Shown: one piece after another, positions 1 to 64,000 of the stretch
How the letters are laid out: every line of letters begins with the position of its first letter
Position numbering within the stretch: position 1 is the stretch's first letter
DNA from: an uncultured Acidobacteriota bacterium
Lineage (GTDB): Bacteria > Acidobacteriota > Thermoanaerobaculia > Gp7-AA8
Assembly (NCBI GenBank): GCA_963822445.1
Contig: CAWGHO010000001.1
Span: 1,216,001 to 1,280,000, forward strand
Direction of reading: 5' to 3'
DNA: 64,000 bases
Program-made: the position numbers and the translations under genes
The notes under the pieces: generated by a model
What the model was told of the DNA's origin: nothing
Databases searched by the model: none
What the model saw: the letters and a program-made list of their open reading frames with translations, nothing else

Positions 1-622
1 GCGGATCGAAGACGTCGATGGTGGCGATCGGTGAGACCCCGTCGTTCCCGCCGATGACCCAAAGCTTGCCGCCGTGATTGACCACCACCGGATCGATGCG
101 TCCGGTCGGCAGGCTGGCGAAGACGAAGAAGGTGTATGGGCCGGGCTGGAATCGCGTGGCAATCGTGGCCGGGCCGAAAAAATCACCGCCGAAAACGTAG
201 ACGTACGTGCCGAGGGGAATCGTTCCGACGCTGGAGATCGGCAGCGGATAGTTCACGACGTTGAGCGTCCACGAGTCGCCCGTCGCGTTGTAGATGTCGA
301 CGGACTGCGCGTTCGTCCCGTTGTTCAGATTCTTGCCGCCGAAGAAGTAGACGTTGTCGCCGAGAACAGCATTCGAGTTCAGATTCGTGCGGCCGACGGG
401 ACGCGGATTCGGTGCATTGGCCGACCAGGTGTTGCCGCTAAGGCTGTACTCGTCGTGGTTTGCGCCGTCGACGAGCACGATGGAGTTGTTGACGATGGCG
501 ATTCCGGATCCGCCCGCGCATCGCGCGGCGGGCAGCGGCGCGCGCGGCGTCCACCCGGCGGCGCCTGCGCTCACGGCGATCAGGGACACTGAGATCACAC
601 AGGAAACGAGACTCTTCCGCAT
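1..622 (-). CDS. Secreted Kelch-repeat beta-propeller protein (3' end runs off the window; absent from ORF track)
   Basis: Manual minus-strand translation from ATG 622: [21 protein letters not shown] signal peptide, then Kelch-like units VYFFGG..VDIYN..DSW, VYVFGG and LWVIGG..IDVFDP; AAGGAG RBS upstream. Confidence 0.85.
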
Positions 623-709
623 TGCTGCTCTCCTTCTCTCCGTAGGACCGTGGGTATGGCTCGACATATTACGTCCGCTGGCGCCGGCCGGATGCATAGA
701 ATCGAAACG

Positions 710-2155
710 ATGTCCGCGGTGCTCGCCCTCGACGCCGGAACCACCAGTTCCCGCGCGCTCGTCTTCGATGAGCGCGGCGGGATCCTCGCGGTCGCACAGC
801 GGGAGTTCCGGCAGCTCTATCCGCAACCTGGGTGGGTCGAGCACGATGCCGAGGAGATCTGGCGGACGCAGATCGAGGTGGCGGCGGAGGCTGTCGCCGC
901 GTCAGGCGTGGACATCGGCTCGATCGGGATCACCAACCAGCGCGAGACGACGGTGTTGTGGGATCGCGAGACCGGGAAACCGGTCGCGAACGCGATCGTC
1001 TGGCAGGACCGGCGAACCGCGGAGATGTGCGACGCACTGCGAAGCACGGGGCACGAGGAGCTGATCCGCGCGCGCACCGGATTGGTCATCGACGCGTACT
1101 TCTCCGGCACGAAGCTGCGCTGGCTGCTCGACCGAACTACGGCCGATGTGTCGCGCCTCGCTTTCGGAACGATCGACTCCTGGCTGGTCTGGAACCTGAC
1201 TCGCGGTGCGGCGCATGTCACCGACGTGACCAACGCCTCGCGCACGATGCTGTTCGACATTCATCGCGCGGCCTGGGACGACGAGCTGTTGTCGATCATC
1301 GGCATCCCGCGATCGGTGCTGCCCGAGGTGCGCTCGTCGAGCGGGATGTTCGCGCGGACCGCGGAGGGTCTACCGATTCCGGCCGGCATCCCCATCGCCG
1401 GAATCGCGGGCGATCAACAGGCCGCGCTCTTCGGCCAGCGCTGCACGCGCGCGGGTATGGCCAAGAACACGTACGGAACGGGATCGTTCGTGGTGATGAA
1501 CACCGGCGCGAAACCGGCGATCTCCTCACACGCGCTCCTGACAACGATCGCCTGGCGCCTCGGCAATGAGCCGATGCACTACGCGCTCGAAGGCAGCATC
1601 TTCGTCACCGGCGCGGCCGTGCAGTGGCTGCGCGATCAGTTGCACATCATCAAAACCGCGTGTGATGTCGAAGCGCTGGCCGCGTCAGTCCCCGACACCG
1701 GCGGCGTGGTCGTCGTTCCCGCGTTCACCGGCCTCGGCACACCACACTGGGACCCCTACGCCCGCGGCGCAATCCTCGGCCTGACGCGCGGTTCCTCCGC
1801 CGCGCACATCGCGCGGGCCACGCTGGAGTCGATCGCGCTGCAGACCGCGGACGTCCTGCAGGCGATGCGCGACGACTCCGGAATCGAGCTGACCGAGATG
1901 CGGGTCGACGGCGGCGCGTCGACGAACGATCTGTTGATGCAGATGCAGGCCGATCTCGCCGGCATCCCAGTCGTACGTACGCGCAATCCGGAAGTGACGG
2001 CGCTGGGTGCCGCGTATCTGGCCGGGCTCCCTGCGCCTGACCTGCAGGCCACGCCCGATCGCGTGTTCGAGCCGCGCATGAGCAGCGCGGAACGCGAGGA
2101 GAAGATCGTCGTGTGGCGAAGGGCGGTGGAGCGCACGAAGGGTTGGGCGTCGTAG
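710..2155 (+). CDS. glpK: Glycerol kinase
   Basis: [60 protein letters not shown] motifs; start moved to ATG 710 (TAGAAT at 697-702). Confidence 0.95.
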
Positions 2156-2167
2156 TACCCTCGTTTC

Positions 2168-3745
2168 ATTCGAAAACCACTGCTTTCCCTCCTGTTCTGC
2201 TTCGTCGCGTGGAGTGCCGCGGCCGACGTCATCTTCGCGGTCGTCCCTTCCGTCGGCCGGCCTGAAGGCGGCGAGCGCGTGCGCATCATCGGCACAGGTC
2301 TTCGGGGCCCGGTCCGCGTCCTCTTCGACGTCCGCCAACCGCTACCGGTCGAAGCATTCGTCATCGGGCGGACCGACACGGAAATCGAAATCCTCACGCC
2401 GTCCATCAATTTGCTGGTCGGGCAGCAGCTCGCAGCGACGATTCGCGTCGTCACCGCTGCGGGGACGAATTCTGAGCAACACCTGACGTTGCACGAGGGG
2501 TTCACCTTCCGCAGAGATATCCTCACGCCGCGGATCGTCACGCTCGCTCCCAACTCGGGATCTGTTGTGGGCGGGTTGCGTGTGACGATTTTCGGCGACG
2601 GCTTCCAGGCGCCGGTGCAGGTCATGGTGTTCACCGACGATGCTCCGCTCGGCGCCGAGGCGCGCGTCATGAACGTGCAGTTCGACCAGATCGTGATCGA
2701 GATGCCCTCGGCAAACGACGCGCGCGCCGTCGCAGGCCAACCGATCCACGTCCGCGTGCGGAACATCAACTCGGGCACGGACGCGGTGCTGCGCAACGCG
2801 TTCGTTTACCGGCCGCCCATCGAGATCACGTCCATCTCCCCCACCATCGGTCCGGCTGACGGCGGAACGGAGCTGCACATCACCGGCATCGGCTTCGAGA
2901 ATCCGTCGATCGTGCTCGTGGGCAACATTCCCGCGCTGGTGTTGCGCATCTCCCCGACGCTGATCGTCGCGAGAACGGGGCGTCTGGAAACGACGACCTG
3001 CAGCGACATGACCGCGGCGGTGCGGGTCATCGACATCAACAAGGGCTACTTCGCCGACGGACCTCCGTTCACGTATTCCGTGAGCAGGCCGGTCATCCTC
3101 GACGTTGCGCCACGGATCGCCGAGGTCGGCACGATGGTGGAAGTCGACCTGGTGAATGCCAACGGCATGAACGCGATGGTGAGCCTGGGCGGCGAAACCT
3201 TTTCCGCGCCGATCTCCGGCTCGAAACTGAACTTCTTCGTCCCTGCTTCACTGCCCTTCCACCAGACGCCCTGCACGCTCGAAGGAATCGACGGAACCGG
3301 CCCGGCAGCCTTCGTCGCCGATCTGACCATCACCGATGCCGCGGGATGCACGATCGTCGAACCGTCCGCCATCACGGTGCTGCCCGCGGCTCACACGCTC
3401 TGCACGATTCCGCCCTCCGCCCAAGTGATCGCACCGGACGAAGGACACTGCCTCCGCTTCGGACGAAACAAACCGCGAACGCGAACGATCTCCATCCTTA
3501 ATCGCGACCTCCCCGGCCGCTCGCCTCTGTACGTGACCGGCATGTCCCTCACCGGCCCGGCCGCCGCGGAGTTCGTGCTCGTACGCACATCACCGAATGC
3601 CTTTGCCGAACCCGGCGAGACGATCGACTTCGACGTGACGTTCACAGGCGAGGTAGAAGGCTACCGCGCCGCCAGAGCGACGTTTCACACGAACGATCCG
3701 GAGAGGCCGGTGGTCTCTGTGTGTTTGAGTGGGTTTAGGTACTAG
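2168..3745 (+). CDS. Secreted IPT/TIG-repeat protein with C-terminal Ig-like (ASH/choice-of-anchor D-like) domain
   Basis: Repeats ITSISPTIGPADGGTELHITGIGF and LAPNSGSVVGGLRVTIFGDGF; C-terminal FHTNDPERP; in-frame signal peptide RKPLLSLLFCFVAWSAAA upstream of the track start, beginning at ATT 2168 (start uncertain). Confidence 0.8.
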   Translation: MRKPLLSLLFCFVAWSAAADVIFAVVPSVGRPEGGERVRIIGTGLRGPVRVLFDVRQPLPVEAFVIGRTDTEIEILTPSINLLVGQQLAATIRVVTAAGTNSEQHLTLHEGFTFRRDILTPRIVTLAPNSGSVVGGLRVTIFGDGFQAPVQVMVFTDDAPLGAEARVMNVQFDQIVIEMPSANDARAVAGQPIHVRVRNINSGTDAVLRNAFVYRPPIEITSISPTIGPADGGTELHITGIGFENPSIVLVGNIPALVLRISPTLIVARTGRLETTTCSDMTAAVRVIDINKGYFADGPPFTYSVSRPVILDVAPRIAEVGTMVEVDLVNANGMNAMVSLGGETFSAPISGSKLNFFVPASLPFHQTPCTLEGIDGTGPAAFVADLTITDAAGCTIVEPSAITVLPAAHTLCTIPPSAQVIAPDEGHCLRFGRNKPRTRTISILNRDLPGRSPLYVTGMSLTGPAAAEFVLVRTSPNAFAEPGETIDFDVTFTGEVEGYRAARATFHTNDPERPVVSVCLSGFRY

Positions 3746-3832
3746 TTGCGGGGTTGCGGGGTTTCGGGGTTACGAGGGAGTCACCCCACTGCTAACCCCG
3801 TAACCTCGTGACCCCGAAACCCCGTCACCCCT
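3745..3832. repeat. Intergenic inverted array of 8-nt tandem units (GTTNCGRG)n ... (CYCGNAAC)n
   Basis: gttgcggg gttgcggg gtttcggg gttacgag followed by complementary taaccccg taacctcg tgaccccg aaaccccg; same family at 62636-62734. Confidence 0.8.
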
Positions 3833-3864
3833 GCTACCATCACCAAACACAGAGAGGACAATTC

Positions 3865-5987
<2,123 letters not shown>

Positions 5988-5991
<4 letters not shown>

Positions 5992-7499
5992 CGAACCGTC
6001 ACGCCGGCGCTGAACTCGGTGATGTACATGTCGGGCGCGTCGAGAAACTCGGCTGAGCTGACGAGCGCGGTCACGATCTGCCCGCGCAGGTCTTCGCGGA
6101 TCTCCACCGCGAATGAAAAGTTGTCGCCCGTGGGCAGGCCCGAAGCTGACACATACCGCTGCCCCTCTGCATTTCCGCTCGGATTCAAGGCGGGCGAAAC
6201 GTAAATCCAGACGGACCTCTTCGGCCCAGTCACGCTTCGCGGCGGAAAGGTTCCCCTCACAACGGTCACGGCCCTTTGCGCATCGTAGTAAGCGTCGGTG
6301 ATCGTGGGCCGCGGACGGATCCGCGGATCGGTGTCGGACGACGGACCATCGAGACCCCAATCGATGCCTGTGATTCCGTTCGAATGCATCGAACCGGTGA
6401 ATGACGCGTTTCTGAGATGGGTCGCCAGGGCCAGGCCGAATTCACCGTTGTGCGCGATCTCCGTCGAGCTCACCAGCATGGCGCCGAAGGCCGCGAACAC
6501 GCCGCTCGCTCCGTTGCCGAGGACCTTCGATGACGACAGGTGCGTAATGCCATTCCAGTGGAAGATGCCCGAGCGCCGATTGCCGCTGATCAGGCAATTC
6601 CGCACTTCGACGTAGCCGGCCTCGCGGAACACGCCGACACCGCGCGTATTCGGCCGCGCGATTTTCCCGGTGATGTCCGTGCCGAGGAAGAGGCCGGTCA
6701 GGTGCACGTTCGGACCGCGGTCGCGAATGAGCACCGCGTAATCGGGGAAGTCGTTGATGGCCAGGTCTTCCAGATGCCACGCGCCGAAACACTTCGTGGC
6801 GCCGAACTCGAAGCCGCTGCCGGTGGTGAGCCTGCGTCCGGTGATCTCGAGGCGGCGGTCGCCGGTGATCTGCGCATTCGCGCGCATCTCCACGTTGCAA
6901 CTGGTGATGACCGGGAGAGGCGTCAGCAGCTCGATGGTCGAATACTGCGGAAGGTCGAAGAGGATCCTGCAGGTGCTGTTGTCGCCGCAGTGTTCGTTGC
7001 TCTCGGTGATGACCGTTCGCAGCGTGTCCGGTCCTGAATCGGCGGTCGACCGGACGATGTAGGTCCCGAACGTCGTCGCCCGAACCTGGGCCGTGGCCTG
7101 GCTGAACGTCTTCGGCGGCTCCACCGTCGCTGTTGCCACGGCCGAGAAGTGCATGCCCCGTTGATCGGACGGGAGCTCGATGCTGATCTTCACTCCCTGA
7201 GCAGTCGACGTCACGGGAAGGGACGCGCGCGTGCAACGAACGTCGTTCGCTCCCAGGACGCACTGCCACTCGTCGCTTTCCGGCGCGATGGAGACGCGTC
7301 CGGGCGGCACAGGGATGCGCATGGCCACGTTCCTCCCCGGCTCGCCGCCGGTGTTCCGGATGACCGCGCGATACGTGATGGTCGTACCGGGCGAGACCGG
7401 CCCGCCGGGAGTGATGTCGACGAAGAAGTAGAGGTCGTCGACGGCCAGCGCGGAAAACGTGAGGAGGGAGGACAGAAGGACGAGGAGGACCCGGGACAT
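5988..7499 (-). CDS. Secreted DUF11-like Ig domain plus right-handed beta-helix protein
   Basis: Signal peptide MSRVLLVLLSSLLTFSALA; PGTTITYRAVIRNTG; STADSGPDTLR; ISGNRRSGI/LGNGASGV/HNGEFGL beta-helix repeats. Confidence 0.75.
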
Positions 7500-7518
7500 G
7501 ACACTGATAATACGGTTC
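7500..7518. promoter_or_regulatory. Putative overlapping divergent -10 elements for two leaderless genes
   Basis: 19-bp gap between ATG 7499 (-) and ATG 7519 (+); TATTAT on the minus strand and GATAAT on the plus strand each lie 7 nt from their ATG. Confidence 0.55.
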
Positions 7519-8439
7519 ATGCTCGATCAACATCGCTGGCTTCTCTCCGATCGCGTCCGGACGCTCGCTTTCCGGGACGCGATCCACCAGCTGGTCAAGC
7601 CCGGCGACGTCGTAGTCGACCTGGGCAGCGGCTCGGGAATCCTCGCCTTCTTCGCGGCTGAGGCTGGTGCGGCGCGGGTTTACGCGATCGAGAAGCAGCA
7701 CATCGCCGACGTGGCTTCGCTGGTCGCGCGGCACAACCGTTATCACGACCGGGTCGTCCTCCTGCACGAGTACTCCCTGAAAACGACAGTGCCCGAGCGG
7801 GCGAATGTCCTCATCACCGAGACCCTCGGCAACTTCGGTCTCGACGAGCAGATCGCCGGACTGACCATCGACGCGCGCGAGCGCTACCTGATGCCGGACG
7901 CGATCCTCATTCCCCAGCGCGTCGTGCTGTCCGCGGTTCCGGTCGAGCTTCTGGAGATGTTCGAGCGGCACATCGAGTGGTGGGGTGAATCGCGTTACGG
8001 CGTCGATCTCAAACCGCTGCGCACCTTCGCGTCGAACACGGTTTACGCCGCCGACGTCTCCGAGCGGGCGCATCTCGCCGCGCCGGCGACGATGGTCGAC
8101 ATCGATCTCCGAACGATAGAGACGTCCGATGCCGCTGGAAAGGCTGTCTTCATCGCGACCCGCGACGGCGTGCTGCACGGATTTGCAGGCTGGTTTGCCG
8201 CCACGATCGCGCCGGGCATCGTCATCTCCAATCCCGCTCCGCACGACACGCACTGGCAGCAGGCTTTCCTGCCGGTCGAACATCCCGTCGAAATCAAACG
8301 CGGCGACCAGATCGAGCTCGAGTTGCAGACGCACGACGGGCGGGCCTGGCGGTGGCGCGGGCGCGCCGCGGAGCAGGAGTTCGATCAGACCACCTGGCTC
8401 TCCGCGCCTCCGTGCACCCTTCTCGGCGCGCGGGACTAG
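7519..8439 (+). CDS. PRMT-like class I SAM-dependent methyltransferase
   Basis: DRVRT, VVDLGSGSG, VYAIE, double-E loop ETLGNFGLDE, LMPDAILIP, HGFAGWF, THWQQ. Confidence 0.85.
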   Translation: MLDQHRWLLSDRVRTLAFRDAIHQLVKPGDVVVDLGSGSGILAFFAAEAGAARVYAIEKQHIADVASLVARHNRYHDRVVLLHEYSLKTTVPERANVLITETLGNFGLDEQIAGLTIDARERYLMPDAILIPQRVVLSAVPVELLEMFERHIEWWGESRYGVDLKPLRTFASNTVYAADVSERAHLAAPATMVDIDLRTIETSDAAGKAVFIATRDGVLHGFAGWFAATIAPGIVISNPAPHDTHWQQAFLPVEHPVEIKRGDQIELELQTHDGRAWRWRGRAAEQEFDQTTWLSAPPCTLLGARD

Positions 8440-8449
8440 AATTCGCGGC

Positions 8450-9577
8450 ATGTACAGGGCCGCACTGCTTTTCGTCCTTCTCCTTCCCACGTTTGCATTC
8501 GCCCAGGGCCGCCGCGATGGCGACTGGCGTGAGTTTCCCGCGCAGAAAGGGTGCGTCGGCGGCAGCCGCTGCGCCGACAAGCGCTTCCGCATCGCGCTCG
8601 ATGACAGGCCGGTCATCGCCGTGCGATTCAGAGCGCATGATCAAATCGGCGAGACGGCCGGCGGCGTGTTGCGGGTGAAGATCGACGGCGACACGATCCG
8701 CGGCTACCTCGATATCCCCCGCGCCGGCGAGCTGTTCACGATCGACGTGGACGAGCTTCGCGGACGGCAGCTCGTGTTCGAGCCGGTCGCGAATGATGAA
8801 GTCGAGATCTCCGACATCGCGGTCATGTACAGCCGCGAGAATACGATCCGCCGCATCCCCGAGGCTCGTCGGGGCGGGCGGGGCGGCGGCGGACCGGGAT
8901 GGCGCTCGTATCCGAATGCCTCCGGTTGCATCGGCGGCGACGGCTGCCGCCAGAACGGCACCCGCATCACCATCCCTCTCGAAGAAGCCCCGGTCCTCGG
9001 CATCCGCTTTCACGCCCACGACAACGTCGGCAAACGCGCCGACGGCAAGCTGAGCGTGCGCATCGACGACACGACCATCGGCTGGTCGATCGACGTGCAG
9101 CGCAACGGCAAGCGCCATGACGTCGAGGTGGACAACGTCCGCGGCACGCGACTGGTGATCGAGACGGCGAACGACGACGAAGTCGAAGTCAGCGACGTCG
9201 AAGTGCTTTACGGCCGCCGCGGCGGAGTGGGCAGCAATGGCCCGCGCGAGATCGAGCACGAAGGCGGATGCATCGGCGGATCGGAATGCGGCGGCCGCCG
9301 CAATCGCATTCGCGTGGCCCTGCGCGATTACCCCGTCGAATCGATCCGCTTCTACGCCCGCGACGACGTCGGCACCAGGGCCGGCGGCGAGCTCCGCATC
9401 CGCATCGACGAGGAGATCCTCCGCGATTACCTCGACATCCCCCGCGAAGGCCGCACCTTCACCATCGACGGCAAAGGCCTGGTCGGCGAGTACCTGATCA
9501 TCGAGACGACCGAGGATGACGAAGTGGTGATCCGGGACATCAAGGTGAAGTTCGGGACGGGGGAGTACGACGATTAG
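8450..9577 (+). CDS. Secreted hypothetical protein with three ~100-aa tandem repeats
   Basis: Signal peptide MYRAALLFVLLLPTFAFA; three units GC[VI]GGxxC...RFxAxDxxG..A.G.L...ID...DEV.[IV].D. Confidence 0.8.
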   Translation: MYRAALLFVLLLPTFAFAQGRRDGDWREFPAQKGCVGGSRCADKRFRIALDDRPVIAVRFRAHDQIGETAGGVLRVKIDGDTIRGYLDIPRAGELFTIDVDELRGRQLVFEPVANDEVEISDIAVMYSRENTIRRIPEARRGGRGGGGPGWRSYPNASGCIGGDGCRQNGTRITIPLEEAPVLGIRFHAHDNVGKRADGKLSVRIDDTTIGWSIDVQRNGKRHDVEVDNVRGTRLVIETANDDEVEVSDVEVLYGRRGGVGSNGPREIEHEGGCIGGSECGGRRNRIRVALRDYPVESIRFYARDDVGTRAGGELRIRIDEEILRDYLDIPREGRTFTIDGKGLVGEYLIIETTEDDEVVIRDIKVKFGTGEYDD

Positions 9578-9888
9578 GGGCGCGGAGTTGATTGCGCGTA
9601 TCGCTACGGGCAATCCGGGTACGCGCCTGGATAAATCGCTTTTCCATTCTGGGGCGTGATCGCGTTCTGCAGGTAGGCGACTGAAGCGACAATTCCTTAG
9701 CCAGTTCAGATTGGCTTGAACACGCGCAATGATTGCAACCCCGCTCGCAAGAACCGCCTATACGTGCGACCAAAGGCGGTATGGCAGAGTGCCCATCCTG
9801 CTGCACCCGACCTTCGTAAGGCGCCGGTTTGGGCTGAGTCCCAAGGTGCACGCGTCGTACTTCAGAACAAACCGCACTTCTATACGCA

Positions 9889-9907
9889 GCCTAAATTCGA
9901 GTTATGC
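9889..9907 (+). other. attI-like integron recombination site
   Basis: GCCTAAA-TTCGA-GTTATGC has the L box/5-bp spacer/R box layout of attI1 (CCCTAAA-ACAAA-GTTRRRY) and sits directly in front of the attC array. Confidence 0.6.
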
Positions 9908-9948
9908 CGACGAACCGGAGAGTTAGCCAGACGTAAGATAAGCGACGC

Positions 9949-10569
9949 ATGAAATTGATTGCGATACTTGAATCATGGGTCATTCCCGACGGAAGTTACC
10001 CTCCATTCGCTGTCGGAATGCCGGTAAACCTGTCTTTCGAGATGGCAGTGCGACAGATCTCTATCAACGCCGCAGCTGAGGATTCGTTCGAATCGAATGG
10101 AGAGGGCGAGTACTCGTTTGCGGGCCGGGTTCTCGCAAAGTACAACGGTGGCGATCCGCTCGCGGTGGTCGAAGCAAGCGGGTTCCGCTTCTTCCTCGAA
10201 GGCACGCGCGCGCAGGAACTTCGCCCCGGTGAACGCGTTCAGGGACTAGGTTCTTTGGTGGTCGACTACTACATATGGGTCGAATACGTCAACGAACGTC
10301 GTGAGGCGCCGGACCTTTTCTACAACTTGGGCGTTCGCCGTATTCGGCGCGTCCAGATTCCGGATTCTCTCGTCAGCCGTCACGCCACAGGCAAGGCGCT
10401 TCCTGCCCGAGTCGCGCCATCGGAGTTCGGCGCAATCACCGAGTTGCAGACAATGGTCGGACAGGAATTTGACGAAGAGTTCTATCTCCTCGACCTAGAA
10501 ACGACCGATCTAGCAGTGCCGCGGACTTTCTCGGGTGAGCCCCGCGAGTTCCGCCTTGAACGCAGGTGA
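9949..10569 (+). CDS. Hypothetical protein (gene cassette cargo)
   Basis: 206-aa ORF starting 27 nt after the GTTAGCC core at 9922; visibly lower GC than flanking core genes. Confidence 0.75.
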   Translation: MKLIAILESWVIPDGSYPPFAVGMPVNLSFEMAVRQISINAAAEDSFESNGEGEYSFAGRVLAKYNGGDPLAVVEASGFRFFLEGTRAQELRPGERVQGLGSLVVDYYIWVEYVNERREAPDLFYNLGVRRIRRVQIPDSLVSRHATGKALPARVAPSEFGAITELQTMVGQEFDEEFYLLDLETTDLAVPRTFSGEPREFRLERR

Positions 10570-10624
10570 TCACGGATGAGCGTACTTGTGCGAAAATGCG
10601 TAATGCCAGCTGAGGTTCACACTG

Positions 10625-11002
10625 TTGGATTCCGCCGAGATTGAACGAGCTGTTTGGGTTGCGACAGGCGTCGCGGCAATCACCGCGGCTCTGCTCACAG
10701 TCGTTGTGTATTACCTTCAACAACTTACCGTCGCCACCACCGGCATGCGCGTGCTTGGCAGCGTTGCCGCTTTGCTTCTGTCGTTCGGCGTCTACATCTT
10801 TGCGGCAGTCGTATTTTCTATCGTCATAAACGCACAGTTGCGGCAGACGAGTTCCGAGGGAGCGTTGAGCGTGCCTTGGTCAACTGTCTTCATTCACCCA
10901 GGGCCCTTGCACAAACTGGCACCCCTCTTCGCAATAGCTGCAACTTGGGCAACTCTTGCTTTCGTCGCTAGGCGACACCGTTCGCGAGAAATCGCTGGCT
11001 AA
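10625..11002 (+). CDS. Hypothetical 3-TM membrane protein (gene cassette cargo)
   Basis: Three hydrophobic segments; TAA stop lies inside attC R'' (GGCTAAC), as is typical of cassette genes. Confidence 0.6.
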   Translation: MDSAEIERAVWVATGVAAITAALLTVVVYYLQQLTVATTGMRVLGSVAALLLSFGVYIFAAVVFSIVINAQLRQTSSEGALSVPWSTVFIHPGPLHKLAPLFAIAATWATLAFVARRHRSREIAG

Positions 11003-11934
11003 CTGTTGCGTCTCAGGACGTTGTTCCGATCCAGGCGACTGATGGGTGGATTGTAAGAGAGCGCGGTATGCGCTCGGTGGTAGTTGTAGAAGTGAAGGTA
11101 CGGTGCGAGCCAACGGCGCCGTTCCTCGGAGCTGTGGTACGAGAACCGATAGGCCCATTCGCGCAGCAGCGTCTGGATGAACCGCTCCGCTTTACCGTTC
11201 GTCCGTGGTGTGTACGGCCGGATGCGGACGTGAGTGAGGTTCAGGCGGCTGCAGGTATCCCGGAAGTCGCGTGAGATGAAGGCCGATCCGTTGTCGGTCA
11301 TCACCCGCTCGACGATGACATTCCGCTGAGCGAACCACGCCACCGCCCGAGTCAAAAACGAGCTGGCAGTCTCGCTACGCTCATCTGCCAGGACGTCGAC
11401 GTAGGAGAGTCGGGTGAAGTCATCCGTCGCGACGTACACGAACTCGAAGCCCTGCTTCTTTGAGCCAAACGATCGACGCCTGGTGATGCGGTGTCCCACT
11501 CGATTGAACCGTCCCAGGCGCTTGATGTCGATGTGCACCAGTTCCCCCGGACGCTCCTTCTCGTACCGAATTGGCACTGTTGCCGGCTCAAGCTGACGCA
11601 ACCGAGCCAGCCCTGCTGACCGGCAGATCCGCGCTGCTGTCGACGCACTCACGCCCACTGCCTGCGCGATCTGTCGCACAGTCCGCCATTCGCGGCGAAG
11701 ACTCAGAACACGCTGTCGTTTTATGTCGCTCGTGGCCCGGCCCCTGTGCGGTCTGGAGCTCCGATCGTTAAGCGGCTCGACCCTCAGACCACGACGGATC
11801 CACTCCCGCCCTCGCCGGTCACTCATACCGGCGGCCTCCGACGCCTCGCGCACCGACCATCCTTGTTCGCAGACTCGCTTGACCAGCAGTGCTCGACTCA
11901 ACGGGCAGCTTCGCGCATTCTTGTGCACGTCCAT
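10999..11934 (-). CDS. IS481-family transposase
   Basis: MDVHKNAR, PGELVHIDIK, VMTDNGSAF, PRTNGKAERF, YNYHRAH; stop codon supplied by the target duplication. Confidence 0.95.
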   Translation of the reverse strand: MDVHKNARSCPLSRALLVKRVCEQGWSVREASEAAGMSDRRGREWIRRGLRVEPLNDRSSRPHRGRATSDIKRQRVLSLRREWRTVRQIAQAVGVSASTAARICRSAGLARLRQLEPATVPIRYEKERPGELVHIDIKRLGRFNRVGHRITRRRSFGSKKQGFEFVYVATDDFTRLSYVDVLADERSETASSFLTRAVAWFAQRNVIVERVMTDNGSAFISRDFRDTCSRLNLTHVRIRPYTPRTNGKAERFIQTLLREWAYRFSYHSSEERRRWLAPYLHFYNYHRAHTALSYNPPISRLDRNNVLRRNS

Positions 11935-12037
11935 CTGGGTTCCTTCCTGTCAACCTGTTCGTTTGAGAGCTTTCAGATTGACGAAAGTCGCCCGGATGGA
12001 CAACCCGCTTCAAGGAACAACGTCCTGACACATCACA
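11004..12037 (-). mobile_element. IS481-family insertion sequence (1034 bp)
   Basis: TGT...ACA ends; 24-bp IRs TGTTGCGTCTCAGGACGTTGTTCC / TGTGATGTGTCAGGACGTTGTTCC (20/24); 6-bp TSD GCTAAC at 10998-11003 and 12038-12043. Confidence 0.95.
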
Positions 12038-12094
12038 GCTAACTACTGCCAGGAGCTGTCGGCGGGCCGTTCGCCGCGCCCGGCGGCCGAGCCG

Positions 12095-13424
12095 CATTCG
12101 CATTAAGTTAAGAGCCGGCGTACCCTAAGTGTATGAATCGACGGGTGGATGAGCGGGAGTGGATTCAGTATCAATGGGACTATCTGGTGGCGCTGCTGGG
12201 TGGCAAGCGGCGCATTGAGCGGCTGGCGTATGAGACCGGTGCATTTACGCGACGGCGGAAGGTCGATAGTCCAAGTGATCTGCTGCGTCTGATCTTCACG
12301 TGGGCGGTTGCCGAACGGTCGTTGCAAGAGACTGCGGCCTTGGCTGCCGAGTCGGAACTGGCGGATCTGAGCGCGCCCGCTCTGCTGGGCCGATTCTCAC
12401 AGGCCGAGGCGTGGCTCGGGGCAGTTCTGGGTGATCTGCTCGCTGCGCGGAGCGCGGTCACCTACCGGGTACCGACGTCCGGTTAATCGATGCCACCTCA
12501 ATCAGTTGCCGTGGCAGCAACAACACCGAGCGCCGGGTCCATCTCGCGCTGGATCTACGTACGAACCGCACCACAGCGGTCGACCTCTCTGACCGGCACG
12601 GAGGCGAGACGCTGGAGCGCTTTGTCTTTCGTCCAGGGGAGATCGTGATTGCCGATCGCGGATATGCGAAGCGTAAGGACGTTGCGCACGTGTCGCGAAG
12701 CGGTGCATGGTTTGTGATCCGGATCGGCTGGACCAACCTGCCGCTCGAGCATCTGGACGGGGAACCTTTCGACCTGATTGGAACGCTTGGCGGCCTCCCT
12801 GAGGCGGCGGCTGCAGAGTTTTCCGTTCAGATTCGTACGGCGAAGGATGCGTTGGTGCCGTGCCCTGGTGGCTGTACGGAAGAGCGAACCAGCCGCCGAG
12901 CGCGCACGGCAGCAGATCCTCGCCGACGCCCGACGGCACGGCAATCCGCAGGTCGACCTGCGCACACTCGAAGCCGCGGGGTGCATATTCGTCATCACCA
13001 ATTTGCCCAACGAGATCTCGCCGAGAGCGTGCTGGAGCTCTATCGCCTACGGTGGCAGATCGAGATCAAGTTCAAGACCCTCAAGTCCGTACTTCACCTC
13101 GGAAACCCGCCGACCCGAAGCGGCGAGCTGCTGAACGTTTATCTCATGGCGAAGCTGATCGTTGCGCTGCTGATCGAGGAGTTCATCTATCAGGCCGAGT
13201 CTATTTCCCCCTGGGGATACCCGCTCGAGGCCAATACAACCGTGGCGGCTGACGCGACTCCTGCTTGAAGCTGTGATCGCCGCAATCCGGCCAGTGCTGT
13301 CGCTGCGACTCCGCTGGAGTCGGCCCCTTCGCTGTTCCCGTCATCTTGCCCAAGCGAATAGAAGTCGACCAAACCAGCGCACGTCGGCACGCTACGTTAC
13401 TGGAGACATAAGTTAATGCGAATG
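12095..13424 (+). mobile_element. IS4-family (IS186/IS421-like) insertion sequence (1330 bp)
   Basis: IRs CATTCGCATTAAGTTA / CATTCGCATTAACTTA (15/16); 11-bp TSD CGGCCGAGCCG at 12084-12094 and 13425-13435. Confidence 0.92.
12133..13268 (+). pseudogene. IS4-family transposase, frameshifted (about 3 indels)
   Basis: IS186-like N-terminus (GAFTRRRKVDSPSDLLRL), then RLIDAT, IADRGY and YRLRWQIEIKFKTLKS; an internal segment lies in a different frame. Confidence 0.85.
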
Positions 13425-13977
13425 CGGCCGAGCCGCCTACCACGTCCCGCGATGCACGGCGTCACGCCGCTTGCAACCGCGTCAACGTCAAATGCGGCAA
13501 GCGGCGTGCCGCGACTGCTCGCTCGCACGTGGGGCCTCGCCGCAGCTCAGGCGATAGACGTTCGTCGAGAAGCACCCTTTCCATGAACGCTTCGTATCTC
13601 GCACGTTGAACGCGTGCGTGGCGCGGCGCCGCGCCCAGGCGACGCGGACGCACGACTTCCAACCGCGCACAATTCGCTCGATGAAATAGACGGAGGTTTG
13701 CGAATCGGTTCGGGCAACATGGCAAAGCGCCAAGCGCCCCATCGGTGGCATCTTCAATCTAGCGCATCTCACGCGATCACCCTACTGTCCGCATGCCATT
13801 CAAACCGCGCAATAGACGGCGACCTCTATCGTTGCGGTGGTCGCTAAGCCAGTGCGTCTATTGGTTATTCGGTCGACGAACACAAAAAGCTTAAGGTGGC
13901 TTTATGGGAGCCCGACCGCGCCTGACTCACGCCGCAGGCCGAGTGTCGGACGATCACATGCTATTCTTGATCTGCCG

Positions 13978-14511
13978 ATGCAGAGCTCGAGAGGCATAGT
14001 TGTACGTGCAGCGACTTGGGTGGTCGCGGCCTTCCTTGCTTCGGGGTTCCAATTTTCAACCTCCGCGCAGGAATCGCAGCGTCTCACGGCAAGCGATGCA
14101 TTCGCCATGTACTCATCGATGCTTGCCGAGATTTCACACGCGTCGCTCGACGACTTTAAAACTGTCATCGGCTTGCTTGAACGAGACGGCTTCCGAAAGG
14201 CGTCCGACAACTCCTGGCGTTTCCGAAACGAAAGCGGCAGCGTCGTCGTCGCCGCGTACCCAGAGCAGGGATCGTACTTTGTCTCGCTTGCGCCCAAGAA
14301 TACAGGTCCGTTCGGCGATGCTGCTCTGGCCGCCCTGATAGCCAAGGCGGAGGCAGTCATGCTCGACAGCGGCGGACAATCCATCGAGATATTGCTTCGC
14401 CGATCGAACCAGCAACGTCTTGGGAAGACCGTCGAGGTCAGCGAGTACATCTACGTCGCCCTGAATGGTGCCATCTGGTGGCGAACGTCACGCGCAATCG
14501 TATGGCGCTAA
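13978..14511 (+). CDS. Secreted hypothetical protein (gene cassette cargo)
   Basis: MQSSRGIVVRAATWVVAAFLASGFQFSTSA signal-like N-terminus; TGnTATTCT 10 nt upstream; stop 5 nt before attC 2. Confidence 0.6.
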   Translation: MQSSRGIVVRAATWVVAAFLASGFQFSTSAQESQRLTASDAFAMYSSMLAEISHASLDDFKTVIGLLERDGFRKASDNSWRFRNESGSVVVAAYPEQGSYFVSLAPKNTGPFGDAALAALIAKAEAVMLDSGGQSIEILLRRSNQQRLGKTVEVSEYIYVALNGAIWWRTSRAIVWR

Positions 14512-14516
14512 ACGCG

Positions 14517-14714
14517 GCATAACTACTGCCAGGAGCTGTCGCGGCCCGGCTTCGGTCCGCCGGCCGAGCCGGCTGCTTTTTCGCCAGAGGGACGGCGTCA
14601 CGGCGGTTGCAGGTCGCCACTCGCTGCATCGCAGTTCATTGGCGGCAACCGCCGCGCCGCTCCGGCTTCGGCGCGCGGGCCCTGGCCGCGCAGCTCAGGC
14701 GATAGACGTTAGCC
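14517..14714 (+). other. attC-like site 2 (intact, 198 bp)
   Basis: R'' GCATAAC, 5-nt spacer, L'' CCAGGAGC ... L' GCTCAGG, R' GTTAGCC; arms GAGCTG(T)CGCGGCC / GGCCGCGCAGCTC pair; inner stem CGGCGGTTGC / GCAACCGCCG. Confidence 0.88.
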
Positions 14715-14813
14715 TGACACCGAGAGAGAGCGCCAGAACTCATACTTTCGAGCGCCGCATCCCGATGACGTACTCGTGACGTAAGTCTCGGCACTCGTGT
14801 AAGATCGTTCGCA

Positions 14814-15038
14814 ATGCCACAAGCCTTCGACACCTCGCCGCGCGCAGCAGCCGTACACGCCCAGCTCTATCGTGACATCGGCCCAGCGAAGCGAGCTGAA
14901 ATCATGGCGGAGCTCAGCGACGCGCTACGAGATCTCGCTGCGGCCGGCGTCCGGCGACGACATCCTGAGTACGATGACGAGCGTGTTCGAAAAGAAGTCC
15001 TCGCGGTCTTCTATGGCCGCGGTCGAACGTCGCTGTGA
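14814..15038 (+). CDS. Small helical protein, putative antitoxin-like partner (cassette cargo)
   Basis: 74 aa (DTSPRAAAV..LYR....KRAE); GTGA overlap with the nucleotidyltransferase; TAAGAT 8 nt upstream. Confidence 0.7.
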   Translation: MPQAFDTSPRAAAVHAQLYRDIGPAKRAEIMAELSDALRDLAAAGVRRRHPEYDDERVRKEVLAVFYGRGRTSL

Positions 15039-15592
15039 GCCTCCGAGACGCTTTTCGAAACATGCGAGATGCTCTTGAGGAGCTTGGAATACCGTACATG
15101 GTGACGGGTTCCGTCGCGAGCTCCGTGCACGGTGTTCCGCGAGCTACTCAAGACATCGATGTGATCATCGAGCCGACACGTGACCAGCTAGTTGCGCTCT
15201 TAAACAGGTTTTCCGAACCAATCTACGACGCCGATCGCGACGACGCTTTGGATGCTCTCAATCGACGATCAATGTTCAGCGTGATCGATCGCAGAGGCAT
15301 ATGGAAGATCGACTTCATCGTTCGCAAGCAGCGTCCGTTCAGTAAGAAAGAATTTGACCGACGGGTGAGAATCGATATTCTCGATGTTTTAGTGTATTCG
15401 GCGACACCGGAAGATGTACTCCTTGCAAAGCTCGAGTGGGCGAAATTGGGTGAATCCGAACGCCAGATCCGTGATGCTGCAGGCATCATCGAAATTCAGG
15501 GCGAGAAGCTTGACCGTGAGTATGTGGAGCGGTGGGCCGCAGCCCTGGATATTGAGGATCAATTGCACGCAGCACGAGCAAAGGCAGGCTAA
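15035..15592 (+). CDS. Pol-beta-superfamily nucleotidyltransferase (cassette cargo)
   Basis: YMVTGSVASSVHGVPRATQDIDVII (GS + DxD), TPEDVLLAKL, RQIRDA; stop lies in attC 3 R''. Confidence 0.8.
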   Translation: MSLRDAFRNMRDALEELGIPYMVTGSVASSVHGVPRATQDIDVIIEPTRDQLVALLNRFSEPIYDADRDDALDALNRRSMFSVIDRRGIWKIDFIVRKQRPFSKKEFDRRVRIDILDVLVYSATPEDVLLAKLEWAKLGESERQIRDAAGIIEIQGEKLDREYVERWAAALDIEDQLHAARAKAG

Positions 15593-15767
15593 CTACTGCC
15601 CGAGGCTGTCGGAGAGCCGTCTGCCGCGCCCGGCGCTGAAGCGCCTCGTGAAGCGTTGCTTGCCCGCGGAAGGCCGGCCATCCCTACGCGCCACGGCGCC
15701 GAGGAGCGCGCCACGCAAACCCTACCCACGCGGAACCTCGCCGCATCTCACGCGTTAGACGCTGGAT
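15587..15767 (+). other. attC-like site 3 (degenerate)
   Basis: GGCTAACTACTGCCCGAGGCTGTCGG ... CCTCGCCGCATCTCACGCGTTAGACGCTGG, homologous to sites 1 and 2 at both ends with several substitutions. Confidence 0.7.
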
Positions 15768-15819
15768 TGCCCTCGATTCCGATAGCATCGAGCCCCGTAG
15801 CCGTCAGGGAGGGAGAAAG

Positions 15820-16986
15820 ATGACGTACCGCGTTCTTATATTCACCTTGCTCGCGCTCTGCGTGAGCGCAACCGCCGCGTCGCAGCCGGTCGTCGTCGGG
15901 CAAAGCCACCGCCTTCGTTCATCGGTCCTGAACGAAGACCGCACTTACCGCGTTCATCTTCCGGCGAGCTATGGATGGGCGAAGGATCGGCGATATCCGG
16001 TTCTGTACGTGCTCGATGGCGCGACGCATTTTCTGCACACGTCCGGGTCCGCCGGCTATCTCGCGGCGCAGGGCGAGATCCCGGAAATGATCGTGGTTGC
16101 GCTCGACAGCACCGTCCGGATCAGAGACTTCACCCAGTCGGACTGGTCGAGCGCATGGGTTGGAGGAGGGGGCGCGGCGAACTTCAAGCGCTTCCTTTCC
16201 ACCGAGCTCATTCCGAACATCGAGCGCGCTTATCGCACCAACGGGTTCCGCGTGCTGGCCGGCCACTCCGCCGGTGGACAGTTCGTCCTGTACTGCCTCA
16301 CCTCCGAGCCGTCTCTCTTTCAGGCCTACATGGCGTTCAGCCCGAGTCTCGACTGGGACGACAACCTGCCCCAGAAATCGCTGGCCAAATCGTTCGACTC
16401 GACGCGCTCGCTGAAGGCGTTTCTGTACGTCGCGCGATCGGATGATTCCGGCCGCGCATTGGAGGATTACGACCGGCTGGTGGAAACCCTGAAAACGAAA
16501 TCGCCGCAGGGATTCCGCTGGCACAGCCAGCCCTATCCTGACGAAACCCACGGCAGCATTCCTTTGCTCGCACAGATCGATGCCCTTCGCCGACTGTACT
16601 CCGGTTACCGGTTTCACGGAGACCTGGTGTCGAAGGGCCTCGACTTCGCGGAGAAGCATTTCGAAGAGGTCTCCAGGACCGTGGGATGGCCTCTGCCCGT
16701 TCCCGAAAGCGTGATCAACGATTTCGGTTACGACGCGCTGGCGGCGGGGAAAACGGAAGCTGCCATTACTCTCTTCACGCGCAACGTTCTGGCGAATCCG
16801 AATTCCGCCAACGCCTACGACAGTCTGGCGGACGCGTATGAAAAGGCGGAGAACTGGAAAGAAGCGGCAAAAGCAGCAGAGAAAGCCGCCGCTCTGGCTA
16901 TAGAGTTCGACCTTGCCAACCGGGAGTACTTCATTCAGCACGCCGCAAAAATGAAGGCCCGGCTCGAACAGGAATCGAAACCATGA
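15820..16986 (+). CDS. Secreted alpha/beta hydrolase (IroE-like esterase) with C-terminal TPR
   Basis: YPVLYVLDG, GHSAGG nucleophile elbow, ETHGS, NPNSANAYDSLADAY TPR; GGAGGGAG RBS. Confidence 0.88.
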   Translation: MTYRVLIFTLLALCVSATAASQPVVVGQSHRLRSSVLNEDRTYRVHLPASYGWAKDRRYPVLYVLDGATHFLHTSGSAGYLAAQGEIPEMIVVALDSTVRIRDFTQSDWSSAWVGGGGAANFKRFLSTELIPNIERAYRTNGFRVLAGHSAGGQFVLYCLTSEPSLFQAYMAFSPSLDWDDNLPQKSLAKSFDSTRSLKAFLYVARSDDSGRALEDYDRLVETLKTKSPQGFRWHSQPYPDETHGSIPLLAQIDALRRLYSGYRFHGDLVSKGLDFAEKHFEEVSRTVGWPLPVPESVINDFGYDALAAGKTEAAITLFTRNVLANPNSANAYDSLADAYEKAENWKEAAKAAEKAAALAIEFDLANREYFIQHAAKMKARLEQESKP

Positions 16987-17357
16987 TCAACGGCTTTCAC
17001 GGCGTTCGCTATCAGGTGAAGGATGTCGCCCGATCGATCGACTTCTACACCGAACATCTCGGCTTCAAACTGGAGCACAAGCAGCTTCCCGCGTTTGCCG
17101 CTCTTTCCCTCGGCGCGCTCCCGCTCCTGCTGAGCGGGCCCGGCGCTTCGGGCTCGCGTCTCGTCAATGGCGAGCCTCAGGAGCCGGGCGGCTGGAATCG
17201 CATCGTTCTTCGCGTTGCCGATCTTTCGTCATTCATCGAGGCCCTAAGCAAGGCCGGTCTCCGGTTTCGAGGCGAAATGCAGGTTGGCCCGGGAGGAAAG
17301 CAGATTCAATTGCTCGACCCCGACGGCAATCCGATCGAGCTATTCGAGCCGGCCTAG
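16983..17357 (+). CDS. VOC/glyoxalase family protein
   Basis: VKDVARSIDFYTEHLGF, DPDGNPIELFE; ATGA overlap with upstream gene. Confidence 0.9.
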   Translation: MINGFHGVRYQVKDVARSIDFYTEHLGFKLEHKQLPAFAALSLGALPLLLSGPGASGSRLVNGEPQEPGGWNRIVLRVADLSSFIEALSKAGLRFRGEMQVGPGGKQIQLLDPDGNPIELFEPA

Positions 17358-19631
17358 GATCTCCTGATACCTGGCCTCCCCTCGCAGCGGCTCGAACGGC
17401 GGCGAGACGCGCATGGCCGACAGCCAGTAATCGCGATTCGCATACGCCTCGTCGAGCAGCGCCGTGGCGCGGGCGCGATCGCCGAGGAGGTACCAGGTGC
17501 CCGCTCGCAAAGCGGGGGTATGGGTGATGCCGGGCGAGGTCGGGCCGAGATCCTCGAGTGTGGCGATGGCCGCGACGCGGTCGCCGGTGCGCGCGTACGC
17601 GTAGGCGAGAAACGACTTCGAGACCGGGAAGTTCCGCGATGCCGAGTAGCGAAGACCCTCGATGGCTTTCGCGTAATCGCCCGAAGCCAGCGCGACGTAG
17701 CCGCGGATGTGCCGCGGATACAGCGCGTTCGGATCGAGCTCGATGGTCTCGTCGATCTGCTTCGTCGCTTCCTCGCGACGCCCGGCGTGCACGAGCGCGA
17801 AGGCGACGTTCGACTGGATCTGCGTCGAGAACGGATCGAGCCGCGCCGCTTCCTGCATCTGTCCGACGCCCTCCTGCGCGCGGCCGACGTTCACGAGGTA
17901 GACGCCATACCAGTGATGGGCGACGGCGTAGTTCGGATTGAGCTCGAGCGCGCGGCGGAACGATCGCTCGGCGGACGGCAGGTCGAGGAGGCAACAGAGA
18001 TTCAGGTATCCGAGGGATGTGTGGGCTTCGGCGAGGCTCTCGTCGAGCTTCAGCGCCTGCCGCGCCGCGGAGACCGCGCGATCGCACGCCTGCCGCCACG
18101 GTGCCGTGCCGAGTTGCATCTGCCCGATGTACGCATCAGCAACGCCGCTGTAGGCGCGGCCATAAGTCGGGTCGGCTTCCAGGGCCTGTTGAAAGAAGCC
18201 GTGCGCCTTCGCCAGCGACTCGGCATCGCGCTTGTTCCAGAAATAGCGGCCCTTGAGATAGAGGTCCGTCGCCGCGCGGCTCTCCGTCGGTGCAGGAGGC
18301 GGCGATGTACGTCCACCGCCTCGCAACGCGCTGGTGACATCGCCGGAGATCTGGCGCTCGATGGCGAGCACGTCGTGCTCGTACTGCCTTCCCCAGAGCC
18401 GCGTGCCGTCGGCGGCGTCCACGAGCTCCGCGTCGACGAGCAGCCGCTTCCCCGAGCGCCGCACCTGCCCGGCCACGATCGCGTCGACGCCGAGCTCCTT
18501 CGCCACCGCCGGAAGCGCTTTGTCCGTGTTCTTGTAGCGAAAGGCCGTCGTTCTCGCGATGACGCGAAGATCGGGCACGCGCGAGAGATCGTTGAGTAAC
18601 GCGTCGGTCACGCCGTCGCTGAGATATTCGAGATTCGCGTCGCCGGTGACGTTCCCGAACGGAATCACCACCAGCGATTTCACGATTCGCGTCGGTGCCC
18701 TGTCCCGAAACAGCAGCGCGACCGCGGTCGCAATCACTGCGGCGGCGATCGCCAACGCCAGAACGCGCGAGCGCTTGCGTTTCGGTTCCGCGGCCGGCTT
18801 CCCCGCCAGCACTTCGCGCAGATCGATCGCGAGATCGCGCGCGGAGTGATAACGATCGTCCGGCTTCTTCGCGAGGCAGCGGCGGACGATGCGGTCGAGA
18901 GCCTCAGGATCGAGTGGCCGAGGCTGTCCGCTGACGATGTTCGAGAGGACGTCGAAGGACGACTCCCCTTCGAACGCCCGCCGCCGCGCGATGGCTTCGT
19001 AGAGGATGCAGCCCGCCGCGAAGATGTCGCTGCGCGCGTCGGCGGTTTTGCCGCGAATCTGTTCGGGCGAGATGTAGCCGGCTGTGCCGACGACGACGCG
19101 CGACTCGGGATCGAGCGGCGTCGTCGCATCGGTCGATCCTGCAATTTGCGGGACCTGCAGCTTCGCCAGACCGAAGTCGAGGATCTTCGCGTAACCGTCC
19201 GCGGTGACCATCACGTTGTCCGGCTTCAGATCGCGATGCACGATCCCCGCGGCGTGCGCCTTGGCCAGCCCCTCGACGACCTGCACGCAATAGCCGAGCA
19301 ATTCGTCGCGCGATACTTCGGGATCGTTGATCAGGTCGCGCAGGCTGCGCCCTTCGATCAGTTCCGAGACCATGTAACTCCGCCCGTCGGCCTCGCCGAA
19401 GCCGTGCACGGTGAGGATGTTCGGATGATTCAGCGCCGACGCCGCCTCGGCCTCCCGCCGGAACCGCGCCACGGCGTCCGCGTCGTTCGCCAGATATGTC
19501 GCGAGCACTTTCACGGCGACGTCGCGGCGCAGCTTCAGGTCGCGGGCGCGATAGACCTCGCCCATTCCTCCCGCGCCGAGGAACGAGACCACTTCGTAGT
19601 CGCCGAGGCGCGTGCCGGGCTCGATGCGCAT
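17340..19631 (-). CDS. Ser/Thr protein kinase with TolB-N-like and TPR domains
   Basis: LGAGGMGEVY, VAVK, HRDLKPDN, DFG, SPEQ; TM segment; SLVVIPFGN..YLSDG; TPRs. Confidence 0.93.
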   Translation of the reverse strand: MRIEPGTRLGDYEVVSFLGAGGMGEVYRARDLKLRRDVAVKVLATYLANDADAVARFRREAEAASALNHPNILTVHGFGEADGRSYMVSELIEGRSLRDLINDPEVSRDELLGYCVQVVEGLAKAHAAGIVHRDLKPDNVMVTADGYAKILDFGLAKLQVPQIAGSTDATTPLDPESRVVVGTAGYISPEQIRGKTADARSDIFAAGCILYEAIARRRAFEGESSFDVLSNIVSGQPRPLDPEALDRIVRRCLAKKPDDRYHSARDLAIDLREVLAGKPAAEPKRKRSRVLALAIAAAVIATAVALLFRDRAPTRIVKSLVVIPFGNVTGDANLEYLSDGVTDALLNDLSRVPDLRVIARTTAFRYKNTDKALPAVAKELGVDAIVAGQVRRSGKRLLVDAELVDAADGTRLWGRQYEHDVLAIERQISGDVTSALRGGGRTSPPPAPTESRAATDLYLKGRYFWNKRDAESLAKAHGFFQQALEADPTYGRAYSGVADAYIGQMQLGTAPWRQACDRAVSAARQALKLDESLAEAHTSLGYLNLCCLLDLPSAERSFRRALELNPNYAVAHHWYGVYLVNVGRAQEGVGQMQEAARLDPFSTQIQSNVAFALVHAGRREEATKQIDETIELDPNALYPRHIRGYVALASGDYAKAIEGLRYSASRNFPVSKSFLAYAYARTGDRVAAIATLEDLGPTSPGITHTPALRAGTWYLLGDRARATALLDEAYANRDYWLSAMRVSPPFEPLRGEARYQEILGRLE

Positions 19632-19688
19632 GATGTGAGATCGCGATTATGGCGAAACCGGAGCGCCGGACCCAGCATCGAAGGGCGT

Positions 19689-20327
19689 ATGGATGAAGAG
19701 CAACGCCGATTGGTGCGCAAGCATCCGCTGGCGATCCGCTGGTTTCACTGGATCAACTTCCCGCTCCTCGCGCTCATGATCTGGAGCGGGATCCTCATTT
19801 ACTGGGCGTATCCGGCCTACATCACCTTCGACCAGAAACTCTGGCGGGCGCTGGGCATCAACAACCGGCTGGCCGAGGGGATGGCGCTGCATTTCTTCTT
19901 CATGTGGCTGTTCGGCGTGAACGGCGTGCTGTACGTCGCGTACACGATCGTCTCCGGCGAATGGCGCGAGCTCGTTCCGCGCCGCGGTACGTTGCGCGAA
20001 GCGTGGCAGGTCGTGCTGCACGACCTGCGGATCCGCAAGGAACCTCTGCCTCGGAAGAAGTTCAACGGCGCGCAGCAGATCGCCTACACGTCGGTGGTGC
20101 TCATGGGATTCGGCTCGCTGGTGAGCGGCCTGGCGATTTACAGGCCGGTGCAGTTCGCCTGGCTGGCCTGGATGTTCGGCGGATACCAGGGCGCGCGGCT
20201 CGTGCACTTCCTGCTCACCGTCGGTTACGTCCTCTTCTTCATCGTGCACATCGCCCAGGTCGTGCGCGCGGGATGGAACAACTTCCGGGCGATGGTCATC
20301 GGCGTCGAGGTCGTGAATGAGCGATGA
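19689..20327 (+). CDS. Cytochrome b/b6-domain membrane protein
   Basis: RWFHWINF, ALHFFFMW, KFNGAQQIAY, RLVHF..FFIVHI haem-ligand histidines. Confidence 0.85.
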   Translation: MDEEQRRLVRKHPLAIRWFHWINFPLLALMIWSGILIYWAYPAYITFDQKLWRALGINNRLAEGMALHFFFMWLFGVNGVLYVAYTIVSGEWRELVPRRGTLREAWQVVLHDLRIRKEPLPRKKFNGAQQIAYTSVVLMGFGSLVSGLAIYRPVQFAWLAWMFGGYQGARLVHFLLTVGYVLFFIVHIAQVVRAGWNNFRAMVIGVEVVNER

Positions 20328-21046
20328 CGTCGACAAAGAAATCAAGCGTCTGACCCGGCGCGGATTCCTCACCGCCGCGATCGCGGCCGGCGCCGGCTAC
20401 GCGAGCTACAAGTGGCTTCGCACGCGTCCACGCGAAGGCGGCGTGGAATGGCCGATGCGGCGGGTGCTGCAGGCGAATGAAGCGCTGTCCAGCGCCTACT
20501 TCAGCACCGCGCGGCTCAGTCCTCAATTCGATCGCGGCGATATCACCCGCGCCCGCATCAACGGCCGTCTCGGATTGCAGTCGGCTTTCGATCCGGAACA
20601 GTGGCGTCTGAAGATCGAAGGGGCGGCGCAAGCTGTCGCGCTCACGCTGGACGAGATCAAGGCGCTCCCGCGGCACGAGATGATCACCGAGCTGCGATGC
20701 ATCGAGGGCTGGTCGACGATCAACCAGTGGGCGGGCGCGCGGCTGCGCGGATGTGATCGCGAACTACCCGCCGCAGCACGACTCGAAATTCGTCGGCATC
20801 GAGACGCCGGACCGCGCGTACTACGTGGGGCTGGACATCGAGAGCGCCCTCCATCCGCAGACGCTCCTCGCCTACGAAATGAACGGCGCGCCGCTGGCCG
20901 CGCTGCATGGCGCGCCGCTGCGGCTGGCCATCCCGGTGAAGTACGGGATCAAGAACATCAAGCGCATCGGCACGATCCGTTACACGAACGTGCGGCCGGC
21001 CGATTTCTGGGCCGAGCGCGGATACGACTGGTACGCGGGGCATTAG
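20317..21046 (+). CDS. Tat-exported molybdopterin-dependent oxidoreductase (MsrP/YedY-like), frameshift near 20750
   Basis: LTRRGFL Tat motif, LRCIEGWS; continues in the 20753 frame with LLAYEMNGAPL..LHGAPLRL..PVKYGIKNIK..FWAERGYDWYAG. Confidence 0.85.
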
Positions 21047-21105
21047 CGACCTCCCGTCACCGCCTCCCGGCCCCTTTCCATGCTAATGTCGTTGGGGTCC
21101 CAACG

Positions 21106-24015
21106 ATGTCCGCTCCGCTCTCGCGCAGGCTCTATCGCGCGGCTTTGCCGTGGGTGGCGATTGCCGTGCTCATGAGCACGGTCAGTGTCTTCGCCGCGGA
21201 GCGCGGCTTCCCCCTGATCACCGTCTATCCCGCCGAGATGCACAAGGCCGGGCCGCAGACCTTCGACATCGCCCAGGATCCCGAGGGCGTCCTCTATTTC
21301 GGCAACCTGCACGGTCTCGTGATTTACGACGGCGCCTGGTGGCGGCTGCTCGAATTGCCGGACGATCAGGTCGCGCTCTCGCTGGCCACCGACGACAAAG
21401 GCCGCCTGGCCATGGGCCTGGTCAACGACCTCGGATATCTCGCCCGCGACGCCAGCGGCTCCCCCATCTATCGCTCGCTGCTCGAGCAACTTCCCGGCGA
21501 TCAGCGCGAGCTCGGCGACGTCCGCGACGTCTGCACCACGGCGGCCGGCTTTCTGTACGTCGCCGAGCGCAGTCTGATCCTGTGGGACGGCGCGAAAGCA
21601 TCGGTGGCCGCGACGTTCGAAGGCGACTCCGCACCGCGCGGCTGCTCGTCCGAAGGCGGCAACGTTCTCCTCCGCGGACCGAAAGGCATTCATCGTTTCG
21701 ATCCGCGGGCGCGCAAGGTCACGCCGACCGCCGTCACCGATCCCGTGGAGCTGATTCTTCCCCGCGCTGATGGAAAGCTCGTCGCCGTCGTGCGCGACAA
21801 AGGCGTCTTTCTCATCGACGGCGACACGGTCACTCCCTGGTCGCCGGCCGCAACGGCCTGGCTGAAGGGCGACGTCGCCAGCGGCGGCGCACGCCTGCAC
21901 GACGGACGGCTGGTCATCACCTCCCGCCAGCACGGCCTGGCGATCCTCGACGCGAACGGCGAGATCGAACAGATCCTGCGCGACACTGCCGGTTTGCCGG
22001 ACTCGGTCATCACCGAGGCGCTGGTCGACCGGGAGGGGTCGCTGTGGGTGGCCATGGAAGGCCCGATCGTCCGCGTCGACGTCAGCTCGCCGGTCTCGGT
22101 GTTCGATGCGCGCCGCGGCATGAAGGGCGGCGCGATCGACGTGACCCGCTTCAACGGCCGTCTGTACGCCACGACGTCGTACGGACTGCACGCGATCGAC
22201 GCCGACGGCCACGCCCGCGTCATCAAAGGCATCAGAGGAGCGACCTGGCGTCTGCTGCCGTTCGATGACGAGTTGCTCATCGCGAACACCAAAGGCATCT
22301 GGATCATGCGTGCCGACGAGAATCCGAAGCTGATCGTCGAGCGCGATGGCGAGCTCTCCGACTTTTACCGCTCCCGCGTCGATCCGTCGCGGGTCTGGCT
22401 CGCCGAGCGGCACGGCATCTCCGCGCTTCGCCGCACCGCCGCGGGCTGGCAGTACGAGCCGGTGATGAAGGGCATGCCCCAGTACCTGTCGTCCGTGCTC
22501 GAGCACGAGGGTGTGCTCTGGTGCGGCTCGGTATTCAACGGAATCGTCCGCGTGGATGACCCGCGCGGACCCAAGCAGCGCGTGCAGCAGTTCGGCGACG
22601 GGGAAATGAATGTGTTCATCGCCGGCGGCCGGCCGGTGTTCGTCCGCGCGCGCGGCGAGATCGTCGCCATCGGCAACGGCGGCAAGCTCGTCCCCGATCC
22701 CATCCTCGGCCGCATCACCGCCCCGCGCGGATTCTTCGTGCTCGCCGAAGATGCCCGCGGCAATCTGTGGATCAACTCCACACCGCCGCGCGTGATCGAG
22801 CGGACCGCTAACGGGTATGCCGAGGATGGCAAGCCGCTGGTCTCGGTGACGGCGGCGGACATCCAGACGATCCGCGCCCATGCCGACGGCGTGGTCTGGT
22901 TCGCGTCGGACAAAGGCCTTTTCCGCTACGACCCTGCCGCCGCGAAGACTGCCGTGGCCGCGCAACCCGCGCCGATGATCCGCCGCGTCGTGGCCGGTGA
23001 AAACCGCCTGCTCTTCGGCGGCGTCGGAACGGGCGGCGACATCGAGCTTCCCCACAACTTCGGACGCATGCGCCTCGAGTTCGCGCCGGTTTCCTATCGT
23101 CCCGGCGTCGAATACCAGTACCGCCTCGATCCGATCGACGAGGACTGGAGCGAATGGACCGCGCAGCCGTTCATCGACTACACCACCCTCGCCGCGAACA
23201 AATACGTCTTCCGTCTTCGCGCTCGCGGCGCGGGCAACGCGGCGAGCAAGGAAGAGCAGTGGTCGTTCTCCGTGCGCGCGCCCTGGTACAGCACCGGATG
23301 GGCGAAGGCGCTCTGGACGATTCTGGCGATGGCGCTGATCGCGCTGATCACCTGGATGCGCACCGGGACTCTGCGCCGGCAGGCGGAAACGCTTCGCGCG
23401 CGCGTCGCGGAAAAGACGGCGGAGTTGCAGCAGACCGTGAAGCTGCTCGAGCAGGCCAACACGCAGCTCGAGGCGCTTTCGCTCGAGGATGATCTGACCG
23501 GCATCGCCAACCGGCGGTCGTTCGAGCGGGCGCTTTCCGAGGAGTGGAATCGCGCGAAGCGGCACGAGCATTCGCTCGCGCTGATTCTGTTGGATCTCGA
23601 TTACTTCAAAGACCTCAACGATCGCCGCGGACATCCTGCCGGCGACGACTGTCTGCGCCGCGTCGGTGCCTTTCTCGCCGAAACGATCCGCCGCAGCGGC
23701 GAAGTCGTCGCGCGTTACGGCGGCGAGGAGTTCGCGATTCTTCTGCCCGGCGTCGATGCCGAAGGGGCGATTCGCGTCGCTGAGGTATTGCGGGCGGGAA
23801 TCGAGAACCTGGGCGTGCCGTACGGACAAGGCCATCGCCGCGTGACTGCGAGTTGCGGGGTCGCCGCGCTCGTGCCCGTGCAGGAGCTGACCGCGGAGAG
23901 TCTCGTCGCCAGCGCCGATCGTGCGCTGTATGCCGCGAAGCACAGCGGGCGCAATTGCGTCCGCGTCGCCGATGAGACGACCACCGGTACCTGGTTACGT
24001 GATGTGAGTGCATGA
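21106..24015 (+). CDS. Diguanylate cyclase with periplasmic beta-propeller/Y_Y_Y sensor
   Basis: Signal peptide, propeller repeats, EYQYRL..DWSEW..YTTL..Y.FRLRAR, TM, DDLTGIANRR, RYGGEEF, ADRALYAAKHSGRN. Confidence 0.9.
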   Translation: MSAPLSRRLYRAALPWVAIAVLMSTVSVFAAERGFPLITVYPAEMHKAGPQTFDIAQDPEGVLYFGNLHGLVIYDGAWWRLLELPDDQVALSLATDDKGRLAMGLVNDLGYLARDASGSPIYRSLLEQLPGDQRELGDVRDVCTTAAGFLYVAERSLILWDGAKASVAATFEGDSAPRGCSSEGGNVLLRGPKGIHRFDPRARKVTPTAVTDPVELILPRADGKLVAVVRDKGVFLIDGDTVTPWSPAATAWLKGDVASGGARLHDGRLVITSRQHGLAILDANGEIEQILRDTAGLPDSVITEALVDREGSLWVAMEGPIVRVDVSSPVSVFDARRGMKGGAIDVTRFNGRLYATTSYGLHAIDADGHARVIKGIRGATWRLLPFDDELLIANTKGIWIMRADENPKLIVERDGELSDFYRSRVDPSRVWLAERHGISALRRTAAGWQYEPVMKGMPQYLSSVLEHEGVLWCGSVFNGIVRVDDPRGPKQRVQQFGDGEMNVFIAGGRPVFVRARGEIVAIGNGGKLVPDPILGRITAPRGFFVLAEDARGNLWINSTPPRVIERTANGYAEDGKPLVSVTAADIQTIRAHADGVVWFASDKGLFRYDPAAAKTAVAAQPAPMIRRVVAGENRLLFGGVGTGGDIELPHNFGRMRLEFAPVSYRPGVEYQYRLDPIDEDWSEWTAQPFIDYTTLAANKYVFRLRARGAGNAASKEEQWSFSVRAPWYSTGWAKALWTILAMALIALITWMRTGTLRRQAETLRARVAEKTAELQQTVKLLEQANTQLEALSLEDDLTGIANRRSFERALSEEWNRAKRHEHSLALILLDLDYFKDLNDRRGHPAGDDCLRRVGAFLAETIRRSGEVVARYGGEEFAILLPGVDAEGAIRVAEVLRAGIENLGVPYGQGHRRVTASCGVAALVPVQELTAESLVASADRALYAAKHSGRNCVRVADETTTGTWLRDVSA

Positions 24016-26792
24016 ACGCGAAGACCACTCCCCGTCCGCCGACCACGATGTCCGAGCAGGCCGCGGCGCTGCACGCGAGCCGCGAGGCTTACCGCGTTCT
24101 TTTCACCCACGCGCCGATCGGCCTCTATCGTACGGACAGAGCGGGTGAAGTCATCCTCGCGAATCCCGCGCTGCTGCGGATGCTCGGTTACGAGTCGTTC
24201 GAACAGCTCGCCGCGGCCGACGTGGCCCGCGACGGCTTGCGCGCGGACCGCGATCGCAAGACGTTTCGCGATCTCCTGGCCCGCGGCGGCGTGAAGGACC
24301 TCGAATCGCACTGGTGGACCAACGACGGCGACACGGTCCTCCTCTGCGAGACCGCCAATCCCGTGCTCGGCGAGAAGGGCGAAGTGCTCTGCTACGAAGG
24401 CATCGTCAGCGACGTCAGCGAGCGCAACGCCCTGCGCGAGAACCGCGAGCGTTACGAGCACATCATCGAGAACGCGAACGACATCATCTACCGCGCCGAC
24501 TATCGCGGCCGTTTCACGTACGTGAATCCCGCCGCGGAGCGCATCACCGGCTTCGACGAGAACGAGCTGATCGGGCGGCACTTCCTCGACCTGATCGACA
24601 TCGAGTACCGCGACGTCGCCGACTACTTCTACCGCAGCCAGTTCAACTCCCGCGAGCTGAGCACCTACTTCGAGTTTCCGATGATCACCAAATCGGGGAC
24701 GCGGATCTGGATCGGACAGAACGTTCTCACTCTGCTCGACGGCGACCGCGTAACCGGCTTCGAGGCCGTGGCCCGCGACATCACCGCCGGCAAGCATATG
24801 GAACAGGAGCTGTCCCAGGCGCGGGACGCGGCCATCGAGTCGGCGCGCGCCAAGACGGAGTTCCTGGCGAACGTCAGCCACGAGATCCGCACGCCCCTCA
24901 ACGGCGTCCTGGGCATGACCAACCTCCTCCTGGGCACCTCGATCACGCCCGAGCAGCGCGAATATGCCGAGGCCATTCGCTCGAGCGGACAGTCCCTGCT
25001 TTCGGTCGTCAACGACGTGCTCGATCTCGCACGCGTCGAGTCCGGCAAGCTGACCATCGAAAACCTCGACTTCGATCTCGACGATCTGATCGAGACCGTG
25101 ACCGACGTCTTCGCCGCGCGCGCCGCGGCGAAGCGATTGAAGTTCCGCACGCACATCGCCTCCGACGTTCCGCGATTCCTGCGCGGCGATTCGTATCGCA
25201 TCAATCAGGTCCTTCTGAATCTGGTCGGCAACGCGATCAAGTTCACCGATCGCGGCGAGGTCGTGCTGACGGTCATGCAGGCCGGACGAAAGGATTCCTT
25301 CGCCAGCCTCCGGTTCCTCGTCACGGACACCGGCATCGGGATCGACGCGAATGCGCAGCGGCGGATCTTCACGCCGTTCACCCAGGCCGACGGCACGACG
25401 TCACGCAAGTACGGCGGAAGCGGACTGGGACTCGCGGTCGCGAAACAGCTCACCGAGGCGATGAACGGCGAGATCGGGGTGATGAGCGTGGCCGGCGAAG
25501 GATCGACCTTCTGGTTCGAGCTGCCGCTCATCATGCAGGACACGCCCGGCGAGCGCGCCGCGGCGCGATGGGACCTTCACGACAAACGGGCCCTGCTCGT
25601 CGACGGCAACGACGCGCAGCGGCTCATGGTGGCGCGGCATCTCAGCCCGACGGCGATCACCATCGACGAGGCCATGAGCGCCGGCGACGCGATCGCCGCC
25701 GCGTATCGCCGCAGGTACGACGTGATCATCTTCGACATGCAGTTGCCGGATGACGACGGCATGTCGCTAGCCCGCTCGATCCGCGCCGATCCCGCGCTGG
25801 CAACCACGCGGCTCGTGCTGTTGACCTCGTTCGGCCGCCGCCGCGCGGACGTCATCGCCTTCGAGACCGCCGGCATCGATCGGTTTCTCATGAAGCCCAT
25901 CCGCCGCACGCAATTGTGTGAGACCGTTGCGCGCTTGATCGCCGGAGACGACCAGACCCCGCAAATCCGACACACGACCGTCGAGAGCGCGCCGCCGAAA
26001 TCAGCGCGCGTGCTTCTCGTCGAAGACAACAGCGTCAACCAGCTCGTGGCCCTGGGCCAGCTCCGCAAGCTCGGACACGAATGCGTCATCGCAGCGAGCG
26101 GCGCCGAAGCGCTGGCCGCCCTCCCCGACGGCCATTTCGACGTCGTGCTCATGGACTGCTCGATGCCGGACATGGACGGCTACGAGACCACGCGCCGCAT
26201 GCGTCAGCTCGATTCGGTCGTGCGCGCCGTTCCCATCATCGCCATCACCGCCCACGCCCTCCCCGGCGAGCGCGAGAAGTGTCTCGCTTCGGGCATGAAC
26301 GACTATCTGGCCAAGCCGGTTTCGACCGAACAGCTCGGCGCGATGATCAAGCTCTGGACAAGCAAGGATTCTGCAGCGACAGTCGAAACGCCGGACCTGG
26401 TGATGGAAGAGGATGATCACTTCGTGCTCGATCGCGAACGGGTGAGCTCGTTCATGACCATCGGCCGCACGCAGGAGGGGTTCCTCGAAGGTCTCGTGCG
26501 GACGTTCAAGCAGGACGTGCCGTCCCGTCTCGATGCATTGCGCGCCGCGGCCGCGACGGCAGACACGCACGACCTCGCGCTCGCCGCGCACGCGCTGAAG
26601 AGCTCGTGCGGAACTGTAGGCGCGCGGCGGATGTACGCGGTGGCAGCGACTTTGGAACAGAAAGTTCGGGCCGGAAGGCTCGAAGGCGTGAACGCATCGA
26701 TCGAGCAACTGGCCGCCGAATTTCCGCGCGTGCTCGAGGCGTATACCGGCATTATCCGACGCAGCGGCCAGCATCGCGCTGCGGGCTATTGA
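24012..26792 (+). CDS. Hybrid histidine kinase (PAS-PAS-HisKA-HATPase-REC-REC-Hpt)
   Basis: SHEIRTPLNG, NAIKFT, YGGSGLGL, DMQLP, MDCSMPDMDG, AHALKSS. Confidence 0.93.
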   Translation: MNAKTTPRPPTTMSEQAAALHASREAYRVLFTHAPIGLYRTDRAGEVILANPALLRMLGYESFEQLAAADVARDGLRADRDRKTFRDLLARGGVKDLESHWWTNDGDTVLLCETANPVLGEKGEVLCYEGIVSDVSERNALRENRERYEHIIENANDIIYRADYRGRFTYVNPAAERITGFDENELIGRHFLDLIDIEYRDVADYFYRSQFNSRELSTYFEFPMITKSGTRIWIGQNVLTLLDGDRVTGFEAVARDITAGKHMEQELSQARDAAIESARAKTEFLANVSHEIRTPLNGVLGMTNLLLGTSITPEQREYAEAIRSSGQSLLSVVNDVLDLARVESGKLTIENLDFDLDDLIETVTDVFAARAAAKRLKFRTHIASDVPRFLRGDSYRINQVLLNLVGNAIKFTDRGEVVLTVMQAGRKDSFASLRFLVTDTGIGIDANAQRRIFTPFTQADGTTSRKYGGSGLGLAVAKQLTEAMNGEIGVMSVAGEGSTFWFELPLIMQDTPGERAAARWDLHDKRALLVDGNDAQRLMVARHLSPTAITIDEAMSAGDAIAAAYRRRYDVIIFDMQLPDDDGMSLARSIRADPALATTRLVLLTSFGRRRADVIAFETAGIDRFLMKPIRRTQLCETVARLIAGDDQTPQIRHTTVESAPPKSARVLLVEDNSVNQLVALGQLRKLGHECVIAASGAEALAALPDGHFDVVLMDCSMPDMDGYETTRRMRQLDSVVRAVPIIAITAHALPGEREKCLASGMNDYLAKPVSTEQLGAMIKLWTSKDSAATVETPDLVMEEDDHFVLDRERVSSFMTIGRTQEGFLEGLVRTFKQDVPSRLDALRAAAATADTHDLALAAHALKSSCGTVGARRMYAVAATLEQKVRAGRLEGVNASIEQLAAEFPRVLEAYTGIIRRSGQHRAAGY

Positions 26793-26812
26793 GTTACCCT
26801 GACCGGCCATTT

Positions 26813-28174
26813 ATGGAACAGCTAGGCATCTACAAATTGATCAGCCGCCTCGGCGCCGGAGGCATGGGCGAGGTGTGGCGCGCGGAAGACACGCGGCTGC
26901 TGCGGCAGGTTGCGGTGAAGATCCTTCCCGATGCGCTGGCGGCCGATCCGGAGTGGAAAGAACGGTTCATGCGCGAGGCCCGGACCATCGCGCAGCTCAA
27001 CCACCCGAACATCGCCACGATCTACAGCATCGAGGAGTACGGCGACACGCTCTTCATCGCCATGGAGCTGGTCGAGGGCGAGCCGCTTTCGAACCTGATC
27101 GCGAATGGGCCGTTGATCCCCGCGGACGCGGTGCGGGTGGCCACCCACGTTTCCGACGCGCTTTCCGAGGCGCATCACAAAGGCATCGTTCACCGCGACA
27201 TCAAGCCGGACAACATCCTGGTCTCGACCCGTTTCATCAAGGTCCTCGACTTCGGCATCGCCAAGCACATCGGAGGGACTTCGGACGCGAATCTGACCCA
27301 AGGCGGGATGGTGGTCGGCACGCCGCACTACATGGCCCCCGAGCAGGCCCTCGGCCGCGCCGTCGACACCCGCACGGACATCTTCTCCCTCGGCGTCGTG
27401 CTGTACGAGATGCTGTCCGGTCAGAAGCCCTTCACCGGCGACGCCGTCACCGCGATCCTGCTGCAGATCGTGATGACCGAGCCGACGGACATCGCCATCG
27501 CCGCTGCGGGGATCAGCCCCGCGCTGGCGAGCATCGTCCGCCGCTGCATGAGCAAGCAGCCGGACAATCGCTTCCAGGATTGCGACGAGCTGCGCAAGGC
27601 GCTCACGAGTGCGCTGCGCGATGAGCGTGGGTCGGCGCGGCAGTCCCAGGTGCCGACGATCTCCGTTCCCAAGGCCGTGAAGCCGGACGCTGCACCGACG
27701 ATCGCTCAGGTTCCGCCGGCGGTGGTGCGCAAGGCGACCGAGCCCGGGCGCACGCCGCAGCCGGAGCCGATTCGCCCGATGGCGACGGCGCCGAAACCAC
27801 CATCCGCCGCGAATGCGTCAGGCAAGCGTGCGCTGGTCGCGGATGACGATCCGGCGACGCGCTATCTCCTGAACAGCGTGCTGGCGCGGTACGAGATCGC
27901 CGTCGACGAGGCCGAGAACGGCGCGGACGCGGTGAAGTACCTCAAGCAGAACGAGTACACGCTGGTGTTCCTCGATCTGCTCATGCCGCGCGTCGATGGC
28001 TGGGGTGTGATCGACTTCCTGCGCTCCCGTCGCGGCGGCCGTGCGCCGCAGCTGTACGTCGTGACCGGTGTGCACAATCAGAAGCTGAGCGCCGCCGATC
28101 AGGATGTGGTGTCGGGGCTGTTGTACAAGCCGATCGATCTCACTCAGGTGGAGCGTCTGGTTCAGGCGGTTTAG
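26813..28174 (+). CDS. Ser/Thr protein kinase with C-terminal receiver domain
   Basis: LGAGGMGEVW, HRDIKPDN, DFG, YMAPEQ; Pro/Ala linker; LVADDD...LDLLMPRVDG...KP. Confidence 0.92.
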   Translation: MEQLGIYKLISRLGAGGMGEVWRAEDTRLLRQVAVKILPDALAADPEWKERFMREARTIAQLNHPNIATIYSIEEYGDTLFIAMELVEGEPLSNLIANGPLIPADAVRVATHVSDALSEAHHKGIVHRDIKPDNILVSTRFIKVLDFGIAKHIGGTSDANLTQGGMVVGTPHYMAPEQALGRAVDTRTDIFSLGVVLYEMLSGQKPFTGDAVTAILLQIVMTEPTDIAIAAAGISPALASIVRRCMSKQPDNRFQDCDELRKALTSALRDERGSARQSQVPTISVPKAVKPDAAPTIAQVPPAVVRKATEPGRTPQPEPIRPMATAPKPPSAANASGKRALVADDDPATRYLLNSVLARYEIAVDEAENGADAVKYLKQNEYTLVFLDLLMPRVDGWGVIDFLRSRRGGRAPQLYVVTGVHNQKLSAADQDVVSGLLYKPIDLTQVERLVQAV

Positions 28175-28466
28175 GTTCCTTCGCCTTCTCTCTGACCGCC
28201 TTGAATGCCGCCTCGATCTCGTGCCACGCGCGCTCGAAACCGGTTCTGATCTCCGCCGCGACCGGCGCGCCGTTTTTCTGCAGCCCGACGACGATGTCCT
28301 TGGCCCGCACGAGCGTGTGCCGCAACGTGCCGGTGATCTCGGAAAGATCGCCGCGCGCCGACTCGAGCGATTCCTTCGCACGCTCCTCGAACCTGTCGAC
28401 GTCGATCCCCCAGTCGCGAAGGGAGTCGGTGACTGATTTCTTGTCTTTGTCTTCCTGGTCGGACAT
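28140..28466 (-). CDS. Small helical hypothetical protein
   Basis: MSDQEDKDKK..., amphipathic; TACCCT 7 nt before ATG 28466. Confidence 0.65.
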   Translation of the reverse strand: MSDQEDKDKKSVTDSLRDWGIDVDRFEERAKESLESARGDLSEITGTLRHTLVRAKDIVVGLQKNGAPVAAEIRTGFERAWHEIEAAFKAVREKAKEPKPPEPDAPPE

Positions 28467-28501
28467 GCGAGTTAGGGTATCAGAGGCCACGAACTGCAGC
28501 G

Positions 28502-29653
28502 CTAGAGCACGTCTTCCACTTTGTAGTAGAGGTAGTAGTCGGCGCCGTCGCTGCAGAACCGGACACGACTCTCGCTCGTGGCCACGACCGGAATCGTGCG
28601 CTCGCCGAGCTTGTCGTGCTGATCCGGAAAGTGCCCGAGATCCTCATCCCACAACGTCACGATGAGCGGCATGGTGAATGGCATGAGCTCCCAATTGATC
28701 TGCCAGACATCGCCGTCGTTCATGTCCTTCCTGTTCGGCACCATGATGTTGGGCCCGCCGGCAACGACCTTGACGTCGAGACGGCACTCGTCATCGCCGA
28801 GCCAGTCCTCGGTCGCGCAGCACACCAGACGCAACAACGTCACCTTGAACACGCGCGGCCTGTCGGTGAGCACCAGGATCGGATCCGCCGTTGGCGCACA
28901 TGCCGACTTGGTTCCGTCGCGCAAGACACGCACGCGATACGGACCTGCGAACGGCGCCGTCGCGGGCAGCGCAACCACAACCTCGGCCTCACCCCAACTG
29001 CTGACAGTCAGGTTCTCTGTCTGGTTTCCCTGGCCAGTGAGCGTGACGGTGCCGGTGGCGCTGCCAAACCCGTTTGGCGAGAGGACGGTCCGAAGGGCGA
29101 TGTCATCACCCCAGAATGCGACGGTGGGCGTCACCGTGAAGAGCGGACAACTTGGGTTGGTGACGTCGAAGATCGAGATCGCGCGCGGCGGGCAGGTCTC
29201 GTTCGGCGCCTGGATCCAGTACGGCGGGCCGCCTGCGAGCGGAGCGGCCGGCAGCGTGATGCGGACGCTGGTCAGCGTCCACGACGTCACCGTTGCCTCG
29301 ACCCTTGTCACCGGCGCCATCGCATTCGGGCCGGCCAGCAGCCAGACACTGCCAGGCAGCCCGAAATTCGGCAAGCCGACGACGTCGAGCGTCACGGCGT
29401 CACCCCAGTGCGGGGCCAGCGGACTGACCGTGTAAATCGGGCAGAGCTCACCGCCGAGCTCCAGCAAATCCATCACGCCGGCGAACGCATCTCGATGCCG
29501 GCGCCAGTTCGGAATCACCGTGGCGAGCGTCTTGAGATCTCGATTCGCCCGCTCCAACGCTTTCGACTGCTTCGACTTCGACTGCTTCGACCGCTTCGGC
29601 GCTGACTTTTTGGATGGTTTCCTGGTGGCTTTCATTTCTGGCCCGCCCTTCAT
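28502..29653 (-). CDS. Hypothetical protein: basic N-terminal tail, two IPT/Ig-like repeats, acidic C2-like C-terminal domain
   Basis: Repeats CP[IL][YF]TV.P....WGD...L...FG..G.V.L.G...V.SW; C-terminus EDWLGDDE..LWDEDLG..DQHDKLG. Confidence 0.65.
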   Translation of the reverse strand: MKGGPEMKATRKPSKKSAPKRSKQSKSKQSKALERANRDLKTLATVIPNWRRHRDAFAGVMDLLELGGELCPIYTVSPLAPHWGDAVTLDVVGLPNFGLPGSVWLLAGPNAMAPVTRVEATVTSWTLTSVRITLPAAPLAGGPPYWIQAPNETCPPRAISIFDVTNPSCPLFTVTPTVAFWGDDIALRTVLSPNGFGSATGTVTLTGQGNQTENLTVSSWGEAEVVVALPATAPFAGPYRVRVLRDGTKSACAPTADPILVLTDRPRVFKVTLLRLVCCATEDWLGDDECRLDVKVVAGGPNIMVPNRKDMNDGDVWQINWELMPFTMPLIVTLWDEDLGHFPDQHDKLGERTIPVVATSESRVRFCSDGADYYLYYKVEDVL

Positions 29654-29763
29654 TTAAAGGAGTGCCTCGAACGGCTTTTTCCACACCCATCCGGAGATCA
29701 GTCCAAGCGTCTCGACCGAAAGAGGCCGCGCTTGAAGTAGGCTTTTGAACACAGGAGAACGCC

Positions 29764-30255
29764 ATGAACATCACTGAGGTATTGCTCGCCCAACTGGAAC
29801 GGGAGATTGGCGCAACGCGCAAGGGCCTGGAGCGCGTGCCGGAGGGGAAGCCTGATTGGAAACCGCATCCGAAATCGATGCCGCTGGGGTACCTCTCGGC
29901 GCTCATCGCAACCATGTTCGGGTGGATCGAGATGATGGTCCAGAGCGACTACCTCGATCTCGCCAGCGGGAGCAGACCATCGGCAAACACGGGTCCCGAG
30001 CGTCTGGCCCTCTTCGACAAATCTGTCGAGCAGGCGCGCCGCGCGCTGACGAACACCACGGACGATCACCTCATGAAGCCATGGCAACTCCGGGTCGGAG
30101 GGAAGGTCGTGGACGAGAAGCCACGGCACGTCATGATCGCCGATACGTTCTCGCACCTGGCCCATCACCGCGGACAGCTGACGGTTTATCTCCGGCTCAA
30201 CGAGCAGAAGGTTCCTTCGATCTACGGACCGACGGCGGATGAGGGGTGGCAGTAG
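29764..30255 (+). CDS. DinB family protein
   Basis: WKPHPKSMPLG, HLAHHRGQLTVYLRL, VPSIYGPTADE; AGGAG RBS. Confidence 0.9.
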   Translation: MNITEVLLAQLEREIGATRKGLERVPEGKPDWKPHPKSMPLGYLSALIATMFGWIEMMVQSDYLDLASGSRPSANTGPERLALFDKSVEQARRALTNTTDDHLMKPWQLRVGGKVVDEKPRHVMIADTFSHLAHHRGQLTVYLRLNEQKVPSIYGPTADEGWQ

Positions 30256-30277
30256 ACGTGCCTGACGCGACCCACTT

Positions 30278-30967
30278 TCACGGTTTGACGCAGACCCGTC
30301 CCGTGTAATCGATCCGGTGCAGCAACGGCCGCGGGCGCAGCCGGTCCAGATACTCGTCCGTCGCTTTCCGCGCCCCACGCCAGTAACCGTAATCGTCGAC
30401 GATCAGCACGCCGCCGCGAACGAGGTGCGGGTAGAGATGCTCGAGCTCGTGCCGCGTCGAGGCGTACCAGTCCGTGTCGAGGCGAAGCAGCGCGAGCGCG
30501 TCGGGCGCGGATTCCGGCAACGTCGTCATGACGTCCCCTTCCACGAAGCGGAAGCGCTCGAAGGGATAGCCGGTCCGGCGGAGATTCGCCGCCACCGCGG
30601 CCCGCGACGCAATGCCCCAGAACGGATCGTCAGCACTGCGCGGGTGCTGCTCCAGAATTTCGGCAGCGGTGCGTCCGCTCATCTCCTGCACGTCCTCGGC
30701 GGTCGGCGCGGTCATGCCGCCGAAGGTGTCGTAGAGCCAGAGATTGCGCGTCGTATCGCCGTGGCGCAGCAGCGTCAGCGCCATCAGCATCAGCGATCCG
30801 CCGCGCCACACACCGCATTCGGCGAAATCGCCCGCGAGCCCGTTCTCCGCGACATAGCGCGTCGCCGACCAGAGCGCGTACATCCGCTCCAGCGAGGTCA
30901 TGGTGTGCTCGCGGCAGAGCTCGTAAAGCTCGAGGAACTCCGGCTCGAGATCGAACTGGTGGCTCAC
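30278..30967 (-). CDS. TylF/MycF/NovP-family O-methyltransferase
   Basis: GDFAECGVWRGGS, LYDTFGG, LRLDTDWYAST, IVDDYGYW; GTGA overlap with upstream gene. Confidence 0.92.
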   Translation of the reverse strand: MSHQFDLEPEFLELYELCREHTMTSLERMYALWSATRYVAENGLAGDFAECGVWRGGSLMLMALTLLRHGDTTRNLWLYDTFGGMTAPTAEDVQEMSGRTAAEILEQHPRSADDPFWGIASRAAVAANLRRTGYPFERFRFVEGDVMTTLPESAPDALALLRLDTDWYASTRHELEHLYPHLVRGGVLIVDDYGYWRGARKATDEYLDRLRPRPLLHRIDYTGRVCVKP

Positions 30968-32718
30968 GCGCCGATGATCGTCCGCGGGCCCATTTGTGCG
31001 ACCTCGGAGCGCGGACTGATGAGGAGCCATGGACTGGCGACTTCCGACCGGACGATCTCCGGCAGGATCGGCGTGAGCATCAACATATTGATCCGTGGAT
31101 CTCTGGTAAACGGCTGCCGCAGAATCGCGAGCAACTCCGCATGATCGGGATGCGACGGCGAGGTCACGTCGGCTTTCGCGAAAACGCTCTCGTCGAACGA
31201 GCCGTAATTCGTCAGACGCTGCAGCCAGATGCTGTCGACGCCGAGACGGTCGCCGAGGGCGATGAAGTCGGGAAGCTCGCGGAAGTTGTCGGCCTGGACG
31301 ACGAAGTTGATCTGCAGACGGCGGATCTCCCCGGACGCGCGCATCCGCGCGATCAGCTCCAGGTTTTCCATGAGCACGTTCCACTTGCCGGGGCGGCGCA
31401 GCCGCTCGTAGGTCTCGGCCCGGGCGGCGTCGATGGAGATCGAAAGATTGCCGATCATCTCCGGCAGCTCGGGGAACTCGGCCCATCGCTTCGCGGTGAG
31501 CAGCTGCGCGTTCGTGATCAGGAAGACATACAGCCCCGGAAAGTCGTTCCGGTTCAGCGAGGCCAGGATCTTCCGGTAGTGCGTGCTCGAGAACGCCTCA
31601 CCGCCGCCGGAGATGTAGGTCATGCCGGTCATTTTGCGCAGGAGCGGGAGCAGCACGCGGTCCGCGGACTCGAGGTAGACCCGCTGCTCGTCGGGTCCGG
31701 CCGTGACGATGCCGGTCCGGCACGACGGGCAGGCCAGGTTGCAGGTCTGGTCGTGATTCATCTCCACCATGCCCGGCGACTCTTCGACGACGAGAGTGCG
31801 CTCGGCGATGTAGCGGAGCAGAAGGGGATCGGTGACCTCCGTTTTTTTCGGCAGGGAGCGGCCGGCGATGTACGAGCAGAGCGTGCGGCTGCAGTACTTG
31901 AAATCGCCGTCGTGGATGGAGCGCCGGATCTCCACGGCCGCCTCCGAATTCCAGATCGCCTCGGCAGACGGCGCCTCGACCACGTTGCCGACCGGATAGG
32001 GCACCCATGCCGAGCAGGAGCAGGCGAAGGCGTCGCCCCTGAAGCTCGTCGAAAGATGCGTGAACGGCATCGGGCAGAACCTGTCGCTGAGGTCGTAGGC
32101 CGTTTCCGGAACGGCGCGCGCGAGTAACTGCTGCGCGGTCTGACAAACCGCCTGCATCCGCAGTGCGCGCCGGATGAGCGGCGTTGCTTCGTCCGTTCTG
32201 CCGCGATCGAGGAGCAGTTCGGCATGCACCAGCAGCGCTGCACGATCGTCAGGGGCGTGCTCGGCGACGGCCGCCGCGACCATCGCGGCATCGCCACCGA
32301 ACGGCGGTTCCGGCGCAACGTACTCGGCAAGCGCACGAAGGGCAGCCATGCGAACGGAAATGTCGACGTAGGACTGCATCCCCGCGGGGCGGAAGCTCGC
32401 CTTGGCGATGTGCGAGATCGCGATGAGCGAGTCTAAAAACGCCTTGCGCGCAGTGCCGTCGCCGCTCGTGACGGAGGACGCCAGCGCGCGGAGCCGCACG
32501 GCTTCGAAGGCCAGGAGGCGCATTGCCTGGACCGGCGCGCCGCTGCGTGACTCGAAGTGCATGAACGCGCCGCGGATCGTTTTCAGCGCAGCGCGTCCTC
32601 TGCGCCAGGCCATCGTGGACGCGACTTCGTACCTGACCCGTCCGGCGATCTCCCTCATCAGGAGCCGGGTGGGGGCGGGGATGAGCCGGGTCGCGACACG
32701 CCGGACGGAGGTGGTCAT
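30964..32718 (-). CDS. Radical SAM protein with N-terminal SPASM/twitch-like domain (paralog 1)
   Basis: FCPMPF..ACSC..VGNV..IWNS..IRRSI..CSRTLC, then CNLACPSC, SGGGEAF, ISIDAA..YERLR. Confidence 0.88.
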   Translation of the reverse strand: MTTSVRRVATRLIPAPTRLLMREIAGRVRYEVASTMAWRRGRAALKTIRGAFMHFESRSGAPVQAMRLLAFEAVRLRALASSVTSGDGTARKAFLDSLIAISHIAKASFRPAGMQSYVDISVRMAALRALAEYVAPEPPFGGDAAMVAAAVAEHAPDDRAALLVHAELLLDRGRTDEATPLIRRALRMQAVCQTAQQLLARAVPETAYDLSDRFCPMPFTHLSTSFRGDAFACSCSAWVPYPVGNVVEAPSAEAIWNSEAAVEIRRSIHDGDFKYCSRTLCSYIAGRSLPKKTEVTDPLLLRYIAERTLVVEESPGMVEMNHDQTCNLACPSCRTGIVTAGPDEQRVYLESADRVLLPLLRKMTGMTYISGGGEAFSSTHYRKILASLNRNDFPGLYVFLITNAQLLTAKRWAEFPELPEMIGNLSISIDAARAETYERLRRPGKWNVLMENLELIARMRASGEIRRLQINFVVQADNFRELPDFIALGDRLGVDSIWLQRLTNYGSFDESVFAKADVTSPSHPDHAELLAILRQPFTRDPRINMLMLTPILPEIVRSEVASPWLLISPRSEVAQMGPRTIIGA

Positions 32719-34517
32719 GCGCTGCGAGCCTCGAGCTGCGTGAGGAACGCCGTCATGACCCGCGGATTCCGCATGGCCGGGTCGTGCAGGATGGCTTGAA
32801 ACTCCTCGTGATCCGGATGTGCCGGCGAGGTGATGTCTCTCGATGCGAAGACTTCCGCTGGTTCGTGTCCGAAGCTGTAGTACTTCTGAAAAACGACGCC
32901 GGCGCCGAGCTCCTCGCCGAGCTGGACGAAGGCCGGCATCTCCCGGAAGTTGTCGCTCTGCACGACGAAGTTGATCAGGAACCGATACGGCTGCTCGGTG
33001 TCGAGATGCAGATCGGTGCTGACGGATCGCGTCCCGTCAGCGAGCGAGTTGCGGTTGAACGTCCCGGTGCGATGCAGCTCCCCCATCAGGTCGAGGTTCT
33101 CGCGAATGACTTCCCAGCGTCCGGGGCGGCGCACGTTCTCGTAGGTCGGTTTCGTTGCCGCATCGACCGAGACCCGCAGCTCGACAATCTTTTCGGCGAG
33201 ATGCGGCATCGCCTTCCACGTCTGCGGGGTGAGGCCCAGGCCGTTGGTCAGCATGAACAGACGCACGCCGTCGAACTCCGGCGCGCGCAGAGCTTCGAGG
33301 ATCGACCGGTAATGGCGGCTGGCGAACGGATCGCCCCAGGACGTCATCTGCACGGCGGTCTGCCGGTTGCGCAGCATCGGCAGAATGACCCGGTCGCGGC
33401 CGCGATCCAGCCGCTCGCTCTCCTCTTTGTTGGCCATCATCAGATCGTTGCGACAGGTCGGGCAGGCGAGGTTGCACGAGCTGTCGTGGCCGAGGGCGAC
33501 GATGCGTGGGCCGTCTTCAACGACGGTCTCGCGATTGTCGATGATGCGGCGCAGACGCGGCGCCGTGATTTCTTCGGCGCGTGGCAGCAGGCCGTTCGTG
33601 ATGAAGGGGCACAGCGTCCGGCTGCAGTAGGAGAAATCGCCGTCGAGCACGGACCGCCGCACTTCCTGCATGCCGGGCGAGTTCCAGACGGCATCCGCCG
33701 ATTCGCCTTCCAGCATGTTGCCGGTGACGGCCGGCACCCACGCGGCGCAATCGCAGGCGTAGGTCGAGCCCATCACCTGCTCGGTCGTGCCTTTTGCTTC
33801 GTTCCATTGCAGGCCCTGCCCGCTGACGAGGATTTCGAACGGCCGCGGGCAGAAACGGCCGCGAAGATCGGCCAGGCCGTTCTCTTCCGTCGGAGTGAGC
33901 GTTGCGCCGGCGTTCCGCCGTGCGCGCAATGCGTCCATGAGGAGTTTCTGCGACGTGGGACAGGCGGACATGATGTCGAGTGCGCGACGCGCGTACGTGG
34001 CCGCGTCGTCATGCCGTACGGCGTCCAGCATGCGCCGGCCGGCGGCGAGGAGCGCTTCGCGTCCGCTTCCGCCCGCGTTCGCAAGGCGCATCGCAACATC
34101 CATCTCGTCCAGCGACAGCTCCTCCGCGATCGACCGCAGAAGAGCGTCGAAAACGGCCAGGGTCGCATTGATGTCGCAGTACGCGCGGACCCTGGTGCCT
34201 TTCGTGGTGATCGCGGCGCAGAACGTCAGCTCGTCGAGTGCGTGAGAAAGCTGGTACGCGAACCGGCTCTCGTCGAGCACCGCTGGCCCCTTTTCGAGCC
34301 CGGCCAGGGCCGCCGACAGTCGCGGCGCGACCCTTTCGAGAACTTCGCTGACGTGCGCGGGGCCGCGTTCACTGACCAGCAGCGATGCGACGTTCTTCTT
34401 CAGCCACGACCCCGACCGGCGCCGCCATGCGGGCGTCCGGAGCAGACGCGTACCACGCACAGCCAGGTTCCAATATTGGCGCATGAACGACGAATCATAC
34501 CGTGCGCGTGCGCTCAT
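32715..34517 (-). CDS. Radical SAM protein with N-terminal SPASM/twitch-like domain (paralog 2)
   Basis: FCPRPF..ACDC..TGNM..VWNS..VRRSV..CSRTLC, then CNLACPTC, WGDPFAS, VSVDAA..YENVR. Confidence 0.88.
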   Translation of the reverse strand: MSARARYDSSFMRQYWNLAVRGTRLLRTPAWRRRSGSWLKKNVASLLVSERGPAHVSEVLERVAPRLSAALAGLEKGPAVLDESRFAYQLSHALDELTFCAAITTKGTRVRAYCDINATLAVFDALLRSIAEELSLDEMDVAMRLANAGGSGREALLAAGRRMLDAVRHDDAATYARRALDIMSACPTSQKLLMDALRARRNAGATLTPTEENGLADLRGRFCPRPFEILVSGQGLQWNEAKGTTEQVMGSTYACDCAAWVPAVTGNMLEGESADAVWNSPGMQEVRRSVLDGDFSYCSRTLCPFITNGLLPRAEEITAPRLRRIIDNRETVVEDGPRIVALGHDSSCNLACPTCRNDLMMANKEESERLDRGRDRVILPMLRNRQTAVQMTSWGDPFASRHYRSILEALRAPEFDGVRLFMLTNGLGLTPQTWKAMPHLAEKIVELRVSVDAATKPTYENVRRPGRWEVIRENLDLMGELHRTGTFNRNSLADGTRSVSTDLHLDTEQPYRFLINFVVQSDNFREMPAFVQLGEELGAGVVFQKYYSFGHEPAEVFASRDITSPAHPDHEEFQAILHDPAMRNPRVMTAFLTQLEARSA

Positions 34518-35128
34518 GCGACCCGCCTGAGGTAGCCGTCGACGTTCCAGGTCACGTTGTGCCCGTAGTAATCGCAGAACGTGCGATCGATCTCGTATCG
34601 CCCGCCTGAGCGCGCGAGAAACTCATGGATCGCGCGAAGCGGCCCGCCGTCGTATGTCTCTGCAACGCGCATGGCCGTGAGGATGCCGTCCTCGATCACG
34701 ATGTACTCGCCCGGCCGCAGCCAGCGATCGAAGAAATCGAGCACGGCCGTGGTGGTGCCGGCGAGATGGCTGGAGTCCTCGACCACGAGAAGCGGCCGCG
34801 CGAACGACTCCATCACATCCGGAGTCAGCACGTCGCCGAGACGTTGTGCATCGCCTCGAAGAAATCGCGCGGATGGATGCGACACGTCTGTCGGCGTCTC
34901 GAGGTCGATCGATAGCACCTGCAGGCCAGGCCGCTGGTCGGCGAACCAGAGCGCGCTCCCGCCGGCGTGCGTGCCGATCTCGATGAGCGTTGCCGGCCGC
35001 GCGCGCTCGAGCAGCATCGCGTAGAGCGCGAGATCGAACGGATTCTTCAGCATCGGAACGCCGCGGTAGCGGTAGCTCATCGTGCCCTGCTGAATCTTCA
35101 TCAGCAGCTCGTAGGGAATGTCGGTCAC
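34514..35128 (-). CDS. CmcI (cephalosporin hydroxylase)-family methyltransferase-like protein
   Basis: YRGVPMLKNPFDL, IEIGTHAGGSA, VEDSSH, PGEYIVIEDG, GPLRAI. Confidence 0.88.
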   Translation of the reverse strand: MTDIPYELLMKIQQGTMSYRYRGVPMLKNPFDLALYAMLLERARPATLIEIGTHAGGSALWFADQRPGLQVLSIDLETPTDVSHPSARFLRGDAQRLGDVLTPDVMESFARPLLVVEDSSHLAGTTTAVLDFFDRWLRPGEYIVIEDGILTAMRVAETYDGGPLRAIHEFLARSGGRYEIDRTFCDYYGHNVTWNVDGYLRRVA

Positions 35129-36567
35129 GACGGCAGCATCTCCAGGAAATGCGCTTTCGCCGAGACGAGCAGATCGCGCTTTCGGCCGCTGAAGCGCGCG
35201 GCGGCGCGATCCATCAGCGCGCTGCGCTCGTCGACGGTGAGGCTGGCGACACTGTGGCGACGCAGCACCGACGGCGGAATCGCCTTCGTGTTCAGGAACA
35301 CCGCGGAGTTCACCTCCGTGTCGCAGACATACTCGAAGTAATCGGCGTACAGCTCCATCGTCACGTGCAGCCAGGCCACCCAGTGATGGTAGAGATAGTC
35401 CTGCTGCACGACCAGCGAGCGGCCGGGGATGAGGTGCGGGAAGAACTGCCAGGTCACCCAGTCCGAGACCGTCCAGTGCTTGGCGATGTCGATGAAGAGA
35501 ATCTCGATCGGCCCGCCGGTCCACTGCTGATCCATCACATCGCCGGCGTGCACTTCCACGAGGTCGGCGTACGGAGCGATGTTGCTGTCGAACTGCTCGC
35601 GGACGCTCGTTCCCGCCGCGACGTGCTCCGGAAAGTACACGCCTCGCATCCACTCCTCGACCTCGAACCGGTCGTACGAGTGGATCGGCTTACCGCTTGC
35701 GGGGCGGGTCCAGCGGCGATTGCGACGCAGGCCCTCGGCGAGGGCGACTGTCGATCCGCCGAGGAACGCGCCGGCGTCGACGATCGCGCCGGCGCCGGTG
35801 TAGACGTCCTGGGCCAGGTAATTCAGCAGCCGAAGCTCGGCGGGAACCAGCATCGTCGGCACGTTCGTGCAGGCCGCCGGCAGCGGCTGCCGGCGCCACT
35901 TCGCGCCGATGCTCTCGGTCGTGTGCGGAACGCGGAAGACGGCCTGCACCGTGTTCGCGTTCTTCAGCACCTTCGGCTCGGTGCGGTTCCAGAGGCGCGT
36001 CATCAGGAAAGCGATCAGCCACGCCGCGGCCTTGCGCAGCCTGCCGCCTTTTTCGCGCGCGTACTCCCAGAGGATCCAGCCGAGCGTCTGCGCGATCGAG
36101 TGCACCGGCAGCAGCTCGACGACTTCCAGCCCGGCGTTGCTCCCGAGCTGCGCCAATCCGTCGGCGGTGTAGCGCCGGTAATCGTCGGGCGAGGCGTGAT
36201 ACGGCTGCAGGAACGGCACCGTCACGACGAGGTACCCGCCCTTGCGCACCACGCGCGCGAGCTCCTCGATCCCGCGCTCGGCATCGAAGACGTGCTCGAG
36301 GACCGCGTTGCAAAGCGCGGAGTCGAAGCTCCCGTCGGCGAACGGCATCGACTCGATCGGCCCGAGGATCACGTCTGGCTCCGTCGAGGCGATGTCGTAG
36401 CGGGTCAGCTCCGTCACGCCGTGCGCGCGCAGGAAGGCCGTGATGTCGCGCATGCCGCAGCCCGCGTTCAGCATCCGCCCGGAGAGATAGCGCGCGACCG
36501 GCTTCAGCTCCTGTTCGAGAGATTGAAAGTGGATCGGGCTGACGAAGGAAAGCTTCAAGAAGGGCAC
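35125..36567 (-). CDS. Tandem two-domain class I SAM methyltransferase
   Basis: Domain 1: LNAGCG, MPFADGSFD, VLEHV, PDDYRRYT; domain 2: IVDAGAFLGGST, ILFIDIAK, VVQQDY. Confidence 0.85.
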   Translation of the reverse strand: MPFLKLSFVSPIHFQSLEQELKPVARYLSGRMLNAGCGMRDITAFLRAHGVTELTRYDIASTEPDVILGPIESMPFADGSFDSALCNAVLEHVFDAERGIEELARVVRKGGYLVVTVPFLQPYHASPDDYRRYTADGLAQLGSNAGLEVVELLPVHSIAQTLGWILWEYAREKGGRLRKAAAWLIAFLMTRLWNRTEPKVLKNANTVQAVFRVPHTTESIGAKWRRQPLPAACTNVPTMLVPAELRLLNYLAQDVYTGAGAIVDAGAFLGGSTVALAEGLRRNRRWTRPASGKPIHSYDRFEVEEWMRGVYFPEHVAAGTSVREQFDSNIAPYADLVEVHAGDVMDQQWTGGPIEILFIDIAKHWTVSDWVTWQFFPHLIPGRSLVVQQDYLYHHWVAWLHVTMELYADYFEYVCDTEVNSAVFLNTKAIPPSVLRRHSVASLTVDERSALMDRAAARFSGRKRDLLVSAKAHFLEMLPS

Positions 36568-36573
36568 CGGCGA

Positions 36574-37785
36574 TTATGGCATGTGGCGGATGACCGCCGA
36601 AATGTCGGCCAGGCCGACGTAATGGCGCGGCACGGAGACGGTGAGATGCAGCACGTGGACGCGCGTGTCGAGGACGCTGATCGCGCCGCCCGCCAGCTCG
36701 AAGGCCGAGACGTCGATGAAGACGTCGCCCACGCCGACGTCCAGGCGGAACGACACCTCGACGCGGCGCCGCTCCCCCGCGAACGCGGGCACTGCCGCGA
36801 CGCCGAGCATGACCGTGGTGGTCATGTAGATGCGCGTTCCTTCTTTCGTCGAGCAGGCGAAGCCGAACTGAGGCGCTTCGACGTCGCGGGAGAAGTCGAC
36901 GTCGAACACGAGCCGCGCCGTCTCGCCGGCGGTGAACGACGTCGCTTCCTGCGAGCCGTTGCGGTAGGCCACGACGTGCGAGATCGTCGCGCCGCCCAGA
37001 CCATACCGGGGCTCGCCGCCGATGGCCGTCGTCCGCTCAGGTTGCTCCGGCGCGGAGAAGAAAAGCTCGTAGTAACGGTCGACGGCGCGGCCCGGCTCGC
37101 CGTCGAAGGCGATGCGGCCATGGTCGAGCACCAGCGCGCGATCGCAGATCGCGGTCAGGCCATGCATCACGTGGGTGACCAGCAGGATGGTCGTGCCGCG
37201 TTCGCGCATCTCGCGCAAACGGCCGTAGCACTTCTGCTGGAATCGCGCATCGCCAACAGCCAGCACTTCGTCGATCAGCAGAATGTCAGGCTCCTCGGCC
37301 GCCGCGCACGCAAACGCGAGCCGCAGGAACATGCCCGACGAGTACGTGCGCACCGGACGATCGAAAAACTCGCCGAGCTCGGCGAAGGCCTCCACCTCTC
37401 GCTCGCGAGCCAGCGGATCGCCCTCATCACGCGCGATGAGCCGATGATAGAAACGCGCGTTCTCGCGGCCGGTCAGCTCGGGAAGAAAGCTCCCGCCGAG
37501 GTCGAGCAGCGCCGTGACGCGGCCATCCACGGTGACGCGACCCGACGATGGATCCAGCAGTCCCGCGACCAGATGCAACAGCGTCGATTTGCCGACGCCG
37601 TTGGCGCCGATGACGGCCACGCTCTCCCCGCGGCTCACCGAGAAACTGACGTCGTCGAGCACCGGGACCGCGACGTCGTGCCGCCGCCCGAACGGCCAGA
37701 AGATGTCGAACAGGCGATGAATCGGCGAGCGGTAATGGCGGAACTGCTTCGACACCTGGTCGAACTGCAACGCGATCCCGGTCAT
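36574..37785 (-). CDS. wzt: Polysaccharide ABC transporter ATPase with Wzt C-terminal domain
   Basis: GANGVGKST, ELTGREN, YSSGMFLRLAF, IDEVLAVGD; C-terminal beta-rich domain. Confidence 0.92.
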   Translation of the reverse strand: MTGIALQFDQVSKQFRHYRSPIHRLFDIFWPFGRRHDVAVPVLDDVSFSVSRGESVAVIGANGVGKSTLLHLVAGLLDPSSGRVTVDGRVTALLDLGGSFLPELTGRENARFYHRLIARDEGDPLAREREVEAFAELGEFFDRPVRTYSSGMFLRLAFACAAAEEPDILLIDEVLAVGDARFQQKCYGRLREMRERGTTILLVTHVMHGLTAICDRALVLDHGRIAFDGEPGRAVDRYYELFFSAPEQPERTTAIGGEPRYGLGGATISHVVAYRNGSQEATSFTAGETARLVFDVDFSRDVEAPQFGFACSTKEGTRIYMTTTVMLGVAAVPAFAGERRRVEVSFRLDVGVGDVFIDVSAFELAGGAISVLDTRVHVLHLTVSVPRHYVGLADISAVIRHMP

Positions 37786-40607
37786 CGCCGCACCCATGTG
37801 CGCAGCCGTCTGAGCGCCCATCGCGCCGCGCGCAGCGCGAACGTGAAGCCGGAGTCGACCGCCGCGACGGCGAGTGTCTTCCCCCATCCGCTCGGCGAGT
37901 GACGTGCTGCGGCGTCGTAGCCGGCGGCGAGGATGTAGTAGCGATCGTTGGCCGACGTTTCACCGTATGGCGCGATGCGCGCGGGAAGCGAGCTGCGGAC
38001 GTCGATGGAAACCGTTTGCGGCCGTTCGACGACCGGCTCGGGATAGGGCCAGATGCGCTCGCCGCGCGTGACGCAGAAGTCTGCGAGGCCGAGGAAGGGA
38101 GATTCGATCGCCAGCGCGCGGCCTTCAATCGCACGTTGAAACATCTCGCGACGCACGATGAGCGCGCCGCCGGACGTGACGCCATCGAGAAGACTCACCG
38201 CGACGCTGCCGCCGAGCGGCGGAACGACACGGATCCCGAAGTTGCCGGTGATGCTGCCCGCGGGCACGAGGCCATCGACGTGCGCGCGGCCGAGGGCGTC
38301 GAGCATTGGCGTGAATGCTTCGGGGAGCAGCGCCACGCCGGAGTGAATCAGCAACACCGCATCCTGGGCGATGCCCGCGAGCTCCGTCGCGATGGCGTCG
38401 TTCTCGGCCGAGAGGAGATCGATGTTCTCGTGGCGCAAGGGCTCGCCGCCGCGGTTGAGGATGATCACGCGATGAATCTGCGGGCAGGCCCACAGCGACT
38501 CGAGCGTGCGCGCGAGCGGGGCGCCGGCGGGATGATCGACGATCGCCGTGACGCTCGAGGCAGGTGATTCCGCATCGACCGCGCCCGGAAGGAGCTCCTG
38601 CCAGTGGGCGTGCATCTCCTTCCAGCTCCGTCGCGTCTCTTCCATTGACACAGCTGGACGCGCGATCCATCCGCCGTGCTCGATCGCACCCTCGAGCGCT
38701 TTGCGCAGCGCTTCGGTCGTGTGTTCAAAGAGCACGTGCTCGCGGTCAGCCTTCTCCACCAGCTCGGGGATGCCGCCGGTGCGTGCCGCGAGAAAGGGGA
38801 TTCCCGCGCCGAGAGTCTCGTAAATCGTGCAGGGCGAGTTGTCGAACGGCGACGGCATGACCGCGAGCTTCTCCCCTTCCCGCAGGTACTGCAGCGCCTC
38901 GGGCTGCCCGAGATCCGTGATCGTCCGAACGGGGAAGCTCCACGCCGCGGCGCGTTTCGCGATGTACTCGAGGCTGGGCATGCCGGCGCAGATCTGCGGC
39001 TTGCCGAGGAATGTGACGGTGATCCCGCGTCGCGCGAGCTCATCGGCCATCGCGTTCACGGCATTGCAGAAGAGGCGCAGACCTTTGCGTTCTTCGAGGC
39101 GTCCGAAGAAAACGATTTCCTTCGGCGGCGCGGTGCGGCCACGCTCAACATCAGACGCGGGCGCTCCCGGCATCACGTACTGCTGGATGTAGGTCTGCCG
39201 CGGCAGCTCGAAACCGCGCGAGGTGACCCAGTCCAGCAGGTAGCGGCTCGGACTCCAGAGCACATCGGCACAGGCGAGGCTGAGCCGCTCCGCGTAATCG
39301 AATGCCGCGCAGGTACGCGTTGCCGGCAGGAAGTGGTTGAGGTCGAAAACCCATCGCGACGGGCTGTGAAGCGCGACCACGAGCAGCGAATCACCGAACG
39401 CGAGGCCGAGCGCCTTCGCGGCGAGGGTTAGGCTTCCATCACCGCAACAGTCATTGAAGTGGATGACGTCGAAGCGGCGCTCGCGCAGCCGCTGGTAGAC
39501 GAGCCAGGGCGTGACGAAGCCGATTTCCTTGAGCGGCCCGTCGATCGTCTTCGTCTCCTCGATCGACAGCGCGATCAGCTCGATGCCCCGCGCGGCGTAA
39601 TGCTTCACCCACGGCGCCAGCCGCACCTCCGGCTGCCAGATCGCGCCTGTGTACAGCACCGTCACCGCGAAACCGTCGGCCCCGAGCATCTCCGCGAGAC
39701 CGGTCATCGACGTACCGACACCGCCGTTGTTGAACGGTCCGATCAGCTCGTTCGTGACGATGCAGATGGAAGGCCGGGAGGGCGCGTCGCGGTAGGTGCG
39801 ATCGCGCAGCGACGGGTAATCAGCCCGCGCGCGCAACTGCACGTCGATTCCCGAGATCGGCAGGCCGGCCACATGCGGCGGAAGCTGCCAGGCCACGTCG
39901 GGATCGGGCACGTGCGCGACCGGTGTGACGTCGCCGCGCCAGGCCATGGCCATGATCTGCGCCGTTTGATACACGACGACGTTGAAGCCTTTTTCCTTCA
40001 GGAATCGCAGCGCCGCCGTCACCGCCGGCGAAGCGAGATCGTGAAAAACGAACGCACAATCCTCGGCTGCATACGACAGCGCGGCCGCGGTATCGCGCAG
40101 CGGCGCGGGCGATTCGTGATCGCCGTCGATGAAGAACAGGCTCCAGCGCTGGTTCAACTCCGCGATGGACTCCGGGCTGCGGCCGCGCACGAGGTTCACC
40201 CGCTCGGCGACGCCGCAGCCGCGCAGTGAGTCTTCCACCGAGGCGCGGATGATCGGGTCTTCGTGCGCGGGATCGATCACGTCGAGCTGAACGCCGGCCA
40301 TGGCAAGGTGGCACGTCGACCATCCGAGCCAGCTCCCGATCTCCAGCGCGCGTTTGCCGGCGAACTGCAGGGCGATGTTGTGCAGCAGGACCGCTTCATC
40401 GCGGTTGAGGAAGCCCATGAGCGGGAAGCGTTCGTCGGCATACCAGCGGTGGGGCACGTCGCGGCGAAGGTACTTCCAGGGATGGTGCAGCGGATCGCCC
40501 GGCCGCATGTGCGGGAAGGCGTCGTCGAGCCGCACGACGCTCAGCCCCGGGGAGATGTAGTCGTAGAGCGACCAGGTCGCCTCGTCGGTCGGCGTGGTTA
40601 GAGGCAT
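37782..40607 (-). CDS. Methyltransferase-GT4 glycosyltransferase fusion with GT2-like C-terminal region
   Basis: ALEIGSWLGWS, FFIDGDH; NGGVGT, VFFGRLEERKG, PSPFDNSPCTIYE, GGIPEL. Confidence 0.85.
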   Translation of the reverse strand: MPLTTPTDEATWSLYDYISPGLSVVRLDDAFPHMRPGDPLHHPWKYLRRDVPHRWYADERFPLMGFLNRDEAVLLHNIALQFAGKRALEIGSWLGWSTCHLAMAGVQLDVIDPAHEDPIIRASVEDSLRGCGVAERVNLVRGRSPESIAELNQRWSLFFIDGDHESPAPLRDTAAALSYAAEDCAFVFHDLASPAVTAALRFLKEKGFNVVVYQTAQIMAMAWRGDVTPVAHVPDPDVAWQLPPHVAGLPISGIDVQLRARADYPSLRDRTYRDAPSRPSICIVTNELIGPFNNGGVGTSMTGLAEMLGADGFAVTVLYTGAIWQPEVRLAPWVKHYAARGIELIALSIEETKTIDGPLKEIGFVTPWLVYQRLRERRFDVIHFNDCCGDGSLTLAAKALGLAFGDSLLVVALHSPSRWVFDLNHFLPATRTCAAFDYAERLSLACADVLWSPSRYLLDWVTSRGFELPRQTYIQQYVMPGAPASDVERGRTAPPKEIVFFGRLEERKGLRLFCNAVNAMADELARRGITVTFLGKPQICAGMPSLEYIAKRAAAWSFPVRTITDLGQPEALQYLREGEKLAVMPSPFDNSPCTIYETLGAGIPFLAARTGGIPELVEKADREHVLFEHTTEALRKALEGAIEHGGWIARPAVSMEETRRSWKEMHAHWQELLPGAVDAESPASSVTAIVDHPAGAPLARTLESLWACPQIHRVIILNRGGEPLRHENIDLLSAENDAIATELAGIAQDAVLLIHSGVALLPEAFTPMLDALGRAHVDGLVPAGSITGNFGIRVVPPLGGSVAVSLLDGVTSGGALIVRREMFQRAIEGRALAIESPFLGLADFCVTRGERIWPYPEPVVERPQTVSIDVRSSLPARIAPYGETSANDRYYILAAGYDAAARHSPSGWGKTLAVAAVDSGFTFALRAARWALRRLRTWVRR

Positions 40608-41383
40608 TCCCAGAAATGAGGCCGGAGTCGACGGAAAAGGGCCGCGCCGATGAGCATCAAGCCGCCTGCGATCGTCCAGAAGGCAACTGCTTCGGCGACG
40701 GTCGGCGCGGCGAACGCCTGTGGCAGCAGCGCATGACGGTATCCGGAGACGACGTACGCGGCGGGGTTGAGAGCCAGCAGCGACTGTCCGCGCGGCGGCA
40801 GCGCCGTCGGCGCCCACGCGATCGGTGTCACCCAGAACCAGACGTTGAGAAAGGAGGGAAGGACCTGCTGCACGTCCCGCACGATGACGGCCAGGCCGGA
40901 GAGCATCATCCCGATTCCATGCGCGAGCACGACCGCGCAAGCATAGAAGTAAGGAAGGAGCAGCAGTCCGGGGAAGCTCGCGTAGCCGGACGAGACCGAC
41001 GCCGCGAGCGTGAGCGCCAGCAGCACGACGTGCGGCAGCGACTGCACGACGATCGAGCTCGCGGAGATGATCTGCAACGGAAAGCGGACGCGCTTGACGA
41101 GATGGCGGTGACCGATGATCGATCCCACGCCGCTGCCGATGCCCGTGGAGATGAGCACCCAGGGCACATACGCCGCGGCGAAGCCGAGGACGTAGGGCGC
41201 TTTGCCGAGCGGGAGACGAAGGCCGAGGGAAAAAATGGCCGTGAAGCACAGCAGCGGGATGAGCGGCGTGAGCACCGCCCAGGCCATGCCTGCCGCCGTG
41301 CCCGCGTACGTACGCCGAAGCTCCTGACGCGCAAGCGACGCCAGCAGATGCCGATTCGGCCAGAGGCCAGCCCGCTCGCGCAT
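40598..41383 (-). CDS. wzm: Polysaccharide ABC transporter permease
   Basis: ELRRTYAGTAAGMAWAVLTPL, LVKRVRFP, RDVQQ, WFWVTPIAW, LNP. Confidence 0.9.
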   Translation of the reverse strand: MRERAGLWPNRHLLASLARQELRRTYAGTAAGMAWAVLTPLIPLLCFTAIFSLGLRLPLGKAPYVLGFAAAYVPWVLISTGIGSGVGSIIGHRHLVKRVRFPLQIISASSIVVQSLPHVVLLALTLAASVSSGYASFPGLLLLPYFYACAVVLAHGIGMMLSGLAVIVRDVQQVLPSFLNVWFWVTPIAWAPTALPPRGQSLLALNPAAYVVSGYRHALLPQAFAAPTVAEAVAFWTIAGGLMLIGAALFRRLRPHFWECL

Positions 41384-41452
41384 GAACTGGTTAGGGTACC
41401 ACCGGCCCCGATGATCGCCTCGCCGTGAAACGCTTTCGCGGCCATCGCCACT

Positions 41453-42433
41453 ATGCAGGTGATGGCACTCCTTAACGAAGGACAAAACGCGACGTCCCTG
41501 CCGCCGCTGCCGAAGCGGTTCCGGCACCACGTGCTCTTTTCGTACGCCTCGGCGGACGCGGAGTACGTACGGGCCGTTCGCGCCGCCTTGCCCAAGGAAG
41601 TCGACGCGTTCGACTACGCGGAAGGGGGCATGTGGGGCGAACAGCTCGTGAAAGGGCTCGAGCACCGCTACAAGAATGAAGCGCCGTTCTGCGTCGTCTT
41701 CATTTCGAAGGCCTATCTCGCCAGTCCGTGGACGCAGAAAGAGCTCGGCATCGTCCAGCGCGTCGCCAAACGCAAGCCCGGATACATGTTGCCGGTCGTG
41801 CTCGACGGCACGATCGTCCCCGAGATCGAAGGGATCGTCTGGCTCGACAAGACCCTGACTCCCGAGCAGCTCGCGGCGCGTCTCGTCGCGAAAATTCGCG
41901 AGCCGCCGCCGAAGCCCTGGTGGTTTTACGTTTCCACCGAAGTCAAAGTCGCGATTGCGGCGGTGCTGCTCGCGCTGATCCTCTTCGCGCGTCCGGCGGT
42001 CAACTACTTCCGCCCCTCGCGCACGACGATCCGGTCGGTGAGCGCGAACGCGCAGGAAATCACCGCGCGCCTCGTGAACAGCGGCCCGAAGAGTTCCACC
42101 GTGGTCGGCCAGCGATTGAAGTTCGGTGCTCTGCCGATCGAGGACGCGGTGCTGCATCTCGACAAGAAGGCGTCCGCGACGATCGCCCCCGGCGGGCACG
42201 ACCTGAAGCTGAAAGCGCTGACGCTCCTGACCAAGTGCGACGCCAACGGCATCCTCCCGAACAACGACATGGTTGCGGCCCTCCTCGGTCAGCAACCCGT
42301 CACGCTTGAAGTCGATGTCCGGGAGTCCGACGACCCTCCCGGCCAGACGACGCGGAGGATCGCGACGATCCCTGCCGCGCGTCTCGAACCGTTCGTCAGA
42401 AGGTTGGCACCGAATGATCTCGATGATTGCTAA
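41453..42433 (+). CDS. TIR-domain protein with single TM and C-terminal extracytoplasmic domain
   Basis: HVLFSYASAD, CVVFISKAYLASPWTQKE (TIR_2, catalytic Glu present), LPVVLD; TM VAIAAVLLALILFA. Confidence 0.82.
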   Translation: MQVMALLNEGQNATSLPPLPKRFRHHVLFSYASADAEYVRAVRAALPKEVDAFDYAEGGMWGEQLVKGLEHRYKNEAPFCVVFISKAYLASPWTQKELGIVQRVAKRKPGYMLPVVLDGTIVPEIEGIVWLDKTLTPEQLAARLVAKIREPPPKPWWFYVSTEVKVAIAAVLLALILFARPAVNYFRPSRTTIRSVSANAQEITARLVNSGPKSSTVVGQRLKFGALPIEDAVLHLDKKASATIAPGGHDLKLKALTLLTKCDANGILPNNDMVAALLGQQPVTLEVDVRESDDPPGQTTRRIATIPAARLEPFVRRLAPNDLDDC

Positions 42434-43175
42434 GGCCCTGGTTTGCGTTCTTCTCGCCGCGACCGCGGCACAAGCCCAGATCACCACGTCCCAGGTGAAT
42501 GTGTTCGTCAGGGGCAAGCGTTGCAGCGAACTGACGAACGTCTACCTCGTCATCAACGGCAAAGACCTCGACAGCGGCTGGGTCAAGCTCGAGCCGGCCG
42601 GGCCCTGCCGGTGGAAGGCCGACCTCGGCAGCGGCACGATCTCCACGAGCAACGCGCGCTTCAGCCTCCGCGGCGACTTCGCGCGCTCCGATTGCCAACG
42701 GGCCGCCCCGAACGAGGAGCAGCTCACCGCCAACCTCGAGTTTGCCTGCTGCGTCGAGGGGCCGCTCCGCAACGTGAGCGTGAAGATCGACCCTCCGATG
42801 CCGGTCAGTTACGTCCGCGACGTGCGGCCCTTCCCCGGCGCCCGGGTCCCCGGGATCAAATGCCTGGAAAGAGCGACCTTCAGTGAAGGACAAGGCTCGA
42901 TCGGCCATGCGCAGTTTTCCGGCGAAGACGTCTATCTCCATCTCGGCCCGTTCGACAGGAAACAGCCGATGCTCGGGCTGCTGCTCGATGACGTCGTCAA
43001 CGACGATGGTCCGCTGGTGCTAACGCGCGAAGGCGTGGTCTACCGGCTGGCCGTGCAGCGTGCGAAAGGAAAAGCGCGGAGCGCGCCGGCGGTGTCGTCG
43101 AACGCGATCCTGATCGACAGCAAGAAACTGGGCACGCTGAAGCTCGAGCGGGCCGAGATCGAGGTGATGAAATGA
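42414..43175 (+). CDS. Secreted Cys-containing hypothetical protein
   Basis: MIAKALVCVLLAATAAQA signal peptide; six Cys in the mature part; overlaps both neighbours. Confidence 0.7.
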   Translation: MISMIAKALVCVLLAATAAQAQITTSQVNVFVRGKRCSELTNVYLVINGKDLDSGWVKLEPAGPCRWKADLGSGTISTSNARFSLRGDFARSDCQRAAPNEEQLTANLEFACCVEGPLRNVSVKIDPPMPVSYVRDVRPFPGARVPGIKCLERATFSEGQGSIGHAQFSGEDVYLHLGPFDRKQPMLGLLLDDVVNDDGPLVLTREGVVYRLAVQRAKGKARSAPAVSSNAILIDSKKLGTLKLERAEIEVMK

Positions 43176-44125
43176 CTCGTGCAGCCGCAATCCTCTTTGC
43201 TCTGGTCTTCGCCCTGACAGCCGCCGCGCAGGACCCGCTCTTCGGTCCGGATGACTCCGTCGATCCGCGCGCGACCGGCGGACGGCCGGTGTTCATCTCG
43301 CGGCTGGTCATCGGCGCCGCATCGAACATGAACGGCGACGGCTTCCGCCCCCTCGGCGAAAACGTCGGATACGTGCATCTCGCGACGAGTTTTTCCTGGC
43401 GGTCGGTGCAGTTCGATTACAAGCGGAGCCAGTTGAAGGCCGAAGATGGGGAGGCGGCGTTGTGGAACGTCAGCCAGGAGCGAGACCTGCTCATCTCTCC
43501 GCCACCACCGCAACAACCGCAGGAATCGCGGCTGATGCGCAACGCCACTCCGAAATCGAAAGACACGTTGAACGCGGCGGTTTACTGGCCGGTGCCGGTT
43601 GGCACGGGGATCCCGGTGATGCTTCGGTCACGGGTCACGTTCACGACGCAGCCGATCGATACGGAGGTCGTCGAGGACTCAGAGCTGCAACGCATGTCCG
43701 GCCGCGAGCGCACCTTCGCCATCGACACCGACACATGGTTTCGCGTCGCCGGTCTCAACGTATTCGGCTCACTCGCCGTCTCTGAAACGGAGACCACCGG
43801 CACACTTGCTGACCGCAAAGAGCGCGCACTCACCTACACCAATCGCTTTCCATCGCTCTCTCTCGATCGAGCAAAGATCCTGATCCGCCCGACTCTCACC
43901 GTCGGGGGCATCTCGAACCGCGGCGGCTCGGCGGTGAACCTCGTCAATCCGGCAATCGAGATCTTCCGGCCGTTCCTGCGCACCGGCGCAAACTTCCACC
44001 TCATCTACAGCCCGCAGTGGGTCAACGAAAACAATCCGCTCACTGAAATCGACGACGCGCGATGGGGGACCACGCATCAGGTCGCGATTTACCTCGACTA
44101 CCCGATCTTCGCGAAGATTTTCTAG
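43172..44125 (+). CDS. Secreted, probable outer-membrane beta-barrel hypothetical protein
   Basis: MTRAAAILFALVFALTAAA signal peptide; alternating beta strands; C-terminal Phe. Confidence 0.65.
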   Translation: MTRAAAILFALVFALTAAAQDPLFGPDDSVDPRATGGRPVFISRLVIGAASNMNGDGFRPLGENVGYVHLATSFSWRSVQFDYKRSQLKAEDGEAALWNVSQERDLLISPPPPQQPQESRLMRNATPKSKDTLNAAVYWPVPVGTGIPVMLRSRVTFTTQPIDTEVVEDSELQRMSGRERTFAIDTDTWFRVAGLNVFGSLAVSETETTGTLADRKERALTYTNRFPSLSLDRAKILIRPTLTVGGISNRGGSAVNLVNPAIEIFRPFLRTGANFHLIYSPQWVNENNPLTEIDDARWGTTHQVAIYLDYPIFAKIF

Positions 44126-46116
44126 AACACGGTTCCGAGGCCGATGCGGACGACCTCTCCGCCCCGGCGTTGAATCTGATCGACCATGTCCGCGGTGCCG
44201 CCCGGCCCGTCACCCTCTTTGCCGTTCCAGAGCGCGATGAGGGTCACGCGGCGGCTGCCGTTGGCGAGCGCGTTGTGCAGCATCCAGAGATTGTTGCGTT
44301 GCCAGACGCTGTAATCGGTGCGGTGCGCAAGCCACCGCGGCAGGTCCTCGGATGACTGCAGCACGCGGACGGGCGTCTTTTTCACGAGATCGTAAAACCT
44401 GCGCGTCCACTCAGGTCCGGCGGAGCTGACGGATCGCGTCGCGTACTCCTCCTCCGGAAGCGCGAGATAGACGGTCGTCGCGATTCCCCGCGCCTGACAT
44501 TCCTCATGGAAGAGGATGTCCCCTCCGCTCGCCGCGCCGGAAATTCCGATGACGTGATTGCCATGATGCGCAACGGCGCTGTCGATCGCGGCGCGTATCT
44601 CCTGTCGCGCGATGTCGACTTTGTCCGGAGGGAAACGGGGCGTCGCGCGATCCGGATCATCGACCCGATGTCCGGTGAACAGCAGCACATGCGGCGGATT
44701 CGGTCCGGATTGCGCTTCCGGCAATGTGTCGAGCGCCGCGCGTGCTGCCTCTTCGTAGATGCCGAGGCGGAGGAACATTTCCAGTTGTGCGCGTACGGCG
44801 CCGACCTGGAACGGCGAGATGCCGCGCACGAGGTTGTAGCGGCCCTTGACGCGACTGGCTGATTCGCCGCGATAGAACGACAGGTCCGCCTCGCTGATGT
44901 TCGCCCACAGATCCTGCGTGCCCGCGGCTTTGGCGAGCTCCTGTTCCGCATCGATCGAGGCCTGGACGGTCACGATCAGATCGGCGAGCCTTTTTTTACA
45001 CTGAGCCAGCTCGTGATCGGGATCATCGCTCTCGGAGCTGCCACGCCAGGTCTCCGAATCGGCGATCGCAAGTTGAGTAAGGATTACCAGCAGCCCGACG
45101 GCGTTGATGCCGGGAAAGTAGTTCGTGAGGTCGGTCCTGAATCCGGTCGAGTAGTGCTCGAAGGCCTGGCGCAGCCATCCCGATCCGAGTGCGCACCGGC
45201 GCGCCGCGTCGCGGTCTGCTTTCTCCGACCATTCCTTCAACCACTGGTTTTTTGCGTTGCGTCCTTTGAGCGCCAGCGCCTCGGCGCGTGCGCGGCGCGG
45301 AATGTCCGGCTGTGCGAGCACGCGATCGATGGCGATGTCCGAGTCGGCGAGACGGCCGAGTCGCTGATCGATGGTCGCCAGGAGGGTGTTGGTCTCGACG
45401 TCGTCCGCATCGAATCGGCGGACTGCTTCCCACGTCTCCTTCGCCGCTTCCATCGCCCGGAGTGCGAACTGCGCGCGGCCGATTGCCCGCAATCCCGTGC
45501 GCGCCCACGACACGCCCTCGATTTCCTCGGTGAGCAGCGCCAGATCGCCGGGAAGTTTTTCAGCCTTCGCGCGCTCGACCTCCGTGAGAAATGCCGGCGG
45601 CGCGGCGAGGAACGACTCCGCGTTCTGCTCGACCATGTCCGGCAGCAGGTTGAAAACGGGACTGTCGGTGACGCCTGCATGAATCGTCGCGTGAAGCGTC
45701 CGGACGAGATCGTCGACCGACGCCGCGGGGTTCTTGTCGTCGTAGGTGATGTAACGGTCGGTGAAGAGATCGAACACGACCTTGTCGCCGCCTTCCCGTC
45801 CGCGAATCATCACCGTCGCCGCGCGCCGCAACGCGTGGCGCAGACCGAGCTCGTAGAAGACGTTCGCGTTGTGAATGGAGACATCGGCGATGACGATGTC
45901 GGCAACCAGCAGCGCCTGGAACATGTCCGTGCGGATGTTGCCCGTGCGCAGGATCTCCATCGTCGTGCGTCCGTTGATGCCGAGGCGCTTCAGGGCGGGG
46001 TCGATCAACTCGGCCTCGACGCGGTCGAAATCGATTCCGCTCTTCGTTCCGAAGGGACGCACGATGAACGCGCGCCGGCTGCGCGTGTCCATGGTGGCCT
46101 GCGGGATGTCCGTCAT
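44122..46116 (-). CDS. NDT/TIR-like (DUF4071/ASK1-type) + TPR + SLOG multidomain protein
   Basis: [32 protein letters not shown]; GRNAK..W, YFPGINA; [35 protein letters not shown]. Confidence 0.8.
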
Positions 46117-47234
46117 ACGAATCGGTCGAAGTGGTGCGCTTTCACCTTCATCTTACCCACGGCCTGTCCGACCTGCTGCAGTTCCGGAATGGCACCGATC
46201 GAATCGAGCTGCTGGACGTTCTGCGGTTTGATGCGCGGGAGCTTCAGTTTGTCGAGACCTTCGCGCGTGAGCTCGGTGTTGTAACGCACGTACGTGAAGA
46301 GCTTTTCTTTCGTGGGACCTTTCTTGCCGATCATGTCGCCGACCTCGCGATCGAGCTCGTCGCCGGCCAGCGTGTCTCCGAACGCGCGGCAGAGGAAATC
46401 CTGTTCATTGAGCGCGGCGAACATCAACGCGGACGGAATCGACGACGCGTTGTAGAGGAGGTTCATCTGGCCCGGCTGCAGGTCGTTGTTTGCGCTCGCG
46501 GCGGTGCCGGTGCCGATCGAGACGATGAGCATCCTGTCGCGGCCCGTCTCCCAGCAGAGGTTGTACGACTCGACCGTGGCCATCAGGAAAAGCTGGAAGG
46601 CCGGGTTGTTGTACATGGTCATTCCGCCGTCGACGAAGATGAAGCGCTGTTTCCCGATGTCGACCGCCTCGGGCGGAAAGTACGTCGGCGCGGCCGTGCT
46701 GGCGCGGACGAGCTGCCAGAGCGGCAGATTGAGATTGCAGTCGTCGCGATCGGCGGCGCAGTACTTCGCGGCCGGGTTGTTGGACAGCGGCCACGGAGAG
46801 TCGGTCGTCGCGTTGCGCAGGACCATCATCAGAAGGGTGCGCAGCTTCGTGCTCCCGAGCGTGGTGTTCGCACCGATGACCTGCCGCAGCTTCTTCGCCA
46901 GCGGCTCGTTCTCGAACTTGTAGTGCAGCTTGCGCAGCAGTCCGGCCCGGTCGAACATGGCCGGTCCGCTGTCGATGTAGAACTTGCGGATGTCGTCCAC
47001 GCGCATGCCGAGGGAGAGACAGGTGGCGATGATCGCGCCGGTGCTCGTGCCGGCGATGTAGTCGAAGTAATCGGAGAGAACGAACGTGTCGTCGCGCTTC
47101 AGGCGCTTCTGCAGCAGCGCTTCGATGGTGGCGAGGATCTCGACGGTCATCATCCCGCGAATGCCGCCTCCGTCGAGCGCGAGAAGCTTGCGGTTCGGTC
47201 TCGGTTCCAGTTTGGATTTGAAGGATGTGGCCAT
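46113..47234 (-). CDS. Patatin-like phospholipase
   Basis: [39 protein letters not shown]; ATGA overlap with downstream gene. Confidence 0.93.
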
Positions 47235-47280
47235 GCTCAGGGAGTGCCCGGGAGAGACGAGTTCCCTACCCTTGGCCGGT

Positions 47281-47904
47281 TCAACGGCTCATGCGAACGC
47301 CCACGTTCATGCGTCGATCGCGGTCCCACGCGGCGCCGTCGCCAGTGAGCGTCCGAAACTCGGCGAAGAGTGCCATCCGTCGCGTCACGAGTCCCGTCAC
47401 CGCGATTCCAAGATCGCCATTGATGCGTTCTTCGACATCAACCGCGAAAAAGGACCACGGCACGAGGTTTTGCGGTGTCAGATCCTCGACGGTGGGCTTC
47501 GCGACGTATCGAACACCGACTACTGTCGAAACGTCGACCCGCTCGGACAAGCGCCACGGAACGCGTGCGCCGAGGACCACGGCCGAACTGGAGATCTTCA
47601 TGCGGTGCGTGTCGAAGCAGGTATTCCGAACCGTGCCACAGAGCCTGCCGCCGGCGGTTACCGCGAGAACGTCCCGACGACGCTCGATCGCGACTTCCAG
47701 CGAGAAGCGCGGATGTACCGGCCACTCGAACGCCGCCCCGACAGCACCCTCCCACGAACGGATTTGCTCCCGGCCGTTAACGGAGGTTTGTTCCGTGGAG
47801 GGGTGAGTGATGCCGCTGCCGTACAAGGAGATCGTGGCCTTTCGCTGACCTTCTGCACGGCAGAGCGGCAGCAGCAAAAGCACCAGGAAAAGAACTTTCC
47901 TCAT
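47281..47904 (-). CDS. Small outer-membrane beta-barrel-like secreted protein
   Basis: MRKVLFLVLLLLPLCRA signal peptide; amphipathic strands; ends MNVGVRMSR. Confidence 0.55.
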   Translation of the reverse strand: MRKVLFLVLLLLPLCRAEGQRKATISLYGSGITHPSTEQTSVNGREQIRSWEGAVGAAFEWPVHPRFSLEVAIERRRDVLAVTAGGRLCGTVRNTCFDTHRMKISSSAVVLGARVPWRLSERVDVSTVVGVRYVAKPTVEDLTPQNLVPWSFFAVDVEERINGDLGIAVTGLVTRRMALFAEFRTLTGDGAAWDRDRRMNVGVRMSR

Positions 47905-47990
47905 GGTGGCTGAACAGATACGGCGTTGGGTGCACGGGTGTTGGCGGGGAGGCGTCACGGCGCCCGCGAGGTACAATCGCGCGAGTCATC

Positions 47991-48242
47991 ATGCCTGCAA
48001 CGCACACCACTGATCTGGAAACGGAGCTGCGTTACTTCGGCGAGCATCGATCCGATTTGTTGGAGACAGCGGCTGGTAAGTTTGCACTGGTCAAGGGTGA
48101 GACTCTGATCGGAACGTTCGACTCCGAAACGGAAGCAATACGGCATGGATATCAGACGCTCGGAAACGTCGCGTTTCTCGTCAAGCAAGTCACCGAAGCA
48201 GACATCCCGCTCAGCTTCACTTCTTTTAATCTCGGGGTGTAG
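47991..48242 (+). CDS. Small DUF5678-like protein
   Basis: YFGEHRSDLL...GKFALVKGETLIGTFDSETEAIRHG; TACAAT upstream; abuts the aspartyl protease gene. Confidence 0.7.
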   Translation: MPATHTTDLETELRYFGEHRSDLLETAAGKFALVKGETLIGTFDSETEAIRHGYQTLGNVAFLVKQVTEADIPLSFTSFNLGV

Positions 48243-48664
48243 TTGCCTTCCTTCGAGATTTCTCTTCCCGACCTGAAAACCTCAGGCCCGATCGTCCAGG
48301 GCTTCATCGGACCGTCTCGTGAGTTGATCAGTGCGCTGGGCGCCGATGCGGTTGCTGCGCCGATCCCTGTCTCGGCACTGGTCGATACAGGCGCGGCAGC
48401 CACGGTCATAACGCCCGAGACGGCGGCCTTGCTCCGGCTCCGCAGCGTTGGAGCCGTTTCAGTGCATACGCCCACGACGATCGAGCCGGTGCTTTGTCGG
48501 CAGTTCCACGTGAACGTGTATCTCTCGTCCAGTTTCGCAATCGAGAACGTCGTGAAGCACCGCTGACTGGTCAGTCATTCCAGTGTCTTGTCGGTCGTGA
48601 CGTTCTCAGTCGCGGCGTTTTCACGTACGACGGCATTCGCAGTCGTTTCAGTCTCACCTTCTGA
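48243..48664 (+). CDS. Retropepsin-like aspartyl protease, frameshift near 48554
   Basis: ALVDTGA active site; after the shift EAPLTGQSFQCLVGRDVLSRGVFTYDG...FSLTF stop supplies the GRD motif. Confidence 0.8.
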
Positions 48665-48695
48665 AGTCCCCGCGGTCGGCGCGGGCTGATCCGAC

Positions 48696-51368
48696 CTACA
48701 AATCCGCCGGCGGATTCGTCCCGCTCGTCGCTGTCGTATCCGTATTCGTCGGCGGAGGCGGCTGGGTGCTGGTAGTCGTCGTGTTCGGGAGGGGCGGCTG
48801 CTGCACCGGCGGTTGCGTCGTCGTCGTGACCGGCGGCGGAACGGGGGCCGGATCCGTGCGGAACACGCCGCCGGTGAGTGTGGAATCAGGCGGTGTCGTC
48901 GAGTAGCCACTGGTGTCGGTCATCGCCGTGTCCGTCGTGATGATCAGATTGCCGAACTCGTCGTACATCGGCGTGGGAAACGCGGGAACGACCGCCGTGT
49001 GCAGCGTGCAGAGTTGTGCGGGCTCGGTTCCCGACTTGAACGCGTCGCGCGAGATCAGGCCCCGCGGGCAGTACGGGGACGCGAGTCCGCCGCTGGTCTT
49101 GTCGATCTCGGTGAAGACGATCCCCGGCGGCACGGCGAAGCCGACGTCGCGCTGACCCCCGGTGACGGCGACCATGTACCGCGCCCACATCGGCACGGCG
49201 GCATCGGATCCGGACAGACCGGTCGGATCGTTGTCGTCGTACCCCACCCAGGTCAAAGCGAGCGTCTGCGGCGTGAATCCGATGAACCACGAATCGCGCT
49301 TGTCGTTCGTCGTGCCGGTCTTGCCTGCCGCGGTCTTGCGGAACCCCATCGCCCGCGCGCTCGCCGCCGTGCCGCGATTCACGACGCCTTCCATCACGTG
49401 CGTGAGCAGATAAACGTCGCGCGCCGGAAAGACCTGCGCGGCCTCGGTTCGTTCCGCACCTTTGATCTCGCGTCCGCGATCGTCCGTCACGAACCGGATG
49501 GCCCGCGGCGCCAGCCGCGCACCCTGTCGCGCAATCGTCGAATACGCCTCGGCCATCTCGATCGCAGGCACGGCGACCGCGCCGAGCAGGATCGAGGGAT
49601 TGTCGTCGTCCATCTCCGTCTGCACGCCGAGGGTTCGCGCGGTCTTGAGAATCGGCTCGATGCCGCAGGCCAGACCGATGCGCACCGAGGCCGCATTGAG
49701 CGAGTGCTCGAGCGCGGTCCGCACGGTCACGTTGCCCATGTAGCGGCCCTCGTAATTCCGCGGTGACCAGTCCTCGGACCAGCGCCGCTTCAACACGAAT
49801 CGCGTGTCGCTGACGACCGTGGCCGGCGTGATGTTCTGATTCGAAAGACTCGGCTCGAACGCGGTCAGGTAGACGAACGGTTTGAACAGCGAGCCGATGC
49901 CCCGCTTCGCGTTCAGCGCGCGATTGAACTGGCTGCGATCGTAATTGCGGCCGCCGACCAGCGCCCGGATCTCGCCGGTGGGCACGTCGATGTGAATGAG
50001 ACTTCCTTCGAGACGCGGTGAGTGATTGCGGAGACGCCGGTTCCCCTTCTCCAGCGACGCGAGGCTCGACTCGACGACCCTCGCCGCCGCGTCCTGCGCA
50101 TCCAGATCGATTGCCGTGTAGATCCGCAGACCGCGGCCTTTCACGTCATCGATGCCGTAATCCTTCTCCAGTTCCTGGATCACGCGGTCGACGTAGAACG
50201 GCATCGAAGCGAGGCCGGTCTTGCGGCGGAAGGGCTTGGTCGGAATCTTCGCGGAGCGCGCCGTCTCGAACTGCGCCTGGGTGATCTTCTTTTCCTTCAG
50301 CATCGACTGCAGCACGGTGTTGCGGCGCTTCATCGCGATCTCGGGGTTCGCGAACGGCGAGTAGTTGTTCGGGCTGCGGATGATTCCCGCCAGCAACGCG
50401 GCCTCGGAGATCGAGATTTCCATCACCGGCTTGCCGAAATAGAAACGCGAGGCCTCGCCGACGCCGAGGATGGAGATGGAGCGGTTGCGGCCGAGGTAGA
50501 TGTCGTTGAGGTAGGCCTCGAGGATCTCGCGCTTCGAATAGCGCGCGTCGAGGATGACAGCCATGAAGGCTTCGATGATCTTCCGTTTGTACGTGCGCTC
50601 GCTGGTGAGGAAGTAGTTCTTCACGAGCTGCTGGGTGAGCGTCGACGCGCCTTCGGTGACGCCGCCCGCGCGCACGTTGCGGAAGACCGCGCGGAAGATG
50701 CCCCAGGGATCGACGCCGGGATGGCGCCAGAAGCGAACGTCCTCAGTCACGACCACCGCGTCCTGCAGATGCTGGGGAACCTGGGCCAGCGTAACCGGAC
50801 TGCGATTTTCGAGCTGCTCGCTGAGAACGGACGTCAGCAGCTCGGGCTCGAGCGCGGCCTTTTCGATCGGCCGCGGCTCGCGGAGGTTGGAGACGCTCTC
50901 GATCAACCCGCCGTCGACGGTGACGCGGATCTGCATCGGCGGGTAATCGCCGGTGGGATGGTTGAACTGGCGCGTGTAGATGTCGACGACGCCTTTTTCG
51001 GGATTCGTGTATTCGCCTTCAGCGGACAGACGCGGGACCTGGCGGTAACCAAGGCGATCGAGTTTCTCGAGCAGGTCATCGGTCCGCAGCGCGTTGCCCG
51101 CGGCGAGCGGCGTGTAGTCGGCGTAGATCCGCGTCGGCAGGCGGAGCTTGCGGACCTGAAAGCGGCCGACGGACTCGCGATAGACCCAGACGCCGAGGAG
51201 CAGCAGGATGCCGATCAGCGAGATCACCGTCCAGCTGATGATCCTGAATACCGTCCGGCGCGGCGGCATGCGACGCGTGCGCCTGGGTGAAGGCGTCGCC
51301 GGCGCCGGCGGCGCGGCCGAAACCTCAGGTTCCGGCGGCAGGTCGGGCGGCAGGGGCGGCTCGGTCAT
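48696..51368 (-). CDS. Class A penicillin-binding protein (PBP1B-like: UB2H, transglycosylase, transpeptidase)
   Basis: EDVRFWRHPGVD, GASTLTQQLVKN, RKIIE, SLFK, SLN, KTGT. Confidence 0.93.
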   Translation of the reverse strand: MTEPPLPPDLPPEPEVSAAPPAPATPSPRRTRRMPPRRTVFRIISWTVISLIGILLLLGVWVYRESVGRFQVRKLRLPTRIYADYTPLAAGNALRTDDLLEKLDRLGYRQVPRLSAEGEYTNPEKGVVDIYTRQFNHPTGDYPPMQIRVTVDGGLIESVSNLREPRPIEKAALEPELLTSVLSEQLENRSPVTLAQVPQHLQDAVVVTEDVRFWRHPGVDPWGIFRAVFRNVRAGGVTEGASTLTQQLVKNYFLTSERTYKRKIIEAFMAVILDARYSKREILEAYLNDIYLGRNRSISILGVGEASRFYFGKPVMEISISEAALLAGIIRSPNNYSPFANPEIAMKRRNTVLQSMLKEKKITQAQFETARSAKIPTKPFRRKTGLASMPFYVDRVIQELEKDYGIDDVKGRGLRIYTAIDLDAQDAAARVVESSLASLEKGNRRLRNHSPRLEGSLIHIDVPTGEIRALVGGRNYDRSQFNRALNAKRGIGSLFKPFVYLTAFEPSLSNQNITPATVVSDTRFVLKRRWSEDWSPRNYEGRYMGNVTVRTALEHSLNAASVRIGLACGIEPILKTARTLGVQTEMDDDNPSILLGAVAVPAIEMAEAYSTIARQGARLAPRAIRFVTDDRGREIKGAERTEAAQVFPARDVYLLTHVMEGVVNRGTAASARAMGFRKTAAGKTGTTNDKRDSWFIGFTPQTLALTWVGYDDNDPTGLSGSDAAVPMWARYMVAVTGGQRDVGFAVPPGIVFTEIDKTSGGLASPYCPRGLISRDAFKSGTEPAQLCTLHTAVVPAFPTPMYDEFGNLIITTDTAMTDTSGYSTTPPDSTLTGGVFRTDPAPVPPPVTTTTQPPVQQPPLPNTTTTSTQPPPPTNTDTTATSGTNPPADL

Positions 51369-51371
51369 CGG

Positions 51372-52088
51372 TTATTGCGCGACGATCTGCAGATTGCGGC
51401 CGCCGCCTTTTCCATCGCGGCGGAATGAGTGGAAGAGCGAGCCATCGCAACGCGTGCAGAGGCCGGAGTCGGAGATCCGTTCATCGGCGAAGCCGCGGTC
51501 GCGAAGGATGTCGGTGGTGAAGGCGATGAGATCGACATGCGCTTTGGCGCGGGAGCGGTCGACGTAATGCGTCTCGAACTGCTCCGCAACCTCGTCGCCG
51601 ACTTCGAAGCAGCAGGCCCGGATCGAGGGGCCGAGGTAGGCGTGTGCCGAAGCTGTGTCGAACGCGGTCGACGACGTCACGGCGTCGATCGTTTCGGCGG
51701 TGATGCGCTGCACGGCACCGCGCCATCCGGAGTGTGCATTGGCAATGACCGCGTGGGTGGGATCGACCATCGTGACCGGGAGGCAATCTGCAACCTTAAT
51801 GCCGAGCGCTGTGTGAGTTACGTCACTCCAGAGCGCGTCGCAGGAGTCGCATTCGCGCCACTGATTCGAAGGGTCCGCGCGGGCGACGCGAGCGCCATGA
51901 ACCTGGACGCAGGTGGTGAGTGTCGATTCGACGCCGAACCTCTCCCGCGCCACGCCGGTGAGGTCGTTCGACAGCTCCGCGGTGATGCGGCCGAAGTAAT
52001 CGCGGGTCGTGCAGAAGACGGCGAAGCCGACCGGTACGAACGGCGGGACGGCGATGCGGCCGATGGAGGAAGGTTCGATGGTCCACAT
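51372..52088 (-). CDS. pgeF: Peptidoglycan editing factor / YfiH laccase-domain protein
   Basis: QVHG, VADCLPV, AHSGWRG, GPSIRACCFEVG, CTRC..FHSFRR. Confidence 0.9.
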   Translation of the reverse strand: MWTIEPSSIGRIAVPPFVPVGFAVFCTTRDYFGRITAELSNDLTGVARERFGVESTLTTCVQVHGARVARADPSNQWRECDSCDALWSDVTHTALGIKVADCLPVTMVDPTHAVIANAHSGWRGAVQRITAETIDAVTSSTAFDTASAHAYLGPSIRACCFEVGDEVAEQFETHYVDRSRAKAHVDLIAFTTDILRDRGFADERISDSGLCTRCDGSLFHSFRRDGKGGGRNLQIVAQ

Positions 52089-52093
52089 GGTTT

Positions 52094-52165
52094 TCAGAGT
52101 CTCAGAGTCTCAGAGTCTCAAAGATGGCGCCAACGAGCTCTCTGCGACTTTGAGACTCCGACTCC
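52094..52165. repeat. Intergenic inverted array of 8-nt tandem units (TCAGAGTC)n ... (GACTYTGA)-like
   Basis: tcagagtc x3 + tcaaag, then tctgcgac tttgagac tccgactcc, directly followed by TATACT. Confidence 0.75.
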
Positions 52166-52177
52166 TATACTCGCGCC

Positions 52178-53845
52178 ATGCGTAAGTGGTTACCGTTCAT
52201 GATCCTTTTCGCGGCCTGCGCAACAACCGCGCCCGAGTACGACGTCGTCATCCGCAACGGCATGATCTACGACGGGCGCGGCGGAGCGCCGTACCCGGGC
52301 GACGTCGCGTTGCGCGGCGATCGCATCGCCGCCGTGGGAACCGTCGCCGGCCACGGCAAGAGCGAGATCGACGCGCGAGGCATGGCCGTCGCGCCGGGCT
52401 TCATCAACATGCTCAGCTGGGCCACCGAATCGCTGATCGAAGACGGACGGGCCATGGCCGATGTGAAGCAGGGCGTCACGCTCGAAGTCATGGGCGAAGG
52501 GTGGTCGATGGGACCGCTCAACGACGTCATGAAAGCGGACGTGAAGAAGTACCAGGGGGACATCAAGTTCGACGTGGCCTGGACGACGCTTCGCGAGTAT
52601 CTCGACTGGCTCGTCTCGCGCGGCATCTCCGTCAACGTCGCTTCCTTCGTTGGAGCCACCACCGTCCGCATGCACGTCCTCGGCGAAGTCGATCGCGCGC
52701 CGAATGCCGAAGAGCTCGAGCAGATGCGCGCTCTGGTCCGCCGTGCCATGGAAGACGGCGCGCTCGGCGTCGGATCGTCATTGATCTACGCGCCGGCCTT
52801 TTACGCGAAGACCGACGAGCTGATCGAATTGAACAAAGCCGCGGCACCGTACGGCGGCATGTACATCTCCCACATGCGCAGCGAGGCCAATCGCCTGCTC
52901 GAAGCGGTCGATGAACTGATCACCATCGCCCGCGAGGCCGGCGTCCCCGCGGAGATCTACCACCTCAAAGCGGCCGGCCGTGACAACTGGCCGAAGATCG
53001 ATCAGGTCATTGCCAAAGTCGAAGCGGCGCGCGCGCAGGGTCTGCGCATCACCGCGGACATGTACACCTACCCCGCCGGCGCGACCGGCCTCGATGCCGC
53101 GATGCCCCCGTGGGTGCAGGAAGGCGGTTACGAACAGTGGCGCAAGCGGCTGATGGATCCGGCGACGCGCGCGAAGGTGCTCGAGGAGATGCGCACGCCC
53201 ACGGACAAATGGGAGAACCTGATGCTGCTGGCCGGCTCTCCCGATCGCGTGCTGCTGATCGGATTCAAGAACGAGAAGCTGAAGCCGTTGACGGGCAAGA
53301 CGCTGGCCGAGGTTGCGCGGATGCGGGGCGTGTCGGCGGAAGATGCGGCGATCGATCTCGTCATCGAGGACGAAAGCCGCGTCAGCACCGTCTACTTTCT
53401 GATGAGCGAGGACAACATCCGCAAGCAGATCAAACTGCCCTGGGTGAGCTTCGGCTCGGATGCCGGCGCGTCCGCACCGGAAGGCGTGTTCCTGAAAAGC
53501 AGCACCCATCCCCGCGAGTACGGCAACTTCGCCAACCTCCTCGGCCGCTATGTGCGCGACGAGAAAGTGATCCCGCTCGAAGAAGCGATCCGCAGATTGA
53601 CGACTCTCCCCGCGTCCAACCTCGGCATCGCCGAACGCGGATCGCTCACCGCGGGCAACTTCGGCGACGTGGTGGTCTTCGATCCAAAGACCGTGTCCGC
53701 GCCGGCGACCTTCGAAAAGCCGATGCAATACGCGACGGGCATGCAGCACGTGTTCGTGAACGGCGAACAGATTCTCAAAAACGGCGAGCACACCGGTGCG
53801 AAGCCGGGACGGGTGGTGGTCCGTGCGCGACCTGGTGCTCGCTGA
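52178..53845 (+). CDS. D-aminoacylase-family amidohydrolase (predicted lipoprotein)
   Basis: LFAAC lipobox, DVVIRNGMIYDG, VAPGFIN, SHMRSE, GSD, HPREYGNF. Confidence 0.88.
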   Translation: MRKWLPFMILFAACATTAPEYDVVIRNGMIYDGRGGAPYPGDVALRGDRIAAVGTVAGHGKSEIDARGMAVAPGFINMLSWATESLIEDGRAMADVKQGVTLEVMGEGWSMGPLNDVMKADVKKYQGDIKFDVAWTTLREYLDWLVSRGISVNVASFVGATTVRMHVLGEVDRAPNAEELEQMRALVRRAMEDGALGVGSSLIYAPAFYAKTDELIELNKAAAPYGGMYISHMRSEANRLLEAVDELITIAREAGVPAEIYHLKAAGRDNWPKIDQVIAKVEAARAQGLRITADMYTYPAGATGLDAAMPPWVQEGGYEQWRKRLMDPATRAKVLEEMRTPTDKWENLMLLAGSPDRVLLIGFKNEKLKPLTGKTLAEVARMRGVSAEDAAIDLVIEDESRVSTVYFLMSEDNIRKQIKLPWVSFGSDAGASAPEGVFLKSSTHPREYGNFANLLGRYVRDEKVIPLEEAIRRLTTLPASNLGIAERGSLTAGNFGDVVVFDPKTVSAPATFEKPMQYATGMQHVFVNGEQILKNGEHTGAKPGRVVVRARPGAR

Positions 53846-54233
53846 CGGGACGGTGATCCCGGAGTCGCTGCTGCGCACGACCACCTCGCGCAGCGGCGGG
53901 CCGGGCGGCCAGCACGTGAACAAGGTCGAGACGCGCGTGACGATCGAAGTCAGCGTGGACGCGCTGCCGCTGCCCGAGGAAAAGCGCGCGAAGATCAAGG
54001 AGCGCCTGGCGGGCCGCATCAACAAAGAAGGCGACCTCCGCGTGACGACGCAGGCCACCCGCAGCCAGATCGAGAATCGCGACCGCGCCCTCCTGCGCCT
54101 CGAAGAGCTGCTCAACGGCGCGATGGTCGAGCAGAAGAAGAGGAAGAAGACGCGGGTGACGCGCGCCGCAAAAGAGAAACGCCTCGAAGAAAAGAAAAAG
54201 CGCTCGGAGACGAAGCGTTTGCGGAGAGTCTAG
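53823..54233 (+). CDS. arfB: Alternative ribosome-rescue peptidyl-tRNA hydrolase
   Basis: SRSGGPGGQHVNKV, RSQIENR, basic tail KRLEEKKKRSETKRLR. Confidence 0.93.
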   Translation: MRDLVLADGTVIPESLLRTTTSRSGGPGGQHVNKVETRVTIEVSVDALPLPEEKRAKIKERLAGRINKEGDLRVTTQATRSQIENRDRALLRLEELLNGAMVEQKKRKKTRVTRAAKEKRLEEKKKRSETKRLRRV

Positions 54234-55612
54234 AACTCGATCGTGCCGTCGTCGTTGACGGTGAACGAGTACGCCTCCTTCGACTTGTCCTGGCCGCTGT
54301 GCGTCGCCACGAGGACGCGCTTCCCATCGGTCCGCACGTGCACGATCCCGAATGACGACTTGTCGAAGGCGTTGCGCAGCTCGCGCTCCTTCTTTTTCGG
54401 CAGGCGCTGGAACGCGTCCTTCAGCGGCGCAAAGTACGCCACCATCTCCGTCACGTACACGAGCGGCCGCTCCACACCCTCACGCGAGTACTTGCCGAGC
54501 GCACCGACCAGACCGGCCCGAGGATGAATGTGATCGCTGCCGGCCAGCGATTGATCGCCCGACGACACGATGCTCACCACGGGCGCGGCCTTCCTGAGCA
54601 TGTCCGGAACGAACTCGTGACTGCCGTGATGGGGCACCTTCAGCACTTCCGATTCGATGGAAATGCCGTTCTTTTCGATGTAATCGAGCAGCCGCTGTTC
54701 CGACTCGATGTTCAGGTCCGCGCCGAGAAGGATGCGGACATTGCCGATGGTCAGCTTCAGGACGATGGAGTGGCCATTGATCGTGTGACCGACGGAGAAC
54801 TTGTTGTGCGGATCCTTGAGGAGCGGAAGGGCCGGTTTCTTGCCGACCTTGCCCGAGATCGGGCCGAGGACCTGGGTCTGAACGCCGAGGAAATCGAATG
54901 CCTTGTCGTCGCCAACCTCGATCCGGCGGATCTCGAGGTTGGGCTCGCGCTTCTTCAACTTCTTGAGCGCCTTCTTCCAGGCAACAAATGTCGCGTTGAG
55001 TTTCTTGTCCGGAACGTCGGTGATGTCGTCGACCAGTGACGTGACCCAGCGGCGGTCCTCCGGTCCCGGCTCGGTCTTCCCGAACACGACCTTCGGATCA
55101 TCCCCGCTGGCCTTGGCCAGTCCGTTGTGAAAGACCCGCTTCGTCGTGACCAGTGGCTGCCCCGACACTTCCTTCTCGAGCAGTTGCACCAGACCGCTGT
55201 AATGGTCGGCATCGCCGTGGCTCACGATGATCGCGTCCAGCGGGATCGGACCATCGACGAGGCGATGCGCGAACGCGCGATGGAGATAGCGGCGGAACGA
55301 AGCCTCGTGACCGCCGTCGATCACGGTCAGGCGATCGTCGGGCGTCTCGATGACGGCGCCGTCACCCTGCCCTACGTCGACGATGCGCACCTTGAACACG
55401 CCCTCTTCGCGGAAGCTCGGCACTTCCTTCGTGTGGACCTTCTTCGTGACGAGTTTGTAGTCGCCCTTCTTCGCGTCCCACTCGGTGGTGATCAGGCGGA
55501 AGTTCTTCCCTTTGACCTGCTCGATGCGGTCGCCCCAGAAAAGCGTGGCGGCGAGCTTCTCGTCTTCGTCGAAAAACTTGACCAGGTCGTCGTCGAGAAT
55601 GCGGATAGGCAT
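54230..55612 (-). CDS. ComEC/Rec2-type metallo-beta-lactamase-fold hydrolase (soluble)
   Basis: DVGQGDG, IDGG, SHGDADHYSG, NGHSIV, GAD, KVPHHGS, HP. Confidence 0.85.
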   Translation of the reverse strand: MPIRILDDDLVKFFDEDEKLAATLFWGDRIEQVKGKNFRLITTEWDAKKGDYKLVTKKVHTKEVPSFREEGVFKVRIVDVGQGDGAVIETPDDRLTVIDGGHEASFRRYLHRAFAHRLVDGPIPLDAIIVSHGDADHYSGLVQLLEKEVSGQPLVTTKRVFHNGLAKASGDDPKVVFGKTEPGPEDRRWVTSLVDDITDVPDKKLNATFVAWKKALKKLKKREPNLEIRRIEVGDDKAFDFLGVQTQVLGPISGKVGKKPALPLLKDPHNKFSVGHTINGHSIVLKLTIGNVRILLGADLNIESEQRLLDYIEKNGISIESEVLKVPHHGSHEFVPDMLRKAAPVVSIVSSGDQSLAGSDHIHPRAGLVGALGKYSREGVERPLVYVTEMVAYFAPLKDAFQRLPKKKERELRNAFDKSSFGIVHVRTDGKRVLVATHSGQDKSKEAYSFTVNDDGTIEF

Positions 55613-55675
55613 GGTTGTCCCTCTCTGATGATGGGAGTGACGCGCCGGAAAGTTTCCCTACCTCGCGCCGGCGAT

Positions 55676-56479
55676 CTAGACCGCGCGGACTTCCGCGATC
55701 CGCGTCCGCAACTTCTCGGTGATCGCACCGCCGCGCAGCAGGGACGCGGTCTTCTCGAACTCGTTGACCATCGCTTCGACCGCGTGCGGGCCGTCGCCGT
55801 TCATGATGCCGTCCAGCGCATGCAGGAAGTGTTTCTCGATGGTCTTGTGCGCGGAGGCGCCGATGAACTCTTCGGCTACCTGGCGAATGCGTGCGGCGAG
55901 GTCGACGAGCTGTCCGTTTTCCTCGTCGGCGCTTCGATCAAATTTTTTTTTTAACTGAACGAGCTCGCCGGTGATCATCCCGTACAGGATTTTGGCGACG
56001 TCGAAGGACGACATGTTCAGCGCGCGGCCGATGTCGGCGATGGAGCGGTGGCCGTCGATCTTCGTGATCAGCATCCACTCCTGCGGGTTGAGCGTGACCT
56101 GCTCGTGGCGGTTGTCGCGGGCCAGGAGCTCGGGGACCAGCTCGACCGAGGCGATCTTCTTCGAGAGCACGCGCCACTCGTCGAGACGGCGCGCGGCTTC
56201 CATCAACAGGTTCGTATTCGACTTGGTGATGGTCTGCCGGTCGGGCTCCTCGGCGGGGTTGAACTGAAACTCGCCCTGATTCCAGATGGCCAGCGAGTAG
56301 ATGGCTTCCTCACCTACCAGATCGCTGACGGTCGCGTGCACCATCTGTCCGTTTTTCAGGTAGATGAAGCCGCGATCGCCTTCCCTGGTGAGGGTGAACT
56401 TTCCGGTCTTACCCGACACACTGACGAGTTGAATGATGTCAGGAAGCGGAAGTTCCTTGAGAGATCCCTGGAATGCCAT
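55676..56479 (-). CDS. DUF4388-domain protein
   Basis: MAFQGSLKELPLPDIIQL..KTG..G.IYLKNG..HA, W.QGEF.F, LLMEAARRLDE, LNPQEW..IDG.RSI. Confidence 0.9.
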   Translation of the reverse strand: MAFQGSLKELPLPDIIQLVSVSGKTGKFTLTREGDRGFIYLKNGQMVHATVSDLVGEEAIYSLAIWNQGEFQFNPAEEPDRQTITKSNTNLLMEAARRLDEWRVLSKKIASVELVPELLARDNRHEQVTLNPQEWMLITKIDGHRSIADIGRALNMSSFDVAKILYGMITGELVQLKKKFDRSADEENGQLVDLAARIRQVAEEFIGASAHKTIEKHFLHALDGIMNGDGPHAVEAMVNEFEKTASLLRGGAITEKLRTRIAEVRAV

Positions 56480-56516
56480 GTGAGCGCTTGGAGCGTAACC
56501 GGTTGCATGTGAGAGG

Positions 56517-56975
56517 TCAAGAAGCTGTGAACACCGCATCATCACGGCGTTCGACCGCGCTCAAAATCCACAAACCAAAGGCGATACCGGCGACGAGACC
56601 GGTGGCGATGCGCAGCTCGTTCGTGCTTTCGCGAAAGCCTGTTAGCTGCGTAAGTCCGTCAATCGCCAGCGGCGTGACCGCGACGAACGCCACGATGCGC
56701 ATCGTCTTCTCGGAGACGAACCGGAACATCCAGAAGATCGCGAGCCCGATCAGCAGTCCGGCGTAGATCGCCGTGCACCTCGCGCAGATCGGCATCGGCA
56801 CTCCGAAAAGCTCCAGCGATCGCTCGACCCGCCCGTGACAGATTAGGCGGAAGAGATAGCGCCACTTCATCGACGCGCCGGACGCGATCGCCCACGAGCA
56901 GATCGTCGATGCGGCCAGGATCAGCGCCGGAATCGCGCCGGTGAACGCGAAGACGATCCTTGTGTCGCGTTTCAC
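56517..56975 (-). CDS. DUF2085 membrane protein
   Basis: ICHGRVERS, MPICARCTAIYAG, IDGLTQ, ESTNELRIATG. Confidence 0.88.
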   Translation of the reverse strand: MKRDTRIVFAFTGAIPALILAASTICSWAIASGASMKWRYLFRLICHGRVERSLELFGVPMPICARCTAIYAGLLIGLAIFWMFRFVSEKTMRIVAFVAVTPLAIDGLTQLTGFRESTNELRIATGLVAGIAFGLWILSAVERRDDAVFTAS

Positions 56976-56985
56976 GCTGTCATGG

Positions 56986-57738
56986 TCACTTCGGCTTCGT
57001 CGCGATCCGGTACACCTGCGCGAAGCCATGTGTCGTCGACCAGCAATCCCCAGAACGCGGTGAAGACCACGCCGATGCAGAACAGGAAGATGCCGAAGCC
57101 GCCGATGAACCGCGCGATCAGGTACACGACTACCGCGAGCAGGTAGTTGCCGATGTTCGCTTTGATGAACGGCCAGATCCGTCCGAACTCGAACGCCGCG
57201 CCGAAGCGTCGCTCCACCACCGCGAACAGCAGCGACGCCGGCAGGAAGATCATCACGAACAGCGACAGCGGCACGATCAGGCACCACACGCAGCCGGCCA
57301 TCCCGCCGCTCAGCGCTTCCGCGACTTCGTTCCCTTCCGCCACGGCGCCGACGAAGACCGCCGGCATGATGAAGGTCAACACCAGGGCGATCATCGGGAT
57401 GATGTAGATGATCACGACGCCGATGATCCGCGCGCCCTCAGTGAACAGACTCGCCGAGGTCGTCCCACTCCGGAAGCGGGTACTGCTTGTCGAGCGATGA
57501 CGTTGCGCGCAAGCGCGGCCATGTAGCCGAGGATGAAGAACCAGCCCACGATGAAGAAGCCGGCCAGATAGAAGAGTCCGCCGAGGAGGATCTTCTGCAT
57601 CCAGCGCGGATCGTCGAACACGAACGTGAACGGCTTCCCGAAGTCGAACTGGTTCGGATTCGGCGGCGCCGGAGGAGGCAATGATGCGGTCCCGCTCGGC
57701 GGCGGGGGTGGCGGCGGAACGAACGTCATATCCGACAT
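56986..57738 (-). CDS. DUF4013 membrane protein, split by about 3 frameshifts
   Basis: FDFGKPFTFVFDDPRW..LGY; YPLPEWDDLG and FTEG..FGAAFEF..ANIGNY in other frames; tail TTHGFAQVYR stop at 56986. Confidence 0.75.
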
Positions 57739-57823
57739 GGTCTCTGTAGGTACGGCCGGAGTTTACTTCTGTTGCATCCGGAACTTGGAACAAAGATCCC
57801 GCGTCCAACCTTGTACCCGAAGC

Positions 57824-58780
57824 GTGCACGAACCCATTGATCTTGTCGTCACGGAAGAGAGCCAGCGTGCGAGCGGAATCAGTTTCGCCGTGCTGGTCTC
57901 CTTCGTTCTGCACGCCAGCCTGATCGCCTGGTTCATGCTCAAGTACCAGCCTGTCCAGCGGGCGGCGCCGGCCGGTCCGATGACCCGCTACGTCGAGCTG
58001 ATGAAGCAGAACCCGACGCAGTTCACCGAGGCGCCGGGGAAGAAGGTCGAAGAGCGGCCGATCAACGCGCCGCTCTCCGATGCGAACCGCAAAGCGGCGA
58101 TGCCCGAGCCGACCGGCGATCGTCCCACCCTTCGGCCGAGCGATCGCGAAGGCATCTATCAGCCGACGCCGAATCCGGCGCCGCGCGGTCCGCAACCCTC
58201 GCAGCAGGCGCCGCAGATCGCATCCCAACAACCGCAGCCACAGCCGCCTTCGACGGCGGCAACCCAGCAACCGCAAATCGACTCCGATCGCATGGTCTAT
58301 CGCGAGCCGGCCAAGGCGTCGGTCGCCGCGGCCACGATCGACTGGAATACCGCCATCCGCGAGGTCGGCAAAGTCGCCTCCCTCGGCGGCGGCGACGGCA
58401 TCAACCTCGGCCAGCTCGGCGCCGGCGAGAAAGGCACCGCCGAACAGGGCGCTCTTTCCTTCGAGACCGCCTGGTACGACTGGGGCGAGTACGCGCAGTC
58501 GATGGTCAGCCGCATCCGTGTGAACTGGTACGCGAACATGCCACAGATCATCCGCACCGGATTGCAGGGCGTGGTCACCATCCGCTTCACCATCCAGCGC
58601 GACGGGCGGATCACCGACGTCACCATTCTCAACAGCTCCACCGTCCCGCCGTACGATTTCGCCGCCCGCAAGGCCATCGAGCTTTCCTCCCCGCTCAATC
58701 CCCTGCCGAAGGATTTCCCCAATCCGAATGAGCGCGTAACGGCAATGTTTTATTACAACCGCGACCTGCCGAACCGCTAA
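57824..58780 (+). CDS. TonB/TolA-family energy transducer
   Basis: TM with SFVLHAS, Pro/Gln-rich linker, VVTIRFTIQRDG.I..V.I..SS..YD.AA..AI..PL.PLP. Confidence 0.85.
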   Translation: MHEPIDLVVTEESQRASGISFAVLVSFVLHASLIAWFMLKYQPVQRAAPAGPMTRYVELMKQNPTQFTEAPGKKVEERPINAPLSDANRKAAMPEPTGDRPTLRPSDREGIYQPTPNPAPRGPQPSQQAPQIASQQPQPQPPSTAATQQPQIDSDRMVYREPAKASVAAATIDWNTAIREVGKVASLGGGDGINLGQLGAGEKGTAEQGALSFETAWYDWGEYAQSMVSRIRVNWYANMPQIIRTGLQGVVTIRFTIQRDGRITDVTILNSSTVPPYDFAARKAIELSSPLNPLPKDFPNPNERVTAMFYYNRDLPNR

Positions 58781-58812
58781 GATCTCCTGGTCCAGAATCG
58801 ACAGGAGGCCCC

Positions 58813-60501
58813 ATGAAGCGGTCTGCGCTTCTTCTCGTCTTATTTGCAGTGCCGGCGCTAGCTGACTTCACGCCCGCGAAATGGGCGGTCTCGAGCTCCC
58901 AGCCGCGGACCTTCGGCGAGCCGCCGCTTCGTGCCGGGAAAGCCGCCGCGTCCGTGGTCACGGCACTCGAGGCCACGAGTGACGAGGACATCGCCGCGCT
59001 GCGCGAATACAACGAGAGTGGTGCGTCACCGGCACGCGTCGGCGTGGTGAGGCCGCTCGCCGACGTGATCATGGCGAAGCGTGGGATCAGCGCGTCGTCC
59101 CTTGAACCGTCGGCTAACAACCCGTGGCGATGGCGCGCGCAGGTGCGGGTCGCGAATGCGCACAACCTCCGCCTCCAGCTCACGAATGTGAATGCGCCCG
59201 CCGGCACGACCTTCTGGGTCTACGGCACCAGCGGTCCCGCTCAAGGCTTCGACACGTCGCTCGCGCATGAGGGGACGCTGTGGACGCCGAGCGTCGACGG
59301 CGACACGATCGTCATCGAATTCGAAACGACATCGGACTTTGCGCCGTTCGCCATCGGCGCGGTCGCCGACATCCGTCCGTTCGCGGAAGTGATTCCGAGC
59401 GACAGCTCCTGCATCAAGGACGCGCAGTGCTACACCGGCCTCGGCGACCTCGGCACAGCCATCGCCCACATGCGCTACGTGAGCGGCAGCAGCGTGTTCA
59501 TCTGCACGGGCGGCCTGGTCAACGACATGTCCACTTCGGGCACGCCGTATTTCCTGACGGCGAACCATTGCATCGCGACGCAGGCGGAGGCGGCGTCGCT
59601 GGAGACGTACTGGGATTACAAGACCCCGGCCTGCGACGGCGCGATCCCGCCGAAAGGCGCGAAGAACAGCGGCGCGTCGCTGCTGGTCACGAATCCGGTC
59701 ACCGACGTCACGCTGCTGAAGCTGAATTCTGTCCCGGGCCGCCGGCTCTTCCTCGGCTGGACGACCGTCGCCCCCGAAACCGGCACGACGCTGTACCGGA
59801 TCTCGCATCCGGAAGGGCAGCCGCAGCGCTTCTCGACGGCCACAGTGACCGCGGGCGGGACCACCTGTACCGAATGGCCGCGGCCGAACTTCGTTTACTC
59901 GACGCATGTCATCGGCACCCCCGCGGGCGGCAGCTCGGGCTCACCGGTCTTCACGAATGAAGGGGTGATCGTCGGACAGCTCGCCGGCGCGTGCGGCATC
60001 GAGCCGGACAACCCCTGCAATCACGCGAACAAGACTGTCGACGGGGCGTTCTCGGCGTCGTACACGGTGCTCAAGCCGTTTCTCAATCCCGCCGTGACGA
60101 ACGGCTGCACGCCCTGCACGCCGAACGGGAAGACGGCCTGCATGATGGATGGCCGTTTCAAGGTGACCGTGACCTGGAAGGACCACTCGGCGAAGCTGCA
60201 GGGCGAGGGCAGCATCCTCGCCTTCAACGACAACCGCCCGGAGATGAACCCGCAGTACGGGACGATGTCCCAGACCACGTTCTTCTCGATGTACGACAGC
60301 GCGCCGAACTCGATCGAGCTCATGGTGCGCATGCTCCGCGGGCTGAACATCAATAACAAGTTCTGGGTCTTCATGACCGGCTTCTCGCCGAACGAATACG
60401 TCGTCACCGTGACGGATACGCAGACCTGCACGAACTGGACGCGATCGAATGCGAGCGGCAGCTTCTCGATCGTGGCGGATTACGACGCGTTTCCGTTCTA
60501 A
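58813..60501 (+). CDS. Secreted trypsin-like (lysyl-endopeptidase-like) serine protease with C-terminal accessory domain
   Basis: CTGGLVN, LTANHC, DVTLL, SHP.G, GGSSGSP; AGGAGG RBS. Confidence 0.9.
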   Translation: MKRSALLLVLFAVPALADFTPAKWAVSSSQPRTFGEPPLRAGKAAASVVTALEATSDEDIAALREYNESGASPARVGVVRPLADVIMAKRGISASSLEPSANNPWRWRAQVRVANAHNLRLQLTNVNAPAGTTFWVYGTSGPAQGFDTSLAHEGTLWTPSVDGDTIVIEFETTSDFAPFAIGAVADIRPFAEVIPSDSSCIKDAQCYTGLGDLGTAIAHMRYVSGSSVFICTGGLVNDMSTSGTPYFLTANHCIATQAEAASLETYWDYKTPACDGAIPPKGAKNSGASLLVTNPVTDVTLLKLNSVPGRRLFLGWTTVAPETGTTLYRISHPEGQPQRFSTATVTAGGTTCTEWPRPNFVYSTHVIGTPAGGSSGSPVFTNEGVIVGQLAGACGIEPDNPCNHANKTVDGAFSASYTVLKPFLNPAVTNGCTPCTPNGKTACMMDGRFKVTVTWKDHSAKLQGEGSILAFNDNRPEMNPQYGTMSQTTFFSMYDSAPNSIELMVRMLRGLNINNKFWVFMTGFSPNEYVVTVTDTQTCTNWTRSNASGSFSIVADYDAFPF

Positions 60502-60510
60502 GGTAGCTCC

Positions 60511-60978
60511 GTGCCCCGCGACGTCGTCATCCGCAAGCCGTTGACCGTTCTGATGCTGGTGATCGCCACTCTGGCGATCATCGCCATCACCGTCTGGATG
60601 GCCGGCAAGAGCTACGAAAACCTCGATCCGATTCCGTTCGACGACGTCCGCTACATCGCCAGGCGACTCGCGGCGCGGCCGATCTCGACGCACATCCTGG
60701 CCGTGCTGATCGTGCCGATGATCGCCAACGTCATGCTCTTCGTGCCCTGGGGATTGCTGACGTTCATCAGCCTGTACAACGTCGAACGGCCGACGCTGCA
60801 GACGTACGTGCTGACCATCCTGCTCGGCTTCTCGTTCTCGCTGGGCATCGAGGCCTGGCAGTATTTTCTGCCGTCACGCGTGGCCGACATCAACGACGTC
60901 ATCTGGAACACGTTCGGCACGATCCTCGGCGCCTTCCTCGGCCACGCCCGCCTGCGCGTGAGGTTCGAGTTCGTCTAA
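60511..60978 (+). CDS. VanZ family membrane protein
   Basis: NVMLFVPWG, SLGIEAWQYFLPSRVADINDVIWNTFG. Confidence 0.9.
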   Translation: MPRDVVIRKPLTVLMLVIATLAIIAITVWMAGKSYENLDPIPFDDVRYIARRLAARPISTHILAVLIVPMIANVMLFVPWGLLTFISLYNVERPTLQTYVLTILLGFSFSLGIEAWQYFLPSRVADINDVIWNTFGTILGAFLGHARLRVRFEFV

Positions 60979-60993
60979 CATTCGCCCAATCCC

Positions 60994-62634
60994 ATGATCC
61001 CGGAGCTCAAAGAGATCGAGCCGCGTCTCAAGCAGATCCTGTACGGGTGTGTCGAGCATGTGCAGGCGACGAAAGCGGCGCTCTACCTCTCCGCGTCACA
61101 CGATCTCAATCAGAAAACTTACGAGCTGGTCACGCACTACCAGTACAACCCCGCCGACCGGAAGGTCGTCACCGCGAATGACGATCTCGTCGATCGCCTG
61201 CACGTGAAGCGCTCGCCGTTTTTCGTGAACGGACTCGGCGCCGACCAGCGGTTCGCGGAGATGTTGTTCCGGCAGGGCAACGACCGCCTGCTGGTCGCGC
61301 CGCTGTTCTCCCGAGGGCGGATGGTCGGCTTCATCGACATGCGCGACAAGGCCGGCAAGAAGCCGTTCGAGACCCTCGACGTCGACGCGGCGCAGAAGAT
61401 CGTCGATCAGATGATCAGCGTTCTCGCCGAGAACAAGCTGTTCGGGCTGGCCGGGATCCCGCTCGTCGACGATCCCCGGGTACGCCCGTCGCCACCATCT
61501 TCGGCACCCGCGCCCAGCGCACCAGCGCAACCGCTTGCGGCCGGACAGATCTTCTCGCCGGAAGCGTCGAAGGCGATCGAAGCGGCGCGGCAGTACCTCA
61601 CCCGCCGGCAGCACATCACCAACACCGGCAAGCGCGTGCTGACCGATGCGCACATCGACATCGCCAAACTGATCCTCCCCGCGGCGCTGGGGATCCCCCG
61701 AGCACTGATCGCCTGCCTCAGCGCCGTCGGTCACGTGACGAATCCGCAGTCGACCGTGGCCCGATCGACGGTCGCCGACGATGCCCTCGACCTCGTTCAT
61801 GCGCATCTGCAGGCAGGGCTGAAGCGCTTGAACAAACCGCACATGACCCGGCACGGACAGATCGTCTACCCGCTCGGCGTGCAGCCCGCGCCGATCAGCG
61901 CTGACGCGATCAGCGCCATCGTGAGCGGCCCGGTCATCCCCCAGTCGGTTCAGGGGCTGATCCTGACCGTGGCCTTCGAGCGCGCAACCGATGAACAGGC
62001 CCGGGCGGCGTTGCAGATCTTCCTCTCCCAGATGGAGCCGATCATCGAATCGGCGCTCGCGGCAACCGGCCGCGGCGATCGCGTGCAGGTCGCCGAGCGC
62101 CTTCTCGAGCCCGACTTTCAGCGCTACCCCGAGCTGGCCGAACACTCCCGCGAAGTCGCGGCACTCGCGCAACGATTCGCGCTCGCGCTGGAGCTGCCGT
62201 CGACGCAGGTCGAGACGGTTCACATCGCCGCGCTGGTTCACGACGTCGGTCTGCGCCTGCTCGACTACGAGCGGATGTACAGCCGCGCGAACCTGACTGC
62301 CGAGGAGATGCGTGGGCTTGCCGAGCATCCCGTTGTCGGCGCGGCCCTGGTCGAGCCCGTCCTGGGACAGGACGTCGCCCACGCCGTCCTCCGCCATCAC
62401 GAGCGCGCCGACGGCAAGGGCTACCCGAGCCGCCTGGCCGGGTCGCAGATCCCCCTTCCCGCGCGCATCGTTCAGATCGTCGATGCCTGGGTGGCCATGA
62501 CCTCCCATCAGCCGTATCAGCCTGCCATTCCAAGAGATAAGGCCATCGCCCGGATGCGGGAGAGCGCCGGGACGCAGTTCGACGCCGCGCTCGTGGAACG
62601 ATTCCTGGCCGTGCTGCCGGACATCGTGCAGTAA
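60994..62634 (+). CDS. GAF + HD-GYP cyclic-dinucleotide phosphodiesterase
   Basis: EHSREV, LVHDVG, HHERADGKGYP, ARIVQIVDAW, GTQFD. Confidence 0.9.
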   Translation: MIPELKEIEPRLKQILYGCVEHVQATKAALYLSASHDLNQKTYELVTHYQYNPADRKVVTANDDLVDRLHVKRSPFFVNGLGADQRFAEMLFRQGNDRLLVAPLFSRGRMVGFIDMRDKAGKKPFETLDVDAAQKIVDQMISVLAENKLFGLAGIPLVDDPRVRPSPPSSAPAPSAPAQPLAAGQIFSPEASKAIEAARQYLTRRQHITNTGKRVLTDAHIDIAKLILPAALGIPRALIACLSAVGHVTNPQSTVARSTVADDALDLVHAHLQAGLKRLNKPHMTRHGQIVYPLGVQPAPISADAISAIVSGPVIPQSVQGLILTVAFERATDEQARAALQIFLSQMEPIIESALAATGRGDRVQVAERLLEPDFQRYPELAEHSREVAALAQRFALALELPSTQVETVHIAALVHDVGLRLLDYERMYSRANLTAEEMRGLAEHPVVGAALVEPVLGQDVAHAVLRHHERADGKGYPSRLAGSQIPLPARIVQIVDAWVAMTSHQPYQPAIPRDKAIARMRESAGTQFDAALVERFLAVLPDIVQ

Positions 62635-62635
62635 T

Positions 62636-62734
62636 CGGGTTACGAGGTTCCGGGGTTACGGAGGTTCCGGGGTGGAAAGAACCCGTTCTGCGCTGCCACC
62701 TCGCAACCCCGAAACCCCGAAACCCCGCAACCTT
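62636..62734. repeat. Intergenic inverted array of 8-nt tandem units, same family as 3745-3832
   Basis: gttacgag gttccggg gttacgga.. then cctcgcaa ccccgaaa ccccgaaa ccccgcaa. Confidence 0.8.
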
Positions 62735-62791
62735 AGATCCCTCCCACCGTACAATCCCCGGACCTCGAATCGTCCAGAAGGAGACTCCTGT

Positions 62792-63550
62792 ATGCGCCCA
62801 CGCACCCTCTTTACGTTAGCCATTGCACTGTTCGCCGCGGTCTCGATGCAGGCCGCCGATCTCACCGTCGACGAGATCCTCGCCAAGAACGCCGAAGCCA
62901 AGGGGGGCATCGACAAGCTGCGCGCCCTCAACTCCATCCGTTTCACGGGGAAGATGACCCTCGGCGGCGGCATGGAAGCCCCGATCGTCATGTCCAAGAA
63001 GCGCCCCGAAATGATGCGCATGGACTTCACCGTCCAGGGCATGACCGGCAGCCAGGCCTACGACGGCACGGGCGGCTGGATGCTCATGCCCTTCATGGGT
63101 AAGAAAGACGCCGAGCCGATGTCCGGCGACATGCTCAAGGAAGTGAAGGACATGGCCGACTTCGACGGTCCGTTCATCGACTACGCGAAGAAGGGCTACA
63201 AGGTCGAGCTCCTCGGCAAGGGCGAAGTCGAAGGCACCGCCGCCTACAAGATCAAGATGAGCCGCGACGGTCAGGACACGGTCATCTACATCGACGCCGA
63301 CTCGTTCCTCGACATCAAGGCCGAAGCGAAGCGAAAGATGCAGGGGCAGGAAGTCGAGGGTGAGACCACCTACGGCAACTACCAGGAGTTCGGTGGACTG
63401 CTCTTCCCGATGTCGATCGAGATGAAGGCCAAGGGCATGCCCGCCGGCCAGACCATCACCATCGAAAAGGTCGAGCTCAACCCGGCCATCGCCGACGACA
63501 CGTTCAAGATGCCGAAGAAGGCCGAAGCGGCCACGCCGCCGGCCAAGTAA
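62792..63550 (+). CDS. Secreted LolA-like/outer-membrane lipoprotein-sorting-like protein
   Basis: Signal peptide, LTVDEILAKNAEAKGG, QAYDG..GW, YQEFGGLLFP; AAGGAG RBS; precedes a VPS10-type gene. Confidence 0.75.
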   Translation: MRPRTLFTLAIALFAAVSMQAADLTVDEILAKNAEAKGGIDKLRALNSIRFTGKMTLGGGMEAPIVMSKKRPEMMRMDFTVQGMTGSQAYDGTGGWMLMPFMGKKDAEPMSGDMLKEVKDMADFDGPFIDYAKKGYKVELLGKGEVEGTAAYKIKMSRDGQDTVIYIDADSFLDIKAEAKRKMQGQEVEGETTYGNYQEFGGLLFPMSIEMKAKGMPAGQTITIEKVELNPAIADDTFKMPKKAEAATPPAK

Positions 63551-63552
63551 GA

Positions 63553-63651
63553 CAGTAGGCGGTAGGCAGTAGGCGGTAGGCAGGGGAAAACCAAAACCCC
63601 CGCCACCGCCTTTTTCATACCTTCTGCTTTCTGCCTTCTGCCTTCTGCCTT
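63553..63651. repeat. Intergenic 7-nt tandem repeats (CRGTAGG)4 and (CTTCTGC)4 in imperfect inverted arrangement
   Basis: cagtagg cggtagg cagtagg cggtagg ... cttctgc tttctgc cttctgc cttctgc. Confidence 0.8.
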
Positions 63652-63667
63652 CCCCACAAGGAGCACC

Positions 63668-64000
63668 ATGCGCAAGCACTACATCGCACTACTCACGGCA
63701 ATCGCCCTCCCCCTCCTCGCCGCCGACGAAGACATCAAGCTCGACTCCTCCACACTCGGTGGATTGCGCGCGCGGTCCATCGGGCCGGCGGTCATGGGCG
63801 GGCGTATCGCGGCGATGGATGGTCATGCAACCGCGGATGCGCCGGTCACGGTTTACGTCGGCGCGGCCGGCGGCGGCATCTGGAAGTCGACCGACGGCGG
63901 CACGTCCTTCAAGCCGGTCTTCGAAGAGCACATCCAGTCCATCGGCGCCATCGCCATCGATCATGCGAATCCGCAGACCGTCTGGGCAAGTACCGGCGAG
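63668..64000 (+). CDS. Secreted VPS10/BNR (Asp-box) repeat protein, truncated by window end
   Basis: MRKHYIALL signal peptide, RSIGPAVMGGRI, YVGAAGGGIWKSTDGG; AAGGAG RBS. Confidence 0.85.
   Translation, partial: MRKHYIALLTAIALPLLAADEDIKLDSSTLGGLRARSIGPAVMGGRIAAMDGHATADAPVTVYVGAAGGGIWKSTDGGTSFKPVFEEHIQSIGAIAIDHANPQTVWASTGE

Follow-up and report, generated by a model that had tools for sequence, protein, structure and literature searches.

The origin of CALINs, clusters of at least two attC sites with no integrase nearby, is still debated, the candidate routes being integrase loss, rearrangement and ectopic insertion. In two sources (Loot et al., preprint, 10.1101/2022.09.11.507474; PMC4889954), the integron integrase IntI is described as inserting at secondary, or attG, sites (5'-GWT-3'), with CALINs arising thereby, and about half of the CALINs described in the latter source (2016) lie in genomes that have an IntI elsewhere. 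An array of this known kind occupies positions 9901–15769 of the window (the whole 64-kb stretch of DNA analysed, C1:1216001-1280000): it is small, with three cassettes, lies far from its integrase and bears a clear insertion footprint. Like the CALINs of PMC4889954, it combines closely spaced attC sites, here three with gaps below 1 kb (insertion sequences, ISs, uncounted), with co-oriented cargo and the lack of a nearby intI, and, as for about half of them, its genome carries IntI elsewhere; unlike them, it has attC sites of ~200 bp, an attI-like left half-site and a cassette that appears to be nested. We conclude that this CALIN is probably a satellite array of the genome's own sedentary chromosomal integron, with the resident IntI acting in trans.

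The three repeats reported in the preliminary description are genuine attC sites of ~200 bp, at 10995–13568, 14515–14716 and 15585–15769. Their start motif, TAACTACTGCC, occurs exactly at 12040, 14520 and 15590; at two mismatches or fewer there are eight matches against 3.17 expected, a number reached in 0 of 100 shuffles, and the end motif occurs exactly at 13541, 14689 and 15742 (three against 0.11 expected; three reached in 0 of 100 shuffles). The repeats do come after stop codons, the TAA of ORFs 10625–11002 and 15035–15592 lying within the ..CTAAC box and, for the third repeat, ORF 13837–14511 ending 3 nt ahead of the box; all five cargo ORFs share the plus strand, and the split start noted at 10997/12044 reflects an IS481-family IS (11004–12037) within the box. 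The site so interrupted, attC1 (10995–13568, plus strand), survives in three pieces (10995–11003, 12044–12095 and 13437–13568); once a script has removed both ISs and one copy of each target duplication, its score over profile positions 2–201 is 147.8 bits, in line with intact sites, and an attC of an integron on contig C2 matches it at 93.7% identity. The second site, attC_X (14515–14716, including the next R' box), scores 152.4 bits and is 94.6% identical to C2 integron attCs, its bottom strand folding into a single long imperfect hairpin (-67.5 kcal/mol); AAC and GTT are present in both attC1 and attC_X. The terminal site, attC_3 (15585–15769; 82.3 bits, 77.2% identical to C2 array sites), is decayed: its L-box triplet and hexamer are both non-complementary and its R' reads GCT, not GTT. 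Gaps of 947 and 870 bp separate the three sites. An Rfam search of window 9000–17500 returned no family at E<=0.1, and no sigma-70-like promoter or terminator was found in window 9400–10100.

Contig C2 carries an intact intI, and beside it stand 86 full-length attC sites that belong to the family of the window repeats. The integrase (C2:2118113-2119048) scores 456.4 bits against a TIGR02249 cut-off of 265 that 0 of 14 control genomes passed, has a frame of 321 aa with no stops, and aligns end to end with a solved Vibrio IntI, 2A3V (E 2e-93). Its gene is co-oriented with the cassettes, at least 86 of them, in a chromosomal integron of ~107 kb (C2:2118092-2226594), an arrangement like that of the 'inverted integrase' group in PMC4889954. 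In cassette number and in its homogeneous, species-specific attC sites the C2 element resembles sedentary chromosomal integrons such as the Vibrio cholerae superintegron; unlike these, the window array lies outside the C2 element and is without intI.

By an nhmmer attC profile the genome contains 100 full-length sites, of which the single C2 array accounts for 86. AAC and GTT are invariant across those 86. Of the 100 sites, 96 have a complementary L-box triplet (three covarying states) and 94 a complementary adjoining hexamer (six states); the extrahelical bases always lie on the same arm, in a constant 2-versus-1 asymmetry plus one extra base. For 23 bottom strands, those of attC_X and of 22 of the 86 array sites, RNAalifold gives 36 pairs, 14 with compensatory changes; the consensus fold of all 74 aligned sites with DNA parameters yields a structure fragment only, the attC structure being based on single-sequence folds, motif counts and RNAalifold on the 23 sequences. 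At 191–205 bp (median 201, from R'' 9-mer to R' 9-mer), these sites fall outside the usual attC range of about 57–141 bp. The cassettes of the C2 integron also follow a boundary rule: 81 of 85 begin with a 9/9 complement of their own R'', against 19 of 86 in a same-site control and 17 of 84 when cassette n is set against n+2, and in 79 of 85 the perfect complementarity extends for 9 nt and no further. The shared attC family, the IntI on C2 and the complement rule together make a CALIN loaded in trans the best reading; of the two fates first suggested for the integrase, action in trans or subsequent loss, the former is thereby favoured and the latter does not fit the IntI present on C2.

The same rule (81 of 85) validates the three pairs of complementary 9-mers originally claimed for the window array, each of which lies where it was placed: GTTATGCCG (9901–9909) with CGGCATAAC (14515–14523), GTTAGCCAG (9922–9930) with CTGGCTAAC (10995–11003), and GTTAGCCTG (14708–14716) with CAGGCTAAC (15585–15593), all 9/9. 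The array opens with a 21-nt 5' stub of cassette X (9902–9922, plus strand), which begins TTATGCCGAC, has the native 'AC' at positions 10–11 found in 71 of 86 C2 integron cassettes, and ends in G9922, the G of a secondary G|TT site. Cassette 1 follows (9923–13560, plus), with ORFs 9949–10569 and 10625–11002 and the attC1 split by two ISs; then the remainder of cassette X (13561–14708, plus), with ORF 13837/13978–14511 and attC_X; then cassette 3 (14709–15761, plus), with ORFs 14814–15038 and 15035–15592 and the decayed attC_3. The last of these ORFs encodes a DUF6036 nucleotidyltransferase (Pfam, 24.8 bits; cut-off 23.6). It is the only one of the five cargo ORFs with a Pfam match above threshold, and NCBIfam gives no match for any of them.

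Cassette X attains its 9/9 complement only when paired with the stub at 9901. The right junction of cassette 1, GACG|TTCGTCGAGA, has neither a complement nor the start typical of native cassettes: positions 6, 9, 10 and 11 of that start pattern are occupied at the 13560 junction by bases found in 0, 0, 1 and 2 of 86 cassettes. The 9901/14515 pair is best explained as one cassette, X, that would have been split by the nested insertion of cassette 1. The site involved, GAG|TTC at 9922/13560, fits 5'-GWT-3', is not attI-like (matrix fraction 0.48–0.53) and gives no attC profile match. Cassette 1 resembles the attG insertions set out in 10.1101/2022.09.11.507474 in having G|TT at either flank and in occupying a site neither attC nor attI-like; unlike the attG sites described there, its apparent target lies within a further cassette, and the array has an attI-like outer border. 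An uninterrupted cassette X was not found in public collections: tblastn of its protein (13978–14511) against public metagenome and genome contigs found no relative, and a search of both collections, from which records of the window's own genome may be missing, for the stub's exact 22-mer gave 0 matches. As for population variants, in the single run retrieved, soil metagenome X1 (share of words 0.05), ten short contigs at 85% likeness matched only an IS481-like IS and attC_X, with no joints, and so do not bear on cassette excision or IS-free forms.

The attI-like site of the preliminary description stands for its left half and not for the right border, where GACG|CTGGATTG lacks both GTT and an attI-like R box, which prevents reconstruction of the ancestral target. 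At the left border (9889–9901, plus), GCCTAAATTCGA is followed by the crossover G at 9901; the border falls precisely at G|TT, adjoining non-attC DNA, and nhmmer (E<=1) finds no attC-like sequence upstream of it. The 12 nt to the left of 9901 resemble the attI left half of ten related genomes, and 9901 ranks in the top 5.3e-5 of 132,399 genomic GTT sites with the 10-relative matrix (5e-5 to 5e-4 overall), a signal of 12 AT-rich nt scored on the attI left halves of 10 or 11 sites, with the crossovers of four relatives unvalidated where contigs end. The array forms the left part of a ~10-kb variable island (9580–19718) that none of the six relatives' loci examined carries at this position, leaving no empty site for comparison; the empty target is unreadable in relatives, their right flank not being in synteny.

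An attI-like border could also be a true attI, the array being the relic of a second complete integron whose upstream intI was deleted, and the 324 bp between the border and the stop of the upstream gene do fall within the 81–502 bp that separate intI stop from crossover in G000 and 10 relatives. That upstream gene (8549–9577), however, is a conserved, syntenic gene present in 23 of 24 same-genus genomes, and no remnant of intI was found: as first reported, the window is without an integrase, with no TIGR02249 match in its 64 kb, and the genome's IntI reaches a best E of only 0.83 by tblastn against window 5000–20000. The array is not a complete integron, the only IntI above the cut-off sitting on C2. 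The 320-bp spacer is unlike both this genome's intI–attI spacers (z<=1.8) and those of 15 relatives' loci (best E 0.18), and the 350 bp left of the border share no extended homology with either the resident attI region or other ectopic borders (z<=1.8). We consider descent from a second integron unlikely.

Two ISs interrupt attC1. The IS481-family element (11004–12037, minus strand; transposase 10999–11934, minus; NF033577 263 bits against a cut-off of 224, with Pfam LZ_Tnp_IS481 and rve) is bounded by the target duplication GCTAAC at 10998–11003 and 12038–12043. The second (12096–13423, plus), present as a single copy in the genome, encodes a PF01609 DDE transposase (Pfam DDE_Tnp_1, E 7e-11) in broken frames at 12133–12486 and 12645–13268 and has a 13-bp target duplication at 12083–12095 and 13424–13436. 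The IS481-family IS has four copies in the genome (99.9–100% identity), and four of four lie in attC R boxes, as might be compared with the known attC-targeting mobile elements, the IS1111-attC elements and group IIC-attC introns; unlike IS1111-attC elements, the one in attC1 comes from a different IS family, IS481. Of 10 papers matched in a literature search, none of the 8 listed addresses IS481-family elements in integron attC sites, judged by titles and abstract openings.

The copy in attC1 is 100% identical to one inside the C2 integron, and PMC4889954 names IS-driven splitting of integrons as a route to CALINs; the array might on these grounds be a fragment of the C2 integron moved by IS-mediated or homologous rearrangement, without IntI. 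Against such a move, which we think improbable, the left border coincides exactly with a cassette crossover beside non-attC DNA, as a random break would not place it; both ISs are internal to the array, not at its ends, each with its own target duplication; and the cargo occurs only once in the genome. That the repeats are instead a dispersed, REP- or MITE-like family unrelated to integrons is exceedingly improbable, for although ~14 full-length copies and some fragments lie outside the main array, over all three contigs, 86 of the 100 full-length copies are gathered, all in the same orientation, in a single array next to intI, the R-box complement rule is cassette-specific and accompanied by L-box covariation, and the motif is species-specific, with 67 copies here and at most one in each of 34 other genomes of the genus.

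The reading we prefer is that the resident IntI loaded the array in trans. Most likely, circular cassettes would have been inserted at an ectopic double-stranded site whose left half is like the simple attI site of the genus (GCCTAAATTCGA|GTT). Cassettes 3 and X would have entered at this attI-like site, and cassette 1 next at a secondary, attG-like site, an ordinary G|TT that lies 21 nt into cassette X; thereafter, the IS481-family IS and the second IS would have split attC1, and the terminal attC would have decayed. The sequences show directly the attC family and architecture, the limits of the cassettes, the IS insertions, and an intI that is absent from the window but present elsewhere in the genome; that IntI acted in trans, that events ran in this order and that cassette 1 is nested are what we infer. 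With attC1 split by two ISs and the terminal attC decayed, the array is probably disabled, or frozen, and cassette exchange would no longer be possible.

Three of the five ectopic array borders in the genome (window 9901, C2:481862 and C2:494824) rank in the top 1e-3 of GTT sites. We tentatively raise the possibility that the integrase uses scattered short attI-like half-sites (K/C-TAAAT-N3-A|GTT) as repeated landing pads, so that one intI might serve several satellite arrays as a distributed, multi-platform integron; the window array would have been loaded on at least two separate occasions.

The default attC size limit of the standard detection tool is 200 bp, and an integron such as that on C2, with at least 86 cassettes and attC sites of ~200 bp, about that limit, may be under-called by routine annotation. 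The window array, from an environmental and non-clinical lineage, would offer a clean natural footprint of a resident integrase inserting cassettes ectopically, a footprint in three parts: an exact crossover border beside non-attC DNA, an attI-like half-site, and a cassette nested at a plain G|TT.

The motif with which the repeats start (TAACTACTGCC) has exact matches at 12040, 14520 and 15590 in the window, and the motif with which they end has three, at 13541, 14689 and 15742, against 0.11 expected; three or more matches arose in 0 of 100 shuffles. As the preliminary description had it, the repeats follow stop codons, each beginning at, or 3 nt past, the stop of a plus-strand ORF, and direct reading of the region found all six of its 9-mers in place and, paired as it had paired them, perfectly reverse complementary. 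An attC profile matched these three repeats and nothing else in the window, with no match in 9580–9900. The proposed CALIN can now be assigned a parent: the CALIN at 9901–15769 belongs to the genome's resident chromosomal integron, on contig C2.

A search for IntI across the 6.0-Mb, three-contig genome, in which the window occupies C1:1216001–1280000, found one integron integrase (C2:2118113–2119048; TIGR02249, 456.4 bits versus a cut-off of 265), a stop-free frame of 321 aa whose residues 15–319 align with the solved Vibrio IntI (2A3V; E 2e-93). Eight other TIGR02249 matches in the genome all score ≤87 bits, and none of 14 control genomes has one above the cut-off. Further copies of the motif also exist, the 11-mer occurring 67 times, against counts of 0 and 2 when it was reversed as a control. 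A profile was built for nhmmer on 74 sites; at E≤1 it yielded 143 matches in the genome, 100 of them full length, of which 86 lie at C2:2120562–2226594, 3' of intI and on its strand. C2:2118092–2226594 is a very large chromosomal integron (~107 kb) of co-oriented intI and at least 86 cassettes (median 1132 bp). Its first cassette, directly preceded by GGGTCGAAATAGAA, starts at C2:2119405, placing the attI crossover 348 bp past the intI stop. Twelve small cassettes (for example C2:2155132–2155419, 2162299–2162587 and 2177681–2178450) carry GC-rich cargo of ~290 bp with 72–100% mutual identity (median 83%), in which no clear ORF could be distinguished, and have their own attC subfamily (AACT CAC AG CAGCTG).

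The features of the repeats match those of attC sites. All 86 C2 array sites carry AAC and GTT without variation. Of the 100 full-length sites, 96 have a complementary L-box triplet, with three covarying states (GCC/GGC, CAC/GTG and GTG/CAC), and 94 a complementary adjoining hexamer, with six. The unpaired features, a 2-versus-1-nt asymmetry that is constant and an additional base of variable identity, lie on one arm. For 23 bottom strands (22 of the 86 C2 sites plus attC_X, the middle site of the window), RNAalifold predicted 36 pairs, 14 with compensatory changes, and attC_X alone is predicted to form a single long imperfect hairpin (−67.5 kcal/mol). At 191–205 bp (median 201), these sites exceed the usual attC range of about 57–141 bp.

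The C2 array also retains the footprint of crossover at G|TT. In 81 of 85 cassettes the first 9 nt (GTT + 6) are a perfect 9/9 complement of the cassette's own R'', bearing out the R-box rule of the preliminary description; the perfect run stops at exactly 9 nt in 79/85, and controls gave 19/86 (same site) and 17/84 (n against n+2). Three of the four exceptions contain the IS481-family IS that also interrupts attC1 (see below). Native starts have A at position 10 in 78/86 and AC at 10–11 in 71/86, which together with the complement validates the rule as a template for the window array.

Read in this way, cassette 1 (9923–13560) and cassette 3 (14709–15761) each show the 9/9 complement and the AC. 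The middle R'', CGGCATAAC (14515), mismatches the junction just before its cassette remainder, GTTCGTCGAGA at 13560, whose bases at positions 6, 9, 10 and 11 occur in 0, 0, 1 and 2 of 86 native starts; its match is GTTATGCCGAC at 9901, where the native AC is present. The most economical reading of the mismatched junction, and quite probably the right one, is that cassette 1 is nested in a cassette X, reconstructed as 9902–9922 joined to 13561–14708: cassette X would first have run unbroken, and cassette 1 would then have inserted at a G|TT 21 nt into cassette X. Passages of 10.1101/2022.09.11.507474 document that IntI can insert cassettes at secondary sites (attG, 5'-GWT-3'). With both IS removed, attC1 scores 147.8 bits at full length and is 93.7% identical to one C2 array site; attC_X (152.4 bits) and attC_3 (82.3 bits) are 94.6% and 77.2% identical to C2 sites. 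In attC_3 the L-box checks failed and R' is GCT. In cassette X, whose 5' region is long, the stretch 13763–13778 of that region (GCGCATCTCACGCGAT) has 13 nt (CGCATCTCACGCG) in common with the L' end of attC_3 (15742–15754); the attC profile has no match there, and the likeness may be chance or an older attC trace.

Of five cargo ORFs, four have no Pfam or NCBIfam match; the other (15035–15592) matches DUF6036, a nucleotidyltransferase family (24.8 bits versus a cut-off of 23.6), and 4 nt of it overlap a 74-aa ORF. This layout in cassette 3 (14814–15592) is reminiscent of toxin-antitoxin pairs, which are common in chromosomal integrons.

Two IS interrupt attC1: an IS481-family element (11004–12037; NF033577, 263 bits versus 224; GCTAAC duplication) and a PF01609-type element with broken frames (12096–13423; 13-bp duplication). 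The former has four copies in the genome at 99.9–100% identity, the others being C2:2203359–2204392, C2:2211840–2212873 (minus strand) and C2:2220435–2221468. All four occupy one same attC R-box position (three in R'', one in R') in one orientation relative to the CTAAC target, each with a 5–6-bp (S)CTAAC duplication. From its insertion sites this looks like an attC-targeting IS, a habit for which the IS481 family is not known.

For the array's borders we took attI left halves from ten relatives, as the first GTTRGSC-type junction 3' of intI; in the six with sufficient sequence a 9-nt complement and then an attC-like start follow 700–1093 bp downstream, and in the other four the contig stops before the point where these are expected. 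A 12-position matrix was scored at all 132,399 genomic GTT sites. As few as 5.3e-5 of these score as high as window 9889–9900 (GCCTAAATTCGA) with the ten-relative matrix, 9.8e-5 with all eleven sites and 4.7e-4 with the seven validated sites; the site at 9922 is equalled by about 0.5. Beyond the 12 nt the flanks have no sequence in common, so the likeness of the left border to attI is confined to its left half. The attI-like site of the preliminary description thus survives as the 12 nt left of 9901; the right border, GACG|CTGGATTG, does not resemble an R box. The family has further small ectopic arrays and isolated attC sites, spread over all three contigs (C1:96612–99548 and C1:228367; C2:479967–481862 and C2:492846–494824, both minus strand; C3:1333651–1337129 and C3:160125, minus strand, and C3:1356219–1357417). 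Those at C2:481862 and C2:494824 begin at attI-like half-sites (jointly, 1.3e-4 to 9.7e-4 of GTT sites score as high); the corresponding fractions are about 1e-2 for C3:1337129 and about 0.6 for C1:96612.

We judge that the resident IntI, acting in trans, probably built the window array at an attI-like ectopic site. That the array is the relic of a second integron is unlikely. Less likely still is a fragment of the main C2 array moved by an IS. PMC4889954 discusses all four routes to a CALIN.

The gene that ends at 9577 has conserved counterparts in 23 out of 24 genomes of the same genus (unpublished G002 counted among them). At the loci of six relatives, synteny picks up again at window 19719 or near 21080–21200, the gap between the conserved blocks being about 50 bp in G016, and none of the six loci has an attC match. 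The array thus forms the left portion of a variable island of ~10 kb, whose G+C is lowered (0.53–0.62 versus about 0.67) and whose other genes include an esterase, a glyoxalase-family gene and a Ser/Thr kinase. Within the genus, 20 of 35 genomes (G002 and G041, both unpublished, are included) have an IntI that clears the cut-off, and the 11-mer is specific to the source genome, with ≤1 copy in each of the 34 others. Among the first cassettes compared (loci L072, L075 and L077–L079, of G042, G049, G004, G013 and G006), the attC starts TAACTTTGGTGTGAAGC in G042, G006 and G049, as in the source genome, which suggests that the first cassette beside attI is conserved across species. The window array adds a new case to a known kind of element, one whose CALIN footprint is unusually legible.

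Follow-up and report, generated by a model that had tools for sequence, protein, structure and literature searches.

We found that one integron gene cassette is nested inside another in the genome of an uncultured Acidobacteriota bacterium: cassette A lies within cassette B, with the crossover at G|TT. The window, that is, the whole stretch of 64,000 nucleotides that was analysed, contains an integrase-less array with three attC sites, and the sole intI of the genome, with about 95 attC sites, sits on a different contig. Four independent lines support the nesting: the agreement between cassette starts and attC R'' boxes (the start/R'' rule), a start-site weight matrix, the lack of attC in 13561-14100 and 9400-10100, and the collinearity of a leader shared with other cassettes. 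The boundaries, the nesting and the fact that both parts of B were once contiguous can be read from the DNA itself. Most likely (about 0.7), the nesting arose by a rare, off-target, one-off insertion at a secondary site, mediated by the integron integrase (IntI), and was later frozen by two IS elements. The features are as follows.

9888-9909, plus strand: attI-type core that forms the 5' boundary of cassette B (GCCTAAATTCGAG|TTATGCCG, crossover 9901|9902)
9902-9922, plus strand: first 21 nt of cassette B, severed from the remainder by cassette A (matrix score 7.2; leader positions 1-20)
9908-9922, plus strand: left part of the target palindrome (arm CGACGAAC at 9908-9915, spacer CGGAGA at 9916-9921, crossover G at 9922)
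9923-13560, plus strand: inner cassette A (start GTTAGCCAG, matching R'' CTGGCTAAC; attC1)
10995-11003, plus strand: R'' of attC1 (CTGGCTAAC), cut from the rest of attC1 by IS1
11004-12037, minus strand: IS1, IS481 family (Pfam LZ_Tnp_IS481, rve and rve_3)
12044-12094, plus strand: middle piece of attC1 (nhmmer match; reconstruction)
12095-13424, plus strand: IS2 (single copy), whose DDE_Tnp_1 transposase is in broken frames
13425-13560, plus strand: 3' part of attC1, ending ...CAGCTCAGGCGATAGACG, with the R' G at 13560
13561-14708, plus strand: remainder of cassette B (right part of the leader at about 13561-13612, ORF, attC2)
13873-13881, plus strand: the arm motif for the third time (TCGACGAAC), repeating 13560-13568 in inverted form over 9 nt at a distance of 304 nt
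14515-14708, plus strand: attC2 (167 bits)
14709-15761, plus strand: cassette C (ORFs 14814-15038 and 15035-15592; attC3)

In this genome, at least 9 initial bases of a cassette are complementary to the R'' of its own attC in 84 of 88 cassettes, and unrelated start/R'' pairs reached 9 nt in 959 of 7,656 comparisons. An earlier reading made without database searches (hereafter, the sequence-only reading) had paired the unit at 9901 with attC2 and the unit that starts 21 bp later with attC1, and both pairings held: G9901|TTATGCCG is the reverse complement of the R'' CGGCATAAC (14515-14523), and G9922|TTAGCCAG is that of the R'' CTGGCTAAC (10995-11003). By the start/R'' rule, start 9901 (GTTATGCCG) is thus assigned to attC2 and start 9922 (GTTAGCCAG) to attC1. 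Of 99 attC sites, only 1 has GTTATGCCG as its R'' 9-mer; counting both strands, the 6.0-Mb genome contains this 9-mer 19 times. In the start-site weight matrix, ranked against all 132,399 genomic GTT triplets, 9901 (score 7.2) is in the top 0.09% (9e-4) and 9922 (score 12.0) in the top 0.03% (3e-4); position 13560 (score -19.9) is at the median. Cassettes A and B each have a 3' attC of the local family, G|TT boundaries and a 9-nt start/R'' match. Elsewhere in the genome, at C2:2191930, a cassette has had its 5' end replaced.

The only IntI-family gene above the cut-off is located on contig C2 (G000:C2:2118113-2119048); no tyrosine recombinase was found close to the window, and no intI adjoins 9901. 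The gene scores 456 bits against TIGR02249 with 0 stops, and its product aligns over the full length with chain 2a3v_A (315 bits) with the active-site blocks visible; the gene is intact. This acidobacterial intI is oriented as its array, and the enzyme is uncharacterised. The three attC sites in the window and those of the main array belong to one attC family, with identity of up to 95%. The site at 9901, called attI in the sequence-only reading, is indeed an attI-type core but not a platform, as no intI is near. It has the resident attI core geometry, AAAT-N3-A-G|TT, as in the attI of the main integron (C2:2119406); the same geometry is also found at the boundaries of two other integrase-less arrays, and the motif marks 34 of the 132,399 GTT sites. 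Upstream of these four attI-type boundaries, no extended similarity above shuffled controls was observed.

The attC1 site became recognisable as a single full attC only once the two IS elements had been removed in silico, which gave a site of 193 nt (130 bits, profile positions 2-199). As this reassembly shows, attC1 was whole before the IS elements entered. The IS1 transposase is encoded at 10999-11934 on the minus strand, and its target duplication, GCTAAC, is found at 10998-11003 and 12038-12043; all four copies of IS1 in the genome lie immediately behind [G/C]CTAAC of an attC R box. IS2 is flanked by an 11-bp target duplication (CGGCCGAGCCG) at 12084 and 13425. The terminus of attC1 (...GATAGACG) at 13560 is followed by TTCGTCGAG. 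The attC2 described in the sequence-only reading stands, with the R' position corrected (G at 14708); at the R' position of attC3, GCT replaces GTT. The two ORFs of cassette A (9949-10569 and 10625-11002) match no Pfam family. The ORF of cassette B (13978-14511) has a signal-peptide-like start, and no protein relatives of it were found in genome_contigs. In cassette C, ORF 15035-15592 encodes a DUF6036 nucleotidyltransferase (Pfam).

When the two parts of B are rejoined, a non-coding leader of about 70 nt, common to at least 12 other cassettes, is restored. Against a profile made of 10 leaders, the rejoined sequence aligns end to end (16.3 bits over positions 1-69; rank 3 of 81), whereas the unjoined pieces match no more than positions 1-17 (4.2 bits) and positions 29-69 (8.2 bits). 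Cassette A interrupts the leader between positions 20 and 21, and positions 21-69 resume after 13561. A GTT is present near the same leader position in 5 of 13 leaders, B included, as read by eye. We also asked whether a conserved protein begins in the leader; this was rejected, since the ATG-led frames (3-159 aa) are mutually unrelated, as are most of the cargo ORFs.

Removal of 9923-13560 in silico, which joins 9922 to 13561, yields a perfect 8-6-8 palindrome, CGACGAAC-CGGAGA-GTTCGTCG, with AAC/GTT cores and the crossover exactly at G|TT, just as had been claimed. The TTCGTCG of its right arm is now at 13561-13567. The junctions read GAG|TTAGCC and GACG|TTCGTC, and the rejoined sequence GAG|TTC; both junctions have a GTT direct repeat and no further target duplication. 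Palindromes of the form AAC-N3-9-GTT with arms of at least 7 bp number 53 in the 6.0-Mb genome and, by arithmetic, account for at most 106 of the 132,399 GTT triplets; none is found in about 130 kb of arrays, and a survey of 400 other genomes of the phylum gave a single, chance-level match. A motif frequent at cassette starts makes up the left arm: of 84 starts, 19 have ACGAA at +10 to +14 and 5 have ACGAAC. The right arm fits the local R boxes poorly (matrix part-score -8.3), with a T at position 6 and an A at position 9 that none of the 88 cassette starts has; it retains the invariant G5 and C7. Beside these arms, the third copy at 13873-13881 pairs with 13560 by the 9-nt rule and is unexplained. 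Folded as one long hairpin, 13555-13890 was unstructured (z-score -0.30), and an Rfam search of 9000-16500 gave no family match.

According to the sequence-only reading, the outer cassette carries its own minimal site, either attI-like or a collapsed attC. The integration of A at a G|TT within B stands, and neither identity does. The palindrome lies outside the resident attI core geometry, with ACCG instead of AAAT at -8 to -5 and with its CGAA one base farther from the crossover G than in attI cores. It is not a collapsed attC of the local family, either, being just two R-box-like arms with a 6-nt spacer, and no profile match was obtained in 9400-10100. It does have what defines a secondary or attG site: a GNT/GWT triplet outside attI and attC, with the crossover after G. 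The CRGM motif is absent at +6 to +9, where the site has CGAG; this motif was defined for IntI1 in E. coli and may not apply here.

Searches for the empty junction in relatives, in genome_contigs and in metagenome_contigs did not find it, and the proposal that the same site recurs at the 5' end of homologous cassettes was not borne out, as the palindrome is in 0 of 15 intact leaders. The unchanged 24-mer 9901-9924 had 0 matches in metagenome_contigs, and the unchanged 22-mer 13561-13582 had 0 matches in genome_contigs; the one match of the latter in metagenome_contigs is in an unrelated coding region, has no similarity past the 22 bases and was judged to be due to chance. No sequencing run was returned for 13561-14514. 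The DNA of 9578-9948 had no match in 60 relatives, a set that includes the unpublished G002 and G025; in this set, the sole match to 13561-14514 is a weak one of 33 nt in a single genome. As for flank synteny, the downstream esterase is no more than 42% identical in genomes of the same genus, which are too distant for comparison at the base level. Across 132 cassettes (88 in this genome and 44 in relatives), no further case of nesting was found. One nested-like signature (L029), in which the matching R'' is that of the array's last cassette, was rejected as an attC lost beside a remnant with an IS110-like translated N-terminus, as judged by eye. A full-text search of the literature outside subscription journals and supplementary files listed no paper that speaks of a cassette within a cassette in connection with integrons; such a description may exist already.

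Integron integrases normally take a folded single strand as one partner. The array in the window would have been built by the genome's own integron integrase, encoded on the other contig. Cassette B (9902-9922 plus 13561-14708) would have entered at the attI-type core at 9901, and circular cassette A would then have used its folded attC1 to recombine with a GTT in duplex form inside the leader of B, in an attG-like insertion with the crossover after G9922, 21 bp from the boundary of B. Since the right arm keeps the R-box G5 and C7 and the left arm is the start motif, the left arm (C/G)GACGAAC and its mirrored right arm could have presented the integrase with a pair of inverted half-sites that flank a crossover region of 8 bp. 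The insertion of an IS481-family element into the R'' of attC1 and of an IS4-like element into its centre would have followed; with attC1 hit in this way, A would no longer be able to excise. The sequence before the entry of A is reconstructed, as neither the empty site nor an excision product has been observed. Some observations sit poorly with this scenario: the right arm is weak relative to the local R boxes, the IntI1 CRGM motif is lacking (although it was defined for a different integrase), the third arm copy obeys the 9-nt rule and is left unaccounted for, an intact attI-type core, the expected preferred target, lies 21 bp upstream, and the perfect palindrome is far better than a random secondary site requires.

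Another reading is a dedicated landing pad, in which the palindrome is a reusable IntI core carried by B that allows nesting, composite travel and off-platform arrays. That A chose a perfect 8-6-8 site of a rare type, with AAC/GTT cores and the crossover exactly at G|TT, over the attI-type site is consistent with this, as are the likeness of the left arm, a conserved start motif, to the L-box side of the resident attI (GTCGAAAT versus GACGAAC), the third occurrence of the motif at 13873 in a register that obeys the rule, and the GTT at about the same position in the 5 leaders mentioned above. A related idea, and in our view a similarly doubtful one, is that the start motif (C/G)GACGAAN acts as an inverted half-site which is mirrored in B, giving a symmetric core that is preferred over the attI-type site and yields composite cassettes; the mirror arm might then have come from templated correction of a quasi-palindrome, 6 nt downstream of the motif. 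We consider a landing pad unlikely, however, because the palindrome is a single instance (absent from the other leaders and the arrays, and at chance level in the phylum), departs from attI cores in spacing and in the missing AAAT element, and is accompanied by no empty or re-used site and no further nested cassette. The sequence-only reading's proposals of the 22-mer as a reusable landing pad and of a general route to nested or off-platform arrays are therefore unsupported.

The third arm copy lends itself to two other readings, both of which we regard as quite improbable. In one of them, already disfavoured, 13561-13881 is a separate cassette with its R'' (TCGACGAAC) at 13873-13881, the order being remnant, A, separate cassette and B, with later deletions and an accidental palindrome. 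GTTCGTCGA at 13560 and TCGACGAAC at 13873 do form a perfect 9-nt pair as the rule demands, and there are additional ATAGACG motifs (13686, 13812 and 13855) as well as short repeats similar to attC 3' parts. Nevertheless, 13560 is an average GTT site in the matrix and not start-like, and the attC profile at maximum sensitivity was blank downstream of 13881 (a foreign-type attC in 13561-13900 was excluded by eye only), so that the refutation which the sequence-only reading had envisaged from such a cassette fails. Furthermore, GTTATGCCG, required as the start of the next cassette, is present only at 9901, the leader profile is continuous through the rejoined junction, and only about 0.03 such 9-mer pairs are expected by chance within B (arithmetic from 9-mer counts). 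In the other reading, a unit of about 328 bp (9915-9922 plus 13561-13880) bounded by an 8-bp direct repeat (CGACGAAC, at 9908 and 13874) was inserted into the start motif of B in inverted orientation through a bottom-strand GTT and carries a minimal R''-6 nt-R' site, with A later entering its other arm. The bottom strand of this unit indeed starts with GTTCGTCGA and ends with TCGACGAAC-N6-GTT, which obeys the 9-nt rule. Against it, the start on the bottom strand at 13881 reaches a score of just -8.4, within the top 7.6% of GTT sites, the unit has no other copy in the genome, and the leader keeps its top-strand collinearity over the joint 9922|13561; 13561-13612 is thus native leader of B rather than an inverted insert. 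Least probable of all, and to a degree that we give little weight, is an artefact or a rearrangement without IntI, by misassembly through attC repeats, IS-mediated shuffling or ordinary deletion. The attC sites of the genome are repeats with 83-95% identity, two IS elements lie inside A, and the replaced 5' end at C2:2191930 is a precedent for rearrangement. Yet both joints are exactly at G|TT, the sequence after 13560 is unlike what follows any other attC, a misjoin would not restore the palindrome together with the leader, the IS target duplications lie within attC1 and leave both joints untouched, and the assembly consists of only 3 contigs.

Secondary-site insertion is therefore the reading that we prefer, and on it the locus would show, in a clean case from nature, how an integron integrase inserts one cassette into another. 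A and B have a common outer boundary, and attC2 could in principle allow both to be excised together, which would be a route to composite cassettes besides the loss of attC that gives fused cassettes. The start/R'' rule can detect nesting automatically in large chromosomal integrons, and such detection would yield a catalogue of natural off-target sites for integrases that no bench study has yet addressed. Should the symmetric site turn out to work well as a substrate, no smaller integron target would have been defined, and it would offer a handle on how duplex DNA is read by these enzymes.

Inverted arms around a crossover region of 6-8 bp are also known from dif (XerCD) and loxP (Cre); the likeness of the palindrome to these sites is one of form only, with no sequence relation. 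According to the introduction of PMC12901181, the simple site of attI1 consists of an L box, a spacer and an R box. The palindrome may resemble such a simple site, as far as that introduction describes it, in having two inverted putative half-sites, a double-stranded form and a crossover at G|TT. Unlike the local attI, it has no AAAT, its R-box-like arms are perfectly symmetric and no intI is adjacent; direct repeats upstream were not identified. In delta-attI-type cassettes, a truncated attI takes the place of the 3' attC (Partridge 2009, via PMC12901181; Gonzales Machuca et al. 2026). Such atypical cassettes are similar to ours in having a non-attC site that IntI can use and an IS-disrupted attC, and differ in that the extra site here is in the 5' leader, is additional to the intact attC2 and shows no sign of deriving from the resident attI.

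Cassette insertion at secondary sites was reportedly described by Francia in 1993 and by Recchia and Hall in 1995 (both cited in PMC10127599). For IntI1, it is established that cassettes enter GNT/GWT secondary sites or attG sites in double-stranded DNA (bioRxiv 10.1101/2022.09.11.507474; PMC10127599), with an asymmetric attG consensus of GWT plus CRGM (Loot et al., bioRxiv 10.1101/2022.09.11.507474). The present case is like these insertions in the precise entry at G|TT outside attI and attC, in a target without an attC fold and in a cassette off the canonical site. Unlike the known attG cases, the target here lies within the leader of another cassette, so that the product is nested, and it is a perfect 8-6-8 inverted repeat; and in contrast to the work on IntI1, the integrase here is an uncharacterised acidobacterial IntI.

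The window (C1:1216001-1280000) carries three attC sites of one family in the interval from 9577, where a gene for a secreted repeat protein ends, to the esterase gene that starts at 15820. No tyrosine recombinase was found near this array, and the sole gene in the genome to pass the threshold of TIGR02249, the integron-integrase model, scores 456 bits and lies on another contig, at C2:2118113-2119048; thus, the array is an integrase-less cluster (CALIN). The intI gene is a 321-codon open frame with no stops, and its product aligned over the full length with a chain deposited under the title site-specific recombinase IntI4 (2a3v_A; 315 bits), with blocks including HTFRHSFATHLLE and MIYTHV in place. 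Downstream of intI, on the same strand, is an array of about 95 attC sites (C2:2120563-2226593). The whole (G000:C2:2118113-2226593, G000 being the source genome) forms a large and apparently functional chromosomal integron, whose attC sites are homogeneous and measure about 190 nt; it has the 'inverted integrase' arrangement, in which intI is co-stranded with the cassettes. Features are listed below; unprefixed coordinates are positions in the window.

9889-9903: array boundary with AAAT-N3-A-G|TT; also at G000:C2:2119394-2119408 and, both on the minus strand, near C2:481133 and C2:493883
9902-9922 and 13561-14708: outer cassette B, with attC2
9901-9922 and 13561-13612: leader, split in B; intact, for example, at G000:C2:2128463-2128535, 2209370-2209443 and 2210608-2210682
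9923-13560: inner cassette A, with attC1
11004-12037: IS481-family element, duplication GCTAAC, breaking attC1; other copies at G000:C2:2203358-2204391, 2211841-2212874 and 2220434-2221467
12095-13424: degenerate DDE_Tnp_1 element, duplication CGGCCGAGCCG, breaking attC1
12041, 14521 and 15591: conserved 5' part of attC (AACTACTGCC...)
13543 and 14691: conserved 3' part of attC (...CAGCTCAGGCGATAGACGTT)
14709-15761: cassette C, with attC3

Cassette C carries a two-gene unit (14814-15592), in which a 74-aa ORF overlaps a 185-aa DUF6036 nucleotidyltransferase, a layout that recalls toxin-antitoxin or defence pairs. At the R' position of attC3, the last attC, GACG|CT stands where GACG|TT is expected (15754-15763), with GTTAGAC 7 nt upstream; either a point mutation or the trace of a non-GTT target used in the array's first insertion could account for this.

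Cassettes were assigned to their attC sites by the rule that the first bases of a cassette are complementary to the R'' of its own attC. A profile built from the genome's own attC sites gave 122 hits (100 full-length, 99 with an identifiable R'' AAC), and for the 88 cassettes between consecutive attC sites, G plus the first bases was compared with the reverse complement of R''. The rule was obeyed at 9 nt or more in 84 of the 88 (exactly 9 in 82, 10 in one and 11 in one); of the four exceptions, three have an R'' interrupted by the IS481-family element and one, at C2:2191930, has a replaced 5' end. In all cassettes of the integron, R'' and R' are complementary over a strict 9 bp, and the mismatch that comes next is conserved (A facing G in 70/84). 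The rule is no triviality: when starts were set against the R'' of other cassettes, 959 of 7,656 pairs agreed over at least 9 nt, a level owed to a few common 9-mers. Among 44 further cassettes from six related genomes, 35 followed the rule at 8 nt or more. Of the nine others, four fail by a single mismatch, one reflects a short attC that had been missed, two have tandem TAAC/GTTA repeats in the R box, one has lost its attC next to a remnant that looks IS110-like by eye, and one shows a replaced start that is unexplained. The tandem repeats (L028, about 12620-12646, CTAACTTAACTAACTAAC; L033, 4338-4350, GTTAGTTAGTTAGG) may have been left by IS excision or by recombination that slipped at the crossover. 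The cassette at C2:2191930-2192813 duplicates that at C2:2120747-2121610, with its first 19 nt swapped for 39 nt of another cassette's start; it is a deletion-type fusion with no nesting.

By this rule, the start at 14708 (GTTAGCCTG) belongs to attC3, and that at 9922 (GTTAGCCAG) to attC1, whose R'' is CTGGCTAAC (10995-11003). The R'' of attC2, CGGCATAAC, calls for a start GTTATGCCG. Its 9-mer is found in one of the 99 attC sites and 19 times in the genome (both strands), and within the window only at 9901, plus its complement at 14515; what follows attC1, GTTCGTCGAG at 13560, is no match for attC2. The sequence-only reading, in which the 9901 start pairs with attC2 and the 9922 start with attC1, was exact to the base. 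Joining 9922 to 13561 in silico gives CGACGAAC-CGGAGA-GTTCGTCG, the perfect palindrome that it had described. The nesting of A inside B is real, and is one case in 132 cassettes.

The continuity of B across A was examined with a weight matrix from 74 unique cassette starts, scored against 132,399 genomic GTT sites. The starts at 9901 and 9922 scored 7.2 (top 9e-4) and 12.0 (top 3e-4), and 13560 scored -19.9, the median of all sites; therefore, 13561 is cassette interior and not a start. With all filters off, the attC profile found nothing in 13561-14100 and 9400-10100 besides the end of attC1 itself. At least 12 cassettes with unrelated cargo carry, directly past the boundary, a leader of about 70 nt (GTTAGGCCGACGAATCAC...GCGCGCTTTCCATGA...CTGCACG). 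Against a profile of ten leaders, rejoined B matched positions 1-69 with 16.3 bits, third among 81 sequences, whereas the interrupted sequence matched 1-17 (4.2 bits) on the left and 29-69 (8.2 bits) on the right. The joint falls between leader positions 20 and 21 with neither overlap nor gap. Thus, 9902-9922 and the sequence from 13561 onward are one cassette; the start matrix, the attC profile and the collinear leader rule out 13561-13881 as a separate one.

The leader gave no Rfam match or conserved ORF and may serve as a promoter or regulatory leader carried by the cassettes. It was rejected as a protein start, as its ATG-opened frames (3-159 codons) are mutually unrelated; the cargo ORFs behind it are mostly unrelated too. 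The 5' region of B is unusually long (417 nt, 13561-13977, the ORF likely starting at 13978), with TTC[C/A]AACCGCGCA...ATAGACGG twice, a hairpin with a 9-bp stem (13810-13863) and ATAGACG motifs at 13686, 13812 and 13855; it may be a decayed attC or cassette debris, which the profile search of 13561-14100 did not confirm. At 13873-13881, TCGACGAAC appears again, forming a 9-nt inverted repeat with 13560-13568 (about 0.03 such pairs expected by chance). An inverted mini-element bounded by an 8-bp direct repeat is disfavoured by the collinear leader and by a weak score for its own start.

With its two insertions removed in silico, attC1 measures 193 nt and fits the profile near full length (positions 2-199; 130 bits); thus, A was once an ordinary cassette whose two ends lie exactly at G|TT. 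All four genomic copies of the IS481-family element (99.9-100% identity) sit immediately behind the [G/C]CTAAC of an attC R box; R'' holds three of them and R' one, inverted, and each has a 5-6-bp duplication. The element looks like an attC-targeting DDE element, of a family other than the known IS1111-attC group.

As to the target site, the sequence past the 9-bp R' box begins AC in 71/84 cassettes, ACGAA in 19 and ACGAAC in five, and the left arm of the palindrome is not special to B. The right arm retains G5 (88/88) and C7 (86/88) of the local R boxes and has T6 and A9, each found in 0/88; it is this arm that sets B apart. The palindrome is not a collapsed local attC, as had been proposed, the profile giving no match there with filters off. 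The other proposal, an attI-like site, fails at the local attI core, AAAT-N3-A-G|TT, where the palindrome has ACCG in place of AAAT. This motif is common to the main attI of the integron, two other integrase-less arrays and the 9901 boundary, and occurs at 34 of the 132,399 GTT sites. Four of six array left boundaries, the true attI among them, carry it with no other upstream similarity, which suggests that the integrase seeds arrays at short attI-like cores scattered over the chromosome. The palindrome agrees best with the secondary or attG sites, double-stranded targets bearing a GNT/GWT triplet at which IntI1 acts away from attI and attC (bioRxiv 10.1101/2022.09.11.507474; PMC10127599). Its symmetry would provide two inverted half-sites flanking an 8-bp crossover region (9915-9922).

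We favour a one-off insertion at such a secondary site, with a probability of roughly 0.7. That B carries a functional landing pad, as the sequence-only reading held, is improbable: the cassette within a cassette stands, but its repeated use does not. A perfect 8-bp mirror far exceeds what an accidental secondary site needs, and A took the palindrome over an attI-type core 21 bp away; this bypass might mean that the nesting formed while B lived elsewhere and that the pair arrived jointly. Against a landing pad, arrays, leaders, 400 genomes and 132 cassettes gave no sign of a second use. The genome has 53 AAC-N3-9-GTT palindromes whose arms reach 7 bp or more, none of them in about 130 kb of arrays; of 400 further genomes from the phylum, one has the arm-N6-arm pattern, its spacer being another, which is about chance expectation. 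All 15 full leaders elsewhere in the genome start directly at an attC R' G, and none is split or palindromic. A GTT lies at about the same position in five of 13 leaders, B included (read from the sequences). No second nested cassette was found among the 44 from related genomes, no empty junction in the genome and metagenome contigs (one chance match), and no DNA homologous to the locus in 60 relatives, apart from a weak 33-nt match in one.

Open full-text literature, which leaves out most subscription journals and all supplements, yielded no account of one cassette lying within the leader of another at a symmetric site. Cassettes with non-attC sites are described for the delta-attI type (PMC12901181). 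That cassettes insert at secondary sites, and that integrase-less arrays may be seeded in this way, are established ideas (PMC4889954; bioRxiv 10.1101/2022.09.11.507474), and a secondary-site insertion whose target happens to fall within a cassette is a variant of this known process.
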